IMG/VR virus record: IMGVR_UViG_3300009838_000011
Location: 1-38,632 of that record
Length of the DNA: 38,632 nucleotides
From: a virus
Strand: one strand, 5' to 3'
Shown here: piece by piece, positions 1 through 38,632 of the stretch
Layout: every line of letters starts with the position of its first letter
Position numbering within the stretch: position 1 is the stretch's first letter
Translations under genes and position numbers: made by a program
Notes under the pieces: generated by a model
What the model was told of the DNA's origin: nothing
The model's input: the letters and a program-made list of their open reading frames with translations, nothing else
The model's database searches: none

Positions 1-123
1 ATAAGCAAAATTCTTTCTCTGATACATAGTTTAATTATAAACTAAATCATCAGTATTAGGCAGTTGTTACCTGAATATTATGTGTAATTTGAAGTGAATC
101 ACCAGAAACAACATTGACTGCTG
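1..123. repeat. Terminal direct repeat, copy 1 (identical to 38510-38632)
   Basis: Read directly: the same 123 nt (ataagcaaaattctttctctgatacatag...cattgactgctg) occur at both window ends. It covers the first 27 nt of ORF 37433-38536, an intergenic spacer and the 3' end of ORF 56-700. Confidence 0.95.
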
Positions 124-700
124 AAAAAACTTGTCTAGCTAAAAGAACACCACCAGAAGTATTATTATCTAAAATACCCTCTTCAGTAACCGCAAAAGTA
201 TTAGTAAAAGTAAATGTCTTGATCCATCTTTCAGTATCACCAGTTGTAGTAGTAGTTTGATTGGAAACTGTAGCAGCTCCTCTTTCACCACCAGCGGTAG
301 TAATTTCAGTACCAAGAGTAGTATCACCAGCAGCGGCAGCACCTGTACCAGTACCGATAGCAATAGCAGTCATTGGAGAGGTTGTAGTACCACCTAATTG
401 CTGTGCTACGGCTTGTTTACCAACTGTAGTAACTAAATTAGCTTTAATTGCTTTTAAGGTCCAATTACCAGTAATAAAAGGGATCTGTAAATCTATATGC
501 CAAGTCTTATTAATTAATTTCCATAACCAATTATCAGCAAATTGAGGTTTAGCCGCCCAATTAAATAAATCTTCTTTTTGTTTATTATCTAAAAATCCAG
601 CTTCTAAATACTTTTTAACTTGTGCCAATTTAACCGAATCAAATAATCTTCTTTCAACAATACCATTAATACCTGTTTTATTTATTATTCCTAATTTCAT
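56..700 (-). CDS. Tail fibre/collar-domain protein (P2 gpH N-terminal, DUF3751-like pattern in the C-terminal ~120 aa)
   Basis: 214-aa ORF. ATGA overlap with the upstream gene at 697-700 and GGAGG upstream. The string TAIAIGTGTGAAAAGDTTLGTEI...ERG...VTEEGILDN..GGVLLARQVF follows the residue pattern of the P2-type tail-fibre attachment domain (from memory, not searched). Confidence 0.45.
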   Translation of the reverse strand: MKLGIINKTGINGIVERRLFDSVKLAQVKKYLEAGFLDNKQKEDLFNWAAKPQFADNWLWKLINKTWHIDLQIPFITGNWTLKAIKANLVTTVGKQAVAQQLGGTTTSPMTAIAIGTGTGAAAAGDTTLGTEITTAGGERGAATVSNQTTTTTGDTERWIKTFTFTNTFAVTEEGILDNNTSGGVLLARQVFSAVNVVSGDSLQITHNIQVTTA

Positions 701-885
701 TTTATTTCCTCCAATTCATCTTCTTTATAGAAGCTAAAACCATTAATAATAGCTTTGGCTTGTATATCTAATTCTTTTGAAGAAACTTTATAAACAACAC
801 CCTTGCCATCTATCAAAACGCCAAGGACTTCATGCTCTTCGCTTTTTCCCTTAGCTTTTACTTTATCGCCAATTTTGAATTTCAT
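697..885 (-). CDS. Hypothetical small protein (KIGDKV... SH3/KOW-like beta pattern)
   Basis: 62-aa ORF. The start is fused to the TTATAATTAATTATG box and the stop overlaps the next start (ATGA). Confidence 0.6.
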   Translation of the reverse strand: MKFKIGDKVKAKGKSEEHEVLGVLIDGKGVVYKVSSKELDIQAKAIINGFSFYKEDELEEIK

Positions 886-896
886 AATTAATTATA
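883..896 (-). promoter_or_regulatory. TATAATTAATTAT box fused to ATG (-10-like hexamer 5 nt upstream of the start codon)
   Basis: The minus strand reads TTATAATTAATTATG. There is no Shine-Dalgarno sequence. Confidence 0.4.
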
Positions 897-903
897 ACTC
901 AAA

Positions 904-1632
904 TTAATAATCAAAGCCATTGTTACCAACAGTTGAAGCAGGTGGTAATTTGGCTGTTAAATTTCTATCAAGATTTTGAGGTTTTAAACTATTAATAGCT
1001 TTTACTAGATCAATTCCATATACCTGTTCTTTTTGAGATAGAGGTATTGGTTTTTCTCGGCTACATTTCCAATCAATTATCACTCCTCTGGCCCAAATCT
1101 CATGTAATTCTCTAGGAATACCATGAGTTGTAGTTGAAGGATCATTACTCATATCAGTTGTATCAGTTAAATTAGCAATTACACCGGGCCAAGTATTAAC
1201 TAAGATCTTTAAACCATCAGTAACCGAAGTAATAGTACCAGAATAAATATAAAGTGATTTTCTACTAAGATCAAAATAAGCGTTTCCTTCATCATTGGAA
1301 AAGTTTTGAATTATATCTGCTTCGCTATTAATTGTTTGACCATAAGAAGTAACATCAAATTCATATAATTTAATGAAATTAGTGGCATCTAATTTGGCTT
1401 CTACTCGCTTAATACTAGATAACATATCATTTGGTAAAGAATACTCACGCTGATTGGCTACTAGACTAGTATATTGAGGTATTAAAAGGATATCTTCATC
1501 AGCTTCTAAAATGGCCTTAGCTATTTCATCTTGTCTTATTTTCATTAAACCCAAAATTTCAGCATCAGTAAATGTTGATGAGTTTGTTCTCGTCATGAAT
1601 CTTACATGAGTAGCAAATTCTACAGGTGTCAT
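904..1632 (-). CDS. Virion structural protein, possible head-tail adaptor/neck protein
   Basis: 242-aa ORF between the head and tail genes. It has an N-terminal helical segment followed by ...NQREYSLPNDMLSSIKRVE.... The call rests on position and weak pattern memory only. Confidence 0.3.
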   Translation of the reverse strand: MTPVEFATHVRFMTRTNSSTFTDAEILGLMKIRQDEIAKAILEADEDILLIPQYTSLVANQREYSLPNDMLSSIKRVEAKLDATNFIKLYEFDVTSYGQTINSEADIIQNFSNDEGNAYFDLSRKSLYIYSGTITSVTDGLKILVNTWPGVIANLTDTTDMSNDPSTTTHGIPRELHEIWARGVIIDWKCSREKPIPLSQKEQVYGIDLVKAINSLKPQNLDRNLTAKLPPASTVGNNGFDY

Positions 1633-1643
1633 AATTAATTATA
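1630..1643 (-). promoter_or_regulatory. TATAATTAATTAT box fused to ATG
   Basis: The minus strand reads GTATAATTAATTATG at the start of ORF 904-1632, with no SD. Confidence 0.4.
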
Positions 1644-1649
1644 CTTTAA

Positions 1650-2129
1650 TTAAGCAGCTACTACCATTCCATCATCACTTAATGGCTGATAGAAGCAGTA
1701 ATAATCAATTACTCCGGCAGTGATATTTGTAGTACCAACAGTTTGAATAATATCTAAACCACCTCCAATCACATTGTAGGTTTGAGAAATTGATTCAGCT
1801 AGAGTTGGAGTAGCATCATTCCAACATTCATTTACCACAAGAGCTGTAGCATTGGTTATTTGAGCCAATAAGGCAGCGGTAGCATCAGTAACTCCCACTT
1901 CAAGAGTAGCAGCACCAACTAATGTAGTTTTACAAACACCAATTACTTTAACTAAAACATCACCAGTAACAGTGAATAAAGTGGCTGGATTACCAGTACC
2001 ATCATAATCACCCGGATCATTAGTCGTACCACCAGCAAAAGTCATTCGCTTTTTGACTACAAAAGGAAACATTGGACCGACTATTGGCCTTCCGTTTCCA
2101 TCTAATTTAATTGTGTCGTAAGTAGGCAT
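1650..2129 (-). CDS. Hypothetical structural protein (Gly/Thr/Val-rich, beta-rich)
   Basis: 159-aa ORF in the structural module. Its start lies 2 nt after the stop of the upstream mini-ORF. Confidence 0.6.
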   Translation of the reverse strand: MPTYDTIKLDGNGRPIVGPMFPFVVKKRMTFAGGTTNDPGDYDGTGNPATLFTVTGDVLVKVIGVCKTTLVGAATLEVGVTDATAALLAQITNATALVVNECWNDATPTLAESISQTYNVIGGGLDIIQTVGTTNITAGVIDYYCFYQPLSDDGMVVAA

Positions 2130-2131
2130 AA

Positions 2132-2260
2132 TTATTCTTTATTAGGTTCGGCTTTAACTTCCTTACCTTTGTTTAAATAAATATCCATCAGAATACCATC
2201 ACGAACTTCATGAATAATATCTGTATAGACAACTTCAATTACTTTATTTTTTTTAGCCAT
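2132..2260 (-). CDS. Hypothetical mini-protein (42 aa, below the ORF-track cutoff)
   Basis: Hand translation gives MAKKNKVIEVVYTDIIHEVRDGILMDIYLNKGKEVKAEPNKE*. It fills the gap exactly, and its stop TAA is followed 2 nt later by the next ATG. Confidence 0.45.
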   Translation of the reverse strand: MAKKNKVIEVVYTDIIHEVRDGILMDIYLNKGKEVKAEPNKE

Positions 2261-2294
2261 AATTTTTATTTTTTTAAATAATTAATTTCTAATT

Positions 2295-2322
2295 CCTCCC
2301 CACCAAAGCAGGTGGTAGGGAG
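2295..2322 (-). promoter_or_regulatory. Imperfect GC-rich stem-loop just downstream of the beta-helix gene
   Basis: cctccccacc / ggtggtagggag with loop aaagca, an island of GC in AT-rich DNA. No U-tract follows on the minus strand. Confidence 0.4.
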
Positions 2323-2335
2323 TTTCAAAAACTAA

Positions 2336-3355
2336 TTAAGCAGCAACAGATACGCCGGTAGTGGCAAATGTTGGAACAGCACCATCAACATAGATACCAA
2401 CGGAAGCCTGAGCCATAACAGTATGATCAACAGAAGAACAATTTTTTAACAAAACTGTACCCTGTGTTTGAGCCGCACCAAAACCAACCGCATGAGCTGG
2501 AGTAGCCGCACCCAAAGCATTAGACATAAATACAGAATCTTTAACTAAAAGCATTCTTTCCACATCGGTAGCATTAGCACCATAAATACGAACAGGCTCT
2601 GTACCAGCAGCTTTAACTAAGAATAAACAACCATCAATTATATTATCTCGGCAAACTTTACCAGTAATAGTTTCTCTAGTTAAAAGCATATTTGGTCTGA
2701 TTTTATTATCGGCGATAATATTAGCAGTTGAACCAAAGACACATCTAATCCATTGACAAGAATCACCATTGTTTAAAACTTCAGCAGCTGCGGTTTCATC
2801 AAGATCGGTAGATTTATAGAACTCACAATTTTCATAAATTGTGTATTCTCCACCTTCAGCAACAGAATAAAGTGATTCATCTTTAGTATTACCCGAATCA
2901 AATTTAATATTTCGGAAAGTATTACCAACACCAGTGTTTTTCATAACAGCAATATCGGTAGCAGCAGTTGTAACACCCATAGTAACTCTAGCCCTAGCAC
3001 CTAATCCCATAGCACCAGCTCTTAAACCCATACCAACAAAATGAACTCTATTTTTAGAAATATCCAAAATAGAAGTTTGAGCATGAGCCGCATTAGCTGA
3101 CAACATAATAATATCGTGTCGATTAGAAACTACCGCACTATAAGCCGAAGCAATAGTGTTATGGACCGCTAAAGAACCATCTTTGTAGGTTTTTTGATAT
3201 TTTTCAAAAAATTCTACATAATTGCTATCCGCAGCCGGAATAACATAATAAACATTTCCTGTCGTAGCTGGTATTCCATTAGCTGACAAAGCTAATTCAT
3301 TTAGAGCTTTTTCAAGTTCTAAGTTTCCAGCAGAAGCATGACTATATTTAGACAT
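2336..3355 (-). CDS. Right-handed parallel beta-helix (pectate-lyase-fold-like) protein
   Basis: 339-aa ORF. It shows periodic short beta-strand repeats with N/G/D turns and internal Cys/Asn ladders (NIKFDSGN..., ENCEFYKS..., IRCVFGST..., IDGCLFLV..., KDSVFMSN..., KNCSSVD...), typical of tailspike/depolymerase beta-helices. Confidence 0.55.
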   Translation of the reverse strand: MSKYSHASAGNLELEKALNELALSANGIPATTGNVYYVIPAADSNYVEFFEKYQKTYKDGSLAVHNTIASAYSAVVSNRHDIIMLSANAAHAQTSILDISKNRVHFVGMGLRAGAMGLGARARVTMGVTTAATDIAVMKNTGVGNTFRNIKFDSGNTKDESLYSVAEGGEYTIYENCEFYKSTDLDETAAAEVLNNGDSCQWIRCVFGSTANIIADNKIRPNMLLTRETITGKVCRDNIIDGCLFLVKAAGTEPVRIYGANATDVERMLLVKDSVFMSNALGAATPAHAVGFGAAQTQGTVLLKNCSSVDHTVMAQASVGIYVDGAVPTFATTGVSVAA

Positions 3356-3376
3356 AGTTTTTTCCTTTTTGTCTCA

Positions 3377-3398
3377 CTCCGACCACCACTGTCCGGAG
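3377..3398 (-). promoter_or_regulatory. Short stem-loop after the 111-aa gene
   Basis: ctccg ... cggag (5 bp) with a 12-nt loop. Weak. Confidence 0.25.
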
Positions 3399-3423
3399 AT
3401 CAACTAAATAATAATTTTAAAGA

Positions 3424-3759
3424 TTAACCAATAGCTAACCAACTAATTTGTTCGCTGGTTACATTTAAATCAGTATCAAGACCCATTGTAAAGCCACGAT
3501 CAGTGACTGTAATACCCAATGAGGTAATAACTGAAATAGCGCCATCAGCACCAGTTTTAACAGCTGAATCATCAGCCATTCCTTCATACCATTCCAAAGA
3601 AACTAAACCCGAAGCATTAAGGTTTTGAATCTTAACATATCGAGGTTTAAAACCAAGATCAGAAAAGGTATAAGCGGCAACTGTACCGGTATCAAGATAT
3701 CGACCAGTGGCAACTTGTGAAGCTACTCTTGGAGTTTTTGTTGTGATTGTTTGAGCCAT
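3424..3759 (-). CDS. Small virion protein, possible capsid decoration protein
   Basis: 111-aa beta-rich ORF immediately downstream of the major capsid gene. The call is positional only. Confidence 0.35.
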   Translation of the reverse strand: MAQTITTKTPRVASQVATGRYLDTGTVAAYTFSDLGFKPRYVKIQNLNASGLVSLEWYEGMADDSAVKTGADGAISVITSLGITVTDRGFTMGLDTDLNVTSEQISWLAIG

Positions 3760-3775
3760 ATTTTTATTTTTTATT

Positions 3776-3798
3776 CCCTCCGGTTATTCGCCGGAGGG
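3776..3798 (-). promoter_or_regulatory. GC-rich 8-bp stem-loop immediately after the major capsid gene (attenuator or RNA-stabiliser candidate)
   Basis: ccctccgg ttattcg ccggaggg. On the minus strand it is followed by an A-rich rather than U-rich tract. Confidence 0.45.
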
Positions 3799-3816
3799 CT
3801 AACTTTTAATTAATTA

Positions 3817-4785
3817 TTAAGCGGAGACACCAACTTCAATATCAACTATAAATGCGGCATTAAGGACTTTAGCTACATAAGCAGCTTTCCAGCCGGAGGT
3901 TGATCTTTGATTTAATGGGTCGGCAGTACCAGCACTACCTAAAGGTTTAACAATGTTCATTAATGCTTGACCACTAATTCTGGTTTGAGCGTAAGCATTT
4001 TTTCCGAAGATTAAAACATGATGAACATCATTACTGTTAGCACCACCAGCAGCTGAAACTGCGGCGTTGGAAGATTCAATGAATCTAACACCTGCTAAAG
4101 AACCAATTTCATCTGGCATAACCATTGATTTATTAGGATACTTTTCAACTGGAATCCAGCCAATAGCATCATCAAGGTCATAAGCCACATCTTCAGAAAC
4201 TATACCAACATAACATCGACCAATTGGAATAGTATCGTAACCGGTAGATGGATCAATCATGGAAGTTATCATTTTAGCGTTATTACCTTTTAGAGTTCTA
4301 ACAGCTTGTTTAACTTCTTCTCGGGTCAATTTCATAGCAGCGGTTATTTCCGTTCTTTGAGTAGCAGTCGAAGCATATTGTTTAGTAGCACCAGCCACTA
4401 AAATATCACGACAAAGTTGGTCCAAAGAATCACCAGCTTGTTCTCCTAAAATCTCGGCAGTTTCTGTCAAGATTGGGTCGTATGTTTCTGTTAAAACTTT
4501 ATCAGTTAAAGTTACATAATCACCATAATAAAGCACTGTGGCGGTGATATCAGTAACACTAAGTTGCTTACCTTCTGGAGTAACACCCTCTGTTAGAGCG
4601 GTTGTTTGAGCAGTAAGTAATCCATATCGGCGGAATTTAATAACATTTGTGCCGTTATTAGCAGGTATATCTCTTACCTGAGCGAAACGATTATGAACGA
4701 AAGCGGGAATTGCTTTATCAAGCAATGCTCGGTCATAGAAGTTATTAACTTCTACTGGAATTTCTGTCCTAGTTGTGTTTGACAT
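3817..4785 (-). CDS. Major capsid protein, N4-gp56 family (HK97 fold)
   Basis: The 322-aa ORF carries the family's hallmark string: NNFYDRALLDKAIPAFVHNRFAQVRDIPANNGTNVIKFRRY...LTEGVTPEG...YYGDYVTLTD...YDPILTETAEILGEQAGDSLDQLCRDILVAG. It sits downstream of the portal and scaffold-like genes. Confidence 0.92.
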   Translation of the reverse strand: MSNTTRTEIPVEVNNFYDRALLDKAIPAFVHNRFAQVRDIPANNGTNVIKFRRYGLLTAQTTALTEGVTPEGKQLSVTDITATVLYYGDYVTLTDKVLTETYDPILTETAEILGEQAGDSLDQLCRDILVAGATKQYASTATQRTEITAAMKLTREEVKQAVRTLKGNNAKMITSMIDPSTGYDTIPIGRCYVGIVSEDVAYDLDDAIGWIPVEKYPNKSMVMPDEIGSLAGVRFIESSNAAVSAAGGANSNDVHHVLIFGKNAYAQTRISGQALMNIVKPLGSAGTADPLNQRSTSGWKAAYVAKVLNAAFIVDIEVGVSA

Positions 4786-4818
4786 ATTTTTTTTGTTTTA
4801 TAAATAATAATGATTAGC

Positions 4819-4858
4819 AACAAAAAAGGCCCTTACCCATTTCGGGATAAGAGCCTTT
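4819..4858 (-). terminator. Rho-independent terminator (minus strand) between the 186-aa gene and the capsid gene
   Basis: The minus strand reads GGCUCUUAUCC-CGAAAU-GGGUAAGGGCC (11 bp, 2 G.U) followed by UUUUUUGUUG. The G.U pairs become A.C mismatches in the opposite sense, so the structure is minus-sense specific. Confidence 0.75.
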
Positions 4859-4886
4859 GGTTTTTCCAATATTGCTATCTACATTA

Positions 4887-4892
4887 ATTATA
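4887..4892 (-). promoter_or_regulatory. -10-like TATAAT (within CTATAATTAATG) about 30 nt upstream of the terminator hairpin
   Basis: The minus strand reads TTGTTG-N17-TATAAT. It belongs to the same box family found at gene starts. Confidence 0.3.
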
Positions 4893-4920
4893 GAGCAAAA
4901 AGGAAAAAGCAACAACTAGC

Positions 4921-5481
4921 TTAAAATTGCTCTGATACTGGTTTTCCGGTTCGATCATCAATTCTGTCAAGCAAAATATTTGCTCCAGCTTGGGCAGTTA
5001 AATTTAATCGATCAGAAATAATTAAAGCCACTGGTTTTGGTACTTCCACCAATACTCCCTTTGGCACTAACCATTTAGCCCCATTAACTTGAATTTCCTC
5101 AATAGTATCAGGAGTAGTTAAAGCAATTTGAAAAGAATTACCTTTAGCATCTTTTCTCCATTCCACCACACCGGCTTTCTTGCCCGGATCAGAAGGATAA
5201 AGAATTTGGACCATTGGACTATTCATCCATTTATCCCACATAATTTGGGCTTTACTTCTCCATGCTTTTTCGGTTTTCTTTTCTTCAGATGGATTTATTG
5301 TTTCCTCAATACTATCCACTTTTTCCACTACTTTTTTAGCTTTTAAAGTATTAAGAATAGCTATCACTTGGGCTTTATTATTAAATTTGGCTGCCTCAAC
5401 ATCTTCTTTAGGCATACCAGCCTCAATTAATTCTTGTTCGAGTTCTTTTAATGTTTTTACTTCATTTGGTAAATCTGTCAT
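4921..5481 (-). CDS. Hypothetical head-module protein
   Basis: 186-aa ORF between the acidic scaffold-like gene and the capsid gene. No motif recognised. Confidence 0.6.
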   Translation of the reverse strand: MTDLPNEVKTLKELEQELIEAGMPKEDVEAAKFNNKAQVIAILNTLKAKKVVEKVDSIEETINPSEEKKTEKAWRSKAQIMWDKWMNSPMVQILYPSDPGKKAGVVEWRKDAKGNSFQIALTTPDTIEEIQVNGAKWLVPKGVLVEVPKPVALIISDRLNLTAQAGANILLDRIDDRTGKPVSEQF

Positions 5482-5501
5482 ATTTTTATATTAAATAATA
5501 A

Positions 5502-6086
5502 TTAGTAACCTTGTCGCCCTAAAACCTTAGCTTTTTGGGCTTCAAAATCTTCTTTAGAGGCGGTATGCCAATCTTTTTTACCACCACTTTCTTTTCTAAC
5601 TGTTGTTCCGGGAGTTTTAGTCTCAGCAACTTTCTTTTGAGCCTCCCTCTCTTTAGCTGCTCCAATTTTCATCATATCTTTAGATGCCACAATAGCAGCG
5701 ATATTATGAACTGGAATATTGGCATAATCCGGATGAGACATATATTTTAGGATTACTCCCTGATATTTAGCAAACTCTGGTTTAGCCGCAATAAAGGCTT
5801 GGACCTCTGTTTTATTTTCAATTTCTGATAACTTCGCTCCAACTTGCTTATTAACAATCTTAGTAATACGCTTATTATCCTCTTCATCAATATCCTCTTC
5901 TTCCTCTTCCTTTTTTTCTTCCCGCTGTCGTCTAACTTCAGGAGTTATTTTTTCGAGGTCAATTTCATCATCTCCCTCTTCTTTCTTCTCTCCATTGTCC
6001 TCTTCTTCTTCAGTTTTCCCTTCCTCGTCATCTATTTCTTCCTCTTTGGTTTCATCAATAACTTCATCTTTATTTTCTTCTGACAT
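5502..6086 (-). CDS. Putative scaffolding protein (extremely acidic N-terminal half)
   Basis: 194-aa ORF. The first ~75 residues are E/D/K-rich low complexity (EEEIDDEEGKTEEEEDNGEKKEEGDDE...). GGAG lies 8 nt upstream of the ATG. It sits between portal and capsid. Confidence 0.4.
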   Translation of the reverse strand: MSEENKDEVIDETKEEEIDDEEGKTEEEEDNGEKKEEGDDEIDLEKITPEVRRQREEKKEEEEEDIDEEDNKRITKIVNKQVGAKLSEIENKTEVQAFIAAKPEFAKYQGVILKYMSHPDYANIPVHNIAAIVASKDMMKIGAAKEREAQKKVAETKTPGTTVRKESGGKKDWHTASKEDFEAQKAKVLGRQGY

Positions 6087-6130
6087 ATTTGTTCTCCGTT
6101 TTTGGATAAACTATTAATTATTTAATTGTA

Positions 6131-6436
6131 CTATGTTTTAGGTACTTCCTCAAATGGATCATCATTAGGAATATCACCCTCATCACTTGGTTTTAACTTT
6201 TCAATCATATTAGTTGGAGTATTAATTATCTCTTCATGGACCGCTAATTTATCCCTTAACCTTTTTACTTCTTCCAAAGTCTCTTCTCCAGCTCCTTTTA
6301 AAAGCAATTCTTTAACCACTTCAATATTCTCTCTGACAATTGTTTCAAATAATTTCCAACCCGGATGGGTTAATAAATCCTTAAAATTAGATGATACTGC
6401 GGCTCTTTTTTGTTCTGTACTTAAATCTATTGGCAT
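6131..6436 (-). CDS. Hypothetical protein
   Basis: 101-aa ORF starting 3 nt after the portal stop. Confidence 0.6.
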   Translation of the reverse strand: MPIDLSTEQKRAAVSSNFKDLLTHPGWKLFETIVRENIEVVKELLLKGAGEETLEEVKRLRDKLAVHEEIINTPTNMIEKLKPSDEGDIPNDDPFEEVPKT

Positions 6437-6439
6437 ATT

Positions 6440-8473
6440 TTATTGTAAAGGCATGGCTCGGCCACCCATATTAGATGTTTGACTAGGAGCAATTGGTTTA
6501 GCACTAATACCGGGATTGCCGGTAATTGGTGTTTGAGTAGTCGTTCCCGGTTCTTGGAATGTCTCAGCATTCTTATCAATAGGGAATAACTCCGGTTTAA
6601 CCTTTTTAATTGATAATGCCTTTTTATGAGTTTCAATATGAGCCTTACTAGCTTCTGTCTCTTTTGCTTTAGCATGAATCTCTAAGTGAATGTTATGGTC
6701 ATCTTCAGGAAGTACCGGCACTAACTTATTCTCATTTAATAATTCATTTTGGTCCTCCGCAATTCGCTCATCAATAGTTGGCGGGAATAGTCTATCAATT
6801 TCATCTTTCTCTAAACCATTAAGTCTAGCTAATTTCTTCATACCCCATCTTTTATTAGCATTTGGATCAGCAAAAGCTACTGTAAAAAAACCATTTAAAC
6901 GATTGCTTTCTTCAAGTTGTTTAGCCCGACTAATAATTTGAGATTCAATAATTACATCCGGATCAATATTGGCAATAATATCGGATTTACTTAACTTACG
7001 CCATTTAGCACCAAAAGCACCAACAATTCTTAATACCTTTTCATCAATATCTTCGGCAAAATTATCTTTATAAAGGTTATACCAGTGTTGCCAAAATCTC
7101 TTTTCAGACCAACCAAAGACCTTAGCCGATAGTGAATAGCGGGTATCAACATTAGAAGCAACTAAATTAAGTTCTCCAAGAGTTCGCTGTTGAGATGAGA
7201 TTGCTCCCTGTTGAAGTTCCGGAGTAGCAGTTGCCTTTTGAGCTGAAGCATCAAGGGATTTATAAATAAAATCTAAAAGTTGTAAATTAGGTCGAGCCTT
7301 ATTAAGAGGAATAACTGAACTCTCCAATGATTCATTAGCTTTAACATCCACTCCAATATATTTATCAAAATCAAAATTCAAATCAGCCTTATTAGTAATT
7401 TTGTTAGTATTGTAAATATACATTGGGTATAAATCAGCTTTCATTGCTTTTAACCCTAAGTTTTGAGCAATAGCTCTAGCTCTTTGTTTATCTTCAACCA
7501 AATCCGGAATTGATGTACCATCCCAATCATGAGAAGTCGGATATAAAGGTCGATCAAGTATTGGCCAATAATTTCTTTTTAATTCTTTTAAACCTAATAA
7601 AATACTTCTGTCATTACCAAGCCATAATTTTACCTTAACAATCGAACCATCCGGTTTTTTCCAATGAGAAAACCATTGAGTTACATCATATTCAGCATTA
7701 GCACCTAAATCAGCTTCAGTATCTTTCTTTTGTGTTTGACGACCCTGAGCATCATCTCTGGATTGTTCCGCATCAGTAACTAATGATTGAGTTGATTCAC
7801 CATACTTTAAACTCTTAAAATCAATATCTTTAAAGAAATTTGGGTTATCTTCCATGTCCTGTCGGCTCATTTTTATATCATTACCACCAAAACGCATCGC
7901 TCCTTTACCTTTTCGATTACCATTAACTGATGTTGCCTTTGGATCACGCAACCAAGTTAAGAAATCAATGACTTCCGGTACTGGTAAAAAAGTATTATTA
8001 TCCGGGTCTCTTTCAAATTCTTCCATTAAAACTAAACCACGACCACAAAAAAGAGTATTAAAATCCCATTCAAAATCTAATTGGTCCTTTTCCATATCAT
8101 CATAATCTGCCTTCGCCATTGCCTCTAGGTTGTCCGCTGTCTCTTCATCGCCATCTTCCCTACCCCCAAACGATACCGCTAGTCTATCCTCATATAAAGA
8201 AGCTAAAACAGTCTGAAAAGTAGTAAATAAAGTTGTATCACCTACCGCTTCTTCATCCCGCTTTTGATTATTATAAAGTTTTAGTCTCATTCGCCACTTA
8301 TCAATCTTTGGCTTCATGAAATCAAAGGCAACTTTATATTCTTTTTGAACCTGTTGGATTAATGATTCATAATCTGGTTTATCTTCTTTATCTTTATCCT
8401 CAATCTTTTTACTTTTAGATTGAAGGGTATTAAAAATATCATCTGGTAAATCAAGTAGGTTTAATTCATTCAT
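6440..8473 (-). CDS. Portal protein
   Basis: 677-aa ORF. Size and position (downstream of terL, upstream of scaffold and capsid) are typical. GGAGG SD upstream, and the start overlaps the upstream stop. Confidence 0.7.
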   Translation of the reverse strand: MNELNLLDLPDDIFNTLQSKSKKIEDKDKEDKPDYESLIQQVQKEYKVAFDFMKPKIDKWRMRLKLYNNQKRDEEAVGDTTLFTTFQTVLASLYEDRLAVSFGGREDGDEETADNLEAMAKADYDDMEKDQLDFEWDFNTLFCGRGLVLMEEFERDPDNNTFLPVPEVIDFLTWLRDPKATSVNGNRKGKGAMRFGGNDIKMSRQDMEDNPNFFKDIDFKSLKYGESTQSLVTDAEQSRDDAQGRQTQKKDTEADLGANAEYDVTQWFSHWKKPDGSIVKVKLWLGNDRSILLGLKELKRNYWPILDRPLYPTSHDWDGTSIPDLVEDKQRARAIAQNLGLKAMKADLYPMYIYNTNKITNKADLNFDFDKYIGVDVKANESLESSVIPLNKARPNLQLLDFIYKSLDASAQKATATPELQQGAISSQQRTLGELNLVASNVDTRYSLSAKVFGWSEKRFWQHWYNLYKDNFAEDIDEKVLRIVGAFGAKWRKLSKSDIIANIDPDVIIESQIISRAKQLEESNRLNGFFTVAFADPNANKRWGMKKLARLNGLEKDEIDRLFPPTIDERIAEDQNELLNENKLVPVLPEDDHNIHLEIHAKAKETEASKAHIETHKKALSIKKVKPELFPIDKNAETFQEPGTTTQTPITGNPGISAKPIAPSQTSNMGGRAMPLQ

Positions 8474-8808
8474 GCTATTCCTCCAGCTGATTTACGACCA
8501 GCTTCAAACTGTTTAACAATATCTTCTTCTTTTTTAGAAATCTTATCGCCTCGCTGATAATCAATCGTTGAAGCAGCACCAGCATAACACATCTTAACCA
8601 CTTCGGCTATTTCTTCCTCATTTAATTCTTTTTGACCTTTAACTGGCTTCATTACAATATAGGAAGAATAAAACTTTTCTCTAAAGAAAACATCCCAAAC
8701 AAACATTTCCTTACCAATCTTTCGGATTAAAATATGTCCGTCTTTATACTGAACAATTTGAAGTACCCTCATTAAACCATTTGATTGATTCTCTTTTTTT
8801 TTAGCCAT
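8470..8808 (-). CDS. Hypothetical protein
   Basis: 112-aa ORF, translationally coupled on both sides. Confidence 0.6.
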   Translation of the reverse strand: MAKKKENQSNGLMRVLQIVQYKDGHILIRKIGKEMFVWDVFFREKFYSSYIVMKPVKGQKELNEEEIAEVVKMCYAGAASTIDYQRGDKISKKEEDIVKQFEAGRKSAGGIA

Positions 8809-8809
8809 A

Positions 8810-9091
8810 TTAAAATCTCCCCTTCTTAGCTTTTAATTCATCATTATCTTCTAATTCTTCAGTTAATTTAATGATTTTAAGCCGGGTAGAGATAGGCTGT
8901 TTTTCCATCCACTGATCTTTTTCCATTCCAATATTTTCAACTTCAATCTCTAGTTTATATTTTTCTCCCACCTTCCAACCTTTAATAGCTGGAAAATCTT
9001 TTTCAGACAAACTAAATATAGGTGGCATTGGTGATGGTGAATCCATTAGCGGTTGTTTATCTTTAAAGACCACTGTTTTGCCTTTTATCAT
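8810..9091 (-). CDS. Hypothetical protein
   Basis: 93-aa ORF whose start is fused to the GTATAATTAATTATG box. Confidence 0.6.
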   Translation of the reverse strand: MIKGKTVVFKDKQPLMDSPSPMPPIFSLSEKDFPAIKGWKVGEKYKLEIEVENIGMEKDQWMEKQPISTRLKIIKLTEELEDNDELKAKKGRF

Positions 9092-9102
9092 AATTAATTA
9101 TA
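9089..9102 (-). promoter_or_regulatory. TATAATTAATTAT box fused to ATG
   Basis: The minus strand reads GTATAATTAATTATG, with no SD. Confidence 0.4.
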
Positions 9103-9112
9103 CTGTAATTTA

Positions 9113-9328
9113 TTAACTTAAATCAATTTCAGTATCTTCTTCAATCAGTTCACTAAGTTGTGGTTCAATTCTAACTACTACTCCACTAACTTTATGGACC
9201 ACAATTTTACCAAAAGCATACTTCCTTAATTTTTGAAGCAAAATAGCTTCCCTACGAGTAATAGTTACCTCAACATTTTTTTCTGGTTTAAATGGTTTAA
9301 ATGTTTCTTTATCTTCCATATGGATCAT
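9113..9328 (-). CDS. Hypothetical protein
   Basis: 71-aa ORF overlapping the terL 3' end by 20 nt. Confidence 0.5.
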   Translation of the reverse strand: MIHMEDKETFKPFKPEKNVEVTITRREAILLQKLRKYAFGKIVVHKVSGVVVRIEPQLSELIEEDTEIDLS

Positions 9329-10655
9329 CGTTTGGTTTACTACTAACAGTAGTATTGGTTATCTTATTAATTATATCCTGATGAGCTACCGCAAAATAGC
9401 GGAATGAATCAGCAGCATGGCTAGACCAATCATGCTCCGGATGAGATTTATAAACCTGATTCTTTTCATCCCACTCTTTATGATAACTCATTAAACCATC
9501 CAAACCCTTCTCACACTTAACTTTATCAAACCAACATCGATTTAAAATATTTCTAGCTGACTGAATCCCATTGTCTAATCCTACATCTGGCACAATCTCT
9601 AATGGCTTTAAACCTAAACTCTCGGCTACTTCTAGTCTTGATTTACCAGTTCCAATTTCTCTAACCTTTCCATCATGCGGCCAATAACTTGCTCCATAAA
9701 CATAAGGCTTTTTAAATAATTCTTGAATATAATAATTAACTCCTTCACCTGAACCCTCTAAATATTCAATCAAATGAATTTCTTTACCAGCTCTCTGAAC
9801 AAACCAAATCGTCATAGAATCATCCATACCCAAATCCCAATAAGTATCGACCTTAGCATTCATATCATAAGGCACAGAAGTAATCCGACCCTCTCTTTCG
9901 GCTTGTAATAACTGAGCCGCATAATAAGCTCCCTGTATTGGCACTTCAAAAGAACACATATATTCCTGTTGATAAAAAGCATCATTACCATCTCTTCTAA
10001 TTATCTCCTCTCTCTCTTGCGCTAATTTCTCATAAGAAATAGCATGAGTATCTTCCACTGTACTAACTTGGCAATACCAAATATCCGGATAAGCTAAAGC
10101 AGTTTTATATGTACTAAAGCCATGATTTTTACCTCTTGGGGTATAAATAAAGATAGCCACTCCATCATTTTCTGCTAAAATTGGAGATAAATAATTCCAT
10201 GCCGCCGGAGATTGTAAGGACCATTCGGAAAAGACAACCATCACTGGATTAGACCCGACAATCGAATCAATATTATCAGAACCAATAACCTGAAAAATTG
10301 AACCATTATTTAATTCAATTAACATTTCCCCGTTATCAGTTCTCTTCCTTAATTCTTTAGGTATATGGTCCGTAAATTTAAAACCATCCTTATCCATACC
10401 ATTCCAAATAACTTTTTTACCTTGTTTATAAGTAGGAAATACATAAAAGTATGCTCCCACCCGCTCCATCATCGACTTAGCAATGTAATTGATCATGGTT
10501 TTATCTTTTCCACTTCGCCTATGAGATACCCACACCGCCCTCTTATATCCATTATCCAAAGCCTTTAAAATAGGTAATTGATAAGGTCTTGGCTCAAATT
10601 TATAGGGAAGAGTTATATCCTCACCTTTAATAAAATTATTGTTTAATATCGCCAT
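9309..10655 (-). CDS. terL: Terminase large subunit
   Basis: 448-aa ORF. Walker A-like VWVSHRRSGKDKT, Walker B-like VMVVFSEWS, and nuclease-half strings YWDLGMDDSMTIWFVQ, WPHDG and DWSSHAADSFRYFAV are all typical of terminase ATPase-nuclease proteins. Confidence 0.9.
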   Translation of the reverse strand: MAILNNNFIKGEDITLPYKFEPRPYQLPILKALDNGYKRAVWVSHRRSGKDKTMINYIAKSMMERVGAYFYVFPTYKQGKKVIWNGMDKDGFKFTDHIPKELRKRTDNGEMLIELNNGSIFQVIGSDNIDSIVGSNPVMVVFSEWSLQSPAAWNYLSPILAENDGVAIFIYTPRGKNHGFSTYKTALAYPDIWYCQVSTVEDTHAISYEKLAQEREEIIRRDGNDAFYQQEYMCSFEVPIQGAYYAAQLLQAEREGRITSVPYDMNAKVDTYWDLGMDDSMTIWFVQRAGKEIHLIEYLEGSGEGVNYYIQELFKKPYVYGASYWPHDGKVREIGTGKSRLEVAESLGLKPLEIVPDVGLDNGIQSARNILNRCWFDKVKCEKGLDGLMSYHKEWDEKNQVYKSHPEHDWSSHAADSFRYFAVAHQDIINKITNTTVSSKPNDDPYGR

Positions 10656-11136
10656 AATTTATTACCTTTACTCCAGTAATTTTATGTTCTTGTTTTTCCG
10701 GAGCATAATTACCCTTAATCTTATTAAACATATCTATTGCTGCCTTTCGACTATTACCATCCGGCGACCAAAAATAAACTGTCACAAAATTATCTGTTTT
10801 AAATCTTAAAATCTTTCTTACCTTACATCCACCCACACTTTCCACAATTTCAGTAATTTCTTTATCATTCAATTTAGCATCCATTTTATAAGAATCAAGT
10901 TTAGCCGCATTTAATAAATCTTTGTGAGCTTTAGCCACCATATCGTCTGGCATATATTCACTTAATAATTCTATAAAACCTTTACTCTCAGTAACCTTAG
11001 TAGGTGATTCAGAAACAGAATCAGTATATCCAGCTGCCCTTAAAATCTTACCAATCGTTACATTTTTCTGTCCTTTGGAATTTCTGACAATTTCTGCTAT
11101 TTTTTTAACTGCTATTAGTTGTCTAGTTGTTGCCAT
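10636..11136 (-). CDS. terS: Terminase small subunit (putative)
   Basis: 166-aa ORF directly upstream of terL and overlapping it. It has an N-terminal HTH-like segment (...NVTIGKILRAAGYTDSVSESP...). Confidence 0.55.
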   Translation of the reverse strand: MATTRQLIAVKKIAEIVRNSKGQKNVTIGKILRAAGYTDSVSESPTKVTESKGFIELLSEYMPDDMVAKAHKDLLNAAKLDSYKMDAKLNDKEITEIVESVGGCKVRKILRFKTDNFVTVYFWSPDGNSRKAAIDMFNKIKGNYAPEKQEHKITGVKVINYGDIKQ

Positions 11137-11166
11137 AATTATATTTCGGTTATTCCGATAATAAAC

Positions 11167-11179
11167 ATAATTAATTATA
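11167..11179 (-). promoter_or_regulatory. TATAATTAATTAT box upstream of terS (followed by a 9-codon mini-ORF)
   Basis: The minus strand reads CTATAATTAATTATGTTTATTATCGGAATAACCGAAATATAA, then the terS ATG. Confidence 0.35.
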
Positions 11180-11186
11180 GCTTATT

Positions 11187-11570
11187 TTAAGTCTCAATGA
11201 ATTTACACATCTTTCGATTCTTTATTTTATTCATCATCATTTTCTTTTTTAGCTTATAAACATCAGTAAGTTTTCCTTTAACATCTTCAATCACTAATAC
11301 TTCATCTTCCATATAAGTAAAATCAGCAAAATAACAGATAGGTCTAATCTTTTCATGACCATACCAAAATCCCTTAACTAAGACAAATTTTACTTGTTGT
11401 TTTAAACGACTAATTACTCCACCCTTAACTAAAAGATTCAGCTCATCGCATCTCATAGCCTCTTTTTTTGAATCATGGAGGTGTTTTTTGGCACATCTGG
11501 TCTTTTTAGCTCCATATTTGTTTTTTCCAGCTATTTGTTTTTTATATTCTTCAACACTCATTTCTATCAT
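11187..11570 (-). CDS. DUF1064-family nuclease-like protein (Holliday-junction-resolvase fold)
   Basis: 127-aa ORF with KNKYGAKKT...HDSKKEAMRCDELNLL...YFADFTY...VIEDVKGKLTDVYKLKKK, matching the conserved DUF1064 pattern. Confidence 0.8.
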   Translation of the reverse strand: MIEMSVEEYKKQIAGKNKYGAKKTRCAKKHLHDSKKEAMRCDELNLLVKGGVISRLKQQVKFVLVKGFWYGHEKIRPICYFADFTYMEDEVLVIEDVKGKLTDVYKLKKKMMMNKIKNRKMCKFIET

Positions 11571-11625
11571 GGTGGGAGGTGGCGGACTCGAACCGCCTCT
11601 ACCGTCGTAGATACCATTAACTCCC
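11570..11625 (-). ncRNA. Orphan tRNA 3' module: variable-arm-like hairpin, T arm, acceptor 3' strand and CCA (not a complete tRNA)
   Basis: The minus strand reads GGGAGUU-AAUGGUA-UCUAC GACG GUAGA-GGCGG UUCGAGU CCGCC-ACCUCCC-A-CCA. The T loop UUCGAGU is canonical. No D arm or anticodon arm can be drawn. The final A is the A of the DUF1064 ATG. Confidence 0.6.
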
Positions 11626-11786
11626 TAAAAAAATAACAGGTGAAAAACAACTGTACTCATGGCTGTCGGTGATTGGCCATTTGGCACGAACCGGCAGCGG
11701 GGCAGGGTACAAAAGTTTTCCCTAACCTGAAGTATAAAAAGTAGATAATTAGACTTCTAGTTATTGCCTGTTAAACAAAGTTACAC

Positions 11787-11963
11787 CTATTCTACTGACT
11801 TAGCAATAGTTTGTATTTTGTTTTTTAAATCAATCAACTGATTATGGACCAAATCATTTCGATCCAACTCAGTTCCCGCTTTTTTATCCATTAATTCACA
11901 TACCGCTTGGTAAAGCAAACCAAGTTCTCCTCTAGTTATTATTATCTTTATTTCTTCATCCAT
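11787..11963 (-). CDS. Hypothetical mini-protein (58 aa, below the ORF-track cutoff)
   Basis: Hand translation gives MDEEIKIIITRGELGLLYQAVCELMDKKAGTELDRNDLVHNQLIDLKNKIQTIAKSVE*. The ATG lies 1 nt after the upstream stop. Confidence 0.45.
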   Translation of the reverse strand: MDEEIKIIITRGELGLLYQAVCELMDKKAGTELDRNDLVHNQLIDLKNKIQTIAKSVE

Positions 11964-11964
11964 G

Positions 11965-12333
11965 TTAAAAACCTCTCATTCGGCGATTATAATCATTAAG
12001 TGGATCTTCTCTATTCATTCTTTCTCTTCTAATCTCTTCTAATTTACCCAACTTATCAGCCGGAACAGTCAATAATTCAATAATTTCTTTTAACCATTGG
12101 TTTTCTAGCATTATTGGTCTTGGCACACATTCATAATTAGAAATGATTTTATTATATTTAGATTCAACATCATCAAATTTTTCATTCAAAGTATCATATC
12201 TACCTTTCCAATATTGAATTTGTGATTGTGATTCACCCAATGATTGTTTTAACAAAGCGGCAGTATTACGCCACTTATCAAGTAATGATATTTTTTTAGT
12301 TAGTTTTTTAGTTTTCTTTTTTATTGGTTTCAT
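11965..12333 (-). CDS. Hypothetical protein (coiled-coil-like)
   Basis: 122-aa ORF in the early module. Confidence 0.6.
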   Translation of the reverse strand: MKPIKKKTKKLTKKISLLDKWRNTAALLKQSLGESQSQIQYWKGRYDTLNEKFDDVESKYNKIISNYECVPRPIMLENQWLKEIIELLTVPADKLGKLEEIRRERMNREDPLNDYNRRMRGF

Positions 12334-12335
12334 AA

Positions 12336-12464
12336 CTATTCTCTATCCATATCGTTTCTGCTCACCTTAGCGGTCTTAGAAACAACTTTGATAGTTTCCA
12401 CTAAACTATTAATTAAAAACTCTATTATGCCTTTATGGGAGCTATTAGCCCTTATATCAAGCAT
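12336..12464 (-). CDS. Possible mini-protein (42 aa)
   Basis: Hand translation gives MLDIRANSSHKGIIEFLINSLVETIKVVSKTAKVSRNDMDRE*. The stop is followed 2 nt later by the next ATG. No SD. Confidence 0.3.
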   Translation of the reverse strand: MLDIRANSSHKGIIEFLINSLVETIKVVSKTAKVSRNDMDRE

Positions 12465-12483
12465 ATAGACTTTGCTATATTTT

Positions 12484-12669
12484 TTACTTGCCATTATTTT
12501 CCTTTTTTAAAATATTAATTAAACCAGTCATAATATTAAAACAATTTATCTCTAATTTGGTTTTATCCGATCCGGTAGTAATCTGAAAATCTCCATGACC
12601 GGTTTTTTTAATACCAATCATTACCGGTCCATGCTTTTGAATAACAGCTTCAATTAATTTATTAATCAT
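12484..12669 (-). CDS. Hypothetical protein
   Basis: 61-aa ORF with GGAGG SD and a TAATG overlap with the upstream zinc-ribbon ORF. Confidence 0.6.
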   Translation of the reverse strand: MINKLIEAVIQKHGPVMIGIKKTGHGDFQITTGSDKTKLEINCFNIMTGLINILKKENNGK

Positions 12670-12806
12670 TATTTTCCTCCTTTAATTTCCCTTCTTGGAG
12701 TATTCCAATAAGGGCTTTTACAATGAGGACACACTCTTGGTTTCTCTGTTCTAGCGACCCATTCATAAAGGCATCGCTTACAGGTTAATTTTTTTAGTTT
12801 GATCAT
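12669..12806 (-). CDS. Zinc-ribbon mini-protein (45 aa, below the ORF-track cutoff)
   Basis: Hand translation gives MIKLKKLTCKRCLYEWVARTEKPRVCPHCKSPYWNTPRREIKGGK*. It has CxxC...CxxC and a TAATG coupling to the next gene, and overlaps the 3' end of ORF 12778-13032 in another frame. Confidence 0.6.
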   Translation of the reverse strand: MIKLKKLTCKRCLYEWVARTEKPRVCPHCKSPYWNTPRREIKGGK

Positions 12807-13032
12807 GCTTTTTATTAACCAATAACATTACTGCCGATAGATTTTTCTTATCCTTCGCACTAGCCGAAGCATAAGCCCTCTTAACTCTTTTATCGTCTCT
12901 TAGAGTATGGGTATTAACAATAACATTCCCTTTCTTATCAATACCTCTTCGGGTTTCCCATTGTTGGCCGGTTTTATCCATTCCCTCATTCTTCAAGAAT
13001 CGGTTTATTAATTTAGCTTTCTTTTGGCTCAT
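12778..13032 (-). CDS. Hypothetical basic protein
   Basis: 84-aa K/R-rich ORF with an ATGA overlap upstream. Confidence 0.55.
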   Translation of the reverse strand: MSQKKAKLINRFLKNEGMDKTGQQWETRRGIDKKGNVIVNTHTLRDDKRVKRAYASASAKDKKNLSAVMLLVNKKHDQTKKINL

Positions 13033-13193
13033 TGTTTAATCTCCTTAAATTTAATAACTGGTTTATAAACCTTAATCACTTCAAACAGTCTAGTATTTTG
13101 GACCAACTGACCGCCATTCATATAACCGGTGGCCTTATCCTCTGCCTCTTTCTTTGAATCAAAGGCTTTACTCGATAAAACAAATTTTTTCAT
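13029..13193 (-). CDS. Hypothetical mini-protein (54 aa, below the ORF-track cutoff)
   Basis: Hand translation gives MKKFVLSSKAFDSKKEAEDKATGYMNGGQLVQNTRLFEVIKVYKPVIKFKEIKQ*. ATGA overlaps at both ends and GGAGG upstream. Confidence 0.6.
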   Translation of the reverse strand: MKKFVLSSKAFDSKKEAEDKATGYMNGGQLVQNTRLFEVIKVYKPVIKFKEIKQ

Positions 13194-13465
13194 ATATTTA
13201 AACCTCCACTTTTAATAAACTCTAATTTTTCTTTTTTAGTTTCAAAAATATTTCTTCTAGTAATATTGATATTGTCAATCTTATCCATATTAATAAATTT
13301 AATTTCTTCAGTAGTTTCCATATCTCCAACCTTCTTCTTTTCAACATAGTAAAAGATTGTGCCACCATTACTTGTACCGTATTCGGAACAATTTTTAATA
13401 ATATCTGTTCCACCACCATTACTAACTGATTTATAAACTATCTCTATATCGTATTTTGTTTTCAT
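13190..13465 (-). CDS. Hypothetical protein
   Basis: 91-aa ORF. Confidence 0.6.
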   Translation of the reverse strand: MKTKYDIEIVYKSVSNGGGTDIIKNCSEYGTSNGGTIFYYVEKKKVGDMETTEEIKFINMDKIDNINITRRNIFETKKEKLEFIKSGGLNI

Positions 13466-13480
13466 AATTTTAATTAATAA

Positions 13481-13729
13481 TTAATCGTGAAAGTCAATTT
13501 TTTCTTTATACCCATCTTTGGGCTTTCTTAAGTTATTAATCTGATAACCATATTCAGTTTCATCATTTTGATTAGCCCATCCAATTGCCTCCTCTAATGA
13601 ATCAAAAACCTTAGTGGTATTTTGTAAAGTTAAAGGCTCATTTATTATTGCTTCTTCAGCATTTAAATTATCCCAAAGATAAACCTTATCACCAACCTTA
13701 ATAATTGACATGTAATTATTTGCGCTCAT
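13481..13729 (-). CDS. Hypothetical protein
   Basis: 82-aa ORF with GAGGAAA SD. Confidence 0.6.
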   Translation of the reverse strand: MSANNYMSIIKVGDKVYLWDNLNAEEAIINEPLTLQNTTKVFDSLEEAIGWANQNDETEYGYQINNLRKPKDGYKEKIDFHD

Positions 13730-13730
13730 T

Positions 13731-13862
13731 TTATTTCCTCACAAAATTTAAAAATATTAATGCTGTAAAACAAAAAGTAACTACTACCGCAAACAAGGTA
13801 AAACCCTCCTCTTTGGAGATTATCCTTAAAGATCGCAGTATTAATTTATATATTTTTTTCAT
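13731..13862 (-). CDS. Single-TM mini-protein (43 aa, below the ORF-track cutoff)
   Basis: Hand translation gives MKKIYKLILRSLRIISKEEGFTLFAVVVTFCFTALIFLNFVRK*. ATGA overlap with the upstream gene. Confidence 0.5.
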   Translation of the reverse strand: MKKIYKLILRSLRIISKEEGFTLFAVVVTFCFTALIFLNFVRK

Positions 13863-14101
13863 CTTTCTAATAATTCTGATAACTGTTTTCTAATCTGACC
13901 ACCATCTGCCAATCCTTTTGTAATTGGTATATTAGGTATTATTTTTCTCAATTCAGTTTTCCACTCTTCATTATTCCTTCTTAAAGCCTCTTGACACAAT
14001 ACTCCGCCATTTTCTAACCCAGCATCCATTCCCGCCCTAAAACCTCTTTGAAATCGAGTAATACTAAAATAATCATTAAACCAATTTATTATTCTTTTCA
14101 T
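13859..14101 (-). CDS. Hypothetical protein
   Basis: 80-aa ORF with GGAGG SD and coupled starts and stops. Confidence 0.6.
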   Translation of the reverse strand: MKRIINWFNDYFSITRFQRGFRAGMDAGLENGGVLCQEALRRNNEEWKTELRKIIPNIPITKGLADGGQIRKQLSELLER

Positions 14102-14616
14102 ACCCCAACCTCCACCGGTAAACTAATAACTTTCTTTTTTCTCTCAATCTTCTTAAAATCACTTAAAGGAATAATTGCCACCTTCTTTCCGGATGGATTT
14201 ACCCAAATAGAGTTATATTCATTTCCTAGCCTTAGCGCTTCACTAGTATTAATCCGGTAATAAACCTTTTTATTATTCCCAATAAAAACCCGATAGTTCT
14301 CACACGATTCCAAAGCAGCCACCGCCAAACCTAATACCAATGTTTGCTTCCCTTCTTCAAATTGATTCATCTTAGAATAAAAAGGATGATTAACTGTATG
14401 GATTCTAGTTTTTCCCTTAGTTGTTTTAGTCATTGATAACTTAGGAATAGAATTAATCAAATCTAATAATTGCTCATTATTCATTCCGGTTATATTAAAG
14501 TAATAGCCTCTATCCTCTAATACCTTAAAATCAGTTCCTTGTTGCTGGTTACAAGCCAACATCCAATCAAACTTACTTTTAGTTATTTCTTTGTTTCTTA
14601 TATCTTTTAAGTTCAT
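14098..14616 (-). CDS. Hypothetical protein
   Basis: 172-aa ORF with GAGGAAA SD. Confidence 0.65.
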   Translation of the reverse strand: MNLKDIRNKEITKSKFDWMLACNQQQGTDFKVLEDRGYYFNITGMNNEQLLDLINSIPKLSMTKTTKGKTRIHTVNHPFYSKMNQFEEGKQTLVLGLAVAALESCENYRVFIGNNKKVYYRINTSEALRLGNEYNSIWVNPSGKKVAIIPLSDFKKIERKKKVISLPVEVGV

Positions 14617-14667
14617 AATTGTTTCCTCATTCGGTCCTAGTGAGTTCTAGGACCTATCAAGAGCCAA

Positions 14668-15363
14668 TTACTCATCATCAATGCTGTCTCTATCCAATGT
14701 ACCGGAATACTCATTTAAAACTGTTTTCATTGTCTCTAAATCCTCTTCATTAAATCCTTCATCTTCCACTTGGAAATCCATTACCCAATACTTCACCATC
14801 TGATCTTGACCATTAATATTCTTTTTAGTCTCCACCTTAGTTGTATTAATCACAATTGGATATTTCCAAATAGCATCAATCTTTCTTTGGTTTAAAGTGT
14901 TCATCATTCGACCAAAGTTAGAAAAAGAAGCCACACTAATATTCATTAAGAATGGCGACATAGTTTCCAAATTAACTCCTAAAATACCCAATGAGACATT
15001 TCTTTTACCTTGATATTCTTTAACTATTCTTTTAGCTCGAACAATACCACACCTCAACTCATCTACCGCTGTGCCAGTATCACCTTGATAGAATTGACCC
15101 GGATCAGCATCTTCTCCATCCTCACTTGTTTTAATATTAGTCGAACCCGGCTGGACCAACTTATAAAATGGTAGGGGAATAATATCGGTAGTTACCTCTT
15201 CCAACCCCTGAATTGAAGAATAATGTTTAACTGGAGTTAATTGAGTATGATGTTCCACTGTTGCTGGAGCAAATATCTCTTCGGCTGTTTCTGCTTGTTT
15301 ATCAGCCGCAATTTTATCTCTCACTTCTCTTGCTTTATCTATACCTGTTTTTTCTTCTGACAT
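14668..15363 (-). CDS. Hypothetical early protein with an acidic C-terminal tail (possible DNA-binding/SSB-like role, unverified)
   Basis: 231-aa ORF ending ...LDRDSIDDE. It is the largest early gene. No motif recognised. Confidence 0.55.
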   Translation of the reverse strand: MSEEKTGIDKAREVRDKIAADKQAETAEEIFAPATVEHHTQLTPVKHYSSIQGLEEVTTDIIPLPFYKLVQPGSTNIKTSEDGEDADPGQFYQGDTGTAVDELRCGIVRAKRIVKEYQGKRNVSLGILGVNLETMSPFLMNISVASFSNFGRMMNTLNQRKIDAIWKYPIVINTTKVETKKNINGQDQMVKYWVMDFQVEDEGFNEEDLETMKTVLNEYSGTLDRDSIDDE

Positions 15364-15378
15364 ATTTTTTTAAATAAA

Positions 15379-15567
15379 TTAATAATTAATAAAATTAACC
15401 ATAATCATTACTCCCCAATAAAATCCGATTGAAAAGAAACCTACCAAAGCACTTGCCCACTTCTTATTCTTCTTTCTCTTATAAATCAAATTAAATGCCA
15501 CCATCATCATTACCCAGCCTATGAATGGCGACATTAACATCATAGCTGCTATTAATACAAAAATCAT
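15379..15567 (-). CDS. Two-TM membrane mini-protein
   Basis: 62-aa ORF with two hydrophobic helices flanking KRKKNKK. Confidence 0.6.
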   Translation of the reverse strand: MIFVLIAAMMLMSPFIGWVMMMVAFNLIYKRKKNKKWASALVGFFSIGFYWGVMIMVNFINY

Positions 15568-15655
15568 ATAAGGTTTTTCCTTTAATGAATTAATAATTAT
15601 TTACCTGCTTAGAAGAAAATAGTAATTAACCTTAAAACTAACTACCATATTCTCT

Positions 15656-15738
15656 TCCAAGCCGGTAAGACTTGGATTTAGGCTGGTGAGCCATATCTCA
15701 CCATATCGAGTATTCCCGGAGCTATTGGTTTGCCTCCG
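15656..15738 (-). promoter_or_regulatory. Three consecutive stem-loops in the ~270-nt leader of ORF 15379-15567
   Basis: tccaag/cttgga (15656-15676), tggtgag/ctcacca (15684-15703) and cggag/ctccg (15717-15738). Confidence 0.4.
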
Positions 15739-15782
15739 ACACCTAAATTTTTAAAGTTCTCGTATTCCTCTTGCTTTGATAC

Positions 15783-15813
15783 TCATATATTATCATCATA
15801 TATTATCATCATA
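15783..15813 (-). repeat. Tandem 13-mer x2.4 (tcatatattatca); on the minus strand each unit carries an extended -10-like TGATAATAT
   Basis: Read directly at 15783-15795, 15796-15808 and partial 15809-15813. Confidence 0.8.
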
Positions 15814-15841
15814 CAAGATATCAAAATGGGTCAAATTAAAA

Positions 15842-15955
15842 TTACTTTTTCCGCTCAAATAAACCTCGCCTATGAATCCAATCAAAAAGATGTTTCCAAC
15901 ACCACCCAATACCCTCTACCGCTTCATTTAAACAACCATCAATTTTACATTTCAT
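15842..15955 (-). CDS. Cys/His mini-protein (37 aa, below the ORF-track cutoff)
   Basis: Hand translation gives MKCKIDGCLNEAVEGIGWCWKHLFDWIHRRGLFERKK*. The C-x4-C...C-x2-H layout (with a GC pair) resembles small zinc-binding modules seen next to phage HNH proteins. The ATG directly follows TTATAAT. Confidence 0.45.
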   Translation of the reverse strand: MKCKIDGCLNEAVEGIGWCWKHLFDWIHRRGLFERKK

Positions 15956-15957
15956 AT

Positions 15958-15971
15958 TATAATTAATTATT
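15958..15971 (+). promoter_or_regulatory. TATAATTAATTATT box directly upstream of the plus-strand tRNA (candidate -10 for the tRNA)
   Basis: The plus-strand TATAAT at 15958-15963 lies 8 nt before tRNA position 1. The box is near-palindromic and so reads TATAAT-like on both strands. Confidence 0.35.
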
Positions 15972-16043
15972 GCCTCTTTAGTACAACGGCTAGTACAGTA
16001 GTTTTGTAAACTTCTAATATCTGTTCAATTCAGGTAAGAGGCT
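15972..16043 (+). tRNA. tRNA-Thr (anticodon UGU), 72 nt, no encoded CCA
   Basis: Hand-folded cloverleaf: GCCTCTT-TA-GTAC-AACGGCTA-GTAC-A-GTAGT-TTTGTAA-ACTTC-TAAT-ATCTG-TTCAATT-CAGGT-AAGAGGC-T. U8, A14, GG in the D loop, A21, U33, A37, G53-C61 and TTCAA are all present, with one T.T mismatch in the anticodon stem. The reverse orientation lacks a T loop. Confidence 0.8.
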
Positions 16044-16225
16044 CAATCCTTAATCTCCTTTATTGTCTTTAAAGCCTTAATTGCTAATTTAACCGCACCA
16101 TCATCCGAATTATGTTTTATCTTTGATCCATCATCACAAATATAAAATCCCGTCTCTAAAACCCGATTAACAACTGTTCTAGTATAAATTGGTTTTCCAT
16201 TTATTAAAATTGATACTGTTAGCAT
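16043..16225 (-). CDS. Hypothetical protein
   Basis: 60-aa ORF. Its stop codon overlaps the tRNA discriminator base by 1 nt (convergent). Confidence 0.55.
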   Translation of the reverse strand: MLTVSILINGKPIYTRTVVNRVLETGFYICDDGSKIKHNSDDGAVKLAIKALKTIKEIKD

Positions 16226-16226
16226 A

Positions 16227-16505
16227 TTAAGGAAAAACTTGATAACTATCTAAACTATAAATTCCCGGACCAATTTGACCGGCTTTGAAAGCAATTTTAG
16301 CTGCTTCACTTCTATTAACAAACCTTCCGTTATTAGTTACAAATCCTTGTTCGGTTTCATCCAACATAATTTTAAAATCTTCATATATCTTTTCAGCAAT
16401 TAAAGCGTGTCTTTTACCAGTAAAAACTCTTTCTTTATATTTTAAGGCAGCAAACTCAATTTTTTCTTCCGCCGCCGATTTTTTTTCTTTTTTCCCCTCT
16501 TTCAT
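16227..16505 (-). CDS. Hypothetical protein
   Basis: 92-aa ORF (...GKRHALIAEKI...QGFVTNNGRFVNRSEAAKIAFKAGQI...). The pattern recurs in phage hypothetical proteins; function unknown. Confidence 0.6.
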   Translation of the reverse strand: MKEGKKEKKSAAEEKIEFAALKYKERVFTGKRHALIAEKIYEDFKIMLDETEQGFVTNNGRFVNRSEAAKIAFKAGQIGPGIYSLDSYQVFP

Positions 16506-16614
16506 AAATTCTTACCAATTTCCTACAAATTGGCTTCTTACTAATTTCTAATAATTTAATTCTATACTTATTTAAATTAATAATTAAATAATCATTCCGG
16601 TATGTTGATATTCT

Positions 16615-16840
16615 CCCCCCTACCCCCAATAAAAAATTGAAGGCGAGGTGGAGTATAACAACTTTCCGACATTCCGTATAAGTTGATAGCTATTATTCGC
16701 TTAGCTACAAGCCACTCCCCGAATCCTGTCTTTACCAACTCTATTAACCTTAATAATAGAGTTGTGCCGATCTGCCCGGTCTTATACTGCTAGATTCGCT
16801 TCGCAGTTTAATTGCCGCAAAAATCTCCGGCAATGTCAAA
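16615..16840 (-). ncRNA. Structured non-coding island (candidate ncRNA or replication origin)
   Basis: No credible ORF. The region is GC-enriched relative to its surroundings. It holds a perfect 11-bp hairpin (16736-16764), a 7-bp hairpin (16811-16834), a three-way junction (16650-16718) and a G5-TA-G6 run on the minus strand (16615-16627). A ~60-nt almost pure A/T tract (about 16530-16600) lies next to it. Confidence 0.4.
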
Positions 16841-16879
16841 TACCAATAAAAACTATTCTTAGATACTCCTATAAGTTTC

Positions 16880-17080
16880 CTAAGAATTCATGTTTGGTAT
16901 AACTGATAAATCAGTTTTAAGTGGAAGTAATATCACGCCTTTGTGCTGTTCTATAAATGGAATTCCGTTTTTAATTGTTTTCTTTTCAAAGCTAATAGGT
17001 TGATTATTGGACCAGGAGAAACCGCACTTAATAGCGGTTTCTCCTTGACTTCGGGTTTTGTCTGGTGTTAGACTTTTCAT
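16880..17080 (-). CDS. Doubtful ORF (66 aa)
   Basis: No SD or box at the start. It contains a perfect 11-bp hairpin (17015-17044) and lies inside the non-coding island, between a terminator and the structured region. Confidence 0.25.
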   Translation of the reverse strand: MKSLTPDKTRSQGETAIKCGFSWSNNQPISFEKKTIKNGIPFIEQHKGVILLPLKTDLSVIPNMNS

Positions 17081-17091
17081 AGTTTTATGTG

Positions 17092-17137
17092 GTAATAAAA
17101 CAATACCCCTTCATGCCTTTTGGTGTCAAGGGGTATT
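17092..17137 (-). terminator. Rho-independent terminator after the HNH-like gene
   Basis: The minus strand reads AAUACCCCUU-(16-nt loop)-AAGGGGUAUU followed by GUUUUAUU. Confidence 0.6.
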
Positions 17138-17155
17138 TTAATCTTTAAGTTCAAC

Positions 17156-17533
17156 TTACTTTTTATGGTGTTTCTTTTTTTTCTTTTCTTTACTTCTCTC
17201 AATTTTTCGAATAATAATCTCTTTTGGTCCTTTAAAACAATCAGAAGGCATTTGATCGGCAGTAACTAGCTCTTTAGTGTCCGGATGTAAAAACAAACCA
17301 CTATCAATCGCTAGTCGATCATATTTCTCATGAACATCCTCTACTGGTTGCCCATAAACAGAACAAGCATTGTAACCGGCTAACATCATACAATTATGGG
17401 GATTATTACTACCACCTCGACATTGTGGCATACAGTGGTGTCCTTCTAGTACATCAACCTCTACATCTAATAGGTTACATCGATGACTACATTCTTCTTT
17501 TTTAACTCTTAATACTTCCTTAGAAAACGCCAT
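17156..17533 (-). CDS. HNH-like endonuclease
   Basis: 125-aa ORF with C-x3-C, then ...LEGHHCMPQCRGGSNNPHNCMMLAG...VH (an H-N-H-like arrangement), and a poly-Lys C-terminus. Confidence 0.5.
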   Translation of the reverse strand: MAFSKEVLRVKKEECSHRCNLLDVEVDVLEGHHCMPQCRGGSNNPHNCMMLAGYNACSVYGQPVEDVHEKYDRLAIDSGLFLHPDTKELVTADQMPSDCFKGPKEIIIRKIERSKEKKKKKHHKK

Positions 17534-17684
17534 ATATTAATTATGGTGGTTTCTAAAATTAAAAGAAATTTCTGTAAAAAAATTGAAAAAAGAATTATAA
17601 TTAAAGTAGCGCCAGTTCTATTCCCCTTATATTTTTTTGCTTATTCACTATTATCATAGTATAATAATAGATAGGTTAAACCTT

Positions 17685-17749
17685 AAATACCGCCCTAGTT
17701 GTAGTCATAAAAAGACTACCAGCTCCTCAGCTAACTATTGGCGGTATTT
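17685..17749 (-). terminator. Nested stem-loop at the end of the late/lysis operon (candidate terminator)
   Basis: An outer 10-bp stem aaataccgcc/ggcggtattt encloses the inner hairpin gtagtc-ataaaaa-gactac. The downstream U-tract is weak. Confidence 0.35.
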
Positions 17750-17752
17750 TGT

Positions 17753-18013
17753 TTATTGTCTTAAACTGGATTCTTTCCAATACAATTTATACATTGATTG
17801 AGCGGATAAGAAAATAATACTAGCATTTTCTATTAAATCTCTCCAATTAAATCCATTACAAACAAGAGTTACTGATGCCGAAATAACAACACAAGACAAG
17901 ACACTAACCAAGTATCTTATTTTAGAATCGACAATCTTTTTATTAATTAAATCTATTAATGGAGGTAAAAATGCTCCAAAAATAAAACTTAATACTTCAG
18001 GTGTTAATTTCAT
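17753..18013 (-). CDS. Holin candidate (multi-TM small protein)
   Basis: 86-aa ORF with 2-3 hydrophobic helices. It is the last gene of the lysis cassette and overlaps the upstream stop. Confidence 0.5.
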   Translation of the reverse strand: MKLTPEVLSFIFGAFLPPLIDLINKKIVDSKIRYLVSVLSCVVISASVTLVCNGFNWRDLIENASIIFLSAQSMYKLYWKESSLRQ

Positions 18014-18300
18014 TCATGGTCTCCTATTTTTAAATTTTTAAATTCTATTTTTAAAGTATTTACATCGGTTTTAATTAAAGCAATTTCGGTCGCATTAATT
18101 TTTCTCCCTTCAGCTAATTCTTTAATAATAGTGTTTTGATTGGCAATATAGGTATCTAATTTCTGATCAATCAAAGCAATCTTAGTATTTAGCGCCGCCC
18201 AAGACAAAGTAATCATCACCGCCGAACTAACAATGGGAACAATATTATTAAATTGAAACCAAGTAATTTGTTTTTCATCGTTATTTCTATCGGTTGTCAT
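18010..18300 (-). CDS. Single-TM protein with a coiled-coil tail (holin, antiholin or spanin-like lysis accessory)
   Basis: 96-aa ORF with a TM helix (IVPIVSSAVMITLSWAAL) followed by a heptad-like region. It lies directly downstream of the amidase. Confidence 0.4.
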   Translation of the reverse strand: MTTDRNNDEKQITWFQFNNIVPIVSSAVMITLSWAALNTKIALIDQKLDTYIANQNTIIKELAEGRKINATEIALIKTDVNTLKIEFKNLKIGDHE

Positions 18301-18304
18301 AGTC

Positions 18305-19000
18305 TTATAAGGTGGAAATAATTGATATTTGCTTTAATTTGCTTTTTAAAGCCTCGCACTCCCTTTCCTTGTCTGCTAACTTGGTCTGGGTTTCTATTAA
18401 CTCCTTATTGTCTGGTACAACTGGTCCTTGTGGAGCTTTCCATTCAATACCTAAATAACTAACAACCCCCCTAGCTACACCTTTAGCAAGGTTATATAAG
18501 CCATCTTCTGATGATAATACCTTCCTATCCTCGTCTGTATTAATAAATCCACACTCCATAAGACAAGCTAATGGTTTTGTATCATGAATAAATCCCAATC
18601 GACCCCAAATATTAGCTGTTTTTTCATCCTTTACTCCTCTTAATTTTGACATTCCGGATTCAACTGCCATAGCATCTAAAAGAAATGAAGCAAACTTTTT
18701 ACTCTCTTCACTATTACGATAATACCAACCTTCCAAACCAACACCAGTGTTAGGCTTTGATGAAGAATTGATATGAATTTCGGAGCAAATATCAATATTA
18801 TCAGCTCGATCATTTATCCATTTAATTGTTTGAGTTAGGCTTAAATCAGATGGAGGATTCAGTACTCCGACACCATGCGCCCTTATAATTTGACTGGCAT
18901 AAGCAACAATCTTTTCAACTAAATCTCTTTCAACTAATCCGTTATAAACAGCACCCGGATCAGTGTTGGAATGTCCAGCAGATAAAGCGATTGTTTTCAT
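18305..19000 (-). CDS. N-acetylmuramoyl-L-alanine amidase endolysin (Amidase_3 family)
   Basis: 231-aa ORF with SAGHSNTDPGAV, ...CSEIHINS... and ...LMECGFINTDEDR..., the zinc-amidase signature strings. The C-terminal ~40 aa are coiled-coil-like, not a recognisable wall-binding domain. Confidence 0.85.
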   Translation of the reverse strand: MKTIALSAGHSNTDPGAVYNGLVERDLVEKIVAYASQIIRAHGVGVLNPPSDLSLTQTIKWINDRADNIDICSEIHINSSSKPNTGVGLEGWYYRNSEESKKFASFLLDAMAVESGMSKLRGVKDEKTANIWGRLGFIHDTKPLACLMECGFINTDEDRKVLSSEDGLYNLAKGVARGVVSYLGIEWKAPQGPVVPDNKELIETQTKLADKERECEALKSKLKQISIISTL

Positions 19001-19014
19001 ATAATAATTATAAA

Positions 19015-22000
19015 CTATTTTCCTAACTGTTTCTTTCTTTTGTTAGATAACCACTCATTCGGAGCGGCTACCCAAGCATCCCAATTACCATTCAAGTCAT
19101 AAAGAATCTTTGCCATCTTAATATTATTTATTGGTTCAAGCATTTTATCCCATAGAGCAGTCGCCATTTCAGGGGTAATATCAGCATAGTTTTTGTAGCT
19201 TTCATCAATAATTCCAGCATCAATCATCATTTGTCTTTCAACCTTACCACCCAATAATCCATCCGGACCAAGAAGGCGGCTATTGTTGATTCTAAATAAT
19301 CCTCGATCAGTTGAGTTTTCATTTTCTCCACTAAATTTATTTTTAAATGTTTTGACTGGCGCAGTATCACTCCATAAACCAGTTTTAGGGTCAATTTTAT
19401 TTTCAACATCAATTTCCTTACCGGCAAGTAGTTGAGTATTTTCTCCCCTGATAACACCATCACTATCGGTCCTCTTTAATATCTTTGTGGCTTCTACCCA
19501 CTTATCACCAAAGACACTCTTGATATCGTCATTGTAAGGGGTTTCAGTAGCCTTTGGACTAGTAATAGTTGGCGCTGGTTCGGTTTCTCCCTCGCCAATA
19601 TTTTCTACTTCTTTAGTTGGAGTTGGAGTAACCATTTTTTCTTTTTTCTCTTTTTCCAGTATTCCTCTAACTACTTTCTCTTCACCCAAATCAAAACCCA
19701 ATATTCTTTTTTCTACCTTATTACCAATATTTTGATAATACCAATCAGGGTTTTCTTCTCTTAAAGCTAACATGGTTTGATAATATTCTCTCTTTTGATC
19801 ACTAGTTAATTTATCTTCAATTATACCTTCAATCGGATTCTCATACTTTTGAACTCCGGGTATTAATTTAGACATATTACCTAAAAACTTTTCCCATCCG
19901 CTTCGAGTATCTTTGGACCATACCAACTGTTTGTTACTGCCTTCAATCCCCTCCGCAGCAAAAGCTGGTTTAACTAATTTAAAATCAAAGTTAAGTAGTT
20001 TTTTCTTTTCTTCATAACCACTTTTTTTATCCAATACCTTTAATTCATCCACTACTTCCTGACTAATGATTTTATATTTCAAAGCATCATTAACAAGAGC
20101 TTTAAAATCATCAGTTCTCATCGCCTTTTGGAATTGTTGAAGGTAGTCTAGTTTTTCCGCATTAAGATTAGAATAAATCAATTTATCCATATAAGGTGAT
20201 TCACCCTTTTCTCTTTGAATAGTAAATTTCTTTGCCAATGCCTTACCTTCAGTGATTAAATCTTTATCAGTCGGTAATTCACCGCCAAAATATTCTTTTA
20301 CCATTTCGGTTCTTAATTTACCAAGTTCTTGTTCATCATTAATTCCTCGACTTAATTTGACATACTTATCAACTATTTCTCTTTTTTTAATAGATTTTCT
20401 GGCTGCTTCTTGATCGGCGTTAGAAGTAAATTGCTCTTGTAATCCATAACTACTGGTTTGAAACATTCGATTAATAACCGGAATTGATTGTAAAGTTACT
20501 TCGGTAGTTGATCGGCTGCCAAAATCATAAGTTTTAAAATTACCTAAACCAACAGTATTAAGTGAGTATTGGACCATTTTACCCAATCGAATCATCCCTC
20601 CAGCTTTCCAAGAAGTCTCATCAATAGCTAGTCTCCCCCGATAACTGTCATAAGGATTTCTACCTTGTAGGTAGCCTAACCAATCACCAACAGCGGTAAA
20701 TAGTGGGGTAGGGGAGGGGATATACCCAGCACCCAAAGCTCCAATTTGCTCTGGTTTAACTATCTTGCCCTGAACCATACTACTAAAAGTTTTCCAAACA
20801 ATCGCACTAACAAATCTCTCTGTTTCATCTTGGGGAATACGCATATAAACCGCCTTTCCATTTTCATCAAATCCCACTGGTACAGTAATATAATTGGTTT
20901 TGTCATATTCAGTTTGGCTTTGGAAATTCTTTTTAACCCATTCACCAAATAGACCACTCAATCCCATTACCATTAATAATTTTGGTAATACTCCCACTAT
21001 AAAGGTTCTCATCCAATAACCGGAAGCAGTCTTTGGGTCGGTAGCCAATTCCACACTAGCCCTAGTTGCCTGAATCATCACATTGGAAAAGACAAAAATA
21101 TCATTATCCATCTGTTTATAAGTACCGCCTTCAGTATAGTTTGGCGTACCGACATAATTTCGGGTAATAAAGCCTAATTTCTTTCCATCATCAATTCTTT
21201 TCTTAGCAATTTGATAACCGGATATTTTTGAAGTGGCTTCAAAAGTACCACCGGCATATTTAATAGCTTCTAAAATCTTTCCAAAACTATTATTAAATAA
21301 TTTTCGAACTGCTCCTATTTTCTCTTCTTTACCTAATATTTTGTGTTGTCGAAGCAAAAAGGCAATTGAACTATCATTATTGGCATGAGGGTCATATTGC
21401 GACCATTGAGTAGTAATAGCTTTATTAGACAACATTTCTTTTATCAATTCTGTCTTTTTACCCGCCGCAAATTTAGCACCTTCGGGGATAGACTTAATAT
21501 AAGTGGTAAGCATTTCTCCAATAGTTACTCTTTTCTTGCCCGGAGCAAACTTATTTAAAACTGAACCTAGTGAAATATAGGTACGCTTGGTATCTCTAAT
21601 GATATTGGAATAAAAACCCCATGATAAATTGTAGGTAGTAACCAATGGTTTAAATATCTTATTAAATACCCTAGCAATCCCCACTAATTGATGGACCTCA
21701 TCAGCGGTCATATTCTCATTTTCAAACATGGATTTAATATAAGGATCGACATTATAGCCAACTCTTCGACCATCCTTCATCATTTCCAAGACTTCCATAT
21801 TATCTTCTCTCTTAAAGCGGATAACAGTACCTTTATTGGTTCTAATTGCCTTTGCTTCCTTTACATCATCAGGGAAATATTGTTGTAATTCACCTAGAGC
21901 CACTTGTTTAGCTTCCTGTATATTATTCCATTCAATTAAAGCCACTGTTTTTAAGACTGATGAAGTAAATGGGTTCTCAATTCTTTTTAAAGTACCCACC

Positions 22001-25000
22001 TGTTTTTTAATTCCGGCATCAATATAATTTTTATGGATATAATCAACCACACTAAAAGTAGCGTAAGTATCTTTATTTGGCGCTATCTTCTCTTCAAAAA
22101 CTTGTTTATTGATATTGCCATTTTTAACTGCTCTCTCATTTTCAGAAAAAATCAATTCATGAAATCTTTTTTTAACTTGTTCAAATACTTTAATCTGTTC
22201 TTCGGTTAAATTCCTTTGTTTGTAATACTGATTTAAAACCACTTCAGGTATATTGCCGATTAAACCACCCGGATTAGCCAAATTGATTCTGTCTCCTAGA
22301 GCTTCTCTTTCCAATTTTAGGACCACACCCAAATCATCTTCGCTTAAACCAATCTTTTCTAATGGGTCGGTAATTTCAGTAGTGATTCGGTCCAAAAAGA
22401 TAGCCTGATCGTTTCGCCTCATATTCATTATTTCCAAAGCCTCTCTAACTTTTTGTTTACTGGATTCAACTACCCCAATATCTACCTTTGCCAGTTTCCT
22501 ATAAATTGGGTCAAATTTAGTAACATGGTTTCTTATTAATCTATCAATAAATGGTTTTCTTGGTTTTTCGGTTTGTTCAATCTCTTCTCTCTTCTTTCTT
22601 GCTTCTTTAAACCCTTCATAGATTTCTTCAAGTCGTTTATTATTTACTTCTTCTTCGCCCTTATCAAGCATTTCTAGGGTATCAAAATAAACCTTTTCTA
22701 ATTCCGGTTTATTGTTTAAGTATTCAAAGAATCCATCATAAAACTTAGGAGCTACTTTTTGAAGTAAGCCCGGATCATTTAAAAGAACTGATACCGCATC
22801 AGCGTAAAGCTCTTTGGCACTGTATCTATATTTAGTAAAGTTTTCATTAACAGTTTCATCAAATGGTTTCCAAAGCTGGGTAAGATTTTTTAGTTCATTT
22901 TTAATCTCTCTATTATTCAAATCAGCATACTTGCCTTCCATAAATTTACTTAAAGAAGCAATATGGCCAATTAAATTACCTCTAGTTGTAAAACCATCAG
23001 GAATAAAGTCGGCAATATGACCAATCTCATGAGCCAAAACTTTACCAGCTACCACTGGATCATCAAAGATTCTGGGATTAAGTTTAATCATGCCTTTACC
23101 CTTCTCATACATTCGACCCAAAGCAGTTTTAAAAGCCTTTAGAGTTGGCACATCTCCAGTTAATTCCCGAACTAGTCTCACCATTTCCGGGAATTGGATA
23201 GCCCTAATATGGTTTAAAACCACTCCAGCGGATTCTAAATCAGCATAACCACCAATATCAGCATTACCGCTTGGCGCTTTATATTTACTAACATCATTAT
23301 CTTTAATCTGTTTTAACTCAATTTCCCTTAATAATTGCTCTTTTTTAGTAGCTATCTGCTCTTCACTTAATTCATTTAAGTCTTTGGTTTTATCAACAAA
23401 CTCGCTGACATGATCAGCGATAGACTTTCTATTGGCAATCATCTCATCATATTGGCGTTGAAACTTAGCTAATCTGTCTTTATAAGTTTCAGTAATTTTG
23501 CCAATATCAATATTTACCTGTTCTTTTAGAGTTTCAATTCTTTTAATCTCCGCATCAATATCGGTAATTCCCGCTTTGTCTAATTTCTCTTGAATAGAGA
23601 CTTCTTCTTTTTTGGCTTTATTAACTTCCTTTCGGTAGTTACTAATGCCTTCAGGGTCAATCGGACTACCCCATTGAGTTTTACCGGTAACAATCCTTTC
23701 AGAATTAAATTGGATTTTTTCTTTTAAGGCTTCTCTCCTTTCCTTGATTCTGTTTAAATTGCCAATATCAGTAGAAAACATAACCAGTTGATTTTGTAAT
23801 CCCGCCTTATCCATTTCAATTTCAATGGCTGCCTTATCTTCAGGGTTAGTCATTAGCGCTAGTTTCTTTTCTCTTGGGTCTAATTCACCCACATCAAATA
23901 TCTGTCCTTGATAAGAAAATAGGTCATTGATTCTGCCGCCTTTTTCTTCAAACTTATTATAAACAGTAATATCACCGGAGTTTTCCACTAGAGGATAAAT
24001 AAGAGGCGCTATGGACCGCTTGTTTCCTTGTCGCCATACCCTTCCTTCTACTTGGGCAGGTTCGGTTGGATTCCATCCTAAAGCATTATTAATGGTTACA
24101 TATCCATTATTCTGTAAATCAATTCCTTCCTTAGTTGGATCACCGCCAATTAATAGTTTAACTTTGCCATCATTAAAGTCTTGCTTAATAGCTTCCCGCT
24201 CATCATTACTGGTTGAGCCATTAATCACTGCTACTTCACTGCCTTTAAAACCTAAATGTTTCACCGCATATTCAGCCAAATGGTTATGGTATTCTACTCC
24301 ATTTGCTCCCATATAAAGGAATGTTCCATATTTTTTAGTAGATTCATTACCTTTAAGCCACTTAACTAATTCCATTGAGTATTTAAGTTTAGGAGAATTA
24401 TCAATCAACTCTTCTGGACTGACAATTTGCGGCTGGTATTCTTTAATAAAATAAGGGGAGATTGAATTAGCTACCGAATAAGTTGAAGCCTTTAAGACCG
24501 CTCCATCCTCCGGTTTGCGATTATCCGATGGTTTTAACATCTCTTGAATTTTAGTTAAGTTCTCTTCCTGTAAGGCACTCATTTGAAGAGTTGGGGTCAT
24601 TACCCTTCGCTCTGGTCTTACTAATGTTGGATCAACTTGGTAATCAACAAACTCTCTTAATATCTTTTGGAGTTGAGGTAGGTTTTTAAATGACTTCATC
24701 TTTTCTTTATTCACCCATTCACCTCTGACATTCTTTTCCATTTCGGTTTCAAAGTTGGAGAATAAAGCAAAGAAATCATTAATATTAAATATTCCAATTT
24801 TCTTTAATCTATCCCTAGCTACCAATGATAGGATGTTATAAACCTCTGTGGCGTGGTTTTCAAAGGGAGTAGCCGAAGCAAGATATACTCCTCGATTATT
24901 ATTCTTCTTTAAAATATATTGGGAAATAATAAATAGTTGTTGAGCCTGTTTTGATGGCGTACCACCAATAACATTACCAAACCTTTTAGTTTTTGATTTA

Positions 25001-28000
25001 TCAACACTACCATCAGGATTAACCGCTTCCGGTTTAGCGCCTTGAAATATCTTTCTAAAATTATGAACCTCATCAACTGAAATATGGTCAATACCTAAAT
25101 CGGTAATTTTAATATCTCCAGCTTTATATTGAGCTTTACCAACAATCTCTTGAATCTTTGACTTTTGAAGTTCCCCTTTTCTAGCTGTTTCATTTTCTGT
25201 TCCCAAAGCATCAGTTAAATCACCAATGGCGCTATTTAATTCATCCGGAGTTAAAGATAATCTTAATAAACCTTCATGAGTAAGGACCGCTATCTCTCCA
25301 TCTTTAATCCACTTGGTTTTATCTTTACCTCTCTCCTTTTCTATTTTGGTTACTTCTGGTTTAGTTAAACCGCCGAGATTGACAATAGTTTCATTAGGAA
25401 ACATTGATTTAATGGTAGTTATCCAAGTTTGAGAAAGAGTAGATTTAGGTACAATGAAAGCGGGTCTTTTGGTCCAGCCTTTTTGTTTGGCCACCATTGT
25501 AGCGGTTAAGAGGGTATGGGTTTTACCCACTCCCACTCCATAAGCCACCAAACCAACACCCTTATTGGTTAAAAAAGAAACTCCATTAGATTGAGTTGGC
25601 GATAGTTTAAAGGTCTTACCCCTAAAGAATTTCGCCATATCTTTAATTTCTGTTGGAATTTTAGAATAATCCGGATTGACATAACTATTCTTTTCTTTAT
25701 TAAATTTATCGACTATCTGATTTTGAATATCTGAATCCAAAACATTTCGAATAAAGTAATTAAACAACCTTGCCGAATCTGCTTTAATTGCTCCCATAAT
25801 GTTTTTAGTACCCGGAGAAGCCCGATAACCTAAAACATAATTGCGAATATCATAGCGATTAACTCCATAAGATAAGGCCGAATCAGTCTTATTTAAGAAA
25901 CTAATAAATTGATCAATAATTCTAGTTCCAGCTTCCTCATCTAGTTTAATTTCAGTAACATATCTATCTAGTGGGTCAAAGGTAATATCCTTTAATTCCA
26001 CTGGCTTAGGTTTAATAGCTTCCAAACCATTTAATTGTTTGTCATATTGAGCTTGTCCTAATTTAGAAATAATGGTTTCTTTATCCGCTTTAAGTTCTTC
26101 TATTTTTTGATAAACATCACCGCTAAAATAATTGACATCATGGTAATACTTTCCTTGAAAGTAGTTTAAAATCTTTTTAGCTTCGGGAATAAAATCAACA
26201 CTGCCATCAACCTTAGTATCTTTTAAGATTTTGGATTCAACCGGATCAATATTAGAAATTCCACCACTGACTGTTTGGACCGGTACTGTCTCCACCTTTA
26301 ACTTATCCGGTTTAATAACTGGAGGTAATTTACCGGTCTTGCTTTGTTTGGTTATATTTCTTTTAGTCTTTATAGAATAAGAAGGTTCTTTAATTGGCTT
26401 TGGTTTAGCGGTTTTAGTTGGCTTACTCACTTCAACTGTTTCTGTTTCTTCTACTATTGGAGATAATCTTAAAACATCATTTAAATCTCCTTTAACAAAA
26501 GTTTCCTGTTGGCCGAATCGATTTTGTCTTTGTTCTACTGTTCCAGCTACATTATCCGGATTCTTTTCAAAGTAGTTACCACTAGTCATATCAACCACTC
26601 TCTTTTGAATTTCTAGTCTATCAAGTGAGCCACCTTTTTCAGAAAGTTTGGGAGTTTTTTGAAACACCACTATATCTGTACCAATACTGGTATCAGTAAA
26701 GATTCCTTCGGGTAATCGGTAGGCTTGGATTAATTTACCGGTTTTAGCTATCTCTTCTTTAGCAAAACTGTTTTCCTTATTTAAGAAAGAAGAATTGACA
26801 ACATAAACCAATTTTCCGCCTTCCTTTAATGATTCAAGCCCTCGCTTAATAAAAAACTCTTCCCATCGATTAATCTTTGGTTCTACCCCTTTACCTTTAA
26901 GAAAAGAGGCTCTTTCACCAAAGGGAGGATTACCCACCACTAAATCATAATTGGCTTTAGGTTCATGAGTTTCAAAATTACCATCATTACCAAATTCTTC
27001 TCCATTACCAATCTTAATATTAACTTCCGGATATAATAATTTAGCGATTGTTCCTGATACCTTTTGATATTCATAAGCATCCCATTTAATAAAAGATGGG
27101 TCATAAATCAAATTACCAGTACCGGCACTTGGCTCTAAAATAGATTTAGCGTTTGGTTCTAACATCCTTGCTATCTGCCATACCTTATCAACTACTTCCG
27201 GTGGAGTATAGTATTCCGATAATAAACCTTTACCACTTGCTCCAGTTTCAGCCTTACCACCAGCACCACTAAATAAAGCTAATTTATCTAATTCTTCTTG
27301 GGTATAATCTTTTCGATCAGTGGAAAATTCATGACCCATTAATATTAATTCGGCTTCATTATTGGCTTCGGCTCTAGTTACTTTTCCGCCAATTGTTCTT
27401 GTTCGCTTAGGTCCATTTCCAGATTCACTAATGCTTGTTGTCTCGTCATGGAGCGATCTTTCATCAACTTCTGGATTGCGTTCTCTATCTGTTGGCTGTC
27501 GTACTTCACCAGTGTCGGGAACTCTTGTGGGTTGAATGGTTGTGGTTTCATCTACTGGTATTATACCTTTTTCTGCCAATCTCATCAAATCCGAGACTAT
27601 ATTTCTTTGCCATTCAACTTCATTACTGATTTTATCCATTTCCTCTTTTACCCAATTAGGGAATAAACCCATCTTAACACCAGCTTTTTCACTCTCATTT
27701 AATCTACCCCAAATACCATCCGCAGTAACCGATGTTGGATTCTCATTGGTAATTGGTTCAATTGTTTCCGGTTTAGTGGCTTCATAACCGCCTTCCTTTT
27801 TGGGTATTAAATCAAATTTTTTAACAGTTACTTTTGTTTTTTTAGTTTCTTTAGGTTTGTACTTATTAATAAACTCCTCTTCCATTCGGGCTTGTCTTGA
27901 TATAATTTCATCTCTTTTACCTTCTAAACCTGCCCGATTTTCTTTATTGGCTTCTTTAATCTGTTTATTTAATTCTTGGACCTGATTTTCCATCTCTCCA

Positions 28001-30135
28001 TAATCCTCAGCATAATTATCAATCCAATCTTCTTCGGCTTTAGCTTGAACATCAGCGGGTAACTCTTCAATGTTTGGCTGTTCTGCTGTTTCAGAAACGC
28101 TAGGACCACTAATTTTATTAACATCAGATATTTGTTTTGATCCACCATAAGTACCCGGAGTAATATATTGAACTGAATAACCACCTTCATAAGCTGGTGC
28201 GTTCTTCTCATCTGTTATTCCGACAACATAAGCCTTACTATTACCAAACTTTTCATCAACTATCTCAACAATGTCTCCAATCTTTATTCCTTTAGGATTC
28301 TCGGCTTCATTAATTTCATCTTCCTCTATATTCTCAATTCTTTCCTTCATCTGTTCGGTCCATTGATCGATATTAATAATACTGTCCTTTGATGGTTTAG
28401 TGTTTTCTAAAATATATTTATAGATTTCACTAACTTTTTTATTATTATCAGCATTTTCACTTAATTTTATTGGTGGCAACTCCTGATCTTTTTTTATAAC
28501 CTCTTCTGATACCACCTCTTCTTTTTTCATTGTTTCTAGGACCTTTGGTGTTGTCTCTTCTTTTTTTTCCGTAACCTTTGGCTCTTTCTTTTCTTCTTCT
28601 TGAACATTACCACCTTGATTTTCCATTTTTGGAGGTTGAACATCCATCGGTTTTACCACTTCACCATCTTCTTTGGTTTTTTCAGTTATAACTTCTTTAA
28701 TAATTGTCTCGACTTGTTTTTTATTTTCCTTAATTTTTTCTTCAATGACTTCAATTTTAGCGGTTTCAATATCCGTACCCTCATTAACTTTTTTCATTAC
28801 CTCTTCTTTTACTCCGGGTACTTCTTCCACCACTCTATCTTTTATCTCTTCAACTGTTTGTTTAGCTCTCTCGATTCCGTTTTGAGTTACTTGGGCAGTC
28901 ACATCCTTACCGGTACTCGAATCAATGATTGCGCCACCAGCAGTAAAGACTAATCCCTGAATACCTCCCAATGTAAATTCCATTGCTGTTTCGTTAGAGG
29001 TTAAATCAAATGGTTTGTCTTTGGACCATAAAGAAATATTCTTTTGTGCTACTTCCTCTCCACCCTCTGAAACAAACTCACCAGTTGCTGTTCCGACTGT
29101 TTTAATTACCTTAGCAGTTCGAGATACTGTTTTACTGACATCAGAAACAGTATCAGCGGTTTTACCTAACTGACCTAATATGGGAATATATTGAAGAGTA
29201 TTTGATAAACCTAATAAAAGTAAATTTCCTTTAAATGTTTTATTGGCTGCCTTATTTGCTTCCTCTTTGGTTTTTCCTTCCTGTAACATTTCATCATAAG
29301 TCGAACCAGCCTCACTTGCTGATTCAAATGGAGTAGCCAAAGCTGAACCACCAATAGCTGCTAAAATTGTTGTACCCAACACTCCTAAACCCATAGCACC
29401 GGCAACTGCTGCTCCAGCATAGCCACCAGCAATCGCCAAAGGTAACATAGCCAAAGTAAAGACCGAACCTCTAGCCACAAGAGTAGTATAAAGTCGAGGA
29501 TTCATTAAATCTTTCCAATCAAACTCACCAATATCTTTGCTGGTATCAGGCATGAATTGTCTTAACTCTCCACCCTTTTGAACTAACTTATCTCCTAAAC
29601 CATCAGCTCCTTTCCATCTTAAAATATTACCAGCACCAGTAATTACATCACCAGCACCAGCTACCATTGAAGGTACAACCTCCATAATTTGTGGAGGAGT
29701 AATATTTCCCCATTTCTTTTTTATATCCAATGGGCTTGATGAAGTTTCCGCTCCAGTGGAAGTAGCCGATGATACTGCGGTTTTACTAGCAACATCATAA
29801 ATCTTTAAACCATATTCAGTTGGCGGGGTAATTTGAATTTTAGAAGTATCAATTGTCGGAGTTTGGACCGCCGGTTGTTGATTCAACTGTTGCTCTATTT
29901 TTTTTTTACCACTTAGGTTACTGAAAAGATCAGCCGCCTTTGTCTTTATTGTTTCAAACCATGATGGTTTTTTGGTTTCTACTGGAGTAGTAGTTGTTTT
30001 AGTTTCAGTCGGATAATACTTATCAATCAAACTTCCGCCGGTCTTTTGTTGTTGTCCAGCTATTTGTGAAGGGGTCTGTTGTAATTTTTTTTTCTTCTCC
30101 TCTTCTGTGGGGTAGAATTGGTCAATTAACGACAT
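19015..30135 (-). CDS. Giant polyvalent virion/ejection protein (3,706 aa): TM/Gly-zipper region, N6-adenine MTase, DExH/SNF2-like helicase, HExxH zincin, C-terminal lysozyme/LT-like domain
   Basis: A single uninterrupted ORF of 11,121 nt sitting between the tail genes and the lysis cassette. Domain motifs are listed as separate features below. Confidence 0.85.
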   Translation of the reverse strand: MSLIDQFYPTEEEKKKKLQQTPSQIAGQQQKTGGSLIDKYYPTETKTTTTPVETKKPSWFETIKTKAADLFSNLSGKKKIEQQLNQQPAVQTPTIDTSKIQITPPTEYGLKIYDVASKTAVSSATSTGAETSSSPLDIKKKWGNITPPQIMEVVPSMVAGAGDVITGAGNILRWKGADGLGDKLVQKGGELRQFMPDTSKDIGEFDWKDLMNPRLYTTLVARGSVFTLAMLPLAIAGGYAGAAVAGAMGLGVLGTTILAAIGGSALATPFESASEAGSTYDEMLQEGKTKEEANKAANKTFKGNLLLLGLSNTLQYIPILGQLGKTADTVSDVSKTVSRTAKVIKTVGTATGEFVSEGGEEVAQKNISLWSKDKPFDLTSNETAMEFTLGGIQGLVFTAGGAIIDSSTGKDVTAQVTQNGIERAKQTVEEIKDRVVEEVPGVKEEVMKKVNEGTDIETAKIEVIEEKIKENKKQVETIIKEVITEKTKEDGEVVKPMDVQPPKMENQGGNVQEEEKKEPKVTEKKEETTPKVLETMKKEEVVSEEVIKKDQELPPIKLSENADNNKKVSEIYKYILENTKPSKDSIINIDQWTEQMKERIENIEEDEINEAENPKGIKIGDIVEIVDEKFGNSKAYVVGITDEKNAPAYEGGYSVQYITPGTYGGSKQISDVNKISGPSVSETAEQPNIEELPADVQAKAEEDWIDNYAEDYGEMENQVQELNKQIKEANKENRAGLEGKRDEIISRQARMEEEFINKYKPKETKKTKVTVKKFDLIPKKEGGYEATKPETIEPITNENPTSVTADGIWGRLNESEKAGVKMGLFPNWVKEEMDKISNEVEWQRNIVSDLMRLAEKGIIPVDETTTIQPTRVPDTGEVRQPTDRERNPEVDERSLHDETTSISESGNGPKRTRTIGGKVTRAEANNEAELILMGHEFSTDRKDYTQEELDKLALFSGAGGKAETGASGKGLLSEYYTPPEVVDKVWQIARMLEPNAKSILEPSAGTGNLIYDPSFIKWDAYEYQKVSGTIAKLLYPEVNIKIGNGEEFGNDGNFETHEPKANYDLVVGNPPFGERASFLKGKGVEPKINRWEEFFIKRGLESLKEGGKLVYVVNSSFLNKENSFAKEEIAKTGKLIQAYRLPEGIFTDTSIGTDIVVFQKTPKLSEKGGSLDRLEIQKRVVDMTSGNYFEKNPDNVAGTVEQRQNRFGQQETFVKGDLNDVLRLSPIVEETETVEVSKPTKTAKPKPIKEPSYSIKTKRNITKQSKTGKLPPVIKPDKLKVETVPVQTVSGGISNIDPVESKILKDTKVDGSVDFIPEAKKILNYFQGKYYHDVNYFSGDVYQKIEELKADKETIISKLGQAQYDKQLNGLEAIKPKPVELKDITFDPLDRYVTEIKLDEEAGTRIIDQFISFLNKTDSALSYGVNRYDIRNYVLGYRASPGTKNIMGAIKADSARLFNYFIRNVLDSDIQNQIVDKFNKEKNSYVNPDYSKIPTEIKDMAKFFRGKTFKLSPTQSNGVSFLTNKGVGLVAYGVGVGKTHTLLTATMVAKQKGWTKRPAFIVPKSTLSQTWITTIKSMFPNETIVNLGGLTKPEVTKIEKERGKDKTKWIKDGEIAVLTHEGLLRLSLTPDELNSAIGDLTDALGTENETARKGELQKSKIQEIVGKAQYKAGDIKITDLGIDHISVDEVHNFRKIFQGAKPEAVNPDGSVDKSKTKRFGNVIGGTPSKQAQQLFIISQYILKKNNNRGVYLASATPFENHATEVYNILSLVARDRLKKIGIFNINDFFALFSNFETEMEKNVRGEWVNKEKMKSFKNLPQLQKILREFVDYQVDPTLVRPERRVMTPTLQMSALQEENLTKIQEMLKPSDNRKPEDGAVLKASTYSVANSISPYFIKEYQPQIVSPEELIDNSPKLKYSMELVKWLKGNESTKKYGTFLYMGANGVEYHNHLAEYAVKHLGFKGSEVAVINGSTSNDEREAIKQDFNDGKVKLLIGGDPTKEGIDLQNNGYVTINNALGWNPTEPAQVEGRVWRQGNKRSIAPLIYPLVENSGDITVYNKFEEKGGRINDLFSYQGQIFDVGELDPREKKLALMTNPEDKAAIEIEMDKAGLQNQLVMFSTDIGNLNRIKERREALKEKIQFNSERIVTGKTQWGSPIDPEGISNYRKEVNKAKKEEVSIQEKLDKAGITDIDAEIKRIETLKEQVNIDIGKITETYKDRLAKFQRQYDEMIANRKSIADHVSEFVDKTKDLNELSEEQIATKKEQLLREIELKQIKDNDVSKYKAPSGNADIGGYADLESAGVVLNHIRAIQFPEMVRLVRELTGDVPTLKAFKTALGRMYEKGKGMIKLNPRIFDDPVVAGKVLAHEIGHIADFIPDGFTTRGNLIGHIASLSKFMEGKYADLNNREIKNELKNLTQLWKPFDETVNENFTKYRYSAKELYADAVSVLLNDPGLLQKVAPKFYDGFFEYLNNKPELEKVYFDTLEMLDKGEEEVNNKRLEEIYEGFKEARKKREEIEQTEKPRKPFIDRLIRNHVTKFDPIYRKLAKVDIGVVESSKQKVREALEIMNMRRNDQAIFLDRITTEITDPLEKIGLSEDDLGVVLKLEREALGDRINLANPGGLIGNIPEVVLNQYYKQRNLTEEQIKVFEQVKKRFHELIFSENERAVKNGNINKQVFEEKIAPNKDTYATFSVVDYIHKNYIDAGIKKQVGTLKRIENPFTSSVLKTVALIEWNNIQEAKQVALGELQQYFPDDVKEAKAIRTNKGTVIRFKREDNMEVLEMMKDGRRVGYNVDPYIKSMFENENMTADEVHQLVGIARVFNKIFKPLVTTYNLSWGFYSNIIRDTKRTYISLGSVLNKFAPGKKRVTIGEMLTTYIKSIPEGAKFAAGKKTELIKEMLSNKAITTQWSQYDPHANNDSSIAFLLRQHKILGKEEKIGAVRKLFNNSFGKILEAIKYAGGTFEATSKISGYQIAKKRIDDGKKLGFITRNYVGTPNYTEGGTYKQMDNDIFVFSNVMIQATRASVELATDPKTASGYWMRTFIVGVLPKLLMVMGLSGLFGEWVKKNFQSQTEYDKTNYITVPVGFDENGKAVYMRIPQDETERFVSAIVWKTFSSMVQGKIVKPEQIGALGAGYIPSPTPLFTAVGDWLGYLQGRNPYDSYRGRLAIDETSWKAGGMIRLGKMVQYSLNTVGLGNFKTYDFGSRSTTEVTLQSIPVINRMFQTSSYGLQEQFTSNADQEAARKSIKKREIVDKYVKLSRGINDEQELGKLRTEMVKEYFGGELPTDKDLITEGKALAKKFTIQREKGESPYMDKLIYSNLNAEKLDYLQQFQKAMRTDDFKALVNDALKYKIISQEVVDELKVLDKKSGYEEKKKLLNFDFKLVKPAFAAEGIEGSNKQLVWSKDTRSGWEKFLGNMSKLIPGVQKYENPIEGIIEDKLTSDQKREYYQTMLALREENPDWYYQNIGNKVEKRILGFDLGEEKVVRGILEKEKKEKMVTPTPTKEVENIGEGETEPAPTITSPKATETPYNDDIKSVFGDKWVEATKILKRTDSDGVIRGENTQLLAGKEIDVENKIDPKTGLWSDTAPVKTFKNKFSGENENSTDRGLFRINNSRLLGPDGLLGGKVERQMMIDAGIIDESYKNYADITPEMATALWDKMLEPINNIKMAKILYDLNGNWDAWVAAPNEWLSNKRKKQLGK
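19018..19518 (-). other. Giant ORF domain: lysozyme / specialised lytic-transglycosylase-like C-terminus
   Basis: ...GENENSTDRGLFRINNSRLLGPDG... (D at aa 3610, nt 19306-19308). This resembles the S-x-D-x-GL(M/F)QIN motif of VirB1-type transglycosylases and C-type lysozymes. Confidence 0.55.
22696..23178 (-). other. Giant ORF domain: zincin-like metallopeptidase
   Basis: VLAHEIGHIADF; HEIGH at aa 2369-2373, nt 23017-23031. Confidence 0.6.
23896..25638 (-). other. Giant ORF domain: SF2 DExH / SNF2-like helicase
   Basis: Walker A GVGVGKTHT (K1538, nt 25522-25524); motif II DEVH (aa 1688-1691, nt 25063-25074); motif VI-like QVEGRVWRQGN (aa 2028-2038, nt 24022-24054). Confidence 0.8.
26596..27288 (-). 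other. Giant ORF domain: N6-adenine DNA methyltransferase (motif order I then IV)
   Basis: YYTPPEVV, then ILEPSAGTGNL (AdoMet motif I, aa ~1000-1009), then VVGNPPFGE (NPPF at aa 1069-1072, nt 26920-26931). Confidence 0.8.
29161..29493 (-). other. Giant ORF region: Gly/Ala-rich transmembrane (glycine-zipper) segments
   Basis: aa ~215-325: ...VFTLAMLPLAIAGGYAGAAVAGAMGLGVLGTTILAAIGGSALA...LLLLGLSNTLQYIPILGQLG. This resembles the membrane-inserting segments of tape-measure and ejection proteins. Confidence 0.55.
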
Positions 30136-30137
30136 AT

Positions 30138-31496
30138 TTAATATCCTGTTGTACCTTGTAACTTCTGTCTAGCCTCTTCGGGGGATAATTCTCCTCTAGC
30201 GACTTTATAAAGTAATTGTACCTCAAAAGGATTTTCTGTTGGCGCTCCCCACTTTTTACCCATCGCACCATTCATATAAGCCTGTTTGATTTCATCAATA
30301 CTGGAAACTCCAGCATATTTATTAATTAAATCAGGATAATTCATAGTGTCCGCATCAGCCTTTAAATTAGCTGCTGTTAATTTAGATGGAGTAGTTGAAC
30401 TACCACTTGGTTTTAACCCAGTTGAGACAACTTTCATCTTTCCATCACTACCAACCACCCATGCTTCACTATTATCACTACTAAATGCCAAAATTTTATC
30501 TTTAGCCGATACTCCCATACTGGCGATTGTGCCTACTGGTAAGCCTGATTGAATTTCTAGTTTTTGAATTTGAAGTTTTTGATCAGCTGACATGGTATCA
30601 AAAGTCATATTACCCGAAGTAATAGCATTTGCCATTGTAGTTAGGTTGGCTCTAGCATTATCGATATTGGCTTGTTTAATTGTTTGAGCGAACTTGGCAG
30701 TATCTAAAGTCATATCAAAACCGGTCTTTATTAAAGTGACTGATTGATTAAATGCTTTGTCTGCCATATCAGTTACCATTGATTGAATCTTATAGTTTCG
30801 GTCAAAATCAGCATTATAAGCAGTTACCGCATCTTGATAATCAAGCCCTAAGTCGGTCACATAGGTATTAATTACATTATATTTAGTATTTAATTCATTA
30901 ATAACACTATTCTTTTGTCTAATCACCGCATCAAGCCTTGTTTGAGCCACTCTCTGCTCTTCTGTAATTCTTCCCGAGATAACATTCATGGCTACTGGTT
31001 TGCCTTCTTCTGTGCCAGTTAAAGCCCTTAATTCATCAGTTATTTTTGTCTCTTCATCTTTAATCGAATTTAATTCAGTTTCAAGTTCAGTAACACCTAA
31101 ACTAGCCATCATCTCTTGTCTTGCTGCTACTCGACTAATTGGAGTAGGCGCTGGAGTATCTGGAGTTAAATTATTCTTTAATTCTTCAAAGGTTGGAGTT
31201 TCGGCTGGTTTTAAAGCCGATAAAGATTCCATTGCTGTCTTTTGGAAATCATCTAAATATCCGGGCAATTGATCACTTGAAGTTGGTGTAGCCGAAAAAT
31301 CAGTTGTTTGAGTTGGAGATGGAGTTGAAGATTGTTGAGTACCGGACCACCACCTATCAACATATCCACTGGCCGGATTATAATACCAACCGCCATTACT
31401 GCGTTTAGATTCCGGAACTATTTCAGGATTAGCCCAAGTAGCTTTTGTTGCTGGATCACCTTTGTTATCCCAATAACCGGTTGATGTTTCTGCCAT
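30138..31496 (-). CDS. Hypothetical virion protein (possible internal/ejection protein)
   Basis: 452-aa ORF ending 2 nt before the giant ORF start. It has a W/Y-rich N-terminus (GWYYNPASGYVDRWWSG), an S/T/P/Q linker and a coiled-coil-like centre. Confidence 0.5.
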   Translation of the reverse strand: MAETSTGYWDNKGDPATKATWANPEIVPESKRSNGGWYYNPASGYVDRWWSGTQQSSTPSPTQTTDFSATPTSSDQLPGYLDDFQKTAMESLSALKPAETPTFEELKNNLTPDTPAPTPISRVAARQEMMASLGVTELETELNSIKDEETKITDELRALTGTEEGKPVAMNVISGRITEEQRVAQTRLDAVIRQKNSVINELNTKYNVINTYVTDLGLDYQDAVTAYNADFDRNYKIQSMVTDMADKAFNQSVTLIKTGFDMTLDTAKFAQTIKQANIDNARANLTTMANAITSGNMTFDTMSADQKLQIQKLEIQSGLPVGTIASMGVSAKDKILAFSSDNSEAWVVGSDGKMKVVSTGLKPSGSSTTPSKLTAANLKADADTMNYPDLINKYAGVSSIDEIKQAYMNGAMGKKWGAPTENPFEVQLLYKVARGELSPEEARQKLQGTTGY

Positions 31497-31509
31497 ATAA
31501 TTAATTATA
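31494..31509 (-). promoter_or_regulatory. Perfect 14-nt palindrome TATAATTAATTATA whose last A is the A of the ATG
   Basis: The minus strand reads GTATAATTAATTATATG at the start of ORF 30138-31496. Confidence 0.4.
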
Positions 31510-31885
31510 CTTTAAATTCAAATCCAATGACAGTTTTCTTATTATCAAGAATCACTCGATAATCATAAATATTTTTTCTTCCATATTCAAAATCTGTTAT
31601 TAAATCAGCAAAATTTACATTTGGTATCATTCCATCACTAACAGTTTCTTTTTTATTACCAACAACTCTTTTCTCTACTTCAAGAGTTTTTTTATTTTTA
31701 ATAAACCATTTTTCAATCGGTACTTCAATTTCAATTAGTTTTTGTTTATAAGGCACAACATATTTACCTATTAACGATTTATCCATATCTTGCGGATGAA
31801 TCATTTGTTTTTCCGAGTCGTCAAATACCCGACCATCTACAACACCAAAAATATCTCTAGTTTTTTTATTATAAAAAATTATCAT
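31505..31885 (-). CDS. Hypothetical protein
   Basis: 126-aa ORF overlapping the upstream stop by 4 nt. Confidence 0.6.
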   Translation of the reverse strand: MIIFYNKKTRDIFGVVDGRVFDDSEKQMIHPQDMDKSLIGKYVVPYKQKLIEIEVPIEKWFIKNKKTLEVEKRVVGNKKETVSDGMIPNVNFADLITDFEYGRKNIYDYRVILDNKKTVIGFEFKV

Positions 31886-32796
31886 AATATTTTATCTTTA
31901 AAAATTATAACTCTAAAAGTAACAGTAATTGTACCAGTACGAACAACAGTTAAAGTAGCTGAAACACTATTTAAAGCCGCTCCAACATAAGCACCACTAA
32001 CTGAAGCATCATCTCTTATATAAAATCCCATATTATTACCAGCTGCCCAATTATTTCTTGCTATTATCTCCGCCACTTGATCCTTACAATCAGTTCCAAA
32101 ATTCCAAAAACCACCAACCTTAGCTTGATTTCTAGCATCGTAAGCATCAGTAGTTGATTTACCTAAATCATTAATATCCCCAACATTATCTTCATCTATT
32201 CCCCAAATTTTATATTTAGTATCACTATTTGTCGGACCACTAAAAACATTTTTTATTTCTATTTGGGCCGAAGTTAAAGCAGAATCTTTTGGAACTTGAA
32301 CCCCTGAAAAATGCCAACCAGTACTTTTACCACCCTCTCCGGGATTACCAAAAACAACTCCTACAGGATCATCACCACCTGTTTGATATTCCCAAAAAAC
32401 TCCATCAGCATCATAAGCAACAGTATTATAAGGAACTGCTAGGTTATAACTACATCGAATAGTAGAAGAATTAGCATAAGCATTTGAAATTCCAAAAAAA
32501 TTATATTCTTCTGAACCGGCAATAGAACCCCAAGAATAATTAGGTATCATTCTTTCTTTACTGCTTTCAAAACCAGAAACACTAACATAAGCTAAAAATG
32601 CTGGAATATAACCTAAACTATGACTAAAATCAACATAACAAGAAGTACCACCCTGACTTATTGTAGCCGAACCAGTAGTAGTACTATGTTGTTTAAGCAT
32701 AGAATATTTAGAGGACATAATAATATCTCTTAAATCAGTTGAAGTAATTGATTTACCTGCCTTAACCACTTTAATTCCATAATCTAATGCTGTCAT
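31882..32796 (-). CDS. Tail-associated protein, paralog 3 of the DWG-K family (long form)
   Basis: 304 aa. The N-terminal ~80 aa (LDYGIKVVKAGKSITSTDLRDIIMSSKYSMLK...HSLGYIPAFLAY) parallel the two upstream genes. Confidence 0.5.
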   Translation of the reverse strand: MTALDYGIKVVKAGKSITSTDLRDIIMSSKYSMLKQHSTTTGSATISQGGTSCYVDFSHSLGYIPAFLAYVSVSGFESSKERMIPNYSWGSIAGSEEYNFFGISNAYANSSTIRCSYNLAVPYNTVAYDADGVFWEYQTGGDDPVGVVFGNPGEGGKSTGWHFSGVQVPKDSALTSAQIEIKNVFSGPTNSDTKYKIWGIDEDNVGDINDLGKSTTDAYDARNQAKVGGFWNFGTDCKDQVAEIIARNNWAAGNNMGFYIRDDASVSGAYVGAALNSVSATLTVVRTGTITVTFRVIIFKDKIL

Positions 32797-32799
32797 TTT

Positions 32800-33201
32800 T
32801 TAAGCTCCATCATCAGCAAAAATATAATATTTATAAACCATTGTTCGGCTAGTACCACTATTATTATAAAATTTTATTACAGTGGTAGTGGTAGTTAAAT
32901 AACTATCATAACTAGTTATTCCTGAATTTAAAATTGCGATTGGATTTGAAGCTAAATAACTTCCAATATAATAATTTCCACTACTAGGAACATTCTCACA
33001 ATAAGCTAAAGCAATAGGAATGAAACCTAAATTATGAGTAATAGTAACTGTTTGATATTCTGAATCAGCAACAGTTATATTTCCACTACCTTCCATAAAT
33101 ATTTTAACAATGGCATATTGTGAATTAAAAGCAAAATCTCTTGGTTCTACAGAATCAACACTTTTTCCATCAACCATTACTTTTAATCCCCAGTCGGCCA
33201 T
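32800..33201 (-). CDS. Tail-associated protein, paralog 2 of the DWG-K family
   Basis: 133 aa: MADWGLKVMVDGKSVDSVEPRDFAFNSQYAIVK...HNLGFIPIALAY...YKYYIF. Confidence 0.5.
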   Translation of the reverse strand: MADWGLKVMVDGKSVDSVEPRDFAFNSQYAIVKIFMEGSGNITVADSEYQTVTITHNLGFIPIALAYCENVPSSGNYYIGSYLASNPIAILNSGITSYDSYLTTTTTVIKFYNNSGTSRTMVYKYYIFADDGA

Positions 33202-33525
33202 TTAAAAGACCTCCTGAAAGAAAATATAATATCTCATGATATTAGTAGACCATTCATAACCAGTATATAAATAAGTTGAATCCACCCCTGTTTGATTCCA
33301 ACTATCAGTAGCTAATGAATATTTCCCTTCTCCAACCTTACTAGTAGTTAAAAAAATAGGTTTATAAGCCAACCCATGAGCAATAGATTGAATACCATAA
33401 GCATTAATACTTCCAGTTGTTTTTGTTTTAAGAGTATTTAACTTTGAACTAAAAACCAATTGATCATCAGTACAAGTTTTTACATCAAAACCTTCTTTAC
33501 TAATTTTCATTCCCCAATCAGCCAT
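33202..33525 (-). CDS. Tail-associated protein, paralog 1 of the DWG-K family
   Basis: 107 aa: MADWGMKISKEGFDVKTCTDDQLVFSSKLNTLK...HGLAYKPIFL...MRYYIF. Confidence 0.5.
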   Translation of the reverse strand: MADWGMKISKEGFDVKTCTDDQLVFSSKLNTLKTKTTGSINAYGIQSIAHGLAYKPIFLTTSKVGEGKYSLATDSWNQTGVDSTYLYTGYEWSTNIMRYYIFFQEVF

Positions 33526-33915
33526 TTAAAACCCTCCCGATTGATACCCAATTAAAATTCTATCATTAGTACCATCATTAATAATTATTCTTTTATTACC
33601 TCCATCAAGGATAATCGAAGCAGTACCAGTTCCAGTCCCCAACCTTATTGTTCCACTCATAGGCTGATTAGTTCCGGTTTTAGATAAATAAGCAGTTAAA
33701 TCCAAAGAAGTAGCTGTAATGTTTCCATCCATATCTACACTGAAAGGCGCATCTTCAAAGAAATTAGCACCAAGCCAAATACCCTGATCATCTGATTTAA
33801 ACGATTTATCACCAAAACCAACATTCATCGCCGCCACATTTAAAGTATCCTTCCCATAAGTAGAAGGATTATTTAGTTGATAATCTGGTACATCATTAAA
33901 AGCATCTACTATCAT
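33526..33915 (-). CDS. Tail/fibre-associated small protein
   Basis: 129 aa with ...DQGIWLGANFFEDAPFSVDMDGNITA... and ...IILDGGNKRIIINDGTNDRILIG.... This is a pattern I associate with podovirus appendage proteins (memory only). Confidence 0.4.
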   Translation of the reverse strand: MIVDAFNDVPDYQLNNPSTYGKDTLNVAAMNVGFGDKSFKSDDQGIWLGANFFEDAPFSVDMDGNITATSLDLTAYLSKTGTNQPMSGTIRLGTGTGTASIILDGGNKRIIINDGTNDRILIGYQSGGF

Positions 33916-35366
33916 TTGACAAATACTGCTCCACTCTCAATGGCTGGAGCTGTATTGCCACTAACAGTGAAGGCTAATTTAACTTGTAACACTGAAACTT
34001 CATCACCCTGTTCTCCATTAATTATCAATCTAGCAGTATCAACTTTATGGTCCATTAAAACATAAGCAGCATAATTTTTACTTAAATAAACATCTAAATC
34101 ACAACTAGTTGGCATTTCCTGATAAGCAAACATAACACTATCTACTGTTGAAAATTCTTCTCGCTTTACATGAATTACTCTAGTTTCTAAATAAGCCTTT
34201 TCCAATTTATTAGAATAATCTAGTTTATCAATACCTATTGTTATTGTTGCTCCGACTGTATGTCGCCAAGAGACATAAACATTAAATCCGGAAACTGCTA
34301 TTGCTCCAATTTCTACTCCCGTAACTACCAAATCAGTTCCTGACCTTTCAGAAATAGGATAAGGAAAATCCATAATTAAAGGATATTTAGCATCATAACT
34401 AGCCATTCGATAAACCCCACTATCTGCCGGATCACCTAATCCATTAGAAAAACCCATTAAAATATCTCCGTTTAAATTACCTATCGCACTTGGACCAACT
34501 GAACCATATTTAGTTGGAGAATAATCACCGGGAATCTTTTTATAAAGTTTAAGTCTCTCTCCATCATAAGAATATAAATTACCTGCTAATCCCGCCTGAA
34601 CAATCACAAAATTATCAGTTGGAATAAAGGCATTAATCCCCACTTCGGGAATAGTATCAGAAGAAGTAAAAGAAACGGACCAAGTATTCCATCTAAAAAT
34701 TTGAGTTTGAGTAATAGTATCTGATACCCAAGTACCCACCAATAAATCAGTTCCAATCTGTCCTAACGATTTAACTCGATAAGGAGCAACCATATCTAAA
34801 GCCATTGCCGAAAAAGTACCAGCATCAACTTGAGCCACATAATTAGCATCACCAATATAAAGAACTTGGTTGCCGGTATTAACATACATTGGATGAAACA
34901 GTAAATCAGTTTTAGTAAATGTAGCCCAATTAAGCGCTTTGTTTGCCGCCCATTCACTTGCCCCTTCAGCATCAGTAGCTAAAATACGATGTAATCGGCT
35001 CTGTGTAGCCCAATAGATGTAACCTTGATATTCACAAGCCCCAAGACATTTAACTTCACCAGCGGCGGCAGTAGTAGTTAAAACAAGGGTTATAGAACCA
35101 GCGCTATCAATTTCCCAAATTTTTCCTGATTCGGATGAAAAGAAATAAACTCGGCCATTACTAGAGACCACTCTTTCTTTACAAAATTCAGTAACAGTAG
35201 TTCCAGACATTTTAGTCATTTTTTGAGCTACTTTAAGTAAACCGGGAGATGAATGGGGATCAACACCTGTTAATTTATAAAATGAATTAGCTACACCGGA
35301 CCACTTAGAATCAGCTAAACCACCTTTATTAAATTCTGATATTGGAATTGTAGGTTTATTTGCCAT
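33912..35366 (-). CDS. Tail protein, probable beta-propeller fold
   Basis: 484 aa with about six recurrences of a hydrophobic strand followed by a G/D turn (GRVYFFSSESGKIWEID, GYIYWATQSRLHRI, NQVLYIGDANYVAQVD, TDLLVGTWVSD, GNLYSYDG, GDILMGFSNG). Confidence 0.4.
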   Translation of the reverse strand: MANKPTIPISEFNKGGLADSKWSGVANSFYKLTGVDPHSSPGLLKVAQKMTKMSGTTVTEFCKERVVSSNGRVYFFSSESGKIWEIDSAGSITLVLTTTAAAGEVKCLGACEYQGYIYWATQSRLHRILATDAEGASEWAANKALNWATFTKTDLLFHPMYVNTGNQVLYIGDANYVAQVDAGTFSAMALDMVAPYRVKSLGQIGTDLLVGTWVSDTITQTQIFRWNTWSVSFTSSDTIPEVGINAFIPTDNFVIVQAGLAGNLYSYDGERLKLYKKIPGDYSPTKYGSVGPSAIGNLNGDILMGFSNGLGDPADSGVYRMASYDAKYPLIMDFPYPISERSGTDLVVTGVEIGAIAVSGFNVYVSWRHTVGATITIGIDKLDYSNKLEKAYLETRVIHVKREEFSTVDSVMFAYQEMPTSCDLDVYLSKNYAAYVLMDHKVDTARLIINGEQGDEVSVLQVKLAFTVSGNTAPAIESGAVFVK

Positions 35367-35369
35367 AAT

Positions 35370-36305
35370 TTAACCTAATAAATGTAAATTAATAGTTAGT
35401 GTTCCAGTTGGTGATCCGGTTTTAGTCCAAGTTAAAGTTAAACCATCAGCATCCCAAGTTTTAATAATAGCAGATTGTCTATTTCCAGAAGTAGGAGAAA
35501 AGAAAACCAAACAAGCACCAAAAGTAGAAGTATTATTATAATAATTAGTTGAATCTCCATCTTTTTTTAAAGCATTATTTGTTTTTGCTGAATCACCAAT
35601 ACCAAAAGATATAGTAGCACCACCACTCGCCGCCATAGCAAAAACAGAACTAGGTGCAAATCCAGCACCAGTATACGAAACATCACCAGTTTCTGCTGCT
35701 AAATCTCTAGTAATTTGTAAAACCTTTGATTTTAACCTAGTTGTAACACCTCCAGTACCTACAGCATTTAATTGTGTAGCTGTAACTGTTAAAGCAACAT
35801 CTTCATTTATTTTAGGAGAAGTAAGGGTTTTATTAGTTAAAGTAGTAGTAAGAGAATCAAAATAAGTTTTTAATGCTGCTTTAACATTTGCCCAAGTCAA
35901 TTTTCTAATTATATGAGAAGCGGTACTATCGGTTAATGGAATTAAATCAGCATCTATTGGAGGTGTTTTATCAGTTGCCGCATTAATTTTAGTTCCTAAA
36001 GTTGAAGTTGTTTCATCACCAGTATTATTACCACTTAGAGTATTACCATCTAATTGATTAATTTCAGTAGCCGAAGCTGTAACTGCTACATCTTCATTTA
36101 ATTTTGGTAGTGTAAGTCGTTTATTAGTAAGAGTTTGAGTAAGTGAAGCTAACCAATCAGCAATTTGTTGAAGAGTAGACTTCTTAGAAGATCCAGTAGC
36201 AGCATCAGTAGAATCAGAAACATCAACAACATTAACTAAATCACCACTTTCTGGTGTATCTATTGCTGTCAATTCGGGTACTGTTTTATCTTCTAAATCT
36301 GCCAT
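35370..36305 (-). CDS. Tail fibre protein (two copies of the TNK-x-LT-x-PK-x-NEDVA motif)
   Basis: 311 aa with LTNKRLTLPKLNEDVAVTASATEINQLDG and LTNKTLTSPKINEDVALTVTATQLNAVG. The motif is shared with ORF 37433-38536. Confidence 0.6.
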   Translation of the reverse strand: MADLEDKTVPELTAIDTPESGDLVNVVDVSDSTDAATGSSKKSTLQQIADWLASLTQTLTNKRLTLPKLNEDVAVTASATEINQLDGNTLSGNNTGDETTSTLGTKINAATDKTPPIDADLIPLTDSTASHIIRKLTWANVKAALKTYFDSLTTTLTNKTLTSPKINEDVALTVTATQLNAVGTGGVTTRLKSKVLQITRDLAAETGDVSYTGAGFAPSSVFAMAASGGATISFGIGDSAKTNNALKKDGDSTNYYNNTSTFGACLVFFSPTSGNRQSAIIKTWDADGLTLTWTKTGSPTGTLTINLHLLG

Positions 36306-36307
36306 AT

Positions 36308-37369
36308 TTATTTATTCCAAGTAGTATTATTTTTGGAGTTAGAACCCCAACTACTAACTGTTTTAGCAATATTAGAAAAGATTGAACCTCTCCTTATTAC
36401 TATATTAATTTTACTATTATCTTGAAACAAAAGATAGCTTCCATCCTGTAATTTTAGCTTTGAAGGTCTAAATTTTTCGGTTTTATTCCAATCACTATCA
36501 TTTTTACTTTGTTTACTGAAACTAGAAATAATTTTTACTATTTTATTCCAACCTTCAACAAAAAATCCATTTAAATATTTTTTAATAGTATCTACAATAC
36601 CAACAATATTAGAAAATGATTTTAACCACATCTTGGTAATTCCATTATCAATAGCTGATAAAACATCACTTAGAGTACGAGCATAAAAAACATTCTGAAC
36701 AACTGTAGATAAAGAAATTATTGAATCAGTTAGTGTTCGGTAATATTGACCAGCAATAGCAAAGAAATCAGTAATATGAAAAGTATCTAATAAATTCTTA
36801 ATTCCTTTATTAAAATAGGTTGATATTACTGTATATGAATCATTAAAACTCCTAGTAAAACTCTTTATAAAAGTAACCACTAATATAAGTTCTTCTGTAA
36901 AAACTCTATTAAAGACTAAAAGAATATTAATTACTTCTGATAAATTTATTGCTTCTAAAAATGTTTTAACTTGTTGCTTAATAAAAATATCAACTACTGT
37001 ATAAATATCACTCAATCCCCTTGCTATGGACCGAATTAAAGTACTAGTTATAGTAATTGTACTTGTTAAAGTTTTAACTAAAGCCCGAACAATTAAACTC
37101 TCATTTAGAATAATTGAACTTGATAATACTTTAATACCCTTATTAATTAATGTTGAAGTTACCGAATATAAATCACTTAATCCTCTTGTTATTGCTTTTA
37201 TTACTGTACTATTGGTAATAATATTACTTGATAAAGTTTTACCAATAGAACGAATAATACTTGAAGTTAAGACTAATGTTTCAGATAGAGTTTTTGTATA
37301 GTCCGTACCGGCAGATACCCTGCCCATACCACCATAAGATGTACCTCCATAAGTTGTTGATCCATACAT
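36308..37369 (-). CDS. Repeat protein: about 13 tandem 18-20-aa units, fibre or needle candidate
   Basis: 353 aa with a Gly/Tyr-rich N-terminus (MYGSTTYGGTSYGGMG). Then come units of the form [KR]-x-L-[ST]-[DES]-x-[ILV]-x-[ILV]-x-[ST]-x-[ILV]-[IL]-[KR]-x-[ILV]-x, for example KTLSETLVLTSSIIRSIG, KTLSSNIITNSTVIKAIT and RGLSDLYSVTSTLINKGI. Confidence 0.55.
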   Translation of the reverse strand: MYGSTTYGGTSYGGMGRVSAGTDYTKTLSETLVLTSSIIRSIGKTLSSNIITNSTVIKAITRGLSDLYSVTSTLINKGIKVLSSSIILNESLIVRALVKTLTSTITITSTLIRSIARGLSDIYTVVDIFIKQQVKTFLEAINLSEVINILLVFNRVFTEELILVVTFIKSFTRSFNDSYTVISTYFNKGIKNLLDTFHITDFFAIAGQYYRTLTDSIISLSTVVQNVFYARTLSDVLSAIDNGITKMWLKSFSNIVGIVDTIKKYLNGFFVEGWNKIVKIISSFSKQSKNDSDWNKTEKFRPSKLKLQDGSYLLFQDNSKINIVIRRGSIFSNIAKTVSSWGSNSKNNTTWNK

Positions 37370-37432
37370 ATATTAATTATACCTTTACTTGACTTTACTT
37401 TCTTTTTTTACCAATACATTTTTTATTTATAG

Positions 37433-38536
37433 TTAAGCGGCTTCATAAGTACCAGACATAACGCAGTAATGACCAGCTGCCCAAGTTAAAGGAACAGTGG
37501 AACTACAACCAGAAATAGTAGTATAAGTACCACTTGCATTGTAAGCAAAAATTATTCCATTACCAGTAATTGATAGGTGATAAGATGTTGCACCATCAAA
37601 AACCGAACCATGACCAAGACCATCGGTATAAGCACCATAACCAGAACTAGCACTCACTGGCAAAGTTAAACTTATAGCACCGACTGATATTCCTGTTCCG
37701 CCTAATACAAATTTAATTCTCCAATGAACAGTTTTACCTATTTGGCAATAAGCACCCACTAAAGTTCCAGTTGAACCCACATTTAAGTTGGCAATCGTTG
37801 GATTAAAAGATGTCCAAGCACCTGTTTGCCCATCTAAAGCATTTAATTCAGCAGCAGTTGAGGTAACAGCAGTACCAGCACCGGCACCAAGTTTTAAGCC
37901 ACCATCAGCAATAGATAATGTATCAACATTTTTGTCCGCACCTAGAACTAATGCTTTACTAGCAACAGCAGTACCAGCGACAGAACCATCAATTAAATTT
38001 ACCTCTGTAGCAGTAGCACTTATGGCTACATCTTCATTTAATTTTGGAGAAGTAAATCTTTTATTAGTTTGAGTTTCAGTTCTGGAGGCCAAGTCAATCC
38101 ATTTTAATCCTGTAGTTTCACCACTATCAGCCACTAAACCATATCCATTAGTTCCAACACCAAGTCTGGCATAAACAGTTGAAAAGGTTAATAAATCTCC
38201 CTTAGTAGTTAAGACATCAATTTGATCCCATACTCCATCAGTAGGAGATAAATAAAATTCATCACCAACTACTACAGTTCTAGCATTAGAAGATTCTTGT
38301 GTACGAGTAATAGTGAAATTATCATTGGCCGGATCATGAGAAGTAACAAGGACCACTTCGGCATTATCTGGATTAGCTGGAACACCAGCGGCTTTAATAA
38401 CACAAACATAAGTACCACCTGAAGTATTGGGAAATCTAGCACCTTCACCACTAGCACAAACTAAAGTAGTACCGGATGCAGCAGGACTTGGAGCAGTAGC
38501 GACTGTTGTATAAGCAAAATTCTTTCTCTGATACAT
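37433..38536 (-). CDS. Tail fibre protein
   Basis: 367 aa. The N-terminal domain (...EVVLVTSHDPANDNFTITRTQESSNARTVVVGDEFYL...) follows a pattern common at phage fibre N-termini. The central QTNKRFTSPKLNEDVAISATATEVNLIDG motif is shared with ORF 35370-36305. Its first 27 nt lie in the terminal repeat. Confidence 0.6.
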   Translation of the reverse strand: MYQRKNFAYTTVATAPSPAASGTTLVCASGEGARFPNTSGGTYVCVIKAAGVPANPDNAEVVLVTSHDPANDNFTITRTQESSNARTVVVGDEFYLSPTDGVWDQIDVLTTKGDLLTFSTVYARLGVGTNGYGLVADSGETTGLKWIDLASRTETQTNKRFTSPKLNEDVAISATATEVNLIDGSVAGTAVASKALVLGADKNVDTLSIADGGLKLGAGAGTAVTSTAAELNALDGQTGAWTSFNPTIANLNVGSTGTLVGAYCQIGKTVHWRIKFVLGGTGISVGAISLTLPVSASSGYGAYTDGLGHGSVFDGATSYHLSITGNGIIFAYNASGTYTTISGCSSTVPLTWAAGHYCVMSGTYEAA

Positions 38537-38632
38537 AGTTTAATTATAAACTAAATCATCAGTATTAGGCAGTTGTTACCTGAATATTATGTGTAATTTG
38601 AAGTGAATCACCAGAAACAACATTGACTGCTG
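38510..38632. repeat. Terminal direct repeat, copy 2 (identical to 1-123)
   Basis: Read directly; see copy 1. Confidence 0.95.

Follow-up and report, generated by a model that had tools for sequence, protein, structure and literature searches.

Introduction

Phage-encoded mini-tmRNAs of the TLD-only form (TLD, tRNA-like domain) are RNAs of less than approximately 100 nt that consist of an acceptor stem, a D-loop analogue, one helix, a T arm, and N73 (PMC4131195). The RNA of the mycobacteriophage DS6A has been reported to be little more than a TLD (PMC4131195; PMC11915505), and, as far as the study of Mao et al. (2009) is summarized in the two articles that cite it (PMC4131195; PMC11915505), a TLD-only molecule like that of DS6A inhibits tmRNA in E. 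coli, whether chargeable or not. Furthermore, the third acceptor pair, G-U, is described as completely conserved in tmRNA (PMC3985003).

The present analysis concerns a tRNA-like element in the IMG/VR virus record IMGVR_UViG_3300009838_000011. The window, i.e., the whole stretch of DNA that was analyzed, is 38,632 nt in length, and the 38.5-kb phage genome in it is complete, with a terminal overlap of 123 nt. A 56-nt element on the minus strand (11625..11570), located before a DUF1064 gene, is a miniature, anticodon-less tRNA look-alike that is real, conserved, and not a product of chance. It represents the known TLD-only form, as in DS6A, reduced to its smallest size. The best explanation is that the 56 nt constitute a self-contained gene for an anticodon-less tRNA-like RNA with the architecture of the TLD of tmRNA.

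Position and Fold of the Element

The element closes a gap of 216 non-coding nt between the end of a 58-aa ORF (11787) and the start of the DUF1064 ORF (11570). Briefly, the 5′ strand of the acceptor stem, GGGAGUU (positions 1–7; 11619..11625, minus strand), pairs with the 3′ strand, ACCUCCC (positions 66–72; 11574..11580, minus strand), at six of seven positions, which yields a stem of seven pairs with one mismatch. The parts between the two strands, all on the minus strand, are a D-loop-like single strand, AAUGGUA (11612..11618), which lacks a D stem and is unpaired in the MFE fold; a 5-bp central hairpin, UCUAC-GACG-GUAGA (11598..11611), which is predicted in the same fold; and a T arm, GGCGG-UUCGAGU-CCGCC (11581..11597), with a perfect 5-bp stem and a canonical 7-nt T loop. 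The acceptor stem is followed on the same strand by the discriminator A73 (11573) and an encoded CCA (11572-11570; together 11570..11573), the final A of which (A11570) doubles as the first base of the DUF1064 ATG, a 1-nt overlap. Only 21 nt separate the 5′ acceptor strand from the T arm, and the 14 nt between the D-loop and the T arm hold nothing except the 5-bp hairpin, which occupies the place of the anticodon arm or of helix P2 of tmRNA. C70 faces G3, and the G3:U70 alanine identity pair is thus absent from the window element.

The GG of the D-loop of tRNA normally docks on the T loop. The GG of AAUGGUA (11615-11614) is aligned to the GG of the D-loop analogue of tmRNA in the Rfam alignment. 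The original prediction had stated that neither a D arm nor an anticodon arm is present; a D stem is indeed lacking, but a D-loop-like AAUGGUA with GG is present and conserved. All of its other statements on the sequence, namely the gap, the arms, the CCA, the overlap with ATG, and the 56-nt fold, hold on re-reading and folding.

The 56 nt alone fold into the three-helix shape with an MFE of −21.8 kcal/mol, and this shape accounts for 72% of the ensemble (z = −2.05). The G+C content is 59% in the folded element itself and 44–47% in the island at this place, versus 34% in the genome. A relaxed pattern, consisting of a T arm, six of seven acceptor pairs, the GG, and any 4-bp hairpin, turned up 22 times when the window was resampled 300 times with a first-order Markov model, i.e., approximately 0.07 times per genome by chance. 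A single copy alone is only mildly significant in this respect, and the reality of the element is settled because it is conserved with covariation in relatives.

Conservation and Covariation in Related Podophages

Relatives were gathered via TerL. None were found via DUF1064, and a BLASTN search of the 1.3-kb region against 50,697 phage records gave no match. The same architecture is observed upstream of the terminase genes in the related podophages L116/L117, L011, L007, and L122, and the three-helix shape is obtained when the elements of the window, L116, L007, L011, and L122 are folded one by one. Pairing holds in 58 of the 60 cells of the acceptor and T stems, and compensatory changes on both sides are found in 7 of the 12 pairs; the observed covariation score was reached in none of 500 shuffles, and slid controls pair at 40–62%. 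Covariation was counted on hand-extracted helix strands because the MAFFT and model alignments placed the acceptor strand of L011 out of register.

The compensatory pairs are numbers 1, 5, 6, and 7 of the acceptor stem and 50:64, 51:63, and 52:62 of the T stem, and G2-C71 and A4-U69 are invariant across all four close members. The third acceptor pair is G-C in the window, L116, and L011, and G:U only in L007. The central hairpins of the relatives are unrelated in sequence yet paired (CAAUC/GAUUG, AUCC/GGAU, GGUUG/CAACC). Their length ranges from 4 to 8 bp, with a long helix in L122, and the original suggestion that the hairpin is a class II variable arm was rejected on the basis of this variation. 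UGGUA is common to the window, L116, L007, and L011, and A73 to the window, L116, and L007. CCA is encoded only in the window and L007; the corresponding residues are CAG in L116, and L011 has no CCA.

The element lies upstream of TerL, at 0.9–1.4 kb from its start in the window, L007, L011, and L116, and its immediate surroundings differ. A tRNA-shaped element directly abuts a coding sequence in the window, L112, and L116, and does not do so in L007, L011, and L122. The L007 element, with a perfect 7-bp stem, G3:U70, A73, and CCA, has a TTGACA box upstream and heads a tRNA array, in which tRNA-Asp begins 0 nt after the end of the element and is followed by tRNA-Gln. The L011 element is approximately 325 nt from the next ORF, and that of L122 is 20 nt before the small-terminase ATG. 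The distribution is sporadic and gene-like: close relatives may carry the element or lack it, and L102, the closest relative of the window phage, does not have it. In L112, the closest relative that carries anything at this site, a 76-nt cloverleaf tRNA-like element occupies the identical junction to the DUF1064 ATG. It is called with an AAA anticodon, appears non-decoding, and has no Rfam tRNA match. This cloverleaf points to a possible origin from tRNA instead of descent from tmRNA.

A covariance model built from the window and L007 alone detects L116 (27.7 bits, E = 7.8e-6). Model R1, based on two sequences, was too narrow to recover L011, and a search of 0.7 Mb of loci with model R2 added no close members. 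An IMG/VR scan with AATGGTA...GTTCGANTC...ACCA yielded 39 loci, in which the 5′ acceptor strand is not beside AATGGTA except in the contig of L007; those that were pursued proved to be the 3′ termini of tmRNAs, full or reduced (L059, L051), or else segments of ordinary tRNAs. IMG/VR scans with a GGGAGT-specific pattern and with a leader pattern returned only contigs that were already known.

Searches With tRNA and tmRNA Models

ARAGORN called neither a tRNA nor a tmRNA at the 56-nt element, and Rfam gave no match there at gathering score and no tRNA (RF00005) call. A canonical tRNA was accordingly rejected, as both the D and anticodon arms and any ARAGORN or Rfam call are lacking. The best and sole Rfam clan match of the window element is tmRNA (14.5 bits, E = 6.6e-4 in a 451-nt search), which is below the RF00023 gathering threshold of 47 bits and covers model positions 1–17 (5′ acceptor strand and D-loop) and 346–374 (T arm and 3′ end). 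L007 and L122 score 31.3 and 17.9 bits, respectively, and the 5′ end of the L122 element reads GGGGCUGACUCUGGAAC. These low tmRNA scores are not specific because an ordinary tRNA-Ala (L064 3161-3236) reaches 40 bits on the same model. The Rfam mitochondrial tmRNA model had no match at the window element, and Rfam searches of nine further TerL-related loci gave no TLD-like match.

A canonical tmRNA is likewise not matched, in view of the absent G3:U70, mRNA-like domain, and pseudoknots and of the score below threshold. A tRNA mimic of the YrlA/Y-RNA type was rejected as well, since no closing Ro-binding helix is present and the 3′ end is NCCA.

Genome Context

The DUF1064 gene (11187..11570, minus strand; PF06356, 2.4e-18; phrog_190, 8.5e-32) belongs to the PHROG Holliday-junction-resolvase family, and L102, L112, and L116 share its start, M-I/E-E-M, whether a tRNA-like element precedes the gene or not. 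The element is preceded by a conserved structured leader (11626..11725, minus strand), delineated by alignment and a consensus fold of five phages, in which 4 of 12 pairs are compensatory. The leader consists of an outer helix, a variable inner hairpin with the strands CUGCCGGU/ACCGACAG, and then CCUGUUAUUUUUUU at 11640-11627. The upstream hairpin and the TATACT hexamer of the original prediction were both located: the former is this inner hairpin, at 11697-11663, and the latter lies at 11736-11731, upstream of the element. The leader occurs with the mini element in the window, L116, and L011, with the cloverleaf in L112, and with nothing in L102 and L119; it is a neighbor of the element and lies outside its fold. 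The idea that the leader and the element form one larger or permuted tmRNA was rejected, since the 5′ strand of the acceptor stem lies directly beside the rest and the 56 nt need no leader to fold.

The motif TATAATTAAT, with an ATG 5–7 nt after it, occurs about nine times in the phage, six times at the starts of ORFs of at least 100 aa, and routine leaderless or near-leaderless mRNAs are therefore implied. Pfam scans of the minus-strand ORFs of at least 100 aa, all except one (6131..6436, 101 aa), revealed no integrase and no defence or tRNA-repair gene.

Possible Functions of the Element

We infer that the mini-RNA would be transcribed, processed, and stable, and that it would have a target in the host. 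It would be transcribed behind the conserved leader along with the DUF1064 and terminase genes and might be excised as tRNAs are, with RNase P cutting at G1 and the 3′-end processing of tRNAs acting at A73/CCA. The free 56-nt RNA could then occupy in trans a host factor that reads the top-half shape of tRNA and tmRNA. The best candidate for this factor would be SmpB, and trans-translation would consequently be damped in infection, as reported for the TLD-only molecule in E. coli. Our preferred reading, which we hold tentatively and at somewhat less than an even chance, is that the excised RNA mimics in trans the top half of tRNA or tmRNA, and titration of SmpB is the leading guess for its action. 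Because G3-C70 would bar charging by AlaRS, the mini-RNA of the window would be a sponge and not a rescuer. The pattern of presence and absence among close relatives is as expected for an accessory host-takeover gene. The original prediction had offered three options without ranking them, and the one closest to the conserved fold and the covariation is the mini tRNA-like mimic.

Several observations run against this preferred reading. They include the G3-C70 pair, the lack of the UCGAC...GGAC helix-2a signature, which the DS6A RNA keeps, the 14.5 bits of the window element, and the 40 bits of an ordinary tRNA-Ala on the same model. A further one is the L112 cloverleaf with the same ATG junction, as it fits descent from tRNA and a role in cis equally well.

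The main alternative, itself somewhat doubtful, is that the element acts in cis as a processing signal, i.e., as tRNA punctuation: its fold would recruit RNase P and RNase Z, which would remove the leader from the late transcript. With a leader of 0–3 nt left, the DUF1064 message would be translated in leaderless mode, and the mini-RNA would be a by-product. The DUF1064 ATG has no Shine-Dalgarno sequence and lies in or beside the 3′ tail, and the junctions A73-CC-AUG (window), A73-CU-AUG (L112), and A73-CAG-AUG (L116) are alike despite differing tRNA-like bodies. The non-decoding-looking cloverleaf kept at the L112 junction and the TATAATTAAT-ATG motifs at ORF starts also suit such a signal. 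On the other hand, L102 expresses the same gene from UUUUUUUUUGAUAU-AUG without the element, the L007 element precedes two tRNAs that are themselves processing signals, and the elements of L011 and L122 stand apart from the next start codon. In addition, complete 3′ maturation with an encoded CCA would strip the A from the ATG, and the three adjacent cases are from related phages, in which the junction may be inherited and not selected. The punctuation option of the original prediction survives for this phage, as a tRNA-type 3′ end lies 2–3 nt from the same ATG in L112 and L116 and the leaderless-type motifs are present; no such juxtaposition is found in L007, L011, and L122. It is unlikely, albeit conceivable, that both roles are combined in a hitherto unrecognised class of phage "top-half tRNA" minigenes that are not derived from tmRNA, stand behind a structured leader, head the packaging module, and serve as processing signal plus sponge or trigger-blocker. 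Excision by RNase P and RNase Z would then leave a near-leaderless late mRNA, as an analogue in bacterial viruses of mitochondrial tRNA punctuation that employs a minimal tRNA with no anticodon, and the uncharged 56-nt CCA-ended RNA could block readers of the acceptor domain, such as SmpB and defence proteins with SmpB-like domains. A decoy in trans for another reader of the acceptor and T arm is less probable still; candidates would be acceptor-end toxins and nucleotidyltransferases, defence sensors that have SmpB-like domains (CoCoNuT CnuH), the CCA-adding enzyme, RNase P, or EF-Tu, the last once the RNA is charged by an anticodon-independent synthetase. The same structural and distribution evidence applies to it as to SmpB, the absence of G3:U70 and of the helix-2a motifs fits a generic top-half mimic better than a mimic of tmRNA, and among described defence systems are some with SmpB-like OB folds, for which binding of tmRNA is predicted (PMC11090510). 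However, the Pfam scans described above revealed no gene for defence or tRNA repair linked to the element, the sequence names no specific target, and the sole experimental precedent for such an RNA concerns tmRNA and SmpB.

Decay and duplication account less well for these data. A functionless, decaying remnant of a phage tRNA gene that has lost its D stem and anticodon arm, akin to the L112 cloverleaf, is very unlikely. The cloverleaf is at exactly the same site, GGUAGCACGAC and GUAAGAGCUGGUUC in L112 look like GGUAUCUACGAC and GGUAGAGGCGGUUC in the window by eye, a resemblance that MAFFT did not confirm, and the element is dispensable in L102; nevertheless, it is the mini form and not the cloverleaf that is kept across TerL divergence of 71% (L116), 66% (L011), and 60% (L007), its T arm remaining perfect, its central hairpin paired, and its changes compensatory, and a neutral remnant in a genome of 34% G+C would not keep a fully paired fold of 59% G+C. 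Least credible of all, and hardly worth entertaining, is the view that the 3′ end of a host gene for tRNA or tmRNA was duplicated here as an attP-type site. Many attP sites do contain a T arm and a 3′ acceptor strand ending in CCA, and ssrA is a common integration target (PMC11915505). The genome is complete and has no integrase in the scans described above, however, and the relatives differ in sequence at the same place. The original alternative of a class II tRNA relic or an attP duplication fails on the same grounds, as the 5′ acceptor strand is present and covaries and four further phage lineages retain the element. The exact 25-nt 3′ block has no match in IMG/VR and one match in 185,579 species genomes, where it falls in a tRNA-Val, of class I, of a verrucomicrobial MAG (Puniceicoccales) that is rich in G+C; the original prediction had suggested a comparison with bacterial tRNA-Leu, -Ser, and -Tyr genes. 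The idea of an attB site or a class II tRNA was dropped, since this only match is an unrelated tRNA-Val.

If the preferred reading, i.e., an excised mimic that titrates SmpB, is correct, interference with ribosome rescue by tmRNA mimics would recur in unrelated, uncultured podophages and would not be a curiosity of one mycobacteriophage, and it would do so in a form whose small size and divergence keep it from being reported by tmRNA or tRNA finders. At 56 nt and without G3:U70 and helix 2a, the RNA would be the smallest natural one that keeps the elbow of acceptor, T arm, and D-loop, and would provide a natural test of the minimal needs of SmpB, RNase P, RNase Z, and the CCA-adding enzyme. 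Should the reading in cis be true instead, the locus would be an example from a bacterial virus of tRNA punctuation that yields a leaderless mRNA. Genes of this kind can lie hidden in short, G+C-rich gaps that precede the terminase genes of A+T-rich phages.

Comparison With Known Systems

Side by side with the DS6A RNA (tmID 11587; JN698994 28478-28560), the window element has the layout that defines the TLD-only form. Both are phage-encoded, have neither a tag reading frame nor pseudoknots, and share a 7-bp acceptor stem, an AAUGGU-type D-loop without D stem, one central helix, a T arm, and A73. By contrast, the DS6A RNA is 83 nt in length, reaches 43 bits on RF00023, and carries G3:U70 and the CGAC/GCAC signature of helix 2a, whereas the window element has 56 nt, G3-C70, a plain hairpin, and 14.5 bits; furthermore, the two phages are unrelated in group and G+C content, and only the window copy is fused to a start codon. 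The marks of descent from tmRNA (a GGGGnnG 5′ end, G3:U70, and UCGAC...GGAC) are absent from the window, but within the same phage clade G3:U70 is found in L007 and GGGGCUGACUCUGGAAC in L122.

Canonical tmRNA (ssrA, RF00023) also shares with the window element the acceptor stem, T arm, D-loop GG, A73-CCA, and an RNase P-type 5′ end, and the layout of its TLD, i.e., an acceptor stem and a T arm with a D-loop analogue and with neither D stem nor anticodon arm, recurs in the window and its relatives. Its mRNA-like domain, resume codon and tag, pseudoknots, and G3:U70 have no counterpart in the window. Reading-frame-less tmRNAs of jakobid and other mitochondria were reportedly described by Jacob et al. 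in 2004. Together with plastid forms of approximately 65 bp, such RNAs are natural TLD-reduced derivatives of a size comparable to that of the window element (PMC11915505); they differ from it in a usually permuted gene order and a dedicated SmpB, and are thought to be still engaged in ribosome rescue (PMC11915505).

In mitochondrial tRNA punctuation and in signals of the mascRNA type, as in the window, a tRNA-shaped element abuts an ORF, and processing of its ends could give a leaderless message. Cleavage has been demonstrated for those signals, which are complete or almost complete cloverleaves, whereas the window element has neither D nor anticodon arm, its cleavage is a proposal, and the juxtaposition is not kept in the family. 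In acceptor-TΨC minihelices, the acceptor stem and T arm, stacked coaxially and ending in NCCA, form the minimal substrate of RNase P, the CCA-adding enzyme, and some synthetases, and the TLD-SmpB constructs that were crystallized are also capped with a tetraloop. Such minihelices and engineered TLDs are laboratory constructs, whereas the element described here is natural and conserved and retains a D-loop analogue.

Structure of the Element and Its Genome

The stop of a 58-aa ORF (11787) and the DUF1064 ATG (11570) are separated by 216 non-coding nucleotides, the final 56 of which (window 11625–11570, minus strand) read GGGAGUU-AAUGGUA-UCUAC GACG GUAGA-GGCGG UUCGAGU CCGCC-ACCUCCC-A-CCA. The stretch is a G+C island (44–47%). 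A11570 is the end of the CCA of this element and also the A of the DUF1064 ATG. The sequence features described in the original prediction were all found where it had placed them. Folded in isolation, the 56-mer forms an acceptor stem, a single hairpin, and a T arm, with an energy of −21.8 kcal/mol (72% of the ensemble, z = −2.05). An ordinary tRNA is ruled out, as the D stem and anticodon arm are missing and neither ARAGORN nor Rfam (at its gathering score) makes a call at the element. The window copy taken alone is only suggestive, because a relaxed form of the pattern is estimated to arise by chance approximately 0.07 times per resampled genome; the relatives settle the question.

The window, obtained from metagenome JGI 3300010429, carries identical 123-nt terminal copies (1–123 and 38510–38632), which makes it a complete genome, either circular or terminally redundant. 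Each unit is 38,509 bp long, with 34% G+C and nearly all genes on the minus strand. A 3,706-aa ORF (19015–30135, minus strand) with Eco57I-type methylase, SNF2/ResIII, and helicase-C domains occupies 29% of the genome and resembles a giant injected anti-restriction protein of the DarB type. A tRNA-Thr(UGU) (15972–16044, plus strand, 55.8 bits) is oriented against essentially all other genes and lies within approximately 470 nt lacking a convincing minus-strand ORF.

Conservation and Covariation

Relatives were located using the large terminase (TerL) as anchor, and the architecture recurs in four other phage lineages. In L116/L117/L121 (TerL 71% identical), the element reads GGGAGUA-CUUGGUAUA-UCAAUC UUUU GAUUGG-U-GGUGG UUCAAAU CCGCC-AACUCCC-A-CAG, followed by ATG, at a site identical to that of the window and downstream of the same leader. 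In L011 (66%), UGGAUGG-UAAUUGGUAU-GCAGGUUG CUUUAC CAACCGGC-GGCGG UUCGAUU CCGUU-CCAUCCA lies in a syntenic position: homologues of the 52-aa and 58-aa genes precede it, and nuclease, small terminase (TerS), and TerL genes follow. In L007/L055/L079 (60%), GGGAGUG-AAUGGUAAGC-AUCC UACG GGAU-AAU-GUGAG UUCGAUU CUCAC-CACUUCC-A-CCA is found; in L122 (65%) the element is 104 nt long and ends 20 nt ahead of the small-terminase gene. The three-helix shape is common to all of these elements when each is folded alone.

In the acceptor and T stems of five sequences (the window and the four lineages), 96.7% of 60 cells are paired and 7 of the 12 pairs change on both sides; the observed covariation score was reached by none of 500 shuffles, and pairing falls to 40–62% once the partner strand is slid as a control. 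The central hairpins share no common sequence, yet all of them pair, and a covariance model trained only on the window and L007 recovers L116 (E = 7.8e-6). Owing to this covariation, hairpin pairing, and model recovery, the element is a conserved structured RNA. The hairpin, previously compared with the long variable arm of class II tRNAs, departs from that description: it measures 4 bp in L007 and 8 bp in L011, is a long helix in L122, and joins the T stem across 0–3 nt.

Leader and Site Occupancy

Directly upstream of the element, and ahead of the DUF1064/terminase genes, lies a conserved structured leader (window 11626–11725, minus strand), with copies in related phages at L112 1285–1383, L116 872–971, L102 36–139, L119 44–140, and L011 about 3465–3534. 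Its outer helix shows compensatory changes, its inner hairpin is variable, and its tail is CCUGUUAUUUUUUU; 4 of 12 consensus pairs are compensatory. The sequence runs (U)AAUACUUUUGUAC(C/U)CUGCCC, a variable covarying inner hairpin, and (C/U)AUG(A/U)GUACAGUUGUAUUU-CCUGUUAUUUUUUU. The leader has no Rfam match. Its TACUUUUG segment fits the Bacteroidota -7 promoter box, and the leader may represent a promoter together with a leader RNA, an attenuator, or a site related to packaging.

Between the leader and the DUF1064 ATG, the mini element is found in the window, L116, and L011, a cloverleaf in L112, and five nucleotides in L102, a close relative (TerL 83%) lacking the element. The 76-nt cloverleaf of L112 (1384–1459; TerL 84%) takes the exact position of the mini element, downstream of the same leader and before the same start codon, and its A73-CUA overlaps the DUF1064 ATG as the window element does, with the junction A73-CU-AUG versus A73-CC-AUG in the window. 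It is called by ARAGORN as tRNA-Phe(AAA), with an unusual anticodon, and gave no Rfam tRNA match in one scan; some of its parts resemble the window element by eye, which MAFFT did not confirm. A TLD-like match is absent from nine further TerL-related loci. The L007 element has a TTGACA box upstream and abuts tRNA-Asp, with 0 nt between them; tRNA-Gln comes next, and the element acts like the leading member of a tRNA array. Phage tRNA genes and other accessory functions for host takeover show the same sporadic, movable, gene-like pattern of occurrence.

Several features of related phages were also observed. L011 3602–3924, approximately 320 nt between the mini element and a VRR-NUC-like nuclease gene, is relatively G+C-rich, lacks a convincing ORF, and contains a UUCGUGCC...GGCAC hairpin echoing the inner hairpin of the window leader; it may be another RNA. 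In the related phages L122 (2868–3365) and L124 (2759–3142), genes for RRM_1-domain proteins come directly before the small-terminase gene, and the one called in L122 overlaps the TLD-like RNA at its 5′ end. Furthermore, a group I intron match containing an insertion of approximately 560 nt lies upstream of the terminase gene in the related phage L005 (1578–2398; 46.2 bits, E = 1.5e-8, where the gathering score is 50).

Similarity to tmRNA

In a sensitive Rfam scan, tmRNA is the only match over the element itself, covering the two ends of the model (the acceptor 5′ strand and D-loop analogue; the T arm, acceptor 3′ strand, and ACCA) with approximately 330 internal positions deleted. The window scores 14.5 bits, about one third of the gathering score; L007 reaches 31.3 and L122 17.9, the 5′ end of the L122 element (GGGGCUGACUCUGGAAC) resembling that of tmRNA. 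A plain tRNA-Ala (L064 3161–3236) scores 40 bits on this model; low scores therefore mean "acceptor/T-arm of the alanine type" and not "tmRNA." The third acceptor pair of tmRNA is reported to be a completely conserved G-U (PMC3985003); it is G-C in the window, L116, and L011, and G:U only in L007. The tag frame, pseudoknot, and helix-2a motif of tmRNA are absent from the window element. The L112 cloverleaf, with its shared site, leader, and junction, cuts against tmRNA ancestry. Because the membership marks are missing, the scores are unspecific, and a cloverleaf occupies the same site, the element is filed as having a TLD-like architecture of tmRNA or tRNA descent, and is not a tmRNA.

Putative Function

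From the observed structure, conservation, covariation, and context, we infer a trans-acting RNA, tentatively and at somewhat below an even chance, with every biochemical step conditional. The element would be transcribed together with the leader, cut out by RNase P and tRNA 3′-end processing, and accumulate as a CCA-ended 56-mer that acts in trans by mimicking the top half of tRNA/tmRNA; SmpB would be the most likely titrated factor, and trans-translation would be reduced. Because AlaRS cannot use the window copy as a substrate, that copy would be a sponge; the L007 copy, judged by its G3:U70, A73, and CCA, could be chargeable.

The main rival is cis-acting tRNA punctuation, already raised in the original prediction, in which cleavage after A73 would leave CC-AUG and a near-leaderless DUF1064 mRNA. 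The DUF1064 ATG lacks a Shine-Dalgarno sequence, and a tRNA-type 3′ end lies 2–3 nt from it in three related phages. Furthermore, about nine copies of (G)TATAATTAAT stand 5–7 nt before an ATG on the minus strand (38536 (=27), 37369, 31496, 19000, 17533, 11168, 9091, 1632, and 885), six of them at starts of ORFs of at least 100 aa; with this spacing, transcription would begin at the ATG or directly beside it, so that leaderless or near-leaderless messages appear routine and widely used in this phage. However, L102 manages without the element, the L007, L011, and L122 elements are not fused to a start codon, and full maturation to CCA would destroy the DUF1064 ATG. Punctuation is considered unlikely, though the foremost competitor, and the two readings are compatible rather than exclusive. 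A decoy for other acceptor-domain readers, such as the defence proteins with SmpB-like folds (PMC11090510), is less probable still. The proposal of a class II tRNA relic or attP scar fares poorly: the 5′ strand is present and covarying, the 25-nt 3′ block has a single exact match among 185,579 species genomes, to a class I tRNA-Val in a G+C-rich Puniceicoccales MAG, and the predicted lack of an integrase was borne out in the complete genome (Pfam scans of minus-strand ORFs of at least 100 aa, all except 6131..6436, 101 aa). A functionless tRNA remnant is quite improbable, and attP is scarcely credible.

Comparison with Reduced tmRNA Forms

Reduced forms also occur in L051 and L047. L051 encodes a 134-nt reduced tmRNA (5772–5905; 66 bits on the Rfam model) that ARAGORN does not call, downstream of a TTGACA-17-TATAAT promoter and with a GGGGAUG/CAUCUCC acceptor containing G3:U70. 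In L047, a 110-nt RNA (5374–5483, minus strand) five nt after a full-length phage tmRNA (5489–5882) contains a pair of T arms and a pair of 7-bp acceptor-type helices, both with G3:U70, and its minimum free energy fold is a nested "double TLD," in which the outer helix is in standard order, ending in ACCA, and the inner follows the permuted arrangement seen in two-piece tmRNA genes. The same contig contains a 104-nt tmRNA-like match (8135–8238) and a GOLLD RNA match (13244–13747). The forms in L051 and L047 hint at a wider occurrence of truncated tmRNA mimics in phages than published work implies.

In the literature consulted, phage TLD-only tmRNA-like RNAs are known from one case, that of mycobacteriophage DS6A, so that the concept has precedent; the minimal form and start-codon fusion of the present element are notable, and its function is putative. 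The DS6A RNA (JN698994 28478–28560; 43.2 bits) combines a T arm with a 7-bp stem that contains G3:U70, a CAAUGGUGGU loop, and a CGAC...GCAC helix. The window element has this layout compressed to 56 nt, lacks the alanine identity pair, and is not reported by standard finders; it is a much smaller, divergent TLD-only variant, carried by uncultured podophages of an unrelated group.

Follow-up and report, generated by a model that had tools for sequence, protein, structure and literature searches.

P1 is a myovirus, and its DarB protein, of about 2,255 amino acids, is to our knowledge devoid of an ejection-protein core, a transmembrane (TM) hairpin and a lysozyme-like end. In this virion-carried protein an N6-adenine methyltransferase (MTase) precedes an SF2 helicase, the same order as in the protein described here. 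DarB is an anti-restriction factor which acts in cis on the injected DNA (PMC5512222), and its packaging requires DarA, Hdf and other proteins (PMC9144972); no packaging helpers of the DarA or Hdf type were identified in the genome studied here. More generally, polyvalent proteins, known from phages and conjugative elements and in phages predicted to be injected, combine enzymatic domains of unrelated kinds in a single very large polypeptide encoded among late or virion genes; like the present protein, they feature a zincin-like MPTase hub and a methylase-helicase dyad (there of the SWI2/SNF2 type), and lysozyme domains also occur in them (Iyer et al. 2017, PMC5512222). A polyvalent protein is expected to hold at least two disparate activities; profiles and conservation reveal here an N6-adenine MTase, an SF2 helicase and a zincin, and the gene lies in a late, virion-gene context. 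That work described a network of domains, whereas in the family analysed below the zincin and about 900 further residues form a constant C-terminal unit.

T7 gp16 and the IVP-D proteins resemble the present one in being large, mostly helical and encoded among tail and ejection genes. In T7 gp16 the LT domain is N-terminal, and no zincin is known. Homologues of IVP-D are stated to host lysozyme and cytoplasm-destined domains, as in H66 gp60 and N4 gp50; BcepMigl gp69 is listed in the same group, and H66 gp60 is very large and bears a SAM-methylase domain (Hardies et al. 2016, PMC4819975). N4 gp50, an injected virion protein of about 3,500 residues, is similar to ours in carrying a cytoplasm-destined enzyme in its middle, and there an HExxH zincin follows the enzyme and precedes about 1,000 residues needed for encapsidation (PMC5512222). 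The cargo differs, being a T7-like RNA polymerase in N4 gp50 and an MTase-helicase here.

Giants of the same build are known from cultured podoviruses: gp75 of Bcep22, gp69 of JC1 and gp69 of BcepMigl (all Burkholderia phages), VvAW1 gp01 and a 3,764-aa protein of Serratia phage Parlo. As in our protein, the MTase is followed in them by the SF2 helicase, the HExxH zincin and a C-terminal region of about 1,000 residues with one hydrophobic helix, and the gene closes the virion module ahead of lysis. The product of the Burkholderia phage JC1, gp69, is a DarB-like protein of 4,515 aa encoded by the final virion gene before the lysis genes; 51 unique peptides of it were found by mass spectrometry (MS) in CsCl-purified virions, and all Lessieviruses were stated to carry a protein of this type (PMC9144972). 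The MS result speaks for virion association, not for internal location or ejection. Because of that statement and the order of accessions, we infer that BcepMigl gp69 is the orthologue of JC1 gp69; the link from our protein to T7 gp16 is indirect, running through JC1, BcepMigl and the literature. The preliminary description of the present DNA considered so large a gene unusual for a 38.5-kb phage, a view which seems overstated: Vibrio phage VvAW1, of 38,682 bp, is a direct precedent, its gp01 (3,640 aa) being collinear with our protein, and further examples occur in Bcep22-like phages and Parlo. The giant gene takes up 22% of the genome in JC1, 28% in VvAW1 and 29% here. The known giants share only 22-30% identity with our protein in the MTase-helicase part, and an HMM is needed to recognise the core in them. 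JC1 gp69 has an N-terminal SLT domain, whereas here a divergent, possibly lysozyme-like domain is C-terminal; moreover, neither VvAW1 nor JC1 shows an evident counterpart of the N-terminal twin motif and early TM hairpin of our protein. The PLxRFG motif, after which such giant virion proteins are also named, is absent from all four proteins checked.

The window, i.e. the whole stretch of 38,632 nucleotides analysed, begins with 123 nt which recur as its last 123 nt, and on account of this repeat it is taken as a circular or complete genome of about 38.5 kb. Its giant ORF starts with ATG and runs on the minus strand without a break, as described previously (11,121 nt); the translation contains no internal stops, and every motif named earlier was found in its place (Table 1). 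We think that this ORF probably encodes a virion-packaged ejection protein of a podovirus, an extended form of the T7 gp16/IVP-D type, serving as a chassis which delivers enzymes together with the DNA. GC content along the ORF is even (0.32-0.385). At least six metagenomic cluster representatives have an identical architecture, and proteins from independent assemblies repeat the order of TM cluster, MTase, helicase, zincin and core. Collinear with the giant protein are P0168 (3,419 aa, 60% identity over aa 1224-3371), P0169 (3,405 aa), P0170 (3,761 aa), P0228 (3,541 aa), and P0171 and P0167, the last two again from independent assemblies. Since such proteins recur independently, the gene, judged from assembled sequences, appears to be real and not an assembly artefact.

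Table 1. Features of the giant ORF and of its immediate neighbours (positions in the window)
Feature	Residues	Position	Strand	Basis or remark
Whole giant ORF	3,706 aa	19015..30135	-	ORF listing, translation, motif positions
Twin motif copy 1, SLIDQFYPTE	2-11	30103..30132	-	Motif search
Twin motif copy 2, SLIDKYYPTE	35-44	30004..30033	-	Motif search
Gly/Ala-rich hydrophobic cluster	~215-325	29161..29493	-	Kyte-Doolittle segments 218-268
K/E-rich low-complexity spacer and variable region	~440-916	27388..28818	-	Sequence; includes KIGDIVEIV module
MTase-helicase cassette	917-2287	23275..27387	-	Bounds from nearest stand-alone homologue
N6-adenine DNA methyltransferase	~960-1210	26506..27258	-	Pfam, PDB, motifs
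SF2 (SNF2/DExH-like) helicase	~1430-2065	23941..25848	-	Pfam, PHROG, motifs
Conserved family core: zincin and ~900-aa mainly helical domain	2285-3370	20026..23283	-	Conservation, AF2
Zincin metallopeptidase-like domain	~2310-2480	22696..23208	-	H2369, E2370, H2373, E2442
Conserved hydrophobic helix within core	3044-3064	20944..21006	-	Hydropathy
C-terminal extension, first part	~3383-3500	19636..19989	-	Common to P0001, P0005, P0008
C-terminal ~175-aa domain, possibly lysozyme/SLT-like		19018..19548	-	G-E-N with E3565; DRGLFRINN with D3610
Gene directly upstream	452 aa	30138..31496	-	Conserved partner
Endolysin directly downstream, start of lysis cassette		18305..19000	-	PHROG 435, E 4e-33

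The central cassette matches the PHROG families 1685, 11801 and 10089, the last named DarB-like antirestriction (three matched stretches, E 1.2e-63), and phage genes annotated as DarB-like were matched by tblastn. The N6-adenine MTase proposed earlier from its motifs was recovered by Pfam, PHROG and PDB searches and is of the TaqI/Eco57I type: Eco57I scores 31 bits (cut-off 25.3), and M.TaqI aligns across aa 972-1163 with E 4e-4. The motifs YYTPPEVV (aa 975), EPSAGTG (aa 1001) and NPPF (aa 1069) follow the order X (YTP), I (xPxxGxG), IV (NPPF) of the gamma class. C-terminal to the MTase lies an SF2 ATPase in which motifs I, II and VI are intact (GVGKT at aa 1535, DEVH at aa 1688 and QVEGRVWRQGN, of the QxxGRxxRxG type, at aa 2028). 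Both Pfam (Helicase_C, 41 bits, above cut-off) and PHROG 1685 (E 6e-133) uphold the earlier proposal of a helicase in a DarB-like dyad. From these profiles the SF2 assignment appears firm and the SNF2 subtype borderline, SNF2-rel_dom reaching 21.9 of 24.9 bits and ResIII 21.8 of 22.5. The nearest stand-alone homologue of the cassette (P0077, locus L058) is 44% identical over aa 917-2287 by tblastn, and the closest relatives include one stand-alone phage protein and one protein of a conjugative element, which indicates that the cassette is able to work without this chassis. By homology, it is predicted to protect incoming DNA from restriction.

The block of about 1,100 residues in which no motif had been recognised was previously considered a possible home of novel effector domains. 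It proved instead to be the most conserved part of the protein, with the zincin, and in sequence comparisons it has the character of an invariant scaffold, the variable cargo lying N-terminal to it. This core of about 1,085 aa is common to all 71 homologues and was found in 2,063 protein cluster representatives; the podovirus lineage is very broad, comprising about 2,000 clusters, with members in MAGs that range from Patescibacteria to Acidobacteriota. In the query protein the core is not recognised by Pfam models, and LPD38, a phage-only domain of polyvalent proteins (PMC5512222), matches weakly in 3 of 27 family members. The core HMM finds JC1 gp69 at residues 3622-4191 (E 4e-22). The AF2 model of the core (pLDDT 77.6, pTM 0.67) is mostly helical with few hairpins. 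Foldseek gave no significant PDB match to it, and neither T7 gp15/gp16 nor any other ejection protein is among its best 50 PDB fold matches. In BFVD the core has 66 fold relatives among large podovirus and polyvalent proteins; they are pieces of proteins annotated as LPD, LPD38, LT_GEWL, Zeta or ART-PolyVal.

Within the core, the HEIGH motif (aa 2369) had been taken for a zincin, and this was confirmed: HExxH and E2442 are invariant in 72 of 72 sequences, and the model has a zincin-like layout, with a beta-hairpin whose strands span core residues 56-59 and 65-68, followed by the HExxH helix (76-92) and, further on, a helix bearing the glutamate (156-169). The best PDB fold match of the core model is anthrax lethal factor (E 0.013), and weak Pfam matches of the region are to M13, M48, SprT and Zn_peptidase_2. 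The zincin is real and conserved and, to judge by its motif, catalytically intact. A further TM helix, suggested near aa 3040, coincides with the conserved hydrophobic segment of the core, a counterpart of which is present in many homologues, including JC1 gp69 (4170-4191) and VvAW1 gp01 (3313-3336).

The great length of the protein, the lack of an RNA polymerase elsewhere in the genome, and the zincin placed after the polymerase in N4 gp50 would be in accordance with a different explanation, namely that the ORF arose by chimeric assembly, or that its core conceals a virion RNA polymerase of the kind found in N4 or crAss-like phages. We regard this as very improbable. Collinear giants in independent assemblies and in cultured phages, as well as the even composition, argue against an artefact, while a polymerase is contradicted by the nearly all-helical core model with its few hairpins and by the conserved acidic residues, which are scattered and form no DxDxD-type motif. 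Searches of the giant protein with Pfam, PHROG, PDB sequences and folds gave no match to a T7-like single-subunit RNA polymerase. The core HMM does not match N4 gp50, and hhalign of the 72 core sequences against nine N4-like C-termini aligned only 12 columns around HExxH (E 0.19).

Most family members have about 2,000-2,450 aa, lack the helicase and carry other cargo. Pfam domains found outside the core in homologues are SLT, Zeta toxin, GNAT, DnaJ, Pol III beta, ParB, RadC, ART-PolyVal, GGDEF, LPD3, PBECR3 and N6_N4 MTase. This diversity bears on two alternative roles of the dyad. One is that the MTase-helicase methylates progeny DNA in the producer cell, late or in the capsid, and that its fusion to the core ensures co-expression only. 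Many phages encode orphan MTases which act on progeny DNA, the giant gene belongs to a late operon, and stand-alone MTase-helicase homologues occur beside LPD38-like and lysis genes. We find such a role distinctly unlikely: other cargoes of the chassis, such as Zeta toxin, ART, GGDEF and the ParB nuclease, are sensible only in a newly infected cell, the JC1 homologue is present in virions, and P1 DarB works in cis on injected DNA.

According to the other alternative, the SF2 enzyme is a membrane-anchored translocase which mainly reels the genome into the cell, methylating in passing, with anti-restriction as a secondary effect. The fusion of a helicase to a membrane-associated ejection chassis would fit such a motor, as would the genome, in which neither an RNA polymerase nor a recognisable replication gene was found. 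Transcription-driven entry in T7 and N4 provides an analogue, the N4 virion RNA polymerase being embedded in an IVP-D homologue (Hardies et al. 2016, PMC4819975), and the dyad has been proposed to translocate along incoming DNA in an ATP-dependent manner (Iyer et al. 2017, PMC5512222). Nevertheless, an entry motor seems to us unlikely, as most relatives have no helicase, which means that the chassis delivers DNA without a built-in motor, and the protein in which the dyad was first studied experimentally, P1 DarB, serves in anti-restriction according to the literature. We prefer delivery of the dyad as an anti-restriction cargo of an ejection protein.

The N-terminal motif SLID[QK][FY]YPTE occurs at aa 2 and 35, and was found nowhere else in the genome. 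A repeat with at least six of nine positions identical within the first 100 aa is present in 36 of 66 full-length relatives, as compared with 7 of 330 control windows, so that the N-terminal twin motif appears to be a family-wide hallmark. Its two copies co-vary inside each protein and vary from protein to protein; possibly, they constitute a targeting or partner-binding signal. The Gly/Ala-rich cluster that follows is a probable membrane-inserting hairpin, as far as hydropathy can tell, and it is kept in P0008 (52% identity over aa 22-543), P0168 and P0171. For the spacer and variable region, in which KIGDIVEIV starts at aa 618, no family match was found, and aa ~493-854 gave no BLAST match even in the close giants, i.e. 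this part is not conserved there.

At the opposite end, the motif STDRGLFRINN (aa 3608), on which the earlier claim of a lysozyme- or LT-like C-terminus was based, is present and resembles the SLT motif of P0008, located at an equal position; significant profile or fold support for the claim was not obtained. Pfam and PDB sequence searches with the C-terminal domain gave no match. Its AF2 model has a pLDDT of 91, and the best PDB matches by Foldseek are all C-type lysozymes, at non-significant values (E 0.4-5, TM ~0.3). Alignment by hhalign with hen egg-white lysozyme (HEWL) is collinear over residues 47-111 (E 0.084), and that with the SLT tails of relatives covers 18 columns (E 0.04). Lysozyme-like enzymes are expected to have a catalytic glutamate ahead of a D-x-G-[IL]-x-[QR]-I-N hairpin; here an invariant G-E-N (E3565) stands 45 residues ahead of the invariant DRGLFRINN, a spacing far longer than in HEWL or SLT. 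Stand-alone homologues of this domain, of about 300 aa, exist (P0072-76). Taken together, these comparisons are only suggestive of a lysozyme-like domain.

The genomic neighbourhood agrees with the earlier placement of the gene between the tail and lysis genes and directly after another internal-protein-like ORF, as the giant gene closes the virion module, the endolysin is next, and the 452-aa gene is a conserved partner. The product of the latter is 40% identical to a 422-aa protein encoded directly upstream of P0005 in L003, and proteins of similar size precede the giant homologues in JC1 (gp68), L006 and Baldr; JC1 gp68 is virion-associated according to MS (PMC9144972). On the same strand lie genes for terminase, SU10-like portal and adaptor, major head protein and tail-fibre-like proteins. 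Cultured relatives (Baldr, VvAW1 and JC1) are podoviruses, and in Pelagibacter phage Baldr the homologue follows the genes for tubular tail A/B and a 606-aa protein and is itself followed by that for the tail fibre, so that by gene order it appears to occupy the position of T7 gp14-16.

A protein with a TM cluster and a possible lysozyme-like end could also be the tape measure of a long-tailed phage, with enzymes inserted into it, and a neighbouring ORF (36308-37369) has a weak PHROG match to tape measure (E 3.6e-4). To this we give almost no credence: PHROG and profile searches of the genome found no tail tube, sheath or chaperone genes, the portal and adaptor match models from the podovirus SU10, the cultured relatives are podoviral (Baldr with its tubular tail proteins), and a tape measure of 3,706 aa would mean a tail far beyond any known length.

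In the podovirus ejection protein which we favour, the chassis would consist of the N-terminal twin motif, the Gly/Ala-rich hairpin and the C-terminal zincin/helical module of about 1,085 aa. A variable cargo slot between the N- and C-terminal parts would hold, in this phage lineage, the DarB-type MTase-SF2 dyad, and a small, possibly muralytic domain would be appended at the C-terminus. The protein may be packaged into the head with its 452-aa upstream partner and leave through the short tail at infection, before or alongside the DNA. Its hydrophobic segments and helical core would then build or anchor a trans-envelope conduit, the C-terminal domain aiding the opening of peptidoglycan. The MTase-helicase would enter the cytoplasm, travel along the incoming genome and methylate or otherwise shield it in cis, on the model of P1 DarB acting against type I restriction systems, and the zincin may cleave the polyprotein into working pieces. 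The domain identities, the pattern of conservation, the synteny and the homology with JC1 gp69, which MS detected in virions, are observations; packaging, ejection, membrane insertion, processing and anti-restriction are predicted by analogy. The earlier proposal of a polyvalent, virion-carried, injected protein agrees with the literature and with the presence of JC1 gp69 in virions, and for the protein described here it stands as a prediction from homology. A more far-reaching idea, to which we attach a rather low probability, is that the zincin with the helical core, the hairpin and the twin motif form a general modular delivery chassis, in which the twin motif serves as an address for packaging or partner binding; in the MTase-helicase giants the membrane-tethered SF2 translocase would double as a motor pulling the genome in while it is methylated.

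Giant proteins of like build are already known in cultured phages, and this one does not represent a new kind of system. Current understanding is unchanged, since DarB-like giants of virions, polyvalent proteins and enzyme-bearing IVP-D proteins have all been published. The present protein, as we interpret it, is a clean and complete case of an ejection protein by which a podovirus carries anti-defence enzymes; the phage itself, of about 38.5 kb, is uncultured and has no close relative in culture. New are the boundaries of the constant chassis (~1,085 aa) and of the variable cargo slot, drawn across about 2,000 protein clusters, the lack of a significant PDB fold match for the core, and an N-terminal twin motif which could be a packaging address. 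These may provide leads for engineering of phage-delivered proteins and for annotation of the many 'hypothetical' proteins of 2,000-4,000 aa encoded by podoviruses.

The giant gene is a single uninterrupted minus-strand ORF with an ATG start (19015..30135, 3,706 aa), as seen both in the ORF listing and in translation, and all ten motifs named in the preliminary description were found at the residues assigned to them. Its product has hydrophobic segments at aa 218-268 and 3044-3064. The ORF takes up ~29% of a genome which must be complete and circularly closed at ~38.5 kb (~38,509 bp), since positions 38510-38632 are identical to positions 1-123, a 123-nt assembly overlap. An alternative explanation would be that the ORF is an artefact of assembly. 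The GC content is even along its length, and collinear relatives of its product are present in the database, which argues against a chimeric assembly and also against the uniqueness of the giant. These are P0168 (3,419 aa), P0169 (3,405 aa), P0170 (3,761 aa) and P0228 (3,541 aa), together with the partial relatives P0167 and P0171; all six align collinearly with the query across more than 2,000 residues (32-68% identity), with NPPF, GxGKT, DExH and HExxH following one another as in the query. The word-indexed protein search alone gave proteins of at most 2,453 aa, and would have left the giant unique, but the exhaustive search of representatives gave several collinear relatives of 3,400-3,760 aa. 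The size of the protein relative to a 38.5-kb genome, described earlier as unusual, has a direct precedent in the podovirus Vibrio phage VvAW1 (38,682 bp), whose 3,640-aa gp01 comes after a 'DNA ejection' gene and shows the linear arrangement of the query (MTase 882-1194, helicase 1455-2247, HExxH 2636, hydrophobic helix 3313-3336).

Both enzymes of the DarB-like dyad were confirmed. The N6-adenine MTase scored 31 bits with Pfam Eco57I (cut-off 25.3), M.TaqI from the PDB matched aa 972-1163 (E 4e-4), and the motif order X-I-IV indicates a methyltransferase of the gamma class. For the helicase, Helicase_C was matched at 41 bits, above its cut-off, with motifs I, II and VI intact; SNF2-rel_dom and ResIII fell slightly under their Pfam cut-offs, and NCBIfam gave nothing beyond partial helicase matches. 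The Helicase_C score and the intact motifs, taken with matches to PHROGs 1685 (E 6e-133), 11801 (E 7e-96) and 10089 ('DarB-like antirestriction', E 1e-63), identify it as the SF2 helicase of a DarB-type dyad. The MTase-helicase part of the giant matches 131 phage records, many of them annotated as DarB-like antirestriction or PLxRFG protein; the PLxRFG motif itself is absent from the four proteins checked (the giant, VvAW1 gp01, JC1 gp69 and the Baldr homologue). Limits of the cassette (aa ~917-2287; window ~27387 to ~23275) were set by its nearest stand-alone relative, P0077, a 1,559-aa protein with its own HExxH, 47% identical by BLASTP and 44% by tblastn with aa 917-2287. On contig L058 (988-9060) P0077 is a separate gene, followed by genes for a 215-aa protein, a 761-aa protein weakly matching LPD38 and an Amidase_2 endolysin, an arrangement that hints at repeated fusion and fission of these modules. 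The next relative of the cassette, P0078 (35% identity), is part of a conjugative element that also has TrwC, TrbC and VirB4-like genes.

The zincin was likewise substantiated, H2369, E2370, H2373 and E2442 being invariant across the query and 71 aligned homologues. In the AlphaFold model HExxH is placed on a helix after a beta-hairpin, and the glutamate on a later helix. M13, M48, SprT and Zn_peptidase_2 gave weak Pfam matches, either with the query or with relatives, and the same zincin assignment was made for the metallopeptidases of polyvalent proteins (Iyer et al., PMC5512222). Many family members have an insertion of 100-150 aa directly after the active-site helix, at the equivalent of aa ~2400-2410, where the BLAST alignments of about half of the homologues break; a further, small slot for cargo may be present at this site.

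The 71 homologues, obtained in a search with aa 2300-3706, are mostly proteins of 2,000-2,450 aa encoded on 30-45-kb contigs. All of them share the zincin and ~900 further residues (query residues ~2285-3370), usually as the C-terminal block. The Pfam domains outside this core vary, and include SLT, Zeta toxin, GNAT, DnaJ, Pol III beta, ParB/DdrB-ParB, RadC, ART-PolyVal, GGDEF, LPD3, PBECR3 and N6_N4 MTase. Thus, the suggestion that the ~1,100-aa block could hold novel effectors is unsupported: the block is a shared chassis, and effectors are located N-terminally to it. About 107 core positions are at least 80% conserved, and the core also has a conserved hydrophobic helix. Weak matches to Pfam LPD38 were found in 3 of 27 family members. 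The alignment of full-length homologues comprised 27 of them.

When 1.84 billion cluster representatives were searched exhaustively, 2,063 clusters were assigned to the core at E <= 1e-3, of which 1,410 reached E <= 1e-30. Its copies occur in MAGs of many phyla, including Patescibacteria, Planctomycetota, Verrucomicrobiota, Gemmatimonadota, Acidobacteriota, Bacteroidota and Desulfobacterota, and also in prophages of megabase chromosomes. Four core-family contigs of ~40 kb (L009, L010, L013 and L016) were in bins of Patescibacteria (CPR), among them Dojkabacteria, Saccharibacteria and Beckwithbacteria, and one (L024) was assigned to a Thermoplasmatales archaeon. All are probably phage contigs and may have been binned wrongly; those from CPR bins are worth examining for CPR phages.

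The predicted structure of the core is mainly helical (pLDDT 77.6, pTM 0.67). No match in the PDB was obtained by sequence profile and no significant one by fold, the best fold matches being to anthrax lethal factor (E 0.013). In BFVD there were 66 matches at E < 1e-3, all to pieces of very large proteins from podoviruses or phages not yet cultured, with annotations of LPD, LPD38, LT_GEWL, Zeta toxin or ART-PolyVal. Among the sources are Ralstonia phage Alix, Escherichia phage PTXU04 and Cellulophaga phages phi19:3 and phi46:3. A cryptic RNA polymerase within the core was rejected in the light of the mostly helical model, the lack of RNAP matches, and conserved acidic residues that are scattered and form no DxDxD-type motif. 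The core HMM did not match N4 gp50, and in profile-profile comparison with N4-like C-termini (n=9) the HExxH helix alone aligned.

Homology to a virion-associated protein comes from Burkholderia phage JC1. Its gp69 (4,515 aa, 22% of the genome) has the module order of the query, and is encoded by the last virion gene ahead of lysis; the core HMM matches residues 3622-4191 (E 4e-22), downstream of HExxH at 3465. This protein was detected in CsCl-purified virions with 51 unique peptides, and proteins of its type are carried by all Lessieviruses (PMC9144972). BcepMigl gp69 and Pseudomonas phage H66 gp60, a 'very large' protein with a SAM-methylase site, were assigned to the extended T7 IVP-D (gp16) family (Hardies et al., PMC4819975). 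Accession order and the statement on all Lessieviruses suggest that BcepMigl gp69 and JC1 gp69 are orthologues. The only cultured-phage match to the core by tblastn was a 2,329-aa hypothetical protein of Pelagibacter phage Baldr (core HMM E 1e-210). Its gene follows those for tubular tail A/B and a 606-aa protein and precedes the tail fibre gene, which is the position of T7 gp14-16. A zincin hub, methylase-SWI2/SNF2 dyad, lysozyme domains and LPD38 were described from phage polyvalent proteins, which were predicted to be injected (Iyer et al., PMC5512222).

Other genes recognised in the window are listed below; all sizeable ORFs are on the minus strand.

Genes recognised around the giant gene
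Feature	Position	Strand	Remark
Tail-fibre-like proteins	56-700 and 37433-38536	-	recognised in window searches
SU10-type adaptor	904-1632	-	recognised in window searches
Major head protein	3817-4785	-	recognised in window searches
Portal	6440-8473	-	matches podovirus SU10 portal model
Large terminase	9309-10655	-	recognised in window searches
Holliday-junction resolvase	11187-11570	-	recognised in window searches
Endolysin	18305-19000	-	recognised in window searches; adjoins giant gene downstream

Another candidate role for the giant, that of a tape-measure protein, was rejected in view of the podovirus-type portal and adaptor and the podovirus relatives. No tail tube, sheath or tape-measure chaperones were recognised in the window, and neither was a primase, an integrase, or a polymerase for DNA or RNA. 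Megablast of the giant ORF against 50,697 phage records gave no match; the phage is a podovirus that has not been cultured and has no close relative in culture. Among ~15 small minus-strand ORFs at 11187-17533 neither a replicative helicase nor a repressor was recognised, the only matches being the resolvase and a weak, sub-threshold Pam3 gp34-like one (14668-15363). The helicase of the giant is the sole one detected in the genome. A rival, less likely role for it would be that of entry motor for the genome.

The 452-aa gene upstream of the giant gene (30138-31496, minus strand) has no family match. It is a conserved neighbour, with 40% identity to its counterpart in contig L003, and proteins of similar size precede the homologues of the giant in JC1 (gp68, virion-associated), contig L006 and Baldr. 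Its product may be an IVP-C-like partner.

A separate feature is a tRNA-Thr (anticodon TGT) at 15972-16044, found by ARAGORN and Rfam (55.8 bits) on the plus strand, opposite to the sizeable ORFs. It lies within an ORF-poor, AT-rich stretch (~15.4-17.1 kb), which also has a 13-mer perfectly repeated in tandem (15783-15808) and a perfect hairpin of 12 bp (17014-17045) and could be a regulatory or origin region.

The C-terminal ~175 aa of the giant (aa ~3530-3706) form a domain of predicted fold (pLDDT 91) that exists also in stand-alone proteins of ~300 aa and at the ends of P0003, P0005, P0009 and P0167. Its G-E-N triplet (E3565) and D3610 are invariant, among others. The top PDB fold matches were all C-type lysozymes (E 0.4-5, TM ~0.3). 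With hhalign the domain is collinear with hen lysozyme over residues 47-111 (STDYGILQINS... and NAWVAW; E 0.084), and against the SLT tails of P0008 and P0006, which occupy the same position, only DRGLFRINN and DRGIAQINS align (E 0.04). The lysozyme-like motif proposed earlier is present, significance was reached in none of five tests, and a muralytic lysozyme-like fold is plausible rather than established.

At the opposite end, the duplicated SLID[QK][FY]YPTE (30004-30132, minus strand) proved to be one case of a family-wide feature. Full-length relatives mostly begin with two to four copies of a short motif of their own, such as TIFDFSDY / QVFDFSDY, SWFDQFQRV (x2), DPDILAALG (x2) or DIFDKV (x3), and a repeat identical at 6/9 residues or more was found within the first 100 residues of 36 of the 66 proteins, versus 7 of 330 control windows. 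In the N-termini of P0003-P0071 the copies agree within a protein but not from one protein to another, a pattern suggestive of co-evolution with a partner. No other reading frame of this genome contains the motif, which excludes an address shared with other virion proteins. One could hypothesize a packaging or partner-binding address, by analogy with the T4 capsid-targeting sequence.

The best-supported reading of these data is that the giant is a virion-packaged ejection protein of the IVP-D type that is at the same time a vehicle for delivery. Passage through the envelope would then be the task of the hydrophobic hairpin and helical core, possibly with assistance from the C-terminal domain at the wall. 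The DarB-type MTase-helicase would counter restriction by acting on the genome as it enters, and the zincin may process the polyprotein. This reading builds on domain identities, conservation, synteny and the homology to a virion-associated protein; that the giant itself is packaged, ejected, processed and active against restriction is inferred from them. As a less likely alternative, the MTase could act in the producer cell. The earlier interpretation proved correct for the most part: the MTase, helicase and zincin stand, and the novel effectors and the novelty of size do not. Proteins of this kind are already published, as giant virion proteins of the DarB-like type, as polyvalent proteins and as IVP-D homologues in which cytoplasmic enzymes are embedded. 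What is modestly new is the twin motif, and a constant ~1,085-aa chassis, with no significant fold match in the PDB, that is clearly separated from its cargo across ~2,000 clusters.

Follow-up and report, generated by a model that had tools for sequence, protein, structure and literature searches.

An uncultured phage of 34% GC carries a perfect TATAAT hexamer of the -10 type 5-7 nt before about eight of its start codons, at the place where a Shine-Dalgarno (SD) sequence would stand. This raises the question of whether such a box acts on DNA as a promoter or an operator, acts on RNA as a translation signal, or merely reflects the composition of AT-rich spacers. The window, meaning the whole stretch of 38,632 nucleotides that was analysed, was compared with metagenomic phages related to it, about a dozen in number. 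Among GenBank phages, a megablast search with 12 kb gave no close relative, and a 14-mer scan of all IMG/VR contigs gave almost only single, unrelated matches in AT-rich contigs, with two contigs having two. Bases 1-123 of the window repeat 38510-38632, an overlap from circular-genome assembly. No integrase was found. The TerL matches lie in three MAGs labelled Armatimonadetes, Bathyarchaeota and Alphaproteobacteria, and they are not trusted as a host clue because these labels are inconsistent and the GC contents differ.

Boxed start codons

The boxed starts of the window are given below, with N for the number of nucleotides between hexamer and ATG.

883-896, minus strand: TATAAT (896-891), TAATT, ATG (885-883) of a 62-aa gene, without SD; start 885, TATAATTAATT-ATG, N5
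1630-1643, minus strand: TATAAT (1643-1638), TAATT, ATG (1632-1630) of an SU10-like adaptor gene; start 1632, TATAATTAATT-ATG, N5
9089-9102, minus strand: TATAAT (9102-9097), TAATT, ATG (9091-9089) of a 93-aa gene downstream of terL; start 9091, TATAATTAATT-ATG, N5
17531-17545, minus strand: variant CATAAT (17545-17540), TAATAT, ATG of a 125-aa gene; start 17533, CATAATTAATAT-ATG, N6
18998-19012, minus strand: TATAAT (19012-19007), TATTAT, ATG of the Amidase_3 endolysin gene; start 19000, TATAATTATTAT-ATG, N6
31494-31509, minus strand: TATAAT (31509-31504), TAATTAT, ATG (31496-31494) of a 452-aa gene; start 31496, TATAATTAATTAT-ATG, N7
37367-37381, minus strand: TATAAT (37381-37376), TAATAT, ATG of a 353-aa tail-region gene; start 37369, TATAATTAATAT-ATG, N6
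38534-38548, minus strand: TATAAT (38548-38543), TAAACT, ATG of a tail-fibre-like gene; start 38536, TATAATTAAACT-ATG, N6

The minus-strand sites cited in the sequence-only reading are all present as described. The box that it assigned to a minus-strand start at 15955 has to be given up: the hexamer abuts that ATG directly (N0), and the site therefore fits a plus-strand tRNA and not the minus-strand ORF. The box at 38534-38548 reappears at 25-39 in the assembly overlap, and 38548 and 39 mark a single site. At 9089-9102, a weak -35-like TTGATT lies 18 nt upstream, and at 31494-31509 the upstream 126-aa gene stops at the TAA within the hexamer. The 125-aa gene is the first after a 219-nt non-coding gap 3' of the lysis genes.

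Enrichment and spacing of the hexamer

The exact 13-mer TATAATTAATTAT has seven matches at six loci, against 0.03 ± 0.22 in dinucleotide shuffles, and TATAATTAAT has ten against 0.90 ± 1.02. With shuffling confined to the AT-rich intergenic DNA, TATAAT still stands out (11 versus 4.55, P = 0.005), as does TATAATTAA with shuffling confined to intergenic DNA (7 versus 0.30). TATAAT-N5-7-ATG occurs at 7 of the 50 gene starts of the window versus 4 of 901 other ATGs (Fisher 2e-7)—an eighth start carries CATAAT at the distance seen for the TATAAT boxes—and at 14 of 219 starts versus 15 of 4263 other ATGs in the relatives (P 1e-11). TATAAT is the commonest hexamer 5-7 nt from a start (17 starts versus 1.25 expected). 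The first T of the hexamer falls at -11 to -13 from the start codon, with a sharp peak at gaps of 5-6 nt: 16 of the 22 TATAAT occurrences in spacers lie exactly 5 or 6 nt from the start, and the positions of other AT-only words in spacers are scattered across 11-21 nt. Enrichment over shuffled controls and a preferred spacing to the ATG, which the sequence-only reading proposed to quantify, are both found.

The same reading had offered a trivial alternative, namely that AT-rich, stop-rich spacers converged on similar, functionless words. The intergenic DNA has a GC content of 30% and is rich in TAATTA, ATTATT and AATTAA, and this alternative accounts for the 3' half of the 13-mer; it leaves the hexamer and its spacing unexplained. 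The motif is significant even in the intergenic-only shuffles, peaks sharply in position and is conserved across relatives with diverged flanks, so that compositional chance, disfavoured by shuffles and comparative data alike, is scarcely credible as a full account. The general enrichment of AT-only words in spacers nevertheless counts against the promoter reading.

In an alignment of 26 sites from window and relatives, A2 and T6 of the hexamer are kept in 26 of 26, and TATACT and CATAAT are the sole variants, a pattern of variation that fits -10 recognition. The consensus of the boxes is TATAATTA(A), and conservation reaches past the hexamer, with TATAAT-TAA in 22 of the 26. These ATG-welded sites feature no information content 5' of the hexamer, with neither a -35 element nor a proper TGn extended -10. 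A generic promoter scan detected a weak -35 at only two boxes and found consensus matches to be no commoner than in shuffles. The N5 spacing occurs at three window sites and six in relatives; it places the A of the ATG only 6 nt past the hexamer, at the short edge of start-site choice in Escherichia coli. By E. coli rules, the welded boxes would be weak promoters.

Conservation in relatives and exchange with SD sequences

In the relatives, a TATAAT, TATACT or CATAAT hexamer lies 5-6 nt from orthologous ATGs. Hexamer and spacing are kept while flanks and intervening bases have diverged, as judged by the orthologues of the adaptor, 62-aa, 93-aa, 452-aa and 484-aa genes. The orthologous start of the 62-aa gene is boxed in L152, L153 and L009, and the adaptor gene features TATAAT or TATACT at N5-6 before its conserved start (MTP...) in six relatives. 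The box of the 93-aa gene is kept in L021 (N5) and L009 (TATAAT-GAAATT-ATG, N6), that of the 452-aa gene appears in the L162 orthologue (48% identity) as TATAAT-TATAT-ATG, and that of the tail-fibre-like gene is identical in L152. The endolysin-gene orthologue in L160 has neither box nor SD.

Two orthologues have an SD in place of the box: the adaptor gene of L158 carries AGGAG where the others are boxed, and the tail-fibre-like orthologue of L162 and L153, which is 71% identical from residue 1, carries AAGGGGG together with a GTG start, the L162 gene being counted as the second swap. A third case, the 353-aa gene against a 272-aa gene of L162, was rejected, the proteins not being homologous. 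Over window and relatives, a strong SD is found at 0 of 22 boxed starts versus 55 of 233 unboxed ones (P = 0.006), which upholds the earlier remark that boxed genes lack an SD. The box would hence be an evolutionary alternative to the SD in this phage family. All 22 boxed starts use ATG, and T occupies -1 in 21 of 22 boxed versus 106 of 201 unboxed starts (P = 5e-5); such a T before the A at +1 accords with the pyrimidine-purine rule of transcription start sites and is an indirect sign of a 5' end at the ATG. An SD is likewise absent from many unboxed genes of the same genome, the capsid gene included, and initiation without an SD on AU-rich leaders is evidently tolerated by the host.

Canonical promoters and further copies

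Copies of the motif other than those at the eight gene starts above bear on what the hexamer may do.

4887-4915, minus strand: -35 TTGTTG (4915-4910), 17-nt spacer, -10 TATAAT (4892-4887), then TAAT (box copy 4883-4892); major capsid gene downstream
9366-9375, minus strand: TATAATTAAT within the terL 3' end, 41 nt upstream of the ATG at 9328
11139-11179, minus strand: TATAAT (11179-11174), TAATT, ATG (11168) of a 9-codon mini-ORF
15958-15971, plus strand: TATAAT (15958-15963), then TAATTATT, directly before tRNA-Thr(TGT) at 15972-16044

The element at 4887-4915, which precedes the major capsid gene, is a predicted canonical promoter of the sigma-70 type. The capsid leader also has a terminator-like hairpin and an AAAAA-loop hairpin. 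In an alignment of eight relatives, CTTG of its -35 is invariant and reads TTGACA in L156, L157 and L158; TATAAT or TATATT follows 17 nt downstream of the -35 in the seven relatives closest to the window, and in L158 the spacer is shorter and the hexamer degenerate. Its 10-mer, here paired with a -35, lies 101 nt from any ATG. A second full promoter is found in L166 before the orthologue of a 484-aa gene (52% identity), where TTGACA, 15 nt and TGgTATAAT (10405-10431) end 9 nt from the ATG; the orthologues in L162, L156 and L157 are boxed. A -35 or a TGn extended -10 is found only at the capsid promoter and at this L166 site. Together these sites suggest that the phage family uses TATAAT as a true -10 element.

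Between the plus-strand hexamer and the antisense tRNA-Thr at 15972, the sole plus-strand gene, lie 8 nt. This copy suggests a promoter role, as a tRNA is untranslated. The antisense tRNA-Thr of L009 has no box 8 nt upstream, and the juxtaposition of tRNA and box is a single case. An Rfam search of the non-coding gaps returned nothing but the tRNA, and for a tRNA-like fragment no match to anything was found.

The mini-ORF within 11139-11179 spans a small hairpin, TCGG-AATAA-CCGA, and ends with TAA 2 nt before the ATG (11136) of the gene in the terS position; it is not conserved in L009. The copy within the terL 3' end, retained in L021 and L009 as GATATAATTA, may be a candidate promoter with a leader or may merely encode D-I-I-N. 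The further copies proposed earlier are present at 11167-11179, 4883-4892 and 15958-15970 (plus strand); the label terS for the gene behind the first of them reflects only a position upstream of TerL, and no family match was obtained.

The palindrome

The 13-14-nt palindrome had suggested an operator for a dimeric DNA-binding regulator, whose overlap with the start codon would turn genes off or on. Six exact copies of the 13-mer have dyad symmetry, and the copy at 31494-31509 is the sole perfectly palindromic one (14 nt). At orthologous sites in L009, L156, L157 and L166, the symmetry is lost while hexamer and spacing are kept, as in TATAATAAATTTATG, TATACTTAAAATATG and TATAATGAAATTATG; the palindrome is not conserved because the bases between hexamer and ATG drift. 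The 13-nt palindrome is a composite in which the hexamer meets the AT-only word TAATTA and the first two letters of the ATG, with TAATTA enriched 13.5-fold across all spacers of this phage family—the right arm is thus built of the ATG and a family-wide spacer word. Scans of early-region and other small proteins against PHROGs and Pfam gave neither a candidate regulator nor a helix-turn-helix protein. The operator is therefore considered very improbable. Action on both strands, also proposed for the palindrome, finds no support, since orientation follows the downstream gene and TATAAT occurs on both strands only at 31496-31509. A hairpin-promoter reading was dropped as well: only a 5-bp all-AT stem is possible, and the symmetry is not conserved.

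Promoter on DNA or initiation signal on RNA

The boxes are probably -35-less promoters of the sigma-70 type that give leaderless or nearly leaderless mRNAs. The host RNA polymerase holoenzyme would melt the hexamer and start on the A of the ATG or no more than about 2 nt from it; the resulting mRNA would be leaderless or nearly so and would be translated by 70S ribosomes without an SD. On this view, a gene array that runs in one direction would contain the boxes as nested internal promoters, re-starting expression of tail, adaptor and lysis genes and a few others. Internal promoters producing leaderless mRNAs had been proposed from the window, and several independent comparative lines make them probable, namely the hexamer, its spacing and conservation, the ATG-only starts with a -1 pyrimidine, the SD swaps and the two promoters with a -35.

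Each box follows a co-directional upstream gene at a distance of 8-31 nt, and no terminators intervene. Read-through transcripts would therefore carry the boxed ATGs internally, where these would need another translation route. This arrangement favours a reading on RNA, in which an AU-rich, unstructured and stop-rich sequence by the AUG recruits ribosomes without an SD on polycistronic read-through mRNA and the likeness to TATAAT is incidental; protein S1, a standby site or termination-reinitiation could serve as routes. It is in line with the many unboxed SD-less genes with AT-only leaders, such as ATTATTAA...AAAAAT-ATG, with the 8-13-fold enrichment of TAATTA-type words in all spacers and with the TAA stops that the box provides in two reading frames; a translational signal would likewise show a sharp distance to the AUG. 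It leaves unexplained why exact TATAAT, with invariant A2 and T6, beats all AT-only hexamers at 5-7 nt, why the same 10-mer sits in the canonical capsid promoter far from any ATG, and why a full promoter stands beside the ATG in L166, a copy stands before an untranslated tRNA and position -1 is a pyrimidine. An RNA-level signal in place of promoters is accordingly rated rather unlikely. Less likely again is a dual-use box, acting as a -35-less promoter on DNA and, on read-through RNA, through UAUAAUUAAUU-AUG as an SD-independent initiation or re-initiation signal. One 13-mer would in that case determine where transcription starts as well as where translation begins internally, and it would be exchangeable for an SD over evolution. 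This would amount to an expression grammar used throughout the phage, within a low-GC host lineage not known for leaderless mRNAs.

If the boxes are promoters, they might be read by a phage-encoded or phage-modified factor and not by the unmodified host sigma-70 holoenzyme, with temporal control of the boxed genes. The absence of a -35, the TATAAT-TAA conservation beyond the hexamer in 22 of 26 sites and the structural or lysis function of most boxed genes are consistent with this, and in the phage Lalka27a late promoters with a distinct -10 are credited by the authors to a phage factor (bioRxiv 10.64898/2026.04.20.719267). On the other hand, no sigma-like, gp55/gp33-like or helix-turn-helix proteins were found among the early-region and other small proteins in PHROGs and Pfam, and the 125-aa and 172-aa proteins had no matches in the library against which each was scanned. 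The presumed early region, too, begins with a boxed gene (17533), and the hexamer is a host-type -10 paired with a -35 at the capsid promoter. A dedicated phage factor is thus deemed improbable. The 3706-aa protein was considered as an N4-like virion RNA polymerase and rejected; it features Eco57I-like methylase and SNF2 helicase domains instead.

Comparison with known systems

For promoters of host type giving leaderless mRNAs, the nearest parallels are the TA-led genes of bacteria. The accepted mark of leaderless genes is a TANNNT motif that begins about 12 nt before the start codon (Zheng et al. 2011, PMC3160421), and experiments in Deinococcus have demonstrated promoter activity of a -10 motif that lies 6-7 bp from the ORF (Zhong et al. 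2025, PMC12340547). TATAAT by a start codon is a known leaderless-mRNA signature, so that the signal is real but not of a new kind. The likeness extends to TANNNT/TATAAT with the first T 11-13 nt before the start (a gap of 6-7 bp in Deinococcus), to the absent SD and the dispensable -35, and to the coexistence of an SD-led class in the same genome. TA-led genes sit in high-GC Deinococcus-Thermus or actinobacterial chromosomes, whereas this is an uncultured phage of 34% GC; here, the full TATAAT consensus is used, spacing includes N5, and the boxes lie inside tightly packed co-directional arrays and not at obvious operon heads.

The transcripts of the Thermus phages YS40 and Lalka27a are mostly leaderless (PMC3594737; bioRxiv 10.64898/2026.04.20.719267). 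Their middle and late transcripts are leaderless and come from promoters without a recognisable -35, as here. For those phages the mapping was experimental and the host a thermophile of high GC, whereas the present boxes are read from the genome, and only about 8 of 50 genes are boxed here. YS40 also shifts host IF2 and IF3 levels (PMC3594737). For lambda, the cI mRNA from PRM is the classical leaderless phage mRNA (via PMC12340547); there too a sigma-70 promoter is placed so that the transcript begins at the AUG, but PRM serves one regulatory gene, has a -35 and depends on an activator, whereas the boxes repeat across structural genes.

T4 late promoters, TATAAATA, are read by gp55/gp33/gp45, and their transcripts have leaders with an SD. 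The box consensus is one mismatch away from the T4 late consensus, a likeness that also speaks for a phage factor. Both are short AT-only elements of the -10 type without a -35 before late structural genes. Unlike the T4 case, the boxes have no SD leaders, are one base off in consensus and are not accompanied by gp55/gp33 homologues among the proteins scanned (PHROGs/Pfam).

Implications for the phage family

The -35-less leaderless strategy is known from high-GC systems of Deinococcus-Thermus (Deinococcus among them) and of actinobacteria, and also from Thermus phages (PMC3160421; PMC12340547; PMC3594737). If 5'-end mapping confirms leaderless mRNAs at the boxes, the strategy extends to an uncultured, low-GC podophage lineage. 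The interchange of -10 box and SD at one orthologous start is a clean natural example of turnover in translation initiation. With the motif, both the true start codons and the transcription units of these metagenomic genomes can be fixed. It hints at a host that has sigma-70-type promoters and tolerates SD-less initiation, and it could aid host prediction for this phage family.

The phage genome

The window represents an entire phage genome, assembled as a circle, with a GC content of about 34%, and matches ENA contig ERZ27257456 k141_968792. Its ends are identical over 123 nt (1–123 = 38510–38632), so the assembly is circular or terminally redundant and features in the overlap are counted twice, leaving 38,509 bp of unique sequence. 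The recognisable genes encode TerL, an SU10-type portal and adaptor, a capsid protein, tail-fibre-like proteins, and an Amidase_3 endolysin. A single ORF of 3706 aa (19015–30135, minus strand) occupies 29% of the genome and contains Eco57I-like methylase and SNF2/ResIII/Helicase_C domains; its product resembles a giant polyvalent protein of the anti-restriction type that may be injected. All protein genes lie on the minus strand. The sole plus-strand gene, a tRNA-Thr(TGT) at 15972–16044, is antisense to every other gene, an arrangement repeated in L009 (95–166). No close relative was found among GenBank phages. Protein-anchored searches yielded about a dozen metagenomic phage contigs (here L plus a number), with TerL or adaptor identities of 45 to 77% to the window.

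A hexamer at a fixed distance from start codons

The sequence-only reading had described an AT-only palindrome at minus-strand start codons, and every site it listed is present in the window. The exact 13-mer TATAATTAATTAT occurs seven times at six loci (0.03 expected) and TATAATTAAT 10 times (0.9 expected). When only the 30%-GC intergenic DNA is shuffled, TATAAT is found 11 times versus 4.55 expected (P = 0.005) and TATAATTAA seven times versus 0.30. The listed sites 38548 and 39 are one site doubled by the assembly overlap. At ATG 15955, the hexamer abuts the start codon directly, and its only sensible reading is on the plus strand, where it precedes the tRNA by 8 nt; the 35-aa ORF beginning here (15955–15848, minus strand; MKCKIDGCLNEAVEGIGWCWKH...) has no annotation in the deposited contig and features a Cys/His pattern weakly like a zinc finger (Pfam Zf_WRKY19, E = 0.014).

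In the window, TATAAT precedes ATG by 5 to 7 nt—the box—at 7 of 50 gene starts versus 4 of 901 other ATGs (Fisher 2e-7), and CATAAT at 6 nt marks an eighth start, 17533. In the relatives, TATAAT, TATACT, or CATAAT lies 5 to 6 nt from 14 of 219 nonredundant gene starts, compared with 15 of 4263 other ATGs at 5 to 7 nt (Fisher 1e-11). With window and relatives pooled, TATAAT is the commonest hexamer 5 to 7 nt from the start (17 starts versus 1.25 expected from other offsets) and outranks any Shine–Dalgarno (SD) hexamer there. Its placing is razor sharp, 16 of 22 spacer occurrences falling at exactly 5 or 6 nt, unlike other AT-only words, which are scattered over 11 to 21 nt. The motif is real and nonrandom, and chance is an extremely improbable explanation.

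At orthologous starts, the hexamer and its spacing are kept, while the flanks and intervening bases drift. The adaptor gene product begins MTP... in all compared genomes.

Boxed orthologous starts (hexamer, intervening bases, start codon)
Adaptor start, window and L153: TATAAT-TAATT-ATG
Adaptor start, L152: TATAAT-TAATCT-ATG
Adaptor start, L009: TATAAT-TAGTTT-ATG
Adaptor start, L156: TATAAT-AAATTT-ATG
Adaptor start, L157: TATACT-TAAAAT-ATG
93-aa gene start, L009: TATAAT-GAAATT-ATG

Hence, the conserved features are the hexamer and its distance to ATG, not the palindrome. This speaks against a palindromic operator, which is very unlikely, and the earlier ideas of a palindrome, an operator, and bidirectional action are not supported. 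The hexamer itself can be lost: the 484-aa gene of the window lacks the copy kept by L162, L156, and L157.

Relation to translation signals

The claim that boxed genes lack an SD sequence holds: a strong SD occurs at 0 of 22 boxed starts versus 55 of 233 unboxed ones (P = 0.006). The 22 boxed starts are always ATG, preceded by T at position −1 in 21 cases versus 106 of 201 unboxed ATG starts (P = 5e-5), and the gap from the upstream ORF is always at least 8 nt. In two verified orthologues, an SD stands in place of the box: AGGAG in the L158 adaptor, and AAGGGGG with a GTG start in the L162/L153 tail fibre, which is 71% identical from residue 1.

An SD is likewise missing from many unboxed genes, the capsid gene among them; these have leaders such as ATTATTAA...AAAAAT-ATG. 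In this third context, seen at 5481, 4785, 3759, 2260, 15363, and 13465 and at orthologues in relatives, AT-only words (ATTATTAA, TAATTA) stand 11 to 21 nt upstream and AAAAAT abuts ATG (13 starts). Following genes such as the capsid gene (3817), TAATTAATTAA also puts a stop codon in each of the three frames. TAATTA, ATTATT, and AATTAA are enriched 8- to 13-fold in all spacers of this phage family, which explains the right half of the 13-mer. These words also keep alive an RNA-level role in AU-rich, SD-independent initiation; a purely RNA-level signal is rather unlikely.

The hexamer as a probable promoter element

One line of evidence for a promoter lies ahead of the capsid gene, where an alignment of eight relatives shows a canonical promoter with a 17-nt spacer.

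Elements of the capsid promoter
4915–4910, minus strand: −35, TTGTTG (TTGACA in L156, L157, and L158)
4892–4887, minus strand: −10, TATAAT or TATATT in the seven nearest relatives of the window

The −10 of the window carries the TAAT extension of the boxes, yet lies 101 nt from any ATG. The L166 orthologue of the 484-aa gene (52% identity) reads TTGACA, 15 nt, TGgTATAAT, 9 nt, ATG, leaving no room for an SD. The sole properly oriented plus-strand copy adjoins, upstream, the sole plus-strand gene; since a tRNA has no use for a translation signal, this single case counts for a promoter. No box stands 8 nt upstream of the antisense tRNA-Thr of L009. Among aligned boxes, variation in the hexamer is confined to positions 1 and 5, with A2 and T6 invariant, as sigma-70 recognition would lead one to expect.

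Neither a −35 nor a TGn extension was found at the boxes, and a 5-nt spacing is short by Escherichia coli rules. A promoter dependent on a phage factor is quite improbable; among the window proteins scanned, none was recognised as an RNA polymerase, sigma factor, or helix-turn-helix regulator. No terminators precede the boxes, so read-through mRNAs must also carry boxed ATGs internally. The best-supported reading, and a reasonably probable one, is that the box would act as a promoter producing leaderless mRNA, as the sequence-only reading proposed.

Neighbouring elements

The capsid leader (4915–4785, minus strand), conserved in the eight relatives, contains in order the promoter, an AAAAA-loop hairpin (TTGG-AAAAA-CCAA, with CGG/CCG and CAG/CTG variants), a terminator-like GC-rich hairpin with T-run (4858–4825), an A-rich leader, and ATG at 4785. 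Compensatory changes occur in 8 of 16 predicted pairs. With promoter, boxB-like hairpin, and terminator in this arrangement, the region is reminiscent of antitermination or attenuation leaders. Small A-rich-loop hairpins recur just upstream of other SD-less starts, and GGAAWAACC has four matches versus 1.0 expected.

Further A-rich-loop hairpins
11144–11160, minus strand: TCGG-AATAA-CCGA, preceding the terS-position gene (named by position only)
15570–15582, minus strand: AAGG-AAAAA-CCTT, preceding the 62-aa gene at 15567
L152 about 1615–1635 and L156 about 1525–1545: TCGG/CCGG-AAAAA-CCGA/CCGG

A tRNA-like 3′ fragment (about 11640–11571, minus strand), consisting of T-arm GGCGG-TTCGAGT-CCGCC, acceptor strand, and terminal CCA, abuts the ATG of a DUF1064/resolvase-like gene; neither ARAGORN nor Rfam calls it, and no integrase is seen in the genome. 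Within a 475-nt noncoding region by the tRNA, ATGATGATAATAT occurs twice in tandem (about 15812–15786, minus strand) and may represent an iteron or an origin segment. A 219-nt noncoding gap after the lysis genes (17752–17534, minus strand) features the nested hairpin ACCGCC...GTAGTC-TTTTTAT-GACTAC...GGCGGT; it probably marks where the late transcription unit ends, directly ahead of the boxed 125-aa gene.

Relation to known leaderless systems

Leaderless bacterial genes have a published signature, TANNNT, whose first T precedes the start codon by about 12 nt (PMC3160421). A −10 motif located 6 to 7 bp from the ORF functions as a promoter in Deinococcus even where a −35 is missing, and genes of this class exist alongside a GGAG class (PMC12340547). 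Among the middle and late mRNAs of Thermus phage YS40, most are leaderless (PMC3594737), as are most of those of Lalka27a according to a 2026 preprint (bioRxiv 10.64898/2026.04.20.719267), in contrast to phiKZ, which has no leaderless transcripts (PMC8244752). With the TANNNT, Deinococcus, and Thermus phage precedents, the window fits a signal type already known; new here is the phage lineage, one of low GC content.
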